A DNA stretch of 32,000 bases, taken from Telmatocola sphagniphila. GTDB lineage: Bacteria; Planctomycetota; Planctomycetia; Gemmatales; Gemmataceae. The stretch lies in contig NZ_CP074694.1 of assembly GCF_018398935.1 (NCBI RefSeq), positions 2,190,001 through 2,222,000 on the forward strand, given 5' to 3'. The notes under the pieces are model-generated. The model made no database searches and was not told the origin of the DNA. It saw only the letters and a program-made list of their open reading frames with translations. A program made the position numbers and the translations under genes. Numbering within the stretch: the stretch's first letter is position 1; each line of letters begins with the position of its first letter. Shown here piece after piece: positions 1-32,000 of the stretch.

Positions 1-980
1 TGCTGAAACTTATCGAAATCCATGCCGAGATTAGCGGCTCGCCCCGCATATTCCTCTGGACGTTCCTCGAAGATTGCGACGATTCCCGGCTCCCCCCGGC
101 GGAGTCCTTCCGCAATGAACTGGGTGGCCAATACAGACTTTCCCGATCCCGATGGCCCCGCGATTAGCAGACTGTCCCCTTCGGGAATTCCGCCTTGAAG
201 CAAGGCATCCAACTGGGCAATTCCGCAAGGAAGCCGCCTGCGATTGCGGGCTTTGACGGCTCGACCGGTCAGACCGAAAGTGCGAGGAAAAGCTTGCAAA
301 CCATCGTTAGTGATACGGAAAGTATGAAGGCCGGGGACCGAGGTCTGACCACGCAGTTTCATAACTTGAAGTTTCCGGACGATGGAGTTTCGTTCGACCT
401 GCTGGAACAGCCAGTACAGACCATCGGCCACGGTGAACACGGGGTTATCCCGAATTTCCCCATCGGTGTACTCGCCGATGAGAAAAGTCGTTGCCTGCCA
501 GCTGGTGAGGTGCAGTGCAAGCCGCTGTATGAACCCTTGAAGTTCCAATTCCGCCGTGCCTCCTTGAGCTCTTCGGATTACGGTTCGGAAGGAATCCACT
601 ACCACCAGGCCGGGGCTGGCTGCCTCGACTTCCTTGACGATTTCCTGCAATACCGCATTAAGATCTTTTTCCAGAACGACATGGCTCAGATTGATGAACC
701 GTACGGCCGAGTTGAGTTTAGCGGGGTCGAAAAAGTTGAACTGCTGCTGGTATCGCAGCATCTTGATGGCCGGTTCGCCCAGTACCGTGAAGTAGAGAGC
801 CGGGCGCTCCGGAGTCGCGTTCGCGAATATGACCTGGTGCGCGAGAGTGGTCTTACCGCAGCCGGGCGCGCCAGCAATGATGTTGAACGAATACTCGGGC
901 AATCCCCCACCGAGAATTTCATCCAGACCCGGAACACCGGTAGGAATTTTTCGGATGATTACTTTATCGTCGGCGTTCAT
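1..980 (-). CDS. KaiC-like two-domain RecA-superfamily ATPase (partial; 3' end runs off the window start)
   Basis: Absent from the ORF track because there is no stop inside the window. My minus-strand translation from ATG 980-978 reads MNADDKVIIRKIPTGVPGLDEILGGGLPEYSFNIIAGAPGCGKTTLAHQVIF...VVVDSFR...VMKLRGQ...ITNDGLQAFPR...GIPEGDSLLIAGPSGSGKSVLATQFIAEGL. The two Walker A motifs (GAPGCGKT, GPSGSGKS) sit in the KaiC-type tandem arrangement. The 195..1049 + ORF is its antisense shadow. Confidence 0.85.
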   Translation of the reverse strand, partial: MNADDKVIIRKIPTGVPGLDEILGGGLPEYSFNIIAGAPGCGKTTLAHQVIFANATPERPALYFTVLGEPAIKMLRYQQQFNFFDPAKLNSAVRFINLSHVVLEKDLNAVLQEIVKEVEAASPGLVVVDSFRTVIRRAQGGTAELELQGFIQRLALHLTSWQATTFLIGEYTDGEIRDNPVFTVADGLYWLFQQVERNSIVRKLQVMKLRGQTSVPGLHTFRITNDGLQAFPRTFGLTGRAVKARNRRRLPCGIAQLDALLQGGIPEGDSLLIAGPSGSGKSVLATQFIAEGLRRGEPGIVAIFEERPEEYAGRAANLGMDFDKFQ

Positions 981-1411
981 AAACCCTCATCACTTGCGAA
1001 GTCTATTCCGATCATCGAGGCGCTCGGCCACGCGTCGCGCACCAGTTGAAGCGTGAGCGGTTCACCGATGAATGTCACCAGTAGCCCCAGCAAATGCGCC
1101 AAGACCACAATCTCTCCTTTGCCGTCATCCATCCGATCTTGTTCCGGGCAATCGAGTTTCTTTAAGGAACCATCCTCCAGCACGCTTATCGAGACTAGTG
1201 AGGGGAGTTCCGCTTTGGCCATTACCAGCGCCCGCGACATGAGGGAGCGAAAACCGGCTATACCGGCAAGTTTCGATAGTGGCAGGCGCAATCGATCGTA
1301 AACTCGCATCGCGTCGCCACTGTTCGTAACGGGCGAATCTTCGCGCGCCGCTTCTAGGACGATTAATCGCCGAGCCAGATTTCGGATGCTGGGTGAAACT
1401 ATACTCATCAC
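977..1411 (-). CDS. hypothetical protein, translationally coupled to the KaiC-like gene
   Basis: 144-aa ORF. Its TGA (979-977) overlaps the KaiC-like ATG (980-978) as ATGA. No motif recognised. Confidence 0.55.
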   Translation of the reverse strand: MMSIVSPSIRNLARRLIVLEAAREDSPVTNSGDAMRVYDRLRLPLSKLAGIAGFRSLMSRALVMAKAELPSLVSISVLEDGSLKKLDCPEQDRMDDGKGEIVVLAHLLGLLVTFIGEPLTLQLVRDAWPSASMIGIDFASDEGL

Positions 1412-2099
1412 TCGACGAACTCTTAACTCGTGTCGGATCGAAACTGCGAATCCCTAACTCTTGGGTCGGGTACGACAGACCAGTTTTAACCCAACTTCAT
1501 GACTCTCGAATTAGTACTCGATCCGAACTGCGGGTGGATGACCTGGAGTAGGACTCGTCCTTGAACTTTTTGGACTGAGGATAATTCCACCTCCTTAAAT
1601 ATAGTAAAATTGGCGGAATTCAGTCGGACAAACTCCACGCGATCTGCAAATAGCAGGCCTATATGCCGGTTCCCAGCATCGATTAATAGCGTTCCCAGTA
1701 ATTTTTTTTGAATGCAATTGGAAGACCATCTCGCGTTCGGCCGGTGAGTGTGGAAGATCCGGCATCCCTCAGTCGATTAACTTCGGGTCGTCGATTTTAA
1801 TGCGGAATCTAACGAATTATTTCGGCGGTCGACAGAATTTGAACGCGAATTTGATATTCAGGCCTCGAGGCTTTGATCCTTCGCCGCGGATAAGCGTCCG
1901 ATAGACTGATTCCAATATCTAGACACGGAGGCACTTTCTGGGATACTCCAAAAGATCGTTGAAGATTGGCGAATCGCTACCTCTGTTTAACGGAGCCTAT
2001 CGATGCATGCCAACTTGACGATCACTCCAGAAATGTAACAAATTTCCAGGTTATTCTAATCCCCAAAAGTGGCCGGCCTCACCCTGAGGCGTCGTCGAA

Positions 2100-2330
2100 T
2101 CAGACGCTTCTCTCACTGTCGAGCTTTAGCAGGGAATTAGTCGGTCTTCCTTCCGCGAAGAGCCTTACTCTTTCCGACAAGATGAAAAATGTGGGTGCCC
2201 AGAGGCCGATAAAAATACCAAATCGCTCCCCATGCGCCACGTCGGGCTCTTTGGCTAAAAACCAAACGGCTATCGCGCCGAAGATCGATAAGAAGCCTGC
2301 CAAAAAACAGAATAGACTGATGGTTTTCAA
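2100..2330 (-). CDS. small membrane protein (two predicted TM helices)
   Basis: 76-aa ORF with two hydrophobic stretches (ISLFCFLAGFLSIFGAIAVWFL and FGIFIGLWAPTFFIL). The competing + ORF 1966..2352 looks like low-complexity antisense. Confidence 0.45.
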   Translation of the reverse strand: MKTISLFCFLAGFLSIFGAIAVWFLAKEPDVAHGERFGIFIGLWAPTFFILSERVRLFAEGRPTNSLLKLDSERSV

Positions 2331-2506
2331 CGATTCGCCCTCCAGTTATTAGTACTCAATAAAACAAAATATTAGAAACTTCGGATACCCATCAATTCCA
2401 TCTTGGGATTCAAAAGTATTTAATTCATCCGATTTGAATTTATTAGATCTGATCGGTTATAGATAATATTCGGTCGGAAACACTATGCGGATAATCGATC
2501 GAAATT

Positions 2507-2556
2507 GAGCGAATTCCACGTACTCTCCTATTGGGGGAGTATCGTGGAATTCGCTC
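2507..2556 (-). terminator. long imperfect hairpin downstream of the fasciclin gene (possible terminator)
   Basis: GAGCGAATTCCACG (2507-2520) is perfectly complementary to CGTGGAATTCGCTC (2543-2556). The stem extends through TACTC/GAGTA with one bulge. It lies 44 nt past the stop at 2600. There is no strong U-tract on either strand. Confidence 0.35.
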
Positions 2557-2599
2557 TTTCACAACGACAGATTATTCGATCTGCAATGCATCGAGAAAA

Positions 2600-3091
2600 T
2601 TAATCTTTGGGCATCAAAACCGTGTCGATTACATGGATCACGCCATTAGTGGCCACGAGGTCGGTCTTTGTGACTTTGGCATCACCGAGCATCACCGATT
2701 TGCCTTCGACTTTAATTGGGAAAGTATTGACTTCTTTGCCGCCCATTTCCATAACATCGGCAGCCATGACTTTCTTTCCGACAACAACGTGAGCAAGCAA
2801 AACCTTTTTCAACTTTTCCTTGTCCGCCAGTAGTGCGTCCAACTTCACTTGACCGATCTTTTCGAAGGCCGCGTTTGAGGGAGCAAATACCGTATAAGGG
2901 CCTTTTTCGCGCAGAAGATCGTCCAAACCTGCGGCCTTGAGAGCAGTCACGAGTGTGCTCAGATTCTTGTGAGCAATCGCGGTATCGACAATATTCGCTT
3001 CGGCCTTAGCATCTTCCGCACGACTCGTGGAGCCGAAAACGGCAGTGGCTAATCCAAAACAGAAAGTCAAAAAATTGAGTCGCATTTTCAT
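2600..3091 (-). CDS. fasciclin (FAS1) domain secreted protein
   Basis: 163 aa with an N-terminal signal peptide (MKMRLNFLTFCFGLATAVFG). FAS1 hallmarks are present: TVFAPSNAAFEK, LLAHVV, and the C-terminal ATNGVIHVIDTVLMP. Confidence 0.9.
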   Translation of the reverse strand: MKMRLNFLTFCFGLATAVFGSTSRAEDAKAEANIVDTAIAHKNLSTLVTALKAAGLDDLLREKGPYTVFAPSNAAFEKIGQVKLDALLADKEKLKKVLLAHVVVGKKVMAADVMEMGGKEVNTFPIKVEGKSVMLGDAKVTKTDLVATNGVIHVIDTVLMPKD

Positions 3092-3215
3092 CCTAAAATC
3101 TCCCTGTAGACTTTTTGTGCCCGAAACAGATTGCGAGCTAACGGACTAATGCTAGACCGCCGGGAGTTACCAATAGTAACCTATTCTGTATGGGAGTCTC
3201 TTTTACGCGTTTCAC

Positions 3216-3488
3216 CTACAGGGTTGTGGGGGTCTCAAACGGCTCCCCGGTGGAGACGGCGTGCCGCCAGGAAACCCGACTTGCTAACACGTCGTCCGGG
3301 TGGACCACCTGTTCCCATCCGGCTCCGAGGGTGACGCCCGCAGGAAGCCCGGTATACTCAAGGATTCGGCGATTGTGGTAAGTGGTTCCACCGTCAGGAT
3401 CAGCGAGCCAAACCATGTGGGGCATGGCGTCGGCGATGTCCTCAAAAACGTGGCCGTCCGCTGGCGCTTCGCGCGTCAATACTGCCAT
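3216..3488 (-). CDS. PAS-domain protein, apparently C-terminally truncated
   Basis: AAGGAG lies 7 nt upstream of ATG 3488. The sequence MPHMVWLADPDGGTTYHNRRILEYTGL...GWEQVVHPDDV...TGEPFE matches the first two thirds of a PAS fold. It then stops where EYRLR.. would be expected, and no continuation appears in other frames. Confidence 0.5.
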   Translation of the reverse strand: MAVLTREAPADGHVFEDIADAMPHMVWLADPDGGTTYHNRRILEYTGLPAGVTLGAGWEQVVHPDDVLASRVSWRHAVSTGEPFETPTTL

Positions 3489-3809
3489 CGCGTTGCTCCT
3501 TGATTTGCCACGGTGCGCCAGGCTCGCTGATGATCCGTGCAATCGAATTTGGGTGATAAAAAAACTATACAGAAGTAGTCAAGCGTTCGCTTGAATATTT
3601 CAGGCTGTACTGACCTGCGACCAGGGTTCGATTCTCGATTGGGCTCACGCAGACGGGAGGGGATAATCCAAATGTGGGAATCACGTCATCTGAGAGTCGT
3701 CCGTGACTTCGTCCTGGCGGTCTTGAGGTTGATTCTTAGCGTAACCAACCTGCTCAAACTTTTTGCATGAGTGGTTCAAAACTCATCTCAGGGTTACGCG
3801 CTGCCCCTT

Positions 3810-4352
3810 TTACTTACTGCCCGATCCCTTGAGTTCTAGCCAGGTATTGGCCGGCGCTCCACGCTCGCCGAGAACTTCCAATTTCACCATGCCTCCCAGT
3901 GGAGCGTCCTTACTCGTCCATAGTTTATTGTGAGTGGTGTAAATGCCGCTTGTGGTCTTAGATTTCAACAGAGTACATTCGAATTGTTTGGTTCCGAGCT
4001 TGACCTTCTCTTGGGTCTCTTCCCCTTTCTCGAGCTTGACACCCGAATAGTCTTTAAGGCCCAGCAACCAGATCGGATCATAAGGTTTGGTCAAATCGAT
4101 TCTCTCTTCCCGAGGAAGACTTTTCTGGCCGTCGAGTGTTATGACGGTAGAGATTGTGACCTCCTTGTCCGTCTTGGCAGTGACTGTGGTTTTGCTGTCA
4201 CCGACGCTTTTGATCGTGCCCCTTTCCATGGTCATCGTAAAGATCACCCAGTCCCCTTCCTTGACTTTCCTGAACGGGTTGTTATCGTCGGCGGGGCGAA
4301 CGATACTCGTCATTCCCAACATAAGGGCGAAAGCGAAGAGAAAATGTTTCAT
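3810..4352 (-). CDS. secreted hypothetical protein
   Basis: 180-aa ORF with a signal peptide (MKHFLFAFALMLGMTSIVRPA) and beta-rich, K/T/E-rich composition. No family recognised. Confidence 0.75.
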   Translation of the reverse strand: MKHFLFAFALMLGMTSIVRPADDNNPFRKVKEGDWVIFTMTMERGTIKSVGDSKTTVTAKTDKEVTISTVITLDGQKSLPREERIDLTKPYDPIWLLGLKDYSGVKLEKGEETQEKVKLGTKQFECTLLKSKTTSGIYTTHNKLWTSKDAPLGGMVKLEVLGERGAPANTWLELKGSGSK

Positions 4353-4427
4353 GGACTTGCTCCAAATAAAAAGAGGGAAAATCCCGGGACTGTAAGTGAT
4401 AAATGCTACCCTTTGAATTAAACGACT

Positions 4428-4784
4428 TCAACGATGTAAAGTTGTTAATTTTGAATCACTAACGCCTGAAAATTTAATCACTTCAAAGGAATGAGGATCG
4501 AGGAGGCTTCTTTGGACACAAGCAAATATCTCTCGATCATTCCTCTCAAACCGAAGTCGTGCGTAATTCCGCTGGACAATGGAATTTTTGCAGCGAACGG
4601 CCCCTATAGATCCCGCGTCGGCCAACGAACGTTGGTGCAACTCTGCTACCTGCACGCGGCGTGTCGGTCCGAGCTTCGCCTTCTTGGGTTTTTCCTCTTC
4701 GGTCTTGAAGTCAAAGGCGACCGCCCCCGAGCTTTTGCAGGCCATCGCACCGGCGAGGACGCCCCCGACCAGTATGAGCCGCAT
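4428..4784 (-). CDS. hypothetical protein (possible signal peptide)
   Basis: 118-aa ORF with a hydrophobic N-terminus, MRLILVGGVLAGAMAC. The lipobox is not canonical. Confidence 0.4.
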   Translation of the reverse strand: MRLILVGGVLAGAMACKSSGAVAFDFKTEEEKPKKAKLGPTRRVQVAELHQRSLADAGSIGAVRCKNSIVQRNYARLRFERNDREIFACVQRSLLDPHSFEVIKFSGVSDSKLTTLHR

Positions 4785-4822
4785 CTAACGGTGCATCAAC
4801 TTAACGGAATAACTCTTAGGAA

Positions 4823-5814
4823 TTAGTTCTCACTTATGAGGGCACGGACACAGATGAGTTCGGTTCCGGTGCGGACGAAGAACGTGCCGTCCACCACAGC
4901 CACGCCGTAGACCACGTCACCGACCGCCGAGTACCGAGTGGCTTCGAGTTCCTCCTTCGGCAGGGGTGGGCCACATCCCGGCCCCTTGCCCTCGGGCGGC
5001 TTGGGCAAGATTGCGGCGGCTTTCTCCTTGGCGGCGTCGCGGCGCTGGGCGAAATCAGCGGCGGACCAGAAGCGGTTGGACGCGACCTCTCGAAGTCGGG
5101 GCCGGCTTTGATGACGGTGGTCACGCCGTCCTTGCCGAAGAAGAAGACTTGGTCGCCGGCCCCGATTGGAGTCACCCAACATTGGTTGTCAAGCCTCTCA
5201 GCTTATAGCTCTTCGCCAGTCTGCAGATCGACGCAATGCACGAGACCGGACTTGGTGTCGAAGTAGGCGTGGCCCTTGTAAACGAGCGGGCTGGCGTGCT
5301 GATAGATAGCCTTCTTCCCGTCCCACACCGGCTCGAGCGAAATCCTATCGCCCTTGACCGTGAGGCGAACGCAGCAGTTCGACTTGACGGACGCGGCGAG
5401 GTCTGACTTCATCCGGCTCTCACCAGCCCCGATCACAACGAGGTCGCCGGCCACCGCCGGGGACGAGATGTTATTCCCTACGAAGCCGTCGAGGGTGGCA
5501 TCTTCCTTCCCAGTCGCCGCGTCATAAACGTCGAGGGAACCGCTGCTGCTGACGAGGACCGCGGACTTGCCGTCGATCTTAGTGACGACCGGCGAAGTCC
5601 ACGAAGGGCGACTCTTTCGGTCGGCTTTCCACAAGTTCTTGTCAGTTATCTTGTCCAGCGCGACGAGATACGATGGCCCGAGGTCGTCGATCAGGATCAC
5701 GGCTGCATTGTTCGTTTGTGTGGGCGAACTGCCTACCCCGTGGTTGTTCTTGAACGCACCGTAGTCCTTCCGGGCAGCGGCGTGCGCCACGCCAGCTTCT
5801 CGGTCGGCTACCAA
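4823..5814 (-). pseudogene. PQQ-like / BamB-like beta-propeller repeat protein, disrupted
   Basis: The reading frame from 5814 ends at an in-frame TAA (5205-5203). The same frame resumes as WVTPIGAGDQVFFFGKDGVTTVIKAGPDFE. A frameshift near 5086-5091 then leads to VASNRFW...YSAVGDVVYGVAVVDGTFFVRTGTELICV. Upstream the frame stays open only as far as a TAA at about 5911, with no ATG and no signal peptide, so the N-terminus is missing. Confidence 0.7.
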
Positions 5815-5969
5815 ATGAGCGGAAGGAATTTGACGATTGACTTTGGCGAATCTAAAGAAACTGCAACCGCGGACTGCTCCTAGGGGCTCAGCAACTCCTA
5901 AGCTCGACTGTTATTTCGGTAATTTTCGATAAACCATATATAATAAAGTTATACCCACGAGGTCCTCCC

Positions 5970-6131
5970 ATGAGCAGCCTAGCATGGATACTGATTTACT
6001 GCTTTAGCATTTTGCTTTTCTCTCTGCTCGGCGGTTTCTTGCCGTTGCTTCGCCGTCCAACTCATACCCGCTTGCAGATGTATCTCAGCCTATCCGCAGG
6101 GCGGCGAAAACGCCATAGGGGATGCCGTTAA
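5970..6131 (+). pseudogene. N-terminal fragment of a ZIP-family metal transporter
   Basis: My translation is MSSLAWILIYCFSILLFSLLGGFLPLLRRPTHTRLQMYLSLSAG, followed by the unrelated RRKRHRGCR and a stop. The first 44 aa resemble TM1-TM2 of ZIP/ZupT-like transporters (from memory). The ORF is too short for the track. Confidence 0.4.
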
Positions 6132-6446
6132 CAGGAACAAGCGAGACTTCCTGGAAGCTATCTGTGCTATGTCCCGGTTCCATTCCAACTGGAGTTGCGT
6201 ATTCGAGCTGGATCACCAGTGCGGTTGATGGCACATCCTGCGCCCATCGCTTTCCGGGCTTATAGCCTTCCCTGACGCGATAACGCGGCCTTTTCTCTAA
6301 GGGGCAGGAGGAAAACGCCACTCCCAAGGCCATGAAAACGGCCAGCCCAGGAGTGTGATGGTCATGAAGCCAGTTTCGGCTGGAACCTGTTATCGCGGGA
6401 AGCCCTTCGCCGAGCCGAGACGCAACTGAAGGATGACTTCGATTGG

Positions 6447-6839
6447 GTGACTGGAAATAATACGAACGACAGGCACGCTCTTTGGGAAACCCTCGTGCCA
6501 CCAGGTGGCGGCCCCCCGCACGTTCATAGCCGAGAGGAAGAAGGCATCTATATTTTGGAAGGTGAGATCACATTCACGGTCGATGGCGAAAAAATCGTGG
6601 CAAAGGCCGTAGCGTTCGTCAATATGCCTGTTGGAATTCCCCACAGTTTGAAAAACGAAAGCGGCAATCCGGCGAAGATGCTGATTTTCATCGCTCCCGC
6701 AGGATTGAAGCAGATGTTTTTTGAGTTCGGCGTGCCGCTTGCCAAAGTCCTCCACGAACTATTCGAGGCGTTCTGTTCCCGTTCCCAAACAGCCTTTTAC
6801 AATTGGAAGTACGAATCCCGATCTCAAAAAATGCTTTGA
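6447..6839 (+). CDS. cupin domain protein (5' end uncertain or possibly damaged)
   Basis: The cupin_2 core is clear: ALWETLVPPGGGPPHVHSREEEGIYILEGEITFTVDGE...PVGIPHSLKNESGNPAKMLIFIAPAG. The frame is open back to 6336 but contains no ATG. The track start is a GTG inside what should be the first beta strands. An ATG at 6358 lies in another frame. Confidence 0.6.
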   Translation: MTGNNTNDRHALWETLVPPGGGPPHVHSREEEGIYILEGEITFTVDGEKIVAKAVAFVNMPVGIPHSLKNESGNPAKMLIFIAPAGLKQMFFEFGVPLAKVLHELFEAFCSRSQTAFYNWKYESRSQKML

Positions 6840-6927
6840 ATTCAGCTTACTCGACGCCTGAATCGACTCCAAACAATTCCGTTTCAGCACTTACCAAGTT
6901 CAAACACTGTTCGTACCTTTCAGAGTC

Positions 6928-6955
6928 TTGACAGTATAGTACGCTGCGATATAAT
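6928..6955 (+). promoter_or_regulatory. sigma70-like promoter of the PadR gene
   Basis: TTGACA (6928-6933), a 16-nt spacer, then TATAAT (6950-6955). The ATG is at 6968, implying a very short leader. An 8-bp inverted repeat, ATAGTACG (6936-6943) and CGTACTAT (6962-6969), brackets the -10 element. Confidence 0.4.
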
Positions 6956-6967
6956 ACGAAACGTACT

Positions 6968-7558
6968 ATGAAAACCGATGATCAATCTTTGCTCGGGCAC
7001 GCACTCTTGGGGTTGATTCGACTGTGTCAACCCTGCTCGGGTTACGACCTTCGCAGGATGTTTGCCGGCCAGCCTATGGCCACTTTTAGCGATAGTCCGG
7101 GTTCGATCTATCCGGCACTGAAAAGGCTTGAGCGGTCATCGTTGGTAAGTTGTACCGTCGACGAAACTTCCCAAGTGCGGAGGCGAAAGCTCTACCGACT
7201 CAGCCCCCAGGGCCAGAAGGCGTTGACGCATTGGCTCACCCGCCCCATCACTTCGGATGCTGTCTTTCGATGTATGCCAGAACTGTTTCTACGGTTTGCG
7301 TTTCTGGAGGATTGTCTCGGCCCACGCGCTTGCGAGTCCTTTTTGGTATCCTTGGCCGATTACTTGCATCAGCATATTGAAATGCTTCAAGGACACTTGA
7401 AATCACACGAATCGGAGATGTCGCGTTCTGCCCGGCTGGCTTTACAGAGTGGAATCATGGGTTACGAGTGCCAGGCTTCATGGGTCAAAATAGCACTAGA
7501 AGAATATCGGAAATCGGCCTCGGGCAAGGCATTGGCTAGGTCAGTGAATAAGAGTTAG
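6968..7558 (+). CDS. PadR-family transcriptional regulator
   Basis: The wHTH signature is present: LLGLIRLCQPCSGYDLRRMF...SPGSIYPALKRLERSSLV...RRKLYRLSPQGQKAL. A longer C-terminal dimerisation region follows. Confidence 0.9.
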   Translation: MKTDDQSLLGHALLGLIRLCQPCSGYDLRRMFAGQPMATFSDSPGSIYPALKRLERSSLVSCTVDETSQVRRRKLYRLSPQGQKALTHWLTRPITSDAVFRCMPELFLRFAFLEDCLGPRACESFLVSLADYLHQHIEMLQGHLKSHESEMSRSARLALQSGIMGYECQASWVKIALEEYRKSASGKALARSVNKS

Positions 7559-7602
7559 CAAGAGGATTGACCTCAGACTTCCACATCACAAAGGGGATTG
7601 AA

Positions 7603-8904
7603 ATGGGCCGTATCACTTTGACGTTTCTACTCCTGATCGGCGCATGGGCAACCTTGGAAGGTTACTCACAGAAAGCCTGGGCGGATGAAGACACGCGGAA
7701 CCGGCCGTCTGACGAATTGCCGCAGGCAAATCCCAAAGACGTTGGGTTGTCGGCCGAAAAACTCGAACGTGTAAAAACTCTCGTTCAGGGGGTTGTGGAC
7801 AAGAAGCAAACCGCAGGTGTAGTCGTTCTCATCGCCCGCCATGGGAAAGTTGCCTATCTGGAGACGTTCGGAAAGATGAACGCCTTAACCGGCCAGGCGA
7901 TGAGGCCGGACGCCATTTTCCGGATTCACTCCATGAGTAAGCCTATTACCACCGCGGCTGCATTACTGCTGTACGAAGAAGGCAAGTACAAACTCGACGA
8001 TCCGGTTTCGAAATATCTACCTGAGTTCAAGGGCCTACGAGTTCATACCAGAAATGGGGAAGAGGTTGTCGCAGCTAAACGCGAAATGACAATTCGCGAT
8101 CTCATGCGGCACACTTCCGGGCTTACTTATGGGATGCCCAACGGTACTGCCGTGGACAAGATGTATATTGCCAAAGGAATTGACGGGCCTAATCTCAGCC
8201 TAGCGGAAATGGTAAGCGCCTTAGGCAAACTGCCATTACAGGATCAACCAGGAACCCAGTTCAATTACAGCGTTTCGACCGACGTGCTGGCCCGACTCAT
8301 CGAAGTTCTCTCGGGGAAACCGATCGATGAATTCCTAAAGGATCGAGTCTGCCGGCCACTCGACATGCGCGACACAGACTTCATCGTCCCAGATGACAAG
8401 CTGGCGAGGTTCACGGCTAATCATGGGGCAGGCGATAAGGGTATGCTCAAAGTCATTGACGACCCAGCCACTAGCCGGTACCGGACACGACGGAAGTATC
8501 TCTCGGGCGGAGGGGGCTTGGTTTCCACGGCTCGTGACTACGCTCGATTCTGCCAAATGCTGCTGCAGGGAGGAGAGCTTCAAGGCTGTCGGTTGCTTCG
8601 TCCGGAGACAGTCAGTGAAATGACGAGCAATCAGCTCCCAATCGAAGCGTTGCCCATGAAGCTCGGTGGTTTCCCCCTGCCGGGTATGGGATTCGGCCTT
8701 GGTCTGTCAGTACGCCTGGACGCAAAATCAGTTAAGCCCGACCCGGCCGCAGGAGAGTTCGGTTGGAACGGAGCGGCCAGCACTTACTTTTGGGTCGCGC
8801 CCAAGTCAGAGATGGTAGTGATCGTTCTCCAGCAAGTGCAGCCTTACAATTTCACGCTTCAGATGTCCCTAAAATCGGCCATTTATGGGGCGATAGAGAA
8901 TTGA
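7603..8904 (+). CDS. serine hydrolase, beta-lactamase-related family (class C / PBP4-like fold)
   Basis: S-x-x-K motif in IHSMSKPIT. A signal peptide (MGRITLTFLLLIGAWATLEG) starts at ATG 7603, preceded by AAGGGG. The track's TTG start at 7567 is rejected. The gene sits 44 nt after the PadR stop, so it is probably co-transcribed. Confidence 0.88.
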   Translation: MGRITLTFLLLIGAWATLEGYSQKAWADEDTRNRPSDELPQANPKDVGLSAEKLERVKTLVQGVVDKKQTAGVVVLIARHGKVAYLETFGKMNALTGQAMRPDAIFRIHSMSKPITTAAALLLYEEGKYKLDDPVSKYLPEFKGLRVHTRNGEEVVAAKREMTIRDLMRHTSGLTYGMPNGTAVDKMYIAKGIDGPNLSLAEMVSALGKLPLQDQPGTQFNYSVSTDVLARLIEVLSGKPIDEFLKDRVCRPLDMRDTDFIVPDDKLARFTANHGAGDKGMLKVIDDPATSRYRTRRKYLSGGGGLVSTARDYARFCQMLLQGGELQGCRLLRPETVSEMTSNQLPIEALPMKLGGFPLPGMGFGLGLSVRLDAKSVKPDPAAGEFGWNGAASTYFWVAPKSEMVVIVLQQVQPYNFTLQMSLKSAIYGAIEN

Positions 8905-9260
8905 TGCCAAGCAATCTGGGCGGCAGAGAAGCTCACTTTAACACCCCGTATTCGTCCGACGGAAATCGTTAGGAAAGAGAATTACGATTGATCGAAGTCA
9001 TCGTGGTACTCGGCATCCCGTCTAAAGGAACTGAGAGTGCGGAGTGGGCACTGGTAACGAGTGTCCGGTGGATTACTATTCGTTAGTATCCCACCCGATC
9101 TCGATCTTAATCCATCCTCAGGGGCAGACAAGGTAGGACTGTCAGTGGCAGAAATTGAACCAGCCACTATCTGGCTGAAGCGCTGAGTGTGGCGGCAGGC
9201 TAAGCTATCGCGGCGTGTAGGATGGACTCGTAAAAATGCCATGCGAAGTAAAAGCACCAA

Positions 9261-9899
9261 TCACTTCTTATCAGGCAGGTTCGGCACGAGCTTCGGGTCA
9301 TACTTGGCTCCCGGCGCCACCTGGACCATGGTGATTCGCATCTTAGTCGGGAAGAACCTTTCGGGGTCAGTGCGCTTGTGAGCGTGGCCTGCTCCGCCGC
9401 TATCATCTTTCATTACCAAGTGCATCTCCTTGATCCCCTCCTCCCACACGATGTTGTCGTTCTGCCAGAATGAGGTCATCTTCACGTCGCTCTCGTATAC
9501 GCCCTTTTCCTTGTAGACTTGAGTGCTGGTACAGCCGTAACCAGCCTTCAGGCCCTTGTTAGGGATGTAGCACAGCGACCAGGTGGTGAGTGCTCCCCCC
9601 TCGGGCTTCTCGAGAACTTCGGCACGGATGTGCACAGTGCCGTTCCGATAGTCCACCGGAGCCGTCCAGTCCTTGGGCCGGTCTGCATTGAGCATCTTGT
9701 CTCGGACGTAATAGTGAGACTTGCTCGGCTTTGAGTTGTCCGCGTCCTCCTTGGTGAATGTGAAGGTGGCGTCAAACAGGACGAACTGCTGCGCCTTCAC
9801 CTCAGGGGCTCCCTTAACTTTTTTAGGTTCTGGTTGTGCCGACTTCAAACTCGAGCCGGCGAGGGCGGCGATCAGTATAGCCATTCGCAACTTAAACAT
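9261..9899 (-). CDS. secreted hypothetical protein
   Basis: 212 aa with a signal peptide (MFKLRMAILIAALAGSSLKSA) and globular-looking composition. No family recognised. Confidence 0.8.
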   Translation of the reverse strand: MFKLRMAILIAALAGSSLKSAQPEPKKVKGAPEVKAQQFVLFDATFTFTKEDADNSKPSKSHYYVRDKMLNADRPKDWTAPVDYRNGTVHIRAEVLEKPEGGALTTWSLCYIPNKGLKAGYGCTSTQVYKEKGVYESDVKMTSFWQNDNIVWEEGIKEMHLVMKDDSGGAGHAHKRTDPERFFPTKMRITMVQVAPGAKYDPKLVPNLPDKK

Positions 9900-10233
9900 G
9901 GAATTCCTCTTTGATTATTCGTTTAATTTCTATTTGTCAGGATTCGGGCAACCAGCATGAGCATTTTATGTAATATCCGAAACGACTACCACTGAAAACG
10001 CGTATGCCGATCGAGTCGTGTCAGTATCATTGTAAAAAATGAATTAATAGCAGAATAGTTGAATTGAAGACGCAAATGCCCATTAAATTATAGATCAGGA
10101 CCGAGAAGAAGAAGTTATCGGAAAGTGACTCAACCTGCTCCGATCACATAGCTCGGGGCAGTCTCTAAAAATTGAAATGTGTGACGCTATCGAGGAGCAG
10201 CGAAGTTACCTGCTTTCTCAAGGATTATTGAGT

Positions 10234-10375
10234 CTCGAACGTCGGCGGGTACTCAAGCCCAGGTAAACTCCTGCAGATTCCTTCTCAATTCCACCCGTTC
10301 GCCTTGAAGATGTTCCCTCGAAACTGCTCACGGACTATGTCTTCTAATCCATGGACAACGAGATACACATCCTGG
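10234..10375 (+). repeat. dispersed repeat, copy B (partner at 17076-17200)
   Basis: Blocks shared with copy A: CTCGAACG, CCTGCAGATTCC, TCGCCTTGAAGA, AAACTGCTCAC, ATCCTGG. Both copies are in the same orientation. Indels break every reading frame between the copies. Confidence 0.55.
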
Positions 10376-10880
10376 TAATTGCTCAAGAAAAATCCTCTAG
10401 TGCTAAAATAGTTTGGTGAGATTAGTGGGGAGGGTGCGCGAGTTCAACAGCGGCAAGGCGTGTGCAAAAGAGCATCATTAAAGGACATATCTCGGACTTG
10501 CAGAAGCAGATTTCTCAAAATTCTCAAATTTCGATCAAAGTTTTTCTGGTGAGAATGTAACATGGTCGTTGACTTCTTCCGACTGGCAAAGTGCGCACAC
10601 TCCCTATGTGCGCAATAAATTGGCTATCTAATTATATGCTCGAGACTTGCAACATATCTACGTGCTATTCGTGTGTCGTACCGACGAGCGCAACGTTCAA
10701 AAGAACAACCCAAGACTGGGCGAACTGGGAACCTGATGCCTGCCTTCCAACTGAAATAGCAAGCTACCCAAAGAACGCCAAGAAGCAAGAGACCGGCCGT
10801 TGAATCGTCTCAGGATTGACGGTCGAGTGGCCGAGGTATTCCCTACAGGTTTAGTGGAAAGACAGCCCGCTCGGGTCGTC

Positions 10881-11474
10881 CTATGGTTGATCGGTAGGCT
10901 GCTTAGGTTTGACAGACTTCGAAAAAAAATCCTTGATCTCAGAATCGGCTTGACCGAATGCAGCAATCTCGTGCGGGGTTAGCTTCAAATCACCCACGGC
11001 TTTATTAAGTTGTTTCACCTGGATATCGCCGTCTAAGCCCGAAACTAGAAAAAGGCCGCCTTTTGTAAAATCGTAGGTTTCGCCATTAATCATAAGTTGG
11101 CCATTTTGGGCTTCTTGCATTTCAAGTGAAAATGCAATTTCACGATTCAACTGATTATCCTTCCCACGGTAGACCAATGCTCCCTTCCCGCCGTGGACCA
11201 TTGCTCCCTTTATCGTATTGGAGCTTGAACTGACGCTGCAAAGCGGAGCATCACTCCAAACCACGACAACGGGGTTTCCGTCCCAAGTGAAGTAGAGGAT
11301 GCTCGCATTGTCGACGCCAATCCCACTCATGAAGCCCTTCTTCTCGGCGTCTTGTAGAGTCACAATGCCGTTGGCAAACCTTGGCCGTACACTGGACGGG
11401 GGCGTTGTGGCATTACAGCCGGCAATTGTAAGTAAAATGTAAAAAACCAGACTTATGAGCCATGCTACTTTCAT
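10881..11474 (-). CDS. lipoprotein, function unknown
   Basis: 197 aa. The signal peptide has a lipobox, LLTIAG|C. Confidence 0.8.
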   Translation of the reverse strand: MKVAWLISLVFYILLTIAGCNATTPPSSVRPRFANGIVTLQDAEKKGFMSGIGVDNASILYFTWDGNPVVVVWSDAPLCSVSSSSNTIKGAMVHGGKGALVYRGKDNQLNREIAFSLEMQEAQNGQLMINGETYDFTKGGLFLVSGLDGDIQVKQLNKAVGDLKLTPHEIAAFGQADSEIKDFFSKSVKPKQPTDQP

Positions 11475-11808
11475 GATAATTCTCCCTAAGTTTGCTTTGC
11501 CCCTTGCCGCCCATCCTATTGATTAAGACGGATGTGGCGAGTTAGTAATTTTGACGGCTCTTTGAGTCCAAATCGGTGCAGGAACTGGCCCGTTTCAGAA
11601 CACTTGGATTCAGTGAGCTTTGCCTGTTTCGATCACATCGACAAGGTTCATTGATTGGACGCGGCGTGTCGGCCGGAGGTAATTAAGATCCGCGACAACG
11701 GTGCCGATCTGGTGTAACTGTGGGTTAGCGGTTCCAGCAGAACGATAACACCCTTTAAACTCTCGGAGCCGCCAAAGTAAATTCCAGCATCTAGTTAGGT
11801 TGCAATGG

Positions 11809-12180
11809 TCAGTAACGCCATGAGGCTCGCCGTCCGTTTTCTTCGATGTGTAAGAGGAACTCGGTGATCGGTTCTCGACCGTCCAGCGGTTGCAGCACAT
11901 GACCAACCGAAAGTTCATCCCACGCAGTTCCCCAGGCATCAATGTTTTCGTCCGCGTCAAGCAGCTCTCGTTCGTGGTCGAAAAGAGACCGAACCAGCCC
12001 GAACTCTGGAGTTGGATCGAACTCGCCCTCCCACCACGGGATATCGCTGCCAGTGCGCGTGAGTGTGCCCAGCAGCACTCCATTTCGTATTACTCGGTAA
12101 TGTGCCACGAGCGCCTCCGACCAGCCCGTTGCCAATGTTCTCTTGCCTTGGCGGAAACCGATGAACGATAATCTCGCCAA
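11809..12180 (-). CDS. hypothetical protein
   Basis: 123-aa ORF with an acidic, globular sequence (DIPWWEGEFDPTPEFGLVRSLFDHERELLD...FLLHIEENGRRASWRY). The track start is a TTG. An internal GTG (VAHYRVIRNG) is an alternative start. The overlapping 11610..12083 frame looks spurious. Confidence 0.5.
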   Translation of the reverse strand: MARLSFIGFRQGKRTLATGWSEALVAHYRVIRNGVLLGTLTRTGSDIPWWEGEFDPTPEFGLVRSLFDHERELLDADENIDAWGTAWDELSVGHVLQPLDGREPITEFLLHIEENGRRASWRY

Positions 12181-12392
12181 ACACAGCGAGTGTCTCGAAA
12201 TTCAAGAGAAATGCCCAGGCAGGCTGCTAAAATATCGTAACTCGTAAGTATCTGATTACTGACCAGCAAGCGATTATCGAAGATTGAAATCGTTTCACAT
12301 CGCTAAAATGATATGGCTTCTTGCACCGAAGCGATTAACTAATCGGTGCGTATGGGTTCTTATGTCTAAAAGAAGTTCAGGGTATACGAGTA

Positions 12393-12629
12393 TTGAATGC
12401 GCAAGACCGCAAACGCCTCGAAGATCTTCGGTTCGCCACCGAAATAGTCGCCCGTCCCGAAGAGGTTCTACGAGTGTGGGGTGGCCCGCCCCTTTTCGCC
12501 AAGTGCTCGTATTGCGGCAAGGATTGCTTCAATCCCGACCTACCACGGGGCAAACACCTTCGAAAAAAGCTTCCTGCTGACCTGTTTTTACGGCGAGAGT
12601 TGGTCGCGATTCGGGACCAAGACGGCTAG
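12393..12629 (+). CDS. small hypothetical protein
   Basis: 78-aa ORF with a TTG start. Third-position GC is about 60% by hand count, and its composition is better than the overlapping 12284..12580 frame. Confidence 0.3.
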   Translation: MNAQDRKRLEDLRFATEIVARPEEVLRVWGGPPLFAKCSYCGKDCFNPDLPRGKHLRKKLPADLFLRRELVAIRDQDG

Positions 12630-12634
12630 GTTAT

Positions 12635-13126
12635 TTGTGTAGCATGCGACGACTTTCAATTCGAGTATGCGTAAACATAACCAAAATGCAGATGTCGCGT
12701 CGGCCGCACGAAAGGATTGTATCGATGGTACAACGGCGGATGATGTTCCGGGTCGGCAATCACGCCGCGTTCGACCGGTGCCTGGCCCGTGCCTTGGCGG
12801 CGCTGGGGCTGGGCTTCGTGGCTGGCAAGGGCCGGCAGTACTGGAAGATGCCTGAACTGTGGGAATGCCCAGTATTCTCGCCCACGCCGGCCGGCTCAGT
12901 CGCCGATCAGGTGTTCGAGTGTCTACTTGCTGTCCACCGATTGGCTTCAGGGTGGCAGGTCAAAGGGGTGTTGTCCCCGGACTCGGCGTGCGGGTTCAGT
13001 GGCGTGTTCGCGGCGCGCTACGGCGGAGCGTCGACGCGGGTGGTTGGACTGGAGTGGGCGTCGTTCTTGTTGGTCGGAGACGCAGACGTCGCTCAAGGAA
13101 CTTCCCTTCCTGAGGGTGGAAAATAA
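12635..13126 (+). CDS. hypothetical protein (locally GC-rich)
   Basis: Three + ORFs overlap here. This frame has clearly GC-enriched third positions (about three quarters by hand count over 12782-13126). No minus-strand ORF of 60 aa or more exists in this region. The start is uncertain (internal MVQRRMMF). Confidence 0.4.
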   Translation: MCSMRRLSIRVCVNITKMQMSRRPHERIVSMVQRRMMFRVGNHAAFDRCLARALAALGLGFVAGKGRQYWKMPELWECPVFSPTPAGSVADQVFECLLAVHRLASGWQVKGVLSPDSACGFSGVFAARYGGASTRVVGLEWASFLLVGDADVAQGTSLPEGGK

Positions 13127-13470
13127 ATGGGATTAGTCGCCTCCCCGAGACGGTCTCAATACGACCCAAGTATTTGTCGAGCTCGGTTCCTTTCGCATCA
13201 AAAGGTTACCGAGGTTATCCAGTCCTAAAAGCATTCGTGCCCAACCACCTTATTCTTGATCGGAGTGGTATCAACGGTTTTTCGGTAAATTATTGTCTAA
13301 GCAAGCTATTCCAGAAAGTGGTTTTACATTTGCGCCAAAGTGCTTCGGTTACATCGGCAGGGTTAATCAGCCAATCTAACACGGTGTGCCGGATAGACGC
13401 GCGCAAGCTGGGCGATGGAGAGCGATTGGTAGTTGAACCTTAATTGTCGACACATACCTTGACATACCGT

Positions 13471-15252
13471 TCACCGCCAGAATACTCGGCCGATCAACTG
13501 ACCCTTGGCCGAACGGATCGTTTGGGGATTGCTTCCATCGCGGTCGGCGACCACTAAGCGTGTTTCGATTTTTTTCAGGTCGCTCTTCTCGATCCCCGTA
13601 ATGAAAGGGATGCTTGCAATCGTATAGGCAATCCGGCGGCCATCTGGCGACCAGGCACATTCCACCACCTCGGCTGTCTGCGGAATGTTTTTCAATGGGA
13701 CGAGCACTTTAGGTTTCTCGATCTCGATGATGCATGGCGTTCCCTTGTGAAAGCAGATCAGGCTTTTGCCGTCGGGCGACAATTTTCCCGATTTTGCCCA
13801 CCCTTCAGGCTCCGCAAGGGCTAGGCGTTCGCTGCCATCGACGTTCATCTGATACATTGCTCTCGGATGCCAAAACTCACCCTCGCCGACCGAGGTCGTC
13901 AGGAAGTATTTGCCGTCTGCTGACCAATCCGTGACGAGGTGGGTCTTTAGCAATTCCACCGGCTCTAGTCTCTGGGAGGCGATATCGGCTCGGTAGTGGC
14001 GGACACCTTTCATTCCAGGGGCTCCAACATTCAGGAAAAGTTGGTCCGACTTCGGAGACCAGCAGAATGAGAAATGACCGATTTTGTCCGGCAATTCGAA
14101 ACGGGCCCCGGTACCTTTGCCATCGAGTTGGCGGATACGCAACTCAGTTCCTCCTTTGCGTTTCTCGTCGGCAGTCCACGCCGCTAGCCATTTTCCATCC
14201 GGAGACGGAACCGCCGATCCCACCCATAGCCCCGTCAATTCAACGGCAGTCTCGTCCGTTCCATCCTGATTCAGCAGAGAGAACGCATCGCCATGCACGT
14301 AGGCTATGTGTCTATCAGCGCCTAGTTGTGACTTGGGAACTGCTGCCGATTTTTCTCCGTCTTGGGGAGTGCCAGAGAGAGCGAGTCCGCAAGCCGTTCC
14401 CAATCCAAGCACGGCTGCCATTCCAAAGGCGAGAGCGTAGGCCTTCCATTTTTGCCAGAACATAATGTAGAGAACTCCTTTTGTGATTTGCGAAATAGTT
14501 GTCGGAACGGCGACCGCGGAAACGAGTTGCATGGCCGACGTTGCCAAAGTTGCAGGTATCATGGCAGTTGCTGGGTAGCCCAGGACCAATGCCAAACCAC
14601 CGGCGGGGATAGCGATCAATCGCTCCCGAAGCCGTTGGGCCAGAATTCGGCGGGCCTTCGCTAGACGGCTGGAGAGCGTCCCTTCTGGAATGTCCAGGCG
14701 GAAGGCCGCTTCCTTTCGGTTCGTTAAATCGAGTTCACAGAGGACGACTGCAACTCGGAGATATTCGGGCAGCCGGGCGATTTCCTCGTGGAGGATCCGG
14801 ATCTCTTCGAAGTCCACCCCCACGTCAGTGGACTCAGCCCGATCTGGTACTTGGGGCATGTAGGCCATACGGAATCCTCCTGGCCCCATCGATTTCAGGG
14901 ATTCCAGCGAACAACGTACAGCGACACCATATAGCCAGCCGCGTAATCCTTTGGGGTCGACAATGGCTGCCCGGCGGGCAAGAACCAGAAAAGCGGCCTG
15001 GAAAGCGTCGTCAGCGAGGTGAGAATCTCCCGTGACTCGCCGGCATGTCGCCAGCACCATCGGACCGTGCCGGCCGACTAGAGCTGCGAAGGCATCATCG
15101 TTCCGCGACTGAGCAAATTGGCTCAAGAGCCACCGATCTTCGGGAACTTGACTGGATGATCCCAGGAAGGCGGTCCTTCGCACCCATTCGGAAAATCGGG
15201 TTTCCAATCTGTTCCGCACGCAGTGCCTCCGGCTCGATAAAAGCGTTTCCAT
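13471..15252 (-). CDS. ECF-type sigma-70 factor fused through a TM segment to a TolB/PD40-like beta-propeller
   Basis: Sigma region 2 (DDAFAALVGRHGPMVLATCRRVTGDSHLADDAFQAAFLVLARR...GWLYGVA). Region 4 (LPEYLRVAVVLCELDLTNRKEAAFRLDIPEGTLSSRLAKARRIL). TM helices around WKAYALAFGMAAVLGLGTACGLAL. Repeated SPDGK/WSPDG propeller blades follow. Confidence 0.9.
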   Translation of the reverse strand: METLLSSRRHCVRNRLETRFSEWVRRTAFLGSSSQVPEDRWLLSQFAQSRNDDAFAALVGRHGPMVLATCRRVTGDSHLADDAFQAAFLVLARRAAIVDPKGLRGWLYGVAVRCSLESLKSMGPGGFRMAYMPQVPDRAESTDVGVDFEEIRILHEEIARLPEYLRVAVVLCELDLTNRKEAAFRLDIPEGTLSSRLAKARRILAQRLRERLIAIPAGGLALVLGYPATAMIPATLATSAMQLVSAVAVPTTISQITKGVLYIMFWQKWKAYALAFGMAAVLGLGTACGLALSGTPQDGEKSAAVPKSQLGADRHIAYVHGDAFSLLNQDGTDETAVELTGLWVGSAVPSPDGKWLAAWTADEKRKGGTELRIRQLDGKGTGARFELPDKIGHFSFCWSPKSDQLFLNVGAPGMKGVRHYRADIASQRLEPVELLKTHLVTDWSADGKYFLTTSVGEGEFWHPRAMYQMNVDGSERLALAEPEGWAKSGKLSPDGKSLICFHKGTPCIIEIEKPKVLVPLKNIPQTAEVVECAWSPDGRRIAYTIASIPFITGIEKSDLKKIETRLVVADRDGSNPQTIRSAKGQLIGRVFWR

Positions 15253-15656
15253 GTATCTTATTGGCCAGAAGTGCGGCCGCGCGTCGTAGAAATCTACTCG
15301 GAGTGTGTCTATTCAATCCATTTGGTGGAAACTCGAAATAAATAGGTCGAGGAATTGCCTTCTCGTTTGGAGAAGGGGTAACTCTCGTCGCAGGGAGGCC
15401 GTTTCAACGAATCGGATCAGATTGGTTTTGGAAAGAAATAGTACAAAAGAGACTGAAGGATTATCTCATTTCGGTCACAGTGACTATGTTCTTCAACCCA
15501 AATTCGCCAGCGGCGTGTCGGACCGAAGTCGATACGGACACGCCGAAAAATCGCCCTCGAGATCCGTACAATTACATCCGACCGGGTCGCCGCCAGTATC
15601 TGGAACATCGATTTTATGGTCCGGTTGAGATCAAAGACGTGGAGGAGTCATAAGCC

Positions 15657-16700
15657 ATGACGAAGCGAACGGCCCTAATCCTGGCTCTGGCGATGCTTTC
15701 ATTTTCATGCCGACGCCCCAACCAGCCGACACCCGCAGTTTCACCACCCGCAGTCGCCCCATCTGACCAAGGTCGGCCCGCTGCTTTACCAACGGCACCT
15801 ACCGGCGACCTCGAACTGCTGGTCGGCAAATGGAACATAGTACCGGCCGTGGCGGACGGCGAGGGCTATACGGCTTCCTACCGCCGGGCGAAGTTTGAGA
15901 TCGCGGCCGGGGGCAAGTACATGTTTGCCTTACCCGGGCTCGTCGAAGAGACGGGGACAATTTATAAGCTCGACGGCGATGACCTGATGATTTGCTTGAG
16001 CATGCTCGGTAACCGGCGCCCGACCGATTTCGTGACCACGAAGGACTCTTGGCGGGTCCTGATGACCTGTAAGCGGATGAAACTCGCGGACCACCCGAAG
16101 GGCGTCACCGCCAAAGCGCCACTACCTCAAACGCTGCCCCGGGATGTACAGCAAGCCTGGGTGGAGGCGGGAGCTGAAGTCGGCTGGATGGGAAAGACGG
16201 ACGACCATGTGAGCTTGGAGTTTAGGACAACACCGGACGCACTGATCGACCCGGTTCCCGCGTTTCGGTTCAAGACTTGGACAGTGAGGACGGTGGCCAG
16301 GCTCCCGGTACCGAAAACGCCATTCGGACTCGACCTTACGGGCACCGAGGCAACCGATGCGGATATGAAGGGGTTGGAGATGCTCGAATCACTGAGTGCA
16401 CTCGACCTGGCGTTTACCACACTGACAGATGTGGGATTGAAAAATCTATCCGGCCTGAAGTGTTTAACCGTATTAAACCTTTTCGCAACTAAGGTAACGG
16501 ATGTGGGATTGAAAGAGTTAGCAAGCTTGAACTCCCTGCGTACGTTAGATCTGCGCGTACTTGATATAACTGATGTTGGTCTAAAGGAACTGGCTGGGAT
16601 GAGATCCCTCCAGTGTCTCGACCTCGCTGATACGAGGGTGACAGACACAGGGGTGAAAGAACTGAAGCAGGCGTTACCCAATTGCTGGATTCGAGACTGA
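15657..16700 (+). CDS. lipoprotein with a TIGR03067-like domain and C-terminal leucine-rich repeats
   Basis: Lipobox LSFS|C. LVGKWNIV...GTIYKLDGDDLMICL...RRPTDF resembles the planctomycete TIGR03067 domain. Five 24-aa LRRs follow (LxLxxTxVTDVGLKELxxLxxLxx). Confidence 0.88.
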   Translation: MTKRTALILALAMLSFSCRRPNQPTPAVSPPAVAPSDQGRPAALPTAPTGDLELLVGKWNIVPAVADGEGYTASYRRAKFEIAAGGKYMFALPGLVEETGTIYKLDGDDLMICLSMLGNRRPTDFVTTKDSWRVLMTCKRMKLADHPKGVTAKAPLPQTLPRDVQQAWVEAGAEVGWMGKTDDHVSLEFRTTPDALIDPVPAFRFKTWTVRTVARLPVPKTPFGLDLTGTEATDADMKGLEMLESLSALDLAFTTLTDVGLKNLSGLKCLTVLNLFATKVTDVGLKELASLNSLRTLDLRVLDITDVGLKELAGMRSLQCLDLADTRVTDTGVKELKQALPNCWIRD

Positions 16701-17075
16701 GGAACCCAACCGGACCGGCCGCCATCGTGCCTCCCCCGTCGTGACCGTCGGCTTTTTCTGACTCTTCCCGTCACTAGAAGTGCGAACAAGGTCTTATTGC
16801 AAATGCCAACGGCCAACCTATGCTCGCGGCGGGCACACAGACCTGACGAAGTTTTCTATATTGAAACCGCCCTACCCCCGGACAAATCTCTCTCATATCG
16901 GGTGATTAATGGATAGCCCTAATTTATGTCCCCGTCAGACGAACGATCGTGAGGCGAATGTCACTGAGGATTTCCTGACCCAGGAGATTCTCTGCACCGT
17001 GTCGATTCCGCCGAATGGACACCCGAACAACGACTCCAGCGGATCACTTACCACTTCGCCCAAGGCCTGATTCGG

Positions 17076-17200
17076 CTCGAACGGCGACCGGCACTCATTC
17101 CCCTTCAATTCCTGCAGATTCCTACTCAAATCTACCAGATCGCCTTGAAGAAGTACCCCAAAACTGCTCACTAGCATAGTCCATCAACCCGAAATCCTGG
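17076..17200 (+). repeat. dispersed repeat, copy A (partner at 10234-10375)
   Basis: See copy B. The best-conserved core is 17109-17171, matching 10268-10331. Confidence 0.55.
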
Positions 17201-17413
17201 CCATGCCCTCCGCGCCGACGCTTACGTCTCGCGTTATCTGGGGCGAACCCATTCCGAGTGGGAATAATTGCTCGACAGGAGCGCGGATATCTTCAGGGTC
17301 GAAATAAGTTGCAGGTAATCCGTCCCGGAGAGTAACATATAAGCAATTTGCCGATTCCTCTTCCTAGTGGCGATCCTTAGAGAAAGATCGGTTATCCGCT
17401 CCTCGGAGATGGG

Positions 17414-18439
17414 ATGAAGTCTTCCCTGTTAGCATCGATTCTGATCCTGTCTATCTCCGACACCCCAGCGCAGGGGGCTGGCTTGAAAGCGGTCGCCGTT
17501 TCGCCGGACAGGTCATTGGTGGCTGCCGGCGGCACCAATGGGGTCGTGGTCTGGGAGACCAAAACATCCAAGGTTATCGGCAAGTTCTCAACGACCGGAA
17601 CTGTGCAATGTCTGGGATTCGTTAAAGACTCTCGGACGGTTGTCGTTGGCTTGGACAGTAAAGGGGCCGAGGCTTGGATCCAGAAGGCGGGAGTCTGGAT
17701 GCGGGCCGCCCACTTTGCTGGGGACGGAACCATATACGCCCTGGCCATTCCACCTAGCGGCAAGGAAGTTGCGATCGCTTCTGACAGCGGCTGGACTTAT
17801 CTGTATGAGACGGAGAAATGGCACCAGACGGGCGTCTTGTGGGAACGTGCGAACCTCACCAGTGGGATTGCGTTCTCGCCGGACGGATCTGGACTCGCAT
17901 CGGCCGGGAACTCGTTCAGTATGTGGGACCTTCGAACTGCGTCCGGACTCCGCAAAGCGCGGGCAGATCGCTCTTATGAAGAACTCGAGGCGACCTCGAA
18001 AAAATTCTGGACCTGGTCCCGCGCGGTCGGCGAGCCGGAGGTCGACGTCTACTGCTCGGACATTACTTTCTCCCCGGACGGGAAGCGAGTGGCCGGCACG
18101 ACGGGAGTAGGTCGACACTTCACGGGAGGAAAACGACTCTTTGTCCTCGAGGCCAGTACCGGTCGCGACGTGTGGGTCGGGCGAGGGAACGGGATGCTGA
18201 CGGTAACCTATGCGGCGGAAGGAACGGCTCTAGTCACGGGATCGGACGATGGCAAACTGCGGGTGTGGCATCCGGAAAACGGCAAAATGCTTCGGGAGTG
18301 GCGCGGACACGAGAAGAGCGTGCGGCAGGTGGCGCAACTGGGTGGCAAGCAGTTCGTCTCAGTGGGTGAAGACGGCAAGGTTATCGCCTGGGATGTCGAT
18401 TCCGGCGAGTTGGTGGCCCGCTTCGTACCGGACAAGTAA
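17414..18439 (+). CDS. WD40-repeat protein with signal peptide
   Basis: Signal-like N-terminus (MKSSLLASILILSISDTPAQG). WD40 blades are visible: VAVSPDRSLVAAGGTNGVVVWE, IAFSPDGSGLASAG, LVTGSDDGKLRVWHPENGK, VSVGEDGKVIAWDVDSGE. Confidence 0.9.
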   Translation: MKSSLLASILILSISDTPAQGAGLKAVAVSPDRSLVAAGGTNGVVVWETKTSKVIGKFSTTGTVQCLGFVKDSRTVVVGLDSKGAEAWIQKAGVWMRAAHFAGDGTIYALAIPPSGKEVAIASDSGWTYLYETEKWHQTGVLWERANLTSGIAFSPDGSGLASAGNSFSMWDLRTASGLRKARADRSYEELEATSKKFWTWSRAVGEPEVDVYCSDITFSPDGKRVAGTTGVGRHFTGGKRLFVLEASTGRDVWVGRGNGMLTVTYAAEGTALVTGSDDGKLRVWHPENGKMLREWRGHEKSVRQVAQLGGKQFVSVGEDGKVIAWDVDSGELVARFVPDK

Positions 18440-18812
18440 CCGGCCCCCCGGGCAAACGAATTACTTTTCAAATTCGGTAAAAATCTACTTGTTGAAAGTG
18501 GGCCGGGCCGACGGGAATTATTACTGGACGAGCTGATCTCCAAACAGCGAAAGATTTCTGCCGAACCAATTAACTCAAACCACTGGAAGCCAAATCCCCG
18601 TCTTTCACCTTTTTAACAACGGCTTCTGCATCTTCCAGCCCTGCCAGTTAATCTCCGGCTCGGTATTTCGGTAGCGGGGTTCGAGCATACCCGACAGGTT
18701 CGTTCCGCACTCTCCAAAAAAATCGCGGAAACTTAGCAATGCACAAACCGACGGGTTAACCCAAGAAAAAGACCGATTTGCACAAGATCATTACAAAGCT
18801 CGTCTGCGCAAG

Positions 18813-21800
18813 CTATTTTCGTGCTAGTTCGAGGATTCGACCTTCGGGTAGCTGTCTCGTTTGAATTAAGGAAGGATTTGTTTTAAGCGATTGCACTTCA
18901 CCTTCCTGGACCAAATGAAATTCTCCCTGTCCCTGGCTGGGAATTTTGCTCATCGCAGTCGGTCTTGTTTCGAACATCGGTTTCAACTTCTTCAAAGCCG
19001 TTTGTTCCTTGACTCGGCCGACCAGCCACGCCCGAATCTGATCGCGGCATTTATAATCAAAATCGCCAGGGCTTTGCGATGCTAAAAACAGACCCAATCC
19101 AGCTGAACGAGACCGCTTTAGCAGATTCTCGATCGGAGCTTTCGTCGAAGGGGAACTCTTAGCAGGCAGATAACGGTCGGCTTCATCCAGCATCAGTATC
19201 GCTTGCAGATTACCTTCGGGGGCGGGATTTTTTCTTATCCATTGTCCAAATCCTATCAGCATTTGGGAAAGCCAAAAGCTTTCAATTTGTTCTCCTCCTA
19301 AAAAGTGAGTGCAAATAATACTGAGGCGGGTTTTGCCCGGAACCGAGTGCGGGCCGCGACCCAAAAGAAGATCGATGCTCAGTTCCTCTTCCCCTTGGAA
19401 TAGGCTTCTGTACTGCAGATCTAAAAGTCCTAAATCGAACGCCAAATTCTTGAAGTGTTTATCGTCGATGCCCTCGGCATGATAGAGAAGGGAATCGTCG
19501 CGATCGTCCACGAATCGACGCAAAGAAGAGATCGTGACCGGATTGGTCGAACTCAGAGCTAGCAATTCCATTGCCTTCGCAAGCACGGCCAGTTTGGGAT
19601 CGACCCCCGCGGTCCTCTTTCCGAGTATGCCGGCAATAGCATCCGCGGTCATTCGGGCCGTCTGTTCTTGCTCATCTTTCGGTAATTGTTTGAGATCTGC
19701 AGATAATAATGGAAGCGCGAGATGTCGCCCTGCCGTCGAACCGGGTGTAAATAGGGCAATGTCAATGGCCTGACGAAGATTGCGTCGAGCGGTCGAAAAA
19801 GTGTCAGACTCTGTGGATTCCCAGGCGTCGGGATCGGCGTAGCGGGCCAAATCGCCTTTGCGATCGATGAGTACAACCGGAATTCCATTTTGCAGTAGTT
19901 GTTCGATGAGTGTAAGGGCAGCCGTTGTCTTTCCGCTTCCCGAGCCTCCCAAAAAAGCCATATGCTGCTTTAAATCTTGGCTTTTAATTGAAATTCCATT
20001 TGAACTTCCTCGATTTTGACCCAATGTGAGTGTTTCGTTTCGGACGATCGATGGAACCGAGATCTGCTTGGGAAGATCGACCGCTTGAACTTTTTCAGGA
20101 ATTGGCAAAGCAACAGTCGGAGGAACGACCTGAGTGGAGGCTTTAAAGAGTGTCTGCAAGCGATCGAGATCGAGGATTTTGCGCGTGGATGGTAGTACGG
20201 AGAGAGGTTTGCAATCGGTTTGCCAGGCCGCGAAGCCCGGGCTGTTTTGATGCTCGAGTTGAAAAGTGCGAAAAGCATGAAGAGCGCGCCAATCTCCCGA
20301 TTCCACTACGACTCGCTTTCCTTTTCCTTTGGGAGCTACGAGTTGAACGATCTGTTGAGTGACTTTATTCTTAATCGAATCCGGAAAATCGGTCGACCGG
20401 ATCAGAGCCACCGGTAATTCGCCCGCACGTTTTGCAGCTTCTTCAACTTGTTTCCCTAATCCTCCTCCCTGAGCCTTCTTTTCGCAAATGGCTAAGAGCA
20501 ATTTGTTAACTGAATTGTCTGGGAAATGGATTTCGGTTTCTACGAAGCGGCCCGAAGGCGTTGCTCCGATATGAACGCCCGTGGGCAACTCTTTCGATAC
20601 GGCTTCTAGCGAAAGCGACATCAGTTCGGCGGCCTCCTCTTCTTCCATTTCTGGCGTGGGATGGGCCGAGAGAAAATCGTTCCATACTTTTTGAAATTGG
20701 ATCTCACAGGAAGGCGGAGCCGACTTCTGAACCTGGTGGGGTTCAATATCCGTTGCGTTCGAACCTTCGGTGGGATTGATCCAGCGCTCGACCAATTTGC
20801 ATCGCTCTTGGTGATCGCGAAACCAGTTGAGAATGGTTCGAGTGTTCTTTCCGGAGAGAAATTGCAAGTCCGAGGAGCGAAAGGGGTAAAGAACATAGTT
20901 CCCTTCGAAGGAGACATCTAAATTTGCGTAAAGGAATTCCAAACGTTTGGCGAGTAAGGCCTCAATCTCATCTGCATCTCGGTTCTCTTTGATGAAAATG
21001 GGTTTTGGGTCCTGCTCCAACCGGTCGCGTTTAGAGCGAGTGAGCTTTTGCTGCATCGCGCTAAAATAACTTTCCAGACAGGCGACGACGACGACAGCAT
21101 TGGGAATGCCTTCGGAGATATTCACTAAGGCATCGACGGCTTTACGGAATAGCCAGCCCGATTCCCGTTCTTCGAACTCCAGATCGAAAGTCTCTTCGAT
21201 CTGGTCGGCAAGTATGACAAGGGGAGCCTGCTGCGCGGCGGCCATGACGCGAGCTAGACCGCAAATAGTGCGGAAAGCGGAATCCTCGGCAGTCTGCGGC
21301 CCCAATCCACCGAGTAGTTCCCTATCGGCAGGAGCGAGTTCCTCGCAGCGCAACCATCGGATAACACGTGATTTTAGACGGGCATCGTTAGGAAGCAGGA
21401 AGAGCAAAGCACGCAATAAATCGAGATCGCAATCGGCATATCGCTTATCCTGGATAGCGAAATCGGCATATCGGAAGACTCGATCGGCCGTCTCACGAGC
21501 ATCGGCCAATTCTTCTCGGAAATCTTTTTTTTCTTCGGCAGGCACAACATCGAGTGAATCAAGCAGCGCTTGCGCCAATCGGGTTAAGCCCGGCGTCGAA
21601 GAAACTTCCGTGAGGTAAGGTTGATTGAGGCCATCGATCAAATTACCCAAAAGATAGCGAGTATAATTTTCGGTCTTGGACGACATTTGGGCATAACTGC
21701 AATAGCCGCCTCGTTGGTGAGCATAATGTCGGAAGGCCCGCATGAGGTGGGTTTTACCGCTGCCCGCTGAACCGAGGAGTAATAAAGATTTTCCACCGTT

Positions 21801-21998
21801 CGAATCCGCCGCCTCGTGCAATAACTTCGCGAAACGCTCTCGGGCGTCGGAATGGATCTCTTCCACGTCTAGAGGATCCGGCTTCCAAATATTCTGCGGA
21901 TGCACGATCGAGCCGAATACTTCTACGGAATCGAAAGACAGGTAGGCGTCGAGACGCTTATTGGTCGACTTCGCGCTTGTTGGGGCAATGGCGGTCAT
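18813..21998 (-). CDS. 1061-aa dual P-loop ATPase: N-terminal AAA/ORC-like NTPase plus C-terminal HerA/FtsK-like ATPase
   Basis: I place the start at ATG 21998 (GAGGA 8 nt upstream), 13 nt after the upstream gene's stop. The track's start at 22067 would overlap that gene by 56 nt. Walker A1 is GSAGSGKT (21750-21773) and Walker B1-like is VILADQIEE (21192-21218). Walker A2 is GGSGSGKTT (19923-19949) and Walker B2 is LMLDEADRY (DEAD at 19176-19187). SAGLGLFLASQSPGDFD, typical of HerA/FtsK-type ATPases, follows. Confidence 0.85.
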   Translation of the reverse strand: MTAIAPTSAKSTNKRLDAYLSFDSVEVFGSIVHPQNIWKPDPLDVEEIHSDARERFAKLLHEAADSNGGKSLLLLGSAGSGKTHLMRAFRHYAHQRGGYCSYAQMSSKTENYTRYLLGNLIDGLNQPYLTEVSSTPGLTRLAQALLDSLDVVPAEEKKDFREELADARETADRVFRYADFAIQDKRYADCDLDLLRALLFLLPNDARLKSRVIRWLRCEELAPADRELLGGLGPQTAEDSAFRTICGLARVMAAAQQAPLVILADQIEETFDLEFEERESGWLFRKAVDALVNISEGIPNAVVVVACLESYFSAMQQKLTRSKRDRLEQDPKPIFIKENRDADEIEALLAKRLEFLYANLDVSFEGNYVLYPFRSSDLQFLSGKNTRTILNWFRDHQERCKLVERWINPTEGSNATDIEPHQVQKSAPPSCEIQFQKVWNDFLSAHPTPEMEEEEAAELMSLSLEAVSKELPTGVHIGATPSGRFVETEIHFPDNSVNKLLLAICEKKAQGGGLGKQVEEAAKRAGELPVALIRSTDFPDSIKNKVTQQIVQLVAPKGKGKRVVVESGDWRALHAFRTFQLEHQNSPGFAAWQTDCKPLSVLPSTRKILDLDRLQTLFKASTQVVPPTVALPIPEKVQAVDLPKQISVPSIVRNETLTLGQNRGSSNGISIKSQDLKQHMAFLGGSGSGKTTAALTLIEQLLQNGIPVVLIDRKGDLARYADPDAWESTESDTFSTARRNLRQAIDIALFTPGSTAGRHLALPLLSADLKQLPKDEQEQTARMTADAIAGILGKRTAGVDPKLAVLAKAMELLALSSTNPVTISSLRRFVDDRDDSLLYHAEGIDDKHFKNLAFDLGLLDLQYRSLFQGEEELSIDLLLGRGPHSVPGKTRLSIICTHFLGGEQIESFWLSQMLIGFGQWIRKNPAPEGNLQAILMLDEADRYLPAKSSPSTKAPIENLLKRSRSAGLGLFLASQSPGDFDYKCRDQIRAWLVGRVKEQTALKKLKPMFETRPTAMSKIPSQGQGEFHLVQEGEVQSLKTNPSLIQTRQLPEGRILELARK

Positions 21999-22011
21999 CT
22001 GAGGTCCTCGC

Positions 22012-23043
22012 TCAATCGATGCGAATGAAGTTGAATATGGACTGACAGTCTTCGATCTCGGATTCACGAACGTCTTCGGGGTTCATGGCTTGCACGAGAT
22101 CGGCTCGCACCAAATCTAGGTAACGAGCCGCGTTTGCTTCAACCAGCTTCGCTTTGAAAGAAGTCAGATCGAATCCTTGAAAGCGGGGTTCATTTTTGAG
22201 CGAGTGCCAAACGTGATTGATGAAAACGGTGCGATCTCCGAAGCGACCACTCGGACAGTGCCGGGCCGCTGCTTTCACAGTATCGGCAAACTCTTTGAGA
22301 TCAAAATCCGACTCCTCGGTCATGCGATGGTCGAGCTTATTCGAAGAAAGAATTGCGTTTGACTCGACTGCATTCTCCAGATTCATGTCGGAATTCAGCC
22401 AGTCTGCAATCAACTTCTGACGCAATCCTTTTGCTCCTCCTTGCTTTAACTTCAGCATTATCCTGGGAAGCTGTTTCTTGAGAATATCGCTGGAAAGGAG
22501 TTCGTCACTTTGAATTTGCCGGCAGAGCACTCGGCGGATCAAGCGCCGGGCGTCGGTCTCTTCGGGGAATCCCAGTTCCTTCGCAACTATCGCCACGAGC
22601 AGATCGGAGAGACTTGCATTCGAGGAGATGGGAAGCCCTAATTGCGTCTTGAGCATCCGAGATGCCAGTTGATCTTGCGTCAGGCTTTTAGGATTCTCTT
22701 TCGGATTCATCCCTGAAGCCCGATAGGTGAGATAGCGCGACTCAATGATCCTCCAGGTGCTGCGCGGCGGTAATTCGGACAGTGCGAGACAATCCAAGGC
22801 TCGCTTTCGGCCCCTCTCCGTTAGCCGTAACGCTTTGGGTTCCAGCAACCCATCGGTACGAGTAATTGACAGCAAAATGTTCCATTGTTCAGTCGACAGC
22901 GATTCTTTGAGATATTGGTTCAGACACTTCCTAACCGCTTGTGCAGCGGGGGGTCCCTTCGACGAGGCTAATATCCGTAGCAAGAGGAGATCGGTTAAAC
23001 GAGTCGAAATAACTTCGGCAGGGGCGGTTAAGGGCTGGCTCAT
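22012..23043 (-). CDS. hypothetical protein with winged-helix-like N-terminus (middle gene of the three-gene operon)
   Basis: 343-aa ORF. N-terminal LLLLRILASSKGPPAAQAVRKCL...TDGLLEPKALRLTERGRKRAL looks like a wHTH. C-terminal block: GRFGDRTVFINHVWHSL...FKAKLVEANAARYLDLVRADLVQAMNPEDVRESEI. No family name recognised. Confidence 0.8.
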   Translation of the reverse strand: MSQPLTAPAEVISTRLTDLLLLRILASSKGPPAAQAVRKCLNQYLKESLSTEQWNILLSITRTDGLLEPKALRLTERGRKRALDCLALSELPPRSTWRIIESRYLTYRASGMNPKENPKSLTQDQLASRMLKTQLGLPISSNASLSDLLVAIVAKELGFPEETDARRLIRRVLCRQIQSDELLSSDILKKQLPRIMLKLKQGGAKGLRQKLIADWLNSDMNLENAVESNAILSSNKLDHRMTEESDFDLKEFADTVKAAARHCPSGRFGDRTVFINHVWHSLKNEPRFQGFDLTSFKAKLVEANAARYLDLVRADLVQAMNPEDVRESEIEDCQSIFNFIRID

Positions 23044-23058
23044 AGGACATGAACTCCA

Positions 23059-24297
23059 TTAGGATACGGCCGCATTTTTACGAAAAGCGACAGCGGACAT
23101 AATCGTGTCCAGTATGACCTCCATGTCGGGTAATATATCCTCGGCCAAGAATCGAAGGACTAAATATCCGTTTCGTTGATACTCCCAATCCTTGCGGCGA
23201 TCCCTTCGATAGGCCTTTTCATCGCTGAGATGAAAATATAGTCCATCGATTTCAATTGCCAACCGCAATTTAGGACTAACCAAGTCTCCTTCCGCCCATT
23301 GCGTACCGTGACGAAACTCCAAACGTTGATTTAGGTAAAAGAATCCAACTGTTTCGGGATGCGATTCGAGGAGATCGAACAGGAATCTCTCGGCTCGGCT
23401 ACGGGCGCGGTCTTCCTCGATCGCGTTCCCAGGGGGTGAATCCGAGTTGGCAATGTCTTCAATCTCTTCGAGCACCGTTTCAGTTACGCCCAGTTCGATT
23501 AAACGGTCGACGCTTTTCGAGGCAAGGCATTTATTCGCAGTGGTAGAAAGCCGCTGCTGGATCTGTTGTGCATCAATCGAAGCAATATCCACTCGGCCCT
23601 CGCGGACCATTGTGGCTGTCTGGGAATTACCGGCAGCCTGCAAAAAAGAATCGATGTCTTTCTCGACTCCGAAAATAGCTAAATGCAATTTTGGAATGGT
23701 TTTGCAAAGAATCGTCAGCAGTTCAACCGCAGTTCTAAATGGAATTTTCGGTTCTCTATTCACAATTGCCAATGTTGGTAAACCGACACCCACGATTTCA
23801 CTGAAACCCTTCATGATCGTCACCCAGGATGCGGAATCGTCAGAGAAAACCTCAGTTTGCAAATCTGCAAATATCCGATCGGGTTCAACGGGCAAGGATT
23901 TGACCGCTCGCAAGAACAGCCAGTGGCAAATGGCAAACATCGGTTTTGAGTGGTCTCTTTGGTCGAGTCTGCACCAGGTTTGATCGAACTCGTAAACGGT
24001 CATTCTTTTGAGCCGATCAAGAAAATCGAGAATAGTATTGGGTTCGCTGAGATTGAAGGCAAAACGTGCGGCTTGAGTGTTCAGGTCGAAAGAGGCCCCC
24101 AATAACCTCGTCCAATCCCGGGCAATTGCCTCTTTTGTAATAGAAGTGGGAATTGAAACTTTTAAGCCATTTTGACTGGCCCAAGCGCACCAGTTATTCA
24201 TGCTTGGACCGAGTGGTCCGACAATCGTGGTCAGAGTCGGAATCGACTCCAAACGTCGATTTCGGTGGACATCGAAAATGCGATGGTCCGCTTTCAT
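23059..24297 (-). CDS. protein with C-terminal DUF559 / Vsr-like (PD-(D/E)xK fold) endonuclease domain and a roughly 300-aa unknown N-terminal region
   Basis: The C-terminus RSRAERFLFDLLESHPETVGFFYLNQRLEF...AEGDLVSPKLRLAIEIDGLYFHLSDEKAYRRDRRKDWEYQRNGYLVLRFLAEDI matches the DUF559 pattern. I prefer the ATG at 24297 (MKADHRIF). The track's TTG at 24486 adds a 63-aa highly basic, unnatural-looking extension. Confidence 0.78.
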   Translation of the reverse strand: MKADHRIFDVHRNRRLESIPTLTTIVGPLGPSMNNWCAWASQNGLKVSIPTSITKEAIARDWTRLLGASFDLNTQAARFAFNLSEPNTILDFLDRLKRMTVYEFDQTWCRLDQRDHSKPMFAICHWLFLRAVKSLPVEPDRIFADLQTEVFSDDSASWVTIMKGFSEIVGVGLPTLAIVNREPKIPFRTAVELLTILCKTIPKLHLAIFGVEKDIDSFLQAAGNSQTATMVREGRVDIASIDAQQIQQRLSTTANKCLASKSVDRLIELGVTETVLEEIEDIANSDSPPGNAIEEDRARSRAERFLFDLLESHPETVGFFYLNQRLEFRHGTQWAEGDLVSPKLRLAIEIDGLYFHLSDEKAYRRDRRKDWEYQRNGYLVLRFLAEDILPDMEVILDTIMSAVAFRKNAAVS

Positions 24298-24574
24298 AAT
24301 TTCAGTATGTATTAAGATTTTGGAGAAGATCAACGCTCTTCTCCATTTGTAGCCGAGGCTTTTCGACCGGCGTTTACACTTCAAGAAATGGTTTGTAAGC
24401 CGCTCGATTGCCCGCCAATTCCTGCGGAAGCATCCGCCCGAAACCAAACCGGGCCTAACAATTGTCCTTCCCCAGGCATTCTCCAAAACCTGGTAGCAAA
24501 GCCGATTTTCGCAGAGGGTATAGGACTTTCATTTCTATGAAAAATGGGGTGATTTTCCTTATCTGAAGGTTAAT

Positions 24575-24885
24575 CATCATAAACCACAAAGCTCTGAAAA
24601 GGCTATACTTACCCACATACGTGGCTTAGGTCGTGGTTCCGTGTTCATTCCGGGCGATTTTCTGGACCTGGGGAAGCCGCAGGGAGACGATTTTGCCTTG
24701 CATCGGTTGGTTAAGCAACGGGGATTGCGGCGACTAGCCCGGGGCTAGTATGACTTTCCGAAGTCGCATCCGCAACTCGGAGTACTCTCTCCTTCAGCAA
24801 CTAAGATTGCCAAGACCCTCGCGGGCCGAGACTGTGCCGCATTCAGCCTTCCGCGGCCGATGCGGCGAATCGGCCGCCTCTCGCC
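24575..24885 (+). pseudogene. AbiEi-like (type IV TA antitoxin, DUF6088-type) gene remnant
   Basis: My translation is SSEKAILTHIRGLGRGSVFIPGDFLDLGKPQGDDFALHRLVKQRGLRRLARG*YDFPKSHPQLGVLSPSATKIAKTLAGRD, then after a frameshift QPSAADAANR. There is an in-frame TAG at 24746-24748, no ATG, and the C-terminal half is absent. Confidence 0.6.
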
Positions 24886-25603
24886 TCACTCATGCTGCCG
24901 CTTCCTCCGCTGGGGATTCAACGCAAGATCGGCTCGATTCTCACGGGCTTCGAGGATCTGATCGAGAATAATAACGAGCGCATCCGGATTTTGGAATCGC
25001 TGGCCCAATCGATTTACCGTAAGTGGTTTGTGGATTTTCGCTTCCCTCGTCGTGGGAAACTTATTTGGGTGGAATCGCCACTGGGGAAGATTCCTAAAGG
25101 CTGGAGAGTTGATCCAATTTCAAACCGGTTCAACGATCAAACCCGATCCCAAAGGAGCGTATGCTCTCTACGGATCGAACGGCATTATCGGAAAGAGCTC
25201 GGGCTTTCAATTCGAACGGGGAATAATCATCGGCCGGGTCGGGAATTATTGCGGTTCGGTTCAGTACTCCCATTCCACCTTCAGTGCTTCGGGAAATACC
25301 ATTATAGCGCTACCTCTGGAAGGAAACGAGGAGCTAATTCCTTACCTCTATTACACTTTAAAGCACCTTTCGCTCGGCCAATTTGCGAGCGGATCGGCCC
25401 AGCCCCAGATTACGCAAAGCGTTTTGAAAACCCAGCCGGTCTTGATCCCTCCGGTATCTTTTCTGAAAATATTCTGTTCAGTAACATTCGAATTGCTGCG
25501 TCAAATTGATCACCTGAAGAAAGAAAACGAGAACCTTCACAAAACCCGCGAACTGCTCTTGCCGGGACTGATCTCCGGCCGACTCGACCTGGAAAGAGTT
25601 TGA
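24886..25603 (+). pseudogene. hsdS: type I restriction-modification specificity subunit (HsdS) half-gene, frameshifted
   Basis: Central conserved region: LPLPPLGIQRKIGSILTGFEDLIENNNERIRILESLAQSIYRKWFVDFRFP...IPKGWRV. A 1-nt frameshift near 25105-25113 then leads to ELIQFQTGSTIKPDPKGAYALYGSNGIIGKS...QPQITQSVLKTQPVLIPP...TRELLLPGLISGRLDL. No hsdM or hsdR is present in the window. Confidence 0.8.
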
Positions 25604-26015
25604 ACGGAATGCCGGCTCAAGAAAGAGTTGGGAATAAAAGATTGGCCGAACTTGTTAGAATCCCTTCTCCCAGACTTCACCGAATCGAAAGTCGAATCGT
25701 TCAACTGCTGCTCTCCGTTGTTCGGCGAGGGCAACTAATTTGAAGATGGCTTCATCCACACAAAAAGTATCTCAACCATTGCAGGCCCCAATTAAGAAAT
25801 TTATCTGAAATGAACAGTAGCGTTTTCTGGATGATGGAGGAGCATCGGACGGTGCGTGAACGGTTGGAGATCGTTACAACTGAATTACGAATTTTACTAC
25901 CCTCATCCGCTCGAAAATTTGGCTGTCCGAAGCCTGAAAAAGTGGCCGATCAGGAGTACTTTCGAGGGTTGCAACCGGACACGACTAGCGCGGGAGAGAC
26001 GCTAATTCTCAATTT

Positions 26016-27902
26016 CTAAAAGTTAAATTTTTGAGATCCTAGCAGGCGAAGAAGAAGCGTCAATTTTTTCGTCACTGAGAAGGCAATGCCAACTCCCAGC
26101 ATTCCCAGGACGATCAGACAAGTGACTAATAATCGGAACGATAGCGTCATTTCTCCAGTAATAACAACTAGCAACACGGCCCCCACCAGGGGTATGACGG
26201 CAGCAAGACTTTGAAAAACCGCTAACCAACGACTCGCCCCCACCATTTCTGCCGCGAGGGTAGTCGGGGTTCGCGTATCGGCATTGGTAAGTCGCGGATA
26301 AAAAACTCTCAGGACGACAAATTGAATTCCAAAATGCGAATAGATTACGGCGATTAATCCCGACAGCGTGAAGGATACAAGAAAGTGAAAGTAGACCTCT
26401 CCAGAAACTCCACCTGCGATAACATCGATAAAAATTGGAAAGACAAGGCCACCAGGTAGCCAGCCAGCCAAGGCCAGAATGATCCCCCAAGTGCCCAATT
26501 TCAACACTCTAAAGCGCAATAGGTCGACCTCGGAACCGTCCATAATCGCCGATTCGGACAGACGGCGCCAACCGCGCACTATCGGACGGAGTAGCCGAAA
26601 CATAATGAATAAGCAAATGGGATAGACGAACAGATTATAGCCCAGAACGATCTTTTCAAAGGCTCGATGTTGAGGAGGATCCAATCGTACTTCGATGGTG
26701 TTGTAAGCAATATTAACAAATGACCCTATCATCTGCGGTAACAAGGTTAATAGGAAGAGAGCCAAAAACGGATTGCGTTCTACCCAGGCTGTCAGCAATC
26801 CTTCCGACGGAAGCCGTTCTTCAATAGCCAGCGCGTCGGATGCGTTCGCCAAGGCTCCAGCCAATTCACCCGCAGTTTGATAACGTTGAGTGGGTTCAGG
26901 ATCCAAGCAGCGTCGGAGTATACGTTCAACTACCGGAGGCAACTCCTGTACTACCCAACAACTGGAAACTGAAAATGACTTTTGATTTTGGAGGAGCTGG
27001 AGTTTGTCTGTCCTCGGATCACCAGTAGCAGGTTTATCGAATGGCATCCGACCAGTTAATAACTCATATAAAACGACACCAAGCGAATAAAGATCACTTC
27101 GCTCATCGACCACTCCGAAACCCGGTTCTTTTAGATAGGCCCCCAGATGCTCCGGCGCCATATAGCCAATAGTGCCTCCGAGGTGGTTTCGGGCTCGAAC
27201 ATCTTGGGTATCGATGGCGATATTGAAATCGGCCAAGAGTGGCCTGCCGTACGGATTGATTAAGATGTTAGCCGGTTTGATATCGCAGTGAAGAACACCG
27301 CGACGATGCGCGAATTCCAGTGCTTCTGCCATTTGCACGCTGATCCGGCATATTGCCGCGGCAAAACGATAAGTGGCCAGAATCTCACGATTTCGAATCC
27401 CAGCCAGATCAAAGGGAATTTCCTCATTCGAATCAATTGTTATCGATTCTAAAATCTCAATTCCTTGAACTGGACGTCGATTATTCTTGTGAAGGTGCTC
27501 GATCACATGAGCCAGAGTGACTCCAGGAACATACTGCAAGCAGAGACAATGCTTCCCGGATTCAACATTGATGAATTGTCCGTAAACCTGAACGATGTTT
27601 TGGTGTTCTAATTCTGCTAAGGCCTGGCCTTCGCCGAGTCCTAGAGTTTCGGAGACTTTCAAGGCCACCCTTCGATCCAGCGTAACGTCGTGAGCGAGAT
27701 AGACCGTTGCAAATCCCCCCCTGCCGAGTTCTCGAAGGATTACGAAATCGTTGAATCGTTCTCCGGGTCGAAAGCGCTGACTGGAGCAGGAAATCGATAC
27801 TTGCTCAACCTTTGTGGGTGCATTCAGAGTGCTCGCTGCTAAGTCGCTCCTCGAGATGGCGAAGATATCGGACTGTTCCTTTTTTTTCTGAGCTTCGGAC
27901 AT
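26016..27902 (-). CDS. Ser/Thr protein kinase with a polytopic (about 6 TM) C-terminal membrane domain
   Basis: Hanks kinase motifs are present: LGRGGFATVYLA, RRVALKV, HRRGVLHCDIKPANILI, ADFNIA, GTIGYMAPEH. The C-terminal 260 aa contain about six hydrophobic helices. Confidence 0.92.
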   Translation of the reverse strand: MSEAQKKKEQSDIFAISRSDLAASTLNAPTKVEQVSISCSSQRFRPGERFNDFVILRELGRGGFATVYLAHDVTLDRRVALKVSETLGLGEGQALAELEHQNIVQVYGQFINVESGKHCLCLQYVPGVTLAHVIEHLHKNNRRPVQGIEILESITIDSNEEIPFDLAGIRNREILATYRFAAAICRISVQMAEALEFAHRRGVLHCDIKPANILINPYGRPLLADFNIAIDTQDVRARNHLGGTIGYMAPEHLGAYLKEPGFGVVDERSDLYSLGVVLYELLTGRMPFDKPATGDPRTDKLQLLQNQKSFSVSSCWVVQELPPVVERILRRCLDPEPTQRYQTAGELAGALANASDALAIEERLPSEGLLTAWVERNPFLALFLLTLLPQMIGSFVNIAYNTIEVRLDPPQHRAFEKIVLGYNLFVYPICLFIMFRLLRPIVRGWRRLSESAIMDGSEVDLLRFRVLKLGTWGIILALAGWLPGGLVFPIFIDVIAGGVSGEVYFHFLVSFTLSGLIAVIYSHFGIQFVVLRVFYPRLTNADTRTPTTLAAEMVGASRWLAVFQSLAAVIPLVGAVLLVVITGEMTLSFRLLVTCLIVLGMLGVGIAFSVTKKLTLLLRLLGSQKFNF

Positions 27903-27939
27903 TTATAAACAAGCCCCCCATGTTGATCGATCTTCGATG

Positions 27940-28704
27940 TCATCGAGCAAAATCATCCTTCTTTAATGCATTTTTTTCGAGGGTGGGTCGGCAATATTCG
28001 TACAGGCGAAGATCAATTAATTCTTGTGCGAGTTCTTCCTGTGTCGGCTGAAGAAGCGACGTTGACAAATCTTCGAGCAACAGATCCGCGAATTTTTCTC
28101 TCGCCCGCTGGAGTGCTTTCCGGACCGCAGGCGCATTGAGGGGCTTATTGAGCCTTTGGCTCATCATCTCGGCCATTTGTTCGCTCGACTGATCCGGATG
28201 GTCTGCCTTGTATTTCAAAATCGCATGATAAGGCTGGCCGCTACTTTCTTCCACGGCCAAGAGAGCTTGCCAGGCGCGACTCAGAAATTCGTCTCGCCAG
28301 CAAGTGATTAACGTTTCCTCGTCGATTCCTTGCGCGGCTTCGCTCTCGGCCGGTTCGGGAAACTCACTTGGCAAGTGGCCAGGTCGCTTCTTCCCTTTGC
28401 GGTAGTGGTTCGCAATCAGATTCTGGAGTATTCCTTTGACAAAGTCTCGGAAGCGTCCCCGATTTGGGTCAGCTCCTTTAAACGCCCCTTTAAGAAATGC
28501 GACTGCAAATTCCTGAGCCAATTCCTGAGCGAGATCCTCATTGCGAACAGCCCCCAGTAAGTAACGTTCCACAGCGCCCCCGTAAAGTTCCAGAAGCTGC
28601 CAAAGGGCCGTACGGCCCTCGGGCAAGTCGGCATCGTTGTTGGCGGCTCGGATCTGCTGCCAACTCGTGTTAATGGCGCTGAGTCGATTATTCGGTATGG
28701 GCAT
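27940..28704 (-). CDS. ECF-like sigma-70 family factor (kinase-associated type)
   Basis: Region-2-like segment: EFAVAFLKGAFKGADPNRGRFRDFVKGILQNLIANHYRK. Region-4-like HTH: SSEQMAEMMSQRLNKPLNAPAVRKALQRAREKFADLL. The gene ends 37 nt upstream of the kinase gene on the same strand. Confidence 0.78.
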   Translation of the reverse strand: MPIPNNRLSAINTSWQQIRAANNDADLPEGRTALWQLLELYGGAVERYLLGAVRNEDLAQELAQEFAVAFLKGAFKGADPNRGRFRDFVKGILQNLIANHYRKGKKRPGHLPSEFPEPAESEAAQGIDEETLITCWRDEFLSRAWQALLAVEESSGQPYHAILKYKADHPDQSSEQMAEMMSQRLNKPLNAPAVRKALQRAREKFADLLLEDLSTSLLQPTQEELAQELIDLRLYEYCRPTLEKNALKKDDFAR

Positions 28705-28905
28705 CGAGAATCTCCCGATTCAATTCGTGCGGGCAAGTCAAGTTAAGAATGATCTTATCAAGTTCCCTAAGAACATTTGGATCTCCTGAAAAGGAATTTG
28801 TTCGCGGTCTAAACAACTGCTTGAGATCAAGTGCTTCGAATACAAAAACCAAAAGCCACAGGCTTGGGTTGCCTATGGCCTTTATTGGAAGTGAACTTGA
28901 GAAGT

Positions 28906-29379
28906 TCATTCTTTATCGGAGCTGGCAGACTGCTTACTGCTAGCTTTCACTTCGGGAGCCGAGGGAAGGATAGCCGTTCCTGTTGCAGGACCGGAGATGG
29001 CCCCAGGGGGCAGAGTCAATCCTGTGCTGTTTCCGGGGAGGATTGCGGTATTCAGCGTACTCACCGGTGGATAGGTGGCAATCAAACTGACGGGTAGGTA
29101 CTGGTTGAAGGGGGCATACCAGTAGTACCATTGCGTCTGGATCGGAGAGTAGTAGCCGTAGCAACGATAGACAGGGAAGTAGCATCGGCTCGTCCAATTC
29201 CGGAAAGCCCTGGAAATCCCCACTATGCCCTTCTCGTGTTTTTGGTTGTGAATCTGATTCACGGAGACCGGTCGACCATTGTGCGGATCGCCGGCTTGGG
29301 TATTAGCGTTAGTTCCCAGGAGGAAACACAAGGCCGGGGCAACAATCATCGAGCGAAGAAGGGGAATGCGATTAAACAT
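28906..29379 (-). CDS. secreted aromatic-rich hypothetical protein (leader-associated gene 1)
   Basis: The start is set at the ATG conserved in both paralogous leaders (MFNRIPLLRSMIVAPALCFLLGTNANTQA). The Y/W-rich core is CYFPVYRCYGYYSPIQTQWYYWYAPF. The track's long N-terminal extension to 29589 is rejected (see findings). Confidence 0.7.
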   Translation of the reverse strand: MFNRIPLLRSMIVAPALCFLLGTNANTQAGDPHNGRPVSVNQIHNQKHEKGIVGISRAFRNWTSRCYFPVYRCYGYYSPIQTQWYYWYAPFNQYLPVSLIATYPPVSTLNTAILPGNSTGLTLPPGAISGPATGTAILPSAPEVKASSKQSASSDKE

Positions 29380-29580
29380 GGTCATTTTCCTTAGCGGCAG
29401 GAGGTGAAGCGGAGCCATTGCAGCCTGCCGGACTGAGAGCGGCTCCGCGTTTATCTTGGAGAAGACTTTGGCTTCCGAATCCCTGTGACTGGTTGCCTCT
29501 TTGTCCTCCACGCTTTCTTCTTTGCGCGAGTTTTCGAGTTGTGACGGAAGAACTGAAAAAAGTTGGAAATGATCCAAAGC
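29380..29580 (-). promoter_or_regulatory. conserved roughly 200-nt leader, copy 1 (candidate structured 5' UTR with or without promoter)
   Basis: About 85% identical by eye to 30436-30630. The indel pattern is not frame-preserving. A helix (29441-29448 pairing with 29409-29416) and a pseudoknot pairing (29424-29430 with 29395-29401) are preserved. Confidence 0.5.
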
Positions 29581-29781
29581 CAGTATCACTCACACGGCTC
29601 AGTAGCAGGGATTCAAGGCGAGAACAAAAGGACGTTCGCCCGGAAGCCAGTCTTATCGGTAGGTCCGTGGCTTCCCGAAATCAGCAAATTGAATCGAGTA
29701 GCTTCGTTACAAGAGGGTCGGCGCGCACGAAAAAGACCGCATTTGCGGTCCATTTTCGAGATGGCAATGTTGAGTTTTCTC

Positions 29782-30435
29782 TTATTTCTGTTTGACCGAC
29801 CACGTCACCTTATAGATGGAGTTCCGGCCGCAGCCGGTCGGCGAATCCAGGCCCTGATATTCACGCGTTTCTTTGTGGCTTGCACCGTAGCTTGCCACCT
29901 TCTGACCGGTGAGAGTGATATGATCTCCGGCTACCCAACCATCGCAATTAGGAAAGAGAAATTCGATCCCGATATTACCGATGTAAGATATGACCTCCCC
30001 CCAGGCACCTGCCGCAGTGGCTCCCTTCTTCAAGAGTTCGGTCGCCCCTTTTTCCAGCCATTTGGAAACCTCATCCTGCTTGTGCCCCGAATTCAGGACC
30101 AGATAGGTCAGCACAATTTTCGTGTCCGGCTTCGGCACGGTCACCCCACTGAAGGAAAGACCGACCTTGAAGGTACCGTCGTTAAGATCTCCCATGTGTT
30201 TGACCTTGGCCGGATAGATTTTATCTCCCACTTTTAACGCGAAGGACACATGATCGGTATCGTTGTGGCGTGATCGGGTGCGCAGAATCTCAAAGTTCTC
30301 CAGCGTGAAGTCGTAGGTTTTCGCTGCTGGCGGTTTTTCCTTGGGAGGATCGGCTTGAGCGTTCATACCTCCAAAGGCAATACTCACTACCATTGCGGCG
30401 ATAAAATTTCTGAAATTCAGTATGCGATTAAACAT
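29782..30435 (-). CDS. secreted hypothetical protein (leader-associated gene 2)
   Basis: MFNRILNFRNFIAAMVVSIAFGGMNAQA signal peptide, then a globular beta-rich sequence. The conserved ATG is at 30435. The TTG at 30441 used by the track is an ATG in copy 1 only. Confidence 0.8.
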   Translation of the reverse strand: MFNRILNFRNFIAAMVVSIAFGGMNAQADPPKEKPPAAKTYDFTLENFEILRTRSRHNDTDHVSFALKVGDKIYPAKVKHMGDLNDGTFKVGLSFSGVTVPKPDTKIVLTYLVLNSGHKQDEVSKWLEKGATELLKKGATAAGAWGEVISYIGNIGIEFLFPNCDGWVAGDHITLTGQKVASYGASHKETREYQGLDSPTGCGRNSIYKVTWSVKQK

Positions 30436-30630
30436 GGTCAATTTCCTATCGGCAGGAGGTGAAACGGAGCCTTTGCAGCCTGCCGAACTGATGGCGGCTC
30501 CGCGTTTTCTTGGAGAAGACTTGGGCTTCCAAATCCCTGTGACTGGTGACCTCTTTGTTCTCCACGCACTCTTCTTTGCTCGAGAAATCCGGTTGTGACC
30601 GAAGAAACGAAAAAATTGTTTGGAGCCGGT
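30436..30630 (-). promoter_or_regulatory. conserved roughly 200-nt leader, copy 2
   Basis: Paralogue of 29380-29580. The helix is 30496-30503 with 30464-30471 (one G-C pair replaced by G-U). The pseudoknot pairing is 30479-30485 with 30450-30456. Confidence 0.5.
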
Positions 30631-30816
30631 CGAGGAGAACGCAACAAAAATTGACTGAAAGTGGCCGAGACAGTTTTCTGAATCAAATTGAGCCAGGTGC
30701 AGTCACAAATTCCCAGCAAGAAGAATAAGCAGGTGTGGCGAACAGCTTCCGATCAATGGGATTCGAAGGGCATTGTTTACCACGGAACAATCTTTCGGCT
30801 TAAAAAGGGGACATCC

Positions 30817-31716
30817 ATGCTCTTTTCAACGCAATCGGCAAAGCGATTTCTTTTTCTCTCTACATTTTTAAATTTCCTAAGTGTCGCATCGCTCCCAGCC
30901 GATGAGCCACGGAACCCTGTGGCTCCAAATGCCAAAACTTACGCTGAAAGCGTTCTCACTTCCCAACCCGTCGGCTACTGGCGACTCAACGAAACACACG
31001 GGTCAATCGCTGGCGACGCAACGAAAAATAAAATTGATGGTCGCTATTTCGATGGAGTCTCCCTGGGCAGATTGGGAGCATTCGCACAGGGAGGTGATAA
31101 AGCCGTAGGCTTCGACGGCAAAACAGGGTACATCGAAATCCCTTCGAACAAAGCCTTCAGTCAACCGACCAGCGGCAAAGGATTTTCCGTTAAGGTCTGG
31201 TTCAAGCCGACTCGACTCGAATTCCCCGGCGAAACCGACGATCCTTATGTTTACTGGATCGGCAAAGGCCAACCGAGCCAATACGAATGGGCCTTGCGCT
31301 TCTATAGTCGCAATTCAAGCCGGCCGAATCGGATCTCCGCTTATGTTTTCAACAAGGAGGGGAAAAAAGGAGCCGGCGCCGAGTTCGAAGATCCCGTTAA
31401 GTTGAATGAATGGATTCATGTGGTCGCCTGCTTTGATCCTGGCAGCAAAGCCAACCCGAAGGCCGGCGTATCAATTTACAAGAATGGCGAGCTTCGAGGC
31501 AGCCCGGCCAGCCAACGGGGGGCACGGTATGCTTCGTTTGACATCACTCCAAGAGCTGGGTCAGCGCCGATTCGACTGGGAACCCGCAATTTCACGAGTT
31601 TTTTCCTGGGCGAATTGGACGAGTTGGCCATTTACCCTAGAGTTTTGACAGACAAGGAAATTCTCGAACATTTCCGAGCGGCCGACGCACTGAAGCCGAA
31701 CCTTTCGAAGAAATGA
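30817..31716 (+). CDS. LamG-like (concanavalin A-like lectin/glucanase) domain secreted protein
   Basis: ATG 30817 is preceded by AAGGGG. Signal peptide: MLFSTQSAKRFLFLSTFLNFLSVASLPA. Typical Laminin_G_3 features are YWRLNE, AVGFDGKTGYIEIP, FSVKVWFKP, WIHVVACFD and DELAIYPRVLTDKEILEHF. Confidence 0.88.
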   Translation: MLFSTQSAKRFLFLSTFLNFLSVASLPADEPRNPVAPNAKTYAESVLTSQPVGYWRLNETHGSIAGDATKNKIDGRYFDGVSLGRLGAFAQGGDKAVGFDGKTGYIEIPSNKAFSQPTSGKGFSVKVWFKPTRLEFPGETDDPYVYWIGKGQPSQYEWALRFYSRNSSRPNRISAYVFNKEGKKGAGAEFEDPVKLNEWIHVVACFDPGSKANPKAGVSIYKNGELRGSPASQRGARYASFDITPRAGSAPIRLGTRNFTSFFLGELDELAIYPRVLTDKEILEHFRAADALKPNLSKK

Positions 31717-32000
31717 AACGCAGCAAATACGTCGACAAACTGGTGGATTTCGCGAGTTGACTATCGATCTCAAGCTTGCACTCAAGCCCCAGGAAATGCA
31801 ATGGTCTATCACTGAATTCGAATAGACGGGAGAGAATGGATCCGGGTTCGCCGAAGAGCCCTTGAGAGAGATTCCAAGTCGCAAAATAACTATAAACGCG
31901 GTTAATTCCGCACTCTTTTGAATAATAAGATTCCAGATGCCGCCGGTGCAGGGTAAGCTTAACTTGTACGCAGGAAAGTACGATTATGGCTGACATAGAT

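Follow-up and report, generated by a model that had tools for sequence, protein, structure and literature searches.

In a computational study, Rakesh, Aravind and Krishnan (NAR 2024, PMC10853773) predicted a class of Orc/CDC6-coupled 'HerA/FtsK capture systems', which so far exists as a prediction from comparative genomics only. In the portion of that paper drawn on here, these systems are said to have 'invariably' an inactive REase between the AAA+ core and a C-terminal wHTH, together with an active REase-fold nuclease from one of two specific families not named there, and the same portion makes no mention of Vsr/DUF559, planctomycetes or myxobacteria. An experimentally validated system with a related ATPase is MADS, which consists of eight genes, Mad1-8 (Maestri et al., bioRxiv 10.1101/2023.03.30.534895). 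These include an N6-methylase, an S subunit, the kinase Mad6 and the DptG-like Mad7; Mad6, Mad7 and Mad8 are mandatory, and Mad8 is required for phage defence. In BREX systems, BrxD has been classed as an ORC/Cdc6 AAA+ ATPase (PMC12839542). Here we describe a compact three-gene locus that combines domains related to several of these systems.

Results

The window, by which we mean the whole stretch of 32,000 nucleotides of Telmatocola sphagniphila (Planctomycetota) DNA that was analysed, contains three tightly packed minus-strand genes, A, B and C (Table 1), as read from the list of open reading frames and the sequence itself. The gaps between them measure 15 nt (A-B, 23044-23058) and 13 nt (B-C, 21999-22011), and these values, the ORF coordinates and the GAGGA before the last ATG are all as an earlier note on this DNA had given them. 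Gene A has about 1000 homologues, most of them 400-430 aa long, while the NCBI annotation holds a 254-aa version only (P0208). A longer, TTG-initiated ORF for gene A reaching up to 24486 found no support among homologues and was set aside. Consensus scans for promoters and terminators returned sites no more numerous than in shuffled sequence.

Table 1. Genes, domains and motifs of the trio in window coordinates.
Feature	Position	Strand	Details and basis
Gene A	23059-24297	-	412 aa counted from ATG
A residues 1-240, AAA+-like alpha/beta domain	23578..24297	-	Foldseek, hhalign
A residues 313-412, DUF559/Vsr-like PD-(D/E)xK nuclease	23059..23361	-	Pfam, Foldseek
Gene B	22012-23043	-	343 aa
B residues 14-95, winged helix-turn-helix	22759..23004	-	H-H-H-hairpin-H secondary structure; weak matches
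B residues 248-343, conserved alpha/beta C-terminal domain	22015..22302	-	GRFGDxxVFIxHVW ... RADLVQAMxPxDVxESE
GAGGA ribosome-binding site	22005-22009	-	6 nt upstream of C's ATG
Gene C	18813-21998	-	1061 aa; dual P-loop ATPase
C residues 51-330, Orc/Cdc6/BrxD-like AAA+ domain	21009..21848	-	Pfam, PADLOC
C Walker A no. 1, GSAGSGKT	21750-21773	-	residues 76-83
C Walker B no. 1, VILADQIEE	21192-21218	-	VILADQ residues 261-266
C residues 331-665, middle region	20004..21008	-	no profile match
C residues 666-1040, HerA/FtsK-type ATPase	18879..20003	-	Pfam, PADLOC, PDB
C Walker A no. 2, GGSGSGKTT	19923-19949	-	residues 684-692
C Walker B no. 2, MLDEADRYLP	19164-19193	-	MLDEAD residues 936-941
C ASQSPGDFD motif	19056-19082	-	

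Relatives of gene C were identified in at least 548 species genomes, including Planctomycetota, Myxococcota, Cyanobacteria and Proteobacteria, with the family concentrated in Planctomycetota, Myxococcota and filamentous Cyanobacteria; the trio itself is present in at least six phyla. Among the 68 loci with enough upstream DNA to be testable, B lies immediately upstream of C in 67, and gene A is complete in 49, while a further 2 hold part of it, 3 hold fragments and 13 have none. An HMM re-scan rescued divergent A genes (for example at locus L086), and fragments of A were found at L014, L026 and L050. As about a quarter of loci have no A, the B-C pair can persist without its nuclease, and nothing consistent that might serve as a replacement effector was found upstream of B in the loci lacking A. 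All-against-all clustering of the ORFs in 81 loci yielded no fourth conserved gene. Start and stop codons often overlap by 4 nt in the trio loci of other genomes, and the recurrence of the gene order in dozens of unrelated genomes bears out the view that the trio is one conserved unit. Most genomes carry a single copy, with Minicystis rosea and Chondromyces apiculatus carrying two. The identity of C within phyla (0.48) is hardly above that between them (0.42) and some nearest neighbours belong to another phylum, which together with the two-copy genomes we read as signals of mobility. The recognition-like parts of the trio proteins evolve faster than the catalytic and docking parts.

The calls of nuclease, DNA-binding and dual-ATPase domains made in the earlier note proved correct when set against Pfam, PADLOC, profile and structure matches. 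Gene C shows 100% identity, from end to end, to the protein that NCBI lists for Telmatocola sphagniphila as 'DUF2791 family P-loop domain-containing protein'. Its N-terminal third matches the Pfam families AAA_16 (E 1e-12) and BrxC_BrxD (E 1.7e-6, 27.6 bits versus a cut-off of 22.2), and this ATPase also matches PADLOC BrxD (E 7e-5) and, weakly, DnaA in PDB; its placing in the Orc/Cdc6 clade is one by profile matches, as distinct from phylogeny. The first Walker B motif is atypical in having DQ in place of the expected DE, and in the homologue alignment D265 is invariant and Q266 nearly so. The middle region, searched with a 12-sequence profile, gave no Pfam or PDB match. It carries a conserved E470 ... 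VE ... LAVC(N/E/D)K pattern (LAICEKK at 20475-20495) that resembles a decayed PD-(D/E)xK core, and on this pattern the region may hold a degenerate REase fold together with a wHTH. The C-terminal third is the best-conserved part of C (identity 0.53) and matches DUF87, HerA_C, TrwB and FtsK in Pfam, mad8 (E 8e-23, residues 677-1033), several HerA models (weakly, E 1e-5 to 1e-8) and DndH in PADLOC, and YjgR/HerA/DotL in PDB; overall it is nearest to Mad8/DndH.

The predicted structure of gene A's product (AF2 pLDDT 91.3, pTM 0.86) suggests an AAA+-like pseudo-ATPase joined to a DUF559/Vsr-type nuclease, a composition that would suit an effector. The N-terminal domain lacks both the Walker A Lys/Thr (IVGPLGPS, residues 25-32) and the Walker B acid (LAIVNR, residues 176-181). 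Its Foldseek matches are RdrA (prob 0.98), TnsC (0.93), DnaA, Cdc6 and RFC (E 0.013-0.8); it aligns with the N-terminal ATPase of C colinearly and weakly (hhalign E 0.027, probability 1.8%), and no other part of A evolves as fast (mean pairwise identity 0.25). In the nuclease, DUF559 at residues 338-403 exceeds the Pfam cut-off (E 5e-7) and Foldseek matches I-Bth0305I and NGO0050 (prob 1.0, TM 0.8). The residues E336, D338, E349, D351 and H356 and the RRDRRKD motif are invariant across 52 homologues, and by these residues the active site appears intact and the enzyme looks active.

Gene B (AF2 pLDDT 88.7) has no family match in Pfam, PADLOC, NCBIfam or PHROG, and its profile matches 2740 representatives of 50%-identity clusters. 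The winged-helix N-terminus that the earlier note had ascribed to it is supported, if weakly, by DtxR matches in a profile search (E about 0.08) and PadR/MarR/RosR matches in Foldseek (E 0.09-1). By mean pairwise identity the N-terminal two-thirds of the protein is fast-evolving (0.28 over residues 14-95), whereas the C-terminal domain reaches 0.50 versus 0.28 elsewhere in B, holds the majority of invariant columns in the alignment and is the only part matched by distant loci. Its topology may resemble that of a second wHTH, and it is presumably the part that docks onto C. No homology of B to A or to C was found.

We then consider the surroundings of the trio. In the flanks of six loci, called genes and Pfam matches include efflux pumps, regulators, Lpt, Dus, dehydrogenases and similar functions. 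For 80 loci, 104 immediate neighbours were taken as the longest non-overlapping ORFs by crude calling and compared without a background control; no family among them occurs in more than four loci and only a handful match defence models. Since the flanks are heterogeneous and mostly housekeeping, support for defence by guilt of association is missing, and the earlier note's argument from a defence island falls. The adjoining AbiEi and HsdS remnants on which that argument drew are real, though degraded: the DUF6088/AbiEi-like fragment is broken by an in-frame stop and HsdS is frameshifted. Searches of plasmids, phages and IMG/VR contigs turned up distant HerA-domain matches but no full-length copy, and the window copy has no tRNAs, Rfam matches or convincing flanking or terminal repeats.

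Two further features of the surroundings were noted. Ser/Thr kinase and WD40 genes lie near many trio loci; both families are abundant in the phyla bearing the trio, and given this abundance their proximity is likely to be chance. Locus L065 shows an alternative effector context, in that its B-C copy directly follows conflict-system genes (Prok-RING4, caspase and EAD5-CHAT).

Discussion

On balance, we favour by a little the reading of the trio as a conflict module of the 'HerA/FtsK capture' type, self-contained and moving horizontally, with a role in defence for which its domains make it a candidate. From what is known of the family, a ring of C would pump double-stranded DNA through its HerA/FtsK domain. 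Because its Walker B motif has DQ instead of DE, a motor role is less likely for the N-terminal AAA+ domain of C than one in slow ATP-dependent switching or DNA loading. The conservation pattern of B and its strict linkage to C suggest that B may recognise the target through its fast-evolving N-terminal wHTH/helical part and bind C through its conserved C-terminal domain. A would then be the effector, whose dead AAA+-like domain would tether the nuclease, probably by co-assembling with the AAA+ domain of C, so that only DNA captured and fed by the pump would be cut.

A second reading is a cellular role, in which the trio would be a DNA-maintenance or repair module akin to HerA-NurA end resection or FtsK-type segregation, not immune, and used by large-genome bacteria with complex lifestyles. 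The mostly housekeeping neighbourhoods, the confinement of copies to chromosomes, the usual single copy per genome and the concentration in Planctomycetota, Myxococcota and filamentous Cyanobacteria are all consistent with this, as is the inclusion of a bona fide repair nickase among Vsr-family enzymes. We nonetheless think it unlikely: genes for repair or replication are not in conserved synteny with the trio, the nuclease gene is repeatedly lost or decayed, and the DNA-binding parts evolve fast. The identity of C moreover hardly changes from within to between phyla and some of its nearest neighbours belong to a different phylum, one B-C copy lies beside caspase/EAD5-CHAT genes, and the HerA domain of C is closer to Mad8/DndH than to repair HerA.

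An origin in transposition is less probable still. Here the trio would be a remnant or domesticated Tn7-like or other mobile element, serving its own mobility or addiction, with the Orc/Cdc6-type ATPase, REase-fold nuclease and wHTH target selector paralleling TnsC, TnsA and TnsD. The TnsC-like structure of A's N-terminal domain and the varied genomic contexts accord with such a history, and the account of capture systems in PMC10853773, in the sections used here, sees both mobile-element and defence features in their neighbourhoods and derives Orc/CDC6 NTPase and REase effectors from transposon ATPases. Yet no transposase, integrase or recombinase occurs in the module or recurs in its flanks, neither terminal repeats nor a tRNA adjoin the window copy, and genomes hold one divergent copy in place of near-identical multi-copy insertions. 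As for three unrelated neighbours brought together by chance, or mis-called ORFs, this reading is for practical purposes refuted: gene order and spacing are repeated, far beyond chance, in dozens of genomes across several phyla, where the stop codon of one gene often overlaps the start of the next, and the high-confidence AF2 models of A and B also speak against it.

Beyond the conflict module that we favour, we tentatively raise a bolder version, which we hold to be possible but doubtful: that the trio is a widespread machine for immunity or DNA surveillance whose mechanism is unlike that of any studied HerA system. An Orc/Cdc6-like ATP switch and a HerA/FtsK pump could be coupled within one polypeptide, a dead AAA+ paralogue could serve as adaptor between a Vsr-type nuclease and the ATPase assembly, and specificity could come from the B family (>2700 clusters at 50% identity), which is in no domain database. 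Such a machine could be retained preferentially in large-genome bacteria that live socially or multicellularly.

If the trio does act against invaders, the Orc/CDC6-coupled capture class would gain its first experimentally tractable representative, the large unannotated B family would gain a function, and the trio would be an example of a pseudo-ATPase domain coupling a nuclease to a DNA pump. Planctomycetota, Myxococcota and Cyanobacteria, which are poorly covered by defence catalogues built mainly from Proteobacteria and Firmicutes, would likewise gain a typical defence system.

How, then, does the trio compare with described systems? MADS offers the sole strong PADLOC match, Mad8 being the best match to the HerA/FtsK domain of C. 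Mad8 (profile of 314 positions) is however without the N-terminal Orc/Cdc6-like ATPase of C, and no mad6 or mad7 match was found in A or B or conserved beside the trio, from which the N6-methylase, the S subunit and the remaining MADS components are likewise absent. DndFGH/DptFGH resemble the trio in combining a large HerA/FtsK protein, the multi-wHTH DptG and nuclease activity, but the DndH REase, kinase and inactive SWI2/SNF2 domains and the Dnd modification module are absent from it; the DndH match covers the HerA part only (E 3e-5) and that to DndF the P-loop only (E 0.05), DptG has no match in A or B, and the trio has no DptF homologue. In HerA-Sir2, HerA-DUF4297 and archaeal HerA-NurA, a nuclease or NADase effector has a HerA ring as its scaffold or motor, much as proposed here; the partner in the trio is a Vsr-type nuclease as opposed to NurA, Sir2 or a Cap4-like protein, with no Sir2, DUF4297 or NurA domain in A or B, and the trio further differs in having HerA fused to a second ATPase and an obligatory wHTH protein. 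The N-terminal domain of C resembles BrxD/BrxC, as its score above the Pfam threshold indicates, but PglX, PglZ, BrxA/B and BrxL are absent from the conserved module, and PglX, PglZ and a BrxC core do not recur in its flanks. Hhe (Gao 2020), in which one protein, HheA, unites a helicase and a Vsr domain, differs in architecture, and A, B and C gave no PADLOC Hhe match.

The earlier note had concluded that the trio matches no described system. This holds in that PADLOC-DB v2 and NCBIfam 2026 name none, and scans of PADLOC, NCBIfam and PHROG gave no system-level match for A, B and C; it does not extend to the predicted capture systems, whose core domain set the trio appears to share. In the same way, its candidacy as an anti-MGE system, argued from domains, survives, whereas the novelty claimed for it does not, the kind having already been proposed (PMC10853773). 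As far as the portion of that paper considered here describes them, the capture systems share with the trio a HerA/FtsK core, an Orc/CDC6-type AAA+ domain and a wHTH; as a candidate for their active REase-fold nuclease the trio has an active-looking one of DUF559/Vsr type. C supplies the HerA/FtsK part (Pfam, PADLOC and PDB HerA/YjgR) and the AAA+ part (AAA_16, and BrxC_BrxD above cut-off), and B the wHTH, on weak matches (E 0.08-1). Again going by that portion, in both the parts are carried on a single polypeptide or on several, the neighbourhoods are mobile and variable, a fast-evolving wHTH protein is shared as an optional element, and the proposed logic is to localise on the invader, pump its DNA and cut it (PMC10853773). 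The trio departs from the description given there in its DUF559/Vsr-type nuclease fused to a dead AAA+-like domain, and the inactive REase of the capture-system core has only a possible counterpart in it. Taken together, the trio most likely belongs to the predicted 'HerA/FtsK capture' class, rather than being a wholly new kind of system.

Organization and conservation of the three-gene operon

The three minus-strand open reading frames were found where the earlier note had placed them: gene A, coding for the nuclease, gene B, coding for the winged helix-turn-helix (wHTH) protein, and gene C, coding for the dual P-loop ATPase. The sequence contains the short intergenic gaps that had been described (15 nt between A and B, 13 nt between B and C), together with the GAGGA motif ahead of C. 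Over its full length, the product of C is 100% identical to a protein that NCBI lists for Telmatocola sphagniphila, a member of the Gemmataceae (Planctomycetota). The NCBI version of A (P0208) is 254 aa long (62% coverage). Since around 1000 homologues, mostly of 400-430 aa, can be aligned from residue 1 of the 412-aa form, and since these and the AlphaFold2 (AF2) model favour that length, the deposited start codon of A probably lies too far downstream.

At least 548 relatives of C were identified by a pattern scan in which each species was represented by one genome. The best 80 of these loci, which derive from Planctomycetota, Myxococcota, Cyanobacteria (Nodosilinea, Leptolyngbya), Gamma- and Betaproteobacteria (Thiocystis, Nitrosomonas), Desulfobacterales and Verrucomicrobia, were re-scanned with HMMs built from the A, B and C alignments, and 68 had enough upstream DNA to be judged. 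The earlier note had proposed looking for co-occurrence of the three genes in homologous loci, and this was found: B lies directly upstream of C in 67 of the 68, and A is complete in 49, partial in two, present as short fragments in three and absent from 13. These fragments, each just upstream of an intact B-C pair, reveal decay of the nuclease gene in several lineages. Overlaps of 4 nt between the genes are common (e.g., at L001, L082 and L083, three of the loci carrying relatives of C). When every ORF in the loci was clustered all-against-all, A, B and C alone recurred. Since B-C is near-constant and A is missing from some loci, we regard B and C as the core and A as a usual but dispensable third gene. 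The trio is a real, widespread three-gene module. An 'uncultured Alcaligenaceae' MAG (L060) holds a degraded copy, of which the N-terminal part of A, the C-terminal part of B and a C lacking its N-terminus are all that can be detected. The closest relative of this copy is planctomycetal, at 55% identity, and the contig may be mis-binned.

Features of the operon and its surroundings (positions in the window or, for L-numbered loci of C relatives, in the locus)
Feature	Location	Position	Strand	Remarks
Gene A	window	23059-24297	minus	412 aa
Gene B	window	22012-23043	minus	343 aa
Gene C	window	18813-21998	minus	1061 aa
GAGGA	window	22005-22009	minus	6 nt ahead of the ATG of C
N-terminal Walker B of C	window	21192-21218	minus	residues 261-269; D265 invariant, Q266 nearly invariant
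DUF6088/AbiEi-like antitoxin, N-terminal fragment	window	24581-24868	plus	profile positions 2-79 of 172, E 3e-15
Type I HsdS remnant	window	24892-25603	plus	frameshifted, single target-recognition domain
ECF-type sigma-factor-like gene	window	13471-15252	minus	
ECF-type sigma-factor-like gene	window	27940-28704	minus	
Membrane Ser/Thr kinase	window	26016-27902	minus	
WD40 gene	window	17414-18439	plus	convergent with C
WD40 gene	L014	13200-15080		convergent with C
WD40 gene	L045	9667-10731		convergent with C
WD40 gene	L041, L052, L053, L059, L064	~13230-16940		Sorangium group; same strand as C
Fragment of A	L014	8776-8994		
Fragment of A	L026	2166-2423		
Fragment of A	L050	8743-8979		
Degraded copy	L060	8900-13173		
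A-less B-C	L065	4379-9002		Minicystis rosea, second copy
Kinase-AAA_16-TPR, 216-aa protein, YcaO, TfuA	L041, L052, L053, L064	~2400-9000		ahead of B-C

Domain architecture of the three proteins

Protein A carries a DUF559 domain at residues 338-403 (above the Pfam cut-off). In its AF2 model (pLDDT 91.3, pTM 0.86), the last ~100 residues can be superposed on I-Bth0305I, a Vsr-like homing-endonuclease domain, and on NGO0050 (probability 1.0, TM 0.8). E336, D338, E349, D351, H356 and the RRDRRKD motif are invariant across 52 homologues, and because these acidic and basic residues are invariant the predicted nuclease looks active. The N-terminal 240 residues are modelled as an alpha/beta domain whose best structural matches are AAA+ ATPases, namely RdrA of RADAR (probability 0.98), TnsC (0.93), DnaA, Cdc6 and RFC, with modest E values (0.013-0.8). 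This domain has IVGPLGPS at the Walker A position and lacks the Walker B acid, and is predicted to be unable to bind nucleotide in the usual manner. A profile-profile comparison aligned it colinearly with the N-terminal ATPase of C, matching the Walker A, Walker B and sensor-1 strands; as the match is weak (E 0.027, probability 1.8%), a paralogous origin of the two domains is a lead and not a result.

Searches of Pfam, PADLOC, NCBIfam and PHROGs returned nothing for protein B. Against 1.84 billion proteins, however, its profile retrieved 2740 cluster representatives, nearly all of 320-370 aa. In the model (pLDDT 88.7), the winged helix occupies residues 14-95 at the N-terminus and is followed by a helical region; a disordered linker (227-243) then leads to a compact C-terminal domain of alpha/beta type (248-343). 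Structural neighbours were found for the winged helix alone, as weak matches to PadR, MarR, DtxR and RosR.

The N-terminal third of C matches Pfam AAA_16 (E 1e-12) and BrxC_BrxD (27.6 bits against a cut-off of 22.2), with weak DnaA matches in the PDB, and is assigned by these profiles to the AAA+ domains of Orc/Cdc6/BrxD type. Its Walker A is GSAGSGKT. In nearly all homologues its Walker B reads hhhhDQ in place of DE, which suggests that ATP is bound but hydrolysed slowly or not at all. The middle third (residues 331-665) gave no match to Pfam or the PDB in profile searches. In the C-terminal third lies a canonical HerA/FtsK ATPase, bearing the motifs GGSGSGKTT, DEAD and QSPGD; its top match among all defence libraries was Mad8, the HerA-like component of MADS (E 8e-23), followed by HerA models and DndH, and in the PDB it matched YjgR, HerA and DotL. 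One homologue of C from a JGI metagenome (P0064, 1271 aa) bears FHA domains (PF00498, PF16697), and in at least 13 loci, as in the window, a Ser/Thr kinase is encoded within 10 kb. Together these hint at phospho-dependent regulation, or may reflect the abundance of kinases in these genomes.

Mean pairwise identity differs between the regions of each protein. It is 0.25 for the N-terminal domain of A and 0.51 for its nuclease, 0.28 for the N-terminal two-thirds of B and 0.50 for its C-terminal domain, and 0.45, 0.26-0.36 and 0.53 for the AAA+, middle and HerA regions of C. For C, identity within phyla (0.48) is barely above that between phyla (0.42), several nearest neighbours belong to another phylum, and Minicystis rosea and Chondromyces apiculatus have two copies each. 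As read from these alignments, the pattern appears to be that of an accessory module that is exchanged horizontally and whose recognition parts evolve fast, not of a vertically inherited housekeeping set.

Genomic context

The earlier note had argued from a defence island, an argument that does not hold in general. In six loci, called genes with precomputed Pfam assignments showed housekeeping-type flanks (RND efflux pumps, MarR/TetR regulators, dehydrogenases, GST, LptF/G, Dus, pseudouridine synthase and ABC transporters). The 104 immediate neighbours contain 138 Pfam families, each in at most four loci, and few match defence models, namely one BrxL, one UG35 reverse transcriptase, one SNF2 helicase and, in 3-4 loci that are likely cyanobacterial, Uma2/PDC-S03. 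A search of plasmids, phages and IMG/VR contigs found no full-length copy. In the window, the AbiEi and HsdS remnants beside the trio are real, but both are dead. The AbiEi-like fragment has an in-frame stop (24746-24748) within its conserved 'RG-Y' motif and no AbiEii partner nearby; the HsdS remnant is split between a conserved helical region (24892 to ~25030) and, in another frame, the target-recognition domain and C-terminal helix (25028-25603), and HsdM and HsdR are absent from the window. Around this copy, we found no tRNA, Rfam match or flanking repeat that would mark the boundary of an element.

Other neighbours were noted. The second Minicystis rosea copy (L065) lacks A, and the genes directly upstream of its B code for a Prok-RING4 protein, a caspase and an EAD5-CHAT protein; such domains are typical of NTPase-centred conflict systems, and these genes could form an alternative effector set. 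In nine loci, the gene immediately downstream of C codes for a WD40 beta-propeller, an adjacency that may be due to chance because WD40 genes are so abundant in these phyla. In four Sorangium/Minicystis/Polyangiaceae loci, genes for a kinase-AAA_16-TPR protein, a 216-aa protein, and YcaO and TfuA (a thioamidation pair) precede B-C, a synteny kept in that four-genome clade only. In the window, the region is flanked by the two sigma-factor-like genes, of which one is fused to PD40 repeats, and by the membrane kinase; such regulatory genes are typical of planctomycetes.

A proposed mechanism and its alternatives

The data show the parts list, linkage and conservation of the trio, whereas we infer every mechanistic step. 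The best explanation, to which we give somewhat better than an even chance, is a HerA/FtsK-capture-like machine in which the nuclease of A cuts DNA fed by C. A HerA/FtsK ring formed by C would capture and pump DNA, with the Orc/Cdc6-like domain and its DQ Walker B acting as a slow ATP switch or loader. The variable wHTH part of B would recognize the target, its conserved C-terminal domain docking onto C, and the pseudo-AAA+ domain would hold the A nuclease on the assembly.

The housekeeping contexts and exclusively chromosomal location would also fit a cellular DNA-maintenance module, a reading that we consider unlikely, since A has been lost repeatedly, some parts evolve fast and identity is flat from phylum to phylum. 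The TnsC-like fold might instead point to a domesticated Tn7-like remnant; with neither a recombinase nor element ends, this origin is more doubtful still. Chance adjacency of A, B and C is excluded.

Comparison with known systems

PADLOC and NCBIfam scans upheld the earlier view that the trio fits no named system, with MADS, DndFGH, BREX, HerA-Sir2, HerA-DUF4297, HerA-NurA and Hhe all failing. MADS requires the kinase Mad6, the DptG-like Mad7, Mad8, and a methylase with its S subunit (bioRxiv 10.1101/2023.03.30.534895), whereas the trio has a Mad8-like domain alone. The defining partners of DndFGH, BREX, HerA-Sir2 (Sir2), HerA-DUF4297 (DUF4297) and HerA-NurA (NurA), and the single-protein helicase-Vsr architecture of Hhe, are likewise missing.

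The broader claim, that the trio matches no described system, stands for current defence catalogues, from which it is absent, but comparative genomics had anticipated its kind in the Orc/CDC6-coupled 'HerA/FtsK capture systems' (Rakesh, Aravind & Krishnan, NAR 2024; PMC10853773). That class is built around an ATPase of the Orc/CDC6 family, with an inactive REase inserted ahead of the Orc wHTH, together with an active REase, HerA/FtsK and a wHTH. One polypeptide or several may carry these domains, and in some cases a fast-evolving protein with multiple wHTHs is added. HerA/FtsK, an Orc/Cdc6-like AAA+ domain and a wHTH are all present in the trio. The same study notes effectors combining a CDC6/ORC-clade NTPase with a C-terminal REase, the architecture of A, although the NTPase of A is predicted to be dead. 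The unmatched middle region of C may or may not contain the inactive REase insert of the class. The active REases of the class come from two families, of which DUF559, the active-looking REase of the trio, may be one; the text of PMC10853773 mentions neither Vsr/DUF559 nor planctomycetes or myxobacteria. On these grounds, we take the trio to work like the capture systems and to be a probable variant of the class.

Follow-up and report, generated by a model that had tools for sequence, protein, structure and literature searches.

The window, a 32,000-nucleotide stretch of the Telmatocola sphagniphila genome, contains a group of minus-strand genes for a Ser/Thr protein kinase, a divergent ECF-like sigma factor and two small secreted proteins, A and B, followed by a plus-strand gene for a secreted LamG protein. 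Genes A and B are each preceded by one copy of a promoter-leader cassette, and a third, diverged cassette faces the LamG gene (Table 1). Protein-A family members adjoin sigma orthologues in many genomes, and gene B homologues occupy an equivalent gene cluster in relatives. When protein A was used as query against genome contigs for related loci, no match was obtained.

Table 1 Genes, cassettes and predicted elements of the locus in window coordinates
Feature	Position	Strand	Basis and details
Ser/Thr protein kinase, C-terminal half hydrophobic and apparently membrane-spanning	26016-27902	-	Co-encoded with sigma factor
Divergent ECF-like sigma factor, 254 aa	27940-28704	-	Domain matches, orthologues
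Terminator-like hairpin 3' of gene A	28850-28884	-	Hairpin search
Gene A, small secreted Cys/Trp/Tyr-rich protein, 157 aa	28906-29379	-	Relatives beside sigma orthologues
Cassette copy A	29366-29566	-	Homology tract, from upstream edge of promoter-like motif to codon 5 of gene A
Copy A SD (AAGGA, 29392-29388) and ATG (29379-29377)	29377-29392	-	Direct reading
Copy A helices a and b beside SD	29395-29448	-	Pairing in register; a, 29448-29441 with 29416-29409; b, 29430-29424 with 29401-29395
Copy A stem-loop domain P1/P2	29458-29509	-	Folds, pairing, covariation, stability tests; P1, GGAGGAC (29509-29503) with GUCUUCUCC (29466-29458); P2, 29492-29475, CCAGUC-ACAGG-GAUUCGG
Copy A predicted TSS	about 29510-29508	-	Inference
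Copy A AAGAAG, -10-like (consensus AAyAAG)	29517-29522	-	17 nt after GTCACA, fixed spacing
Copy A GTCACA, -35-like	29540-29545	-	Invariant in 45 instances; model R1 match, 49.7 bits
Terminator-like hairpin 3' of gene B	29734-29751	-	Hairpin search
Gene B, secreted protein, 217 aa	29782-30435	-	Beta-sandwich model, weak C2-like matches
Cassette copy B	30422-30622	-	Equivalent tract preceding gene B
Copy B helices a and b	30450-30503	-	a, 30503-30496 with 30471-30464; b, 30485-30479 with 30456-30450
Copy B stem-loop domain P1/P2	30512-30563	-	Folds, P2 covariation
Copy B AAGAAG, -10-like	30571-30576	-	Fixed spacing; predicted TSS about 30564-30562
Copy B GTCACA	30594-30599	-	Motif model match
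Third, diverged cassette	30698-30813	+	12.2 bits, E = 0.0033 within window; GTCACA 30702-30707; AATAAG 30724-30729; predicted TSS about 30736-30738; P2-like hairpin CGAUC-AAUGG-GAUUCG, about 30750-30765
Secreted LamG (Laminin_G_3) protein	30814-31716	+	ATG at 30814; conserved cluster member in relatives

A repeated non-coding leader upstream of two unrelated genes

The original prediction of a leader of about 200 nt, duplicated before two genes and about 85% identical by eye, was confirmed by blastn, which aligned copies A and B at 87% identity over 196 nt (E = 5.6e-62; tract of ~195-200 nt). Three collinear blocks were returned by find-repeats: 29451-29561/30505-30615 (111 nt, 85%), 29387-29452/30442-30507 (66 nt, 88%) and 29366-29391/30422-30447 (26 nt, 96%). 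The homology starts at ..CCAAC/TTTTTTC (~29566 and ~30622), at the upstream edge of, or about 55 nt upstream of, the promoter-like motif described below, and ends just past ATGTTTAATCGCAT. Both boundaries are sharp and the flanks of the two copies are unrelated. Past codon 5, where the similarity had been said to stop, genes A and B indeed share nothing: BLASTP gave E = 9.1 and the local DNA alignment did not rise above codon shuffles (p = 0.54). Read by eye, the N-termini of both proteins resemble signal peptides and end in AQA or TQA. A homology continuing through the signal peptides, both of which end ..N(A/T)QA-(G)DP, was considered and dropped on the same window test (p = 0.54). In relatives the N-termini of A and B are visibly similar, unlike the window pair.

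The repeat is non-coding, and its conservation lies at the nucleotide level, as had been proposed. According to the ORF lists, no reading frame is kept across the element in both copies. Two 1-nt indels separate the copies, AGATAAAC / AGA-AAAC and CGCTAAGG / CGAT-AGG, and since each shortens copy B they are additive, the A-to-B spacing passing along the tract from 1054 to 1055 to 1056. They do not compensate each other, as had been assumed, and the GCCAAAG/GCCCAAG difference earlier taken for an indel is a substitution. It is barely credible that the shared region codes for an N-terminal extension or for the peptide of a uORF. Although the gene frame of copy A is open to a GTG at 29589 (a 227-aa ORF), the two same-direction indels shift the frame between copies, and where copy A has an upstream in-frame ATG, copy B reads AAG. 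The gene frame of copy B contains no start codon, and the upstream ORF on that side (30438-30719) ends, as originally described, in a TGA out of frame with gene B.

No further high-scoring copy was found by blastn in the whole 6.59-Mb genome. Two strong copies with sharp boundaries are what might be left, without any regulatory role, by a neutral duplication of the segment in recent times or by a small mobile element. We regard this as highly improbable, because the cassette also precedes orthologous genes in other organisms and occurs in 31 genera, which contradicts a neutral duplication. A mobile element fits poorly with two strong copies and one weak copy at a single locus, and the repeat search reported neither terminal inverted repeats nor target duplications at either copy. 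In addition, the differences between the copies spare the motif blocks: the spacer between the -35- and -10-like hexamers is the most diverged stretch (6/17 positions), whereas both hexamers are identical.

A family-wide promoter-like motif and the adjacent sigma factor

A DNA-level search of 201 family genomes with the element returned chance 20-mers only, so that a profile was required to detect relatives. The 5' third of the element matches a family motif composed of an A-tract, N13, GTCACA, N17, AAyAAGAG and then GAGGAC. The core motif model found 1-4 copies in 44/252 family genomes, representing 31/90 genera, most of them lying 105-130 nt before genes of the protein A family and next to sigma (and kinase) orthologues. 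GTCACA is invariant in 45/45 non-redundant instances and keeps a fixed spacing both to AAyAAGAG and to the upstream A-tract, which ends 12-14 nt before GTCACA elsewhere and is missing from, or altered in, the two copies of the window. From the geometry alone, we infer that GTCACA is the -35 and AAyAAG the -10 element. A CRP/FNR-like site with a TCACA half-site was also tried and dropped, as its dyad partner is absent.

The sigma factor matched Pfam Sigma70_r2 at 26.1 bits (cutoff 24) and aligned to positions 2-161 of the 165 in TIGR02937 at 33.1 bits, below the cutoff of 42.9; its orthologues carry an ECF subfamily annotation in the source records. Among the family genomes, the motif and the sigma family co-occur (odds ratio 10.6, p = 4e-10), and the distance from motif to sigma gene was 31-3558 bp in 21 genomes and at most 200 bp in 14. 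A kinase gene adjoins the sigma gene at many of the relatives' loci (L050-L053, L055, L056, L061, L098, L099, L106, L117, L119, L244, L245). The motif was not found in 69 sigma-positive genomes or within 8 kb of three close sigma orthologues. It is also absent upstream of the sigma gene itself, so that what ties the sigma factor to the motif is synteny and co-occurrence.

The sigma-E -10 element is TGTCAAA, which TGTCACA resembles. In this other register GTCACAA would be an RpoE-like -10 and the A-tract, an A-rich block upstream at a fixed distance, the -35, with AAGAG...GAGGAC transcribed, ~25 nt into the RNA, and the TSS of copy A at about 29533. A GTC or CGT -10 is common among ECF promoters (PMC8103513). 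We nevertheless consider this register unlikely, because the A-tract lies ~4 nt short of ECF geometry and is not a constant feature of the window's copies, while the second invariant block follows after exactly 17 nt, as is classic for a -35/-10 pair. The conserved stem described below would also lose its 5'-terminal position.

ECF sigma factors under Ser/Thr-kinase control include EcfP-PknT of Vibrio parahaemolyticus (ECF43), EcfK-PknS of Xanthomonas citri and planctomycete ECF59-62 (PMC8103513, PMC7826278). As in these systems, a sigma factor of apparent sigma2+sigma4 type is here co-encoded with a Ser/Thr kinase, a recognisable anti-sigma gene is not adjacent, and the regulon appears small and local. 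In kinase-activated ECFs the acidic DAED of sigma2 is replaced by an uncharged phosphorylatable Ser/Thr (PMC8103513). In the 16 orthologues aligned here, by contrast, the DAED position, placed by eye via its xxxxLxQEF context, reads [A/L]-A-x-[E/D] (LAQE in the window), with a phosphorylatable Ser/Thr in none of them, and the phospho-switch signature of PMC8103513 is absent. The sub-threshold TIGR02937 match and a target other than AAC/CGT also set this sigma factor apart. Like canonical ECF promoters (PMC8103513), the motif has two short blocks at a fixed 16-17 nt spacing and, in each genome, few and highly specific sites, near the sigma gene. The 45-instance consensus GTCACA-N17-AAyAAGAG does not match the canonical AAC at -35 and CGT at -10 (PMC8103513), and with no motif before the sigma gene there is no obvious autoregulation.

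These departures, the missing EcfP-type phospho-switch residues and a sigma link made of synteny and co-occurrence would also suit an operator at a housekeeping promoter that the sigma factor does not read directly, bound by a transcription factor that might be a kinase substrate. We judge such an operator very unlikely. The consensus of the 45 instances has no dyad symmetry and the cluster includes no conserved transcription-factor gene, whereas two invariant blocks 17 nt apart followed by a stem-loop fit a promoter, and the co-occurrence with the sigma family is strong.

Predicted structures in the leader RNA

When folded independently, the leaders showed one common plan, in which the stem P1 encloses the hairpin P2 near the predicted 5' end; a G-to-A change in copy B weakens P1. 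RNAalifold, applied to the MAFFT alignment of whole leaders, recovered P2 alone because arm lengths vary. Since P1 could for the same reason not be counted by column, an alignment-free pairing test was used, and each leader's 5' block preferred its own downstream region in own-versus-cross pairing (permutation p = 2e-4). The 5' domain was stable (mean z-score -1.73, p = 1e-6); significance was confined to sub-domains, the whole-element MFE z-scores of -0.2 and -1.06 being non-significant. In a MAFFT alignment not fitted to structure, P2 was 88.9% paired with 3 pairs changed on both sides, and its covariation score of 0.366 versus 0.258 was reached by 0/500 shuffles. The structure of the 5' stem-loop is thus supported statistically and by covariation, as a prediction from sequence. 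Rfam 15 covariance models gave chance-level matches to the element only (unrelated families, E of at least 0.1).

Bacterial mRNAs are known to carry 5'-terminal stabilising stem-loops, for example in the ompA 5' UTR. The predicted hairpin likewise is stable and would start a few nucleotides from the transcript 5' end. Unlike the ompA type, its 5' arm (GAGGAC) is conserved in sequence across genera and it encloses a second conserved hairpin.

Further downstream, two interleaved helices, a and b, are predicted beside the SD. In register, 84.5% of cells are paired versus 24-47% when slid, largely via invariance; the covariation values observed were reached by 22-33 of 500 shuffles (~5%), with a few compensatory changes (GAGUC/GACUC, GGCAGA/UCUGCC). 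Helix b of the relative L245 contains an internal A.G mismatch, and the distribution of differences between the window's two copies was non-significant (p = 0.11). The pseudoknot type is confined to one clade; in more distant relatives the place before the SD is taken by a simple hairpin. Five further sigma-orthologue loci yielded one extra clade-type leader only, and a metagenome pattern scan with the first arm omitted gave 119 chance matches and no genuine one. The helix pair may form a pseudoknot-like structure that is conserved yet weakly covarying.

H-type pseudoknots close to the SD occur in the preQ1-II, SAM-II and fluoride riboswitch classes, where, as predicted here, two interleaved helices lie directly upstream of the ribosome-binding site. 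With helices 3-5 nt from the SD, pairing in register and some compensatory changes, the leader might chiefly be a ligand- or protein-sensing riboregulator whose RNA function drives the conservation, the promoter being incidental. This seems quite unlikely to us in view of the weak covariation, the restriction to one clade, the mismatch in L245 and the absence of an Rfam match. The 8-nt segment between stems and the unpaired SD also differ from the known classes, and across the family conservation is highest in the DNA motif that precedes the predicted TSS.

History of the cassettes and a candidate sigma/kinase regulon

In closer metagenomic relatives (uncultured Gemmataceae), cassettes already precede both the A and the B orthologues, and the A and B cassettes of these relatives are about 57% alike (50-62% within a genome). 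The leaders at L117, L119, L120 and L240 cluster by gene, with identities of 73% for A-A and 62-71% for B-B; the leader tree joined the A leaders of L119 and L120 (95/93) and the B leaders of L119 and L240 (82/77). The window's two leaders are instead 82% alike and appear as sisters at 100/100 support, on a long stem with short tips. Because the window pair is joined while the relatives are sorted by gene, its high identity points to lineage-specific gene conversion acting on an old shared module. The A and B cassettes would then be ancient paralogues homogenised in the window's lineage, most likely by gene conversion, and their 82-87% identity, as far as sequences tell, is not purely the work of purifying selection. 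Non-reciprocal exchange limited to a ~200-nt tract of still-similar paralogues would also produce the sharp boundaries. As in the concerted evolution of tufA/tufB, paralogues within a genome are closer than orthologues and the tract edges are sharp; unlike there, conversion would have affected ~200 nt of non-coding promoter-leader sequence shared by otherwise unrelated genes.

The original prediction saw in the repeat a shared cis-regulatory module, a promoter with a structured 5' UTR, and this view gains support from a family-wide motif linked to the sigma factor and from a covarying stem-loop. Instead of only two copies and no covariation, we found the motif in 44 genomes and covariation in P2. 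The explanation that we favour, and hold to be probably correct, is that paralogous promoter-leader cassettes place A and B, and LamG via the third copy, under the adjacent sigma factor, the A/B identity resulting from gene conversion. The two cassettes thus appear to be members of a small regulon of the sigma/kinase pair.

Each cassette would hold a promoter and the whole 5' UTR and extend through the start codon to the fourth codon after it. The sigma-RNAP holoenzyme would read A/T-tract-N13-GTCACA-N17-AAyAAG and start transcription ~7 nt downstream, with sigma activity presumably set by the co-encoded membrane kinase. The transcript would open with the stable stem-loop, its 5' arm formed by the conserved GAGGAC block, and this structure could serve in mRNA stabilisation or the control of processing, while the interleaved helices beside the SD might modulate translation initiation. 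The cassette is probably old, its promoter core being family-wide and present before A and B orthologues in relatives, and the high A/B identity here would stem from lineage-specific non-reciprocal exchange across the ~200-nt tract.

A bolder and rather doubtful extension is that the motif defines a new promoter class of a Gemmataceae-wide, kinase-linked ECF-like sigma family, joined to a new cis-regulatory RNA (GAGGAC stem-loop and SD-proximal pseudoknot) in a portable regulon-recruitment module kept uniform by gene conversion. If so, the pseudoknot would provide sigma/kinase signalling with a post-transcriptional checkpoint that senses a ligand, a protein or temperature, and the promoter-leader-start unit would spread to unrelated secreted-protein genes.

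ECF-like sigma factors and Ser/Thr kinases abound in planctomycetes, but hardly any of them has, to our knowledge, been assigned a target promoter or a regulon. The locus offers a promoter motif open to testing, which occurs at three sites in a cultured strain and at dozens in relatives, and a candidate mini-regulon of secreted proteins (Cys/aromatic-rich A, C2-like B and LamG). The phospho-switch residues missing from the sigma family hint at a different mode of kinase control, and the conserved leader may be a new cis-regulatory RNA. The locus would also be a clean case of gene conversion on a non-coding regulatory cassette common to unrelated genes, and such conversion may be one route by which regulons recruit and retain members.

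Two repeated cassettes and their genes

Cassettes A and B are tracts of predicted promoter plus leader in front of genes A and B. In a repeat search of the window the A/B repeat fell into three blocks: 111 nt at 85% identity, 66 nt at 88% and 26 nt at 96%, whose start-to-start spacings are 1054, 1055 and 1056. By blastn against the 6.59-Mb single-contig genome the cassettes matched each other at 87% over 196 nt (E = 5.6e-62) and no further copy rose above chance, which bears out the original prediction of a repeat in front of two genes. The flanks of the two cassettes are unrelated to each other on both sides. The shared tract stops directly after ATGTTTAATCGCAT, and the proteins are dissimilar past the shared 5' codons, as had been claimed: BLASTP of A against B detected no similarity (E = 9.1), and neither did local alignment of the coding DNA (p = 0.54 vs codon shuffles). 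Two 1-nt indels do separate the cassettes, but they had been described as compensating, whereas both make copy B shorter and they add up. GCCAAAG/GCCCAAG, which had been taken for one of them, is a substitution; the second indel is instead CGCTAAGG/CGAT-AGG. Because the indels have the same direction, no reading frame is common to both copies, and the view that the conservation is non-coding stands.

Features of the locus (window positions)
Feature	Position	Strand	Remarks
Third, diverged cassette	30698-30813	plus	faces LamG gene
Cassette B	30422-30622	minus	collinear repeat of cassette A
Gene B	30435-29782	minus	217 aa, signal peptide, without Pfam match
Terminator-like hairpin after gene B	29751-29734	minus	
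Cassette A	29366-29566	minus	collinear repeat of cassette B
Gene A	29379-28906	minus	157 aa, signal peptide, Cys/Trp/Tyr-rich
ATG of gene A	29379-29377	minus	
Terminator-like hairpin after gene A	28884-28850	minus	
Sigma factor gene	downstream of gene A hairpin	minus	254 aa, Pfam Sigma70_r2
Ser/Thr kinase	26016-27902	minus	628 aa, C-terminal half hydrophobic

The minus-strand order is cassette B, gene B, hairpin, cassette A, gene A, hairpin, sigma factor gene and kinase gene, and a gene for a secreted LamG protein lies divergently upstream of gene B. The frame of gene A is open upstream to a GTG at 29589 (28906-29589, 227 aa) with in-frame ATGs at 29385 and ~29418, and its start may be over-extended by gene callers; copy B and the relatives support the ATG at 29379 as the likely start. 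Strong hydrophobicity marks the C-terminal 260 aa of the kinase, which resemble several membrane helices, and a sensor domain is not recognisable.

Homologues of protein A, small secreted proteins with the conserved core ..HW..C..C.CY.CP...CWYYWY.P..CYLPV.., turn up in 34 of 201 family genomes; Pfam and NCBIfam offer neither a match for protein A nor a model for this protein family. In the window and loci L048-L067, its members have a low-complexity linker as well as the Cys/Trp/Tyr-rich core. In many genomes the protein A homologue adjoins orthologues of the sigma factor (42-57% identity) and of the kinase (39-50%). The AlphaFold model of protein B (pLDDT 79, pTM 0.74) is a beta-sandwich with an inserted helical hairpin. 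C2 domains match it best in the PDB (E = 6e-5, target-normalised TM 0.55-0.59, 8-12% identity), and the protein may tentatively be called C2-domain-like. One protein B homologue, P0013, also carries a fused beta-propeller lectin-like domain, and the motif described below is missing upstream of it.

A promoter-like motif and its reach

The 5' third of the cassette is a motif that also occurs upstream of protein A homologues in family genomes. A sequence-only model of its core (R1), searched over 252 family genomes, matched 1-4 copies per genome in 44 of them (31 of 90 genera); the profile search proposed with the original prediction thus finds that the element is not private to the window's genome, where only cassettes A and B score (nhmmer E ~1e-11; next match E = 0.57). 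The motif lies mostly 105-130 nt upstream of a protein-A-type gene and sometimes before other secreted proteins.

The consensus of 45 non-redundant instances is aaAAaa-N13-GTCACA-N17-AAcAAGAG-ggtG.agaGGAcaA, in which GTCACA is invariant and the spacings are fixed within 1 nt. The 17-nt block spacing and the A-tract two helical turns upstream match the -35/-10 geometry of a promoter with an UP-like element, which puts the predicted TSS ~7 nt past AAyAAG, at ~29510-29508 in copy A and 30564-30562 in copy B. Between the cassettes the 17-nt spacer is the most diverged stretch (6/17 positions) and both hexamers are identical, a pattern that a promoter under selection should produce. A register in which GTCACAA is an RpoE-like -10 and the A-tract the -35 is less likely, as only 12-14 nt separate the end of the A-tract from GTCACA, and the window's own two copies lack the tract or have a different one. 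A CRP-type operator was rejected, the motif being without dyad symmetry.

At L049 (G143:C17), two tandem, nearly identical protein-A genes (~6760 and 12310) have GCGAAA..GTGTCCTCCC upstream in place of GTCACA, possibly the variant promoter of a paralogous sigma factor. Another family genome holds at least four near-identical copies of cassette plus gene, three of them in tandem (L108, G048:C25:29000-43000, and L115), and the coding regions of some are frameshifted or truncated, suggesting that regulon members also amplify and decay elsewhere.

Leader structures and the history of the copies

Most leaders, folded independently, give one common plan: the conserved GAGGAC block, which lies at the predicted 5' end, supplies the 5' arm of P1, a long stem around a small hairpin (P2, e.g., CGAGUC-AAAGG-GACUCG), followed by an A/C-rich linker and a hairpin directly before the SD. 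The 5' block pairs better with the downstream region of its own leader than with those of other leaders (-8.9 vs -7.1 kcal/mol; Wilcoxon p = 0.0025; permutation p = 2e-4), and the stability of the 5' domain exceeds that of dinucleotide shuffles (mean z = -1.73, p = 1e-6; 16/32 leaders below -1.64). In a MAFFT alignment made without reference to structure, P2 pairing was 88.9% in register vs 12-49% when slid. Three P2 pairs changed on both sides, and 0/500 shuffles reached the covariation score. By these comparative tests the predicted 5' stem-loop is real. Its start 1-3 nt from the predicted TSS fits the -35/-10 register, and the structure suggests a possible role in mRNA stability.

The pre-SD segment is mildly stable (z = -0.61, p = 0.012). 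In the window and closer relatives it contains two interleaved helices, a (GAGCC...GGCUC) and b (CGGCAGG...CCUGCCG), with fixed spacings and 3-5 nt between the end of helix b and the SD. Among 13 leaders the share of paired cells is 84.5% in register vs 24-47% when slid. The support is mostly invariance, 22-33/500 shuffles reaching the observed values, with a few compensatory changes (GAGUC/GACUC, GGCAGA/UCUGCC, and an outer pair going from G-C to A-U to U-A). In L245, a fourteenth leader, helix a is retained with one compensatory change and helix b has an A.G mismatch. Four of the five differences between the window's leaders (W_A and W_B) in this region fall in loops and one turns G-C into G.U, which is not significant (p = 0.11). 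An Rfam search gave no match, and a pseudoknot of the two helices is plausible but unproven. Extra secreted genes of 125-139 aa in relatives (L119 1454-2985, where they are duplicated, and L245 10758-10822) have a shorter leader type, in which the promoter core is the same and the SD is preceded by a GAUGC..GCAUC hairpin.

Protein B homologues (54-64% identity) on metagenome contigs have the same neighbourhood as the window: sigma factor (up to 82% identical), kinase, B, A-type gene and LamG. In these relatives the motif precedes both B and A homologues as well as extra small genes, and the signal peptides of A and B resemble each other by eye (e.g., MLTNILNTRSMILAVALSG vs MLANILNIRSFVLTATMSL in L120), suggesting that the ancestral unit common to both reached from the promoter into the signal peptide. 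Leader identity in relatives is 73% between A orthologues, 62-71% between B orthologues and 50-62% for A vs B within one genome; W_A and W_B are 82% identical. A maximum-likelihood tree joins W_A and W_B as sisters (100/100), with short tips (0.10 and 0.14) at the end of a long stem (0.63), whereas the relatives' leaders group by gene (L119_A with L120_A, 95/93; L119_B with L240_B, 82/77), pointing to lineage-specific homogenisation of two old paralogous cassettes. As read from these sequences, the high A/B identity is most likely the product of recent gene conversion or an equivalent replacement, and the tract boundaries coincide with the points where the old paralogues cease to be similar. 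Donor-type signals look mixed, B-type just upstream of GTCACA and A-type or L241/L242-like in the long P1/P2.

In the third cassette, GTCACA (30702-30707, plus) is followed by 16 nt, AATAAG, GGUGUGGCGAAC and a P2-like hairpin (CGAUC-AAUGG-GAUUCG), 112 nt upstream of the LamG start at 30814. It is the third-best R1 match in the window (12.2 bits, E = 0.0033); alone and genome-wide it is not significant (E = 4.4). It stands back to back with cassette B, the GTCACA boxes ~100 nt apart. In relatives LamG is a conserved cluster member closely behind the A-type gene, without its own motif. The mini-regulon in the window's genome appears to be three separately promoted genes, with the putative B and LamG promoters back to back.

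Linkage to a sigma factor and a kinase

The sigma family (E <= 1e-30) occurs in 106 of 252 family genomes, comprising 37/44 motif-positive vs 69/208 motif-negative ones (odds ratio 10.6, Fisher p = 4e-10). Motif and sigma gene are 31-3558 bp apart in 21 genomes, 14 of which have the two within 200 bp of each other, usually with the motif on the divergent strand. These associations are strong circumstantial evidence, not direct proof, that the motif is the target promoter of the window's sigma family. No GTCACA motif was found upstream of the window's sigma gene, giving no obvious autoregulation, and none occurs within 8 kb of three close sigma orthologues. The family reaches six paralogues per genome (G082), and many sigma-positive genomes are without the GTCACA motif; sigma paralogues probably read diverged motifs.

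The window's sigma factor aligns end to end with the ECF superfamily model at a score under the cutoff. Members of ECF43/59/60 have, in place of the acidic DAED of sigma2, uncharged Ser/Thr residues (STTA in EcfP) that become phosphorylated (PMC8103513). The window's family resembles these groups in its conserved kinase linkage but not in the published switch signature: the 16 orthologues aligned have [A/L]-A-x-[E/D] at the DAED position (LAQE in the window) and no Ser/Thr there. Nor is the motif of the canonical AAC/CGT type of ECF promoter. We infer that the factor works like a kinase-linked ECF, and do not file it under ECF43/59/60.

Comparative evidence supports the originally proposed cis-regulatory module of promoter and structured leader shared by two secreted-protein genes, and extends it to a putative family-wide sigma target, a comparatively supported 5' stem-loop and a probable recent gene conversion. 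On strong circumstantial grounds, the cassette would serve a family of kinase-linked, ECF-like sigma factors in these planctomycetes as conserved target promoter plus leader.
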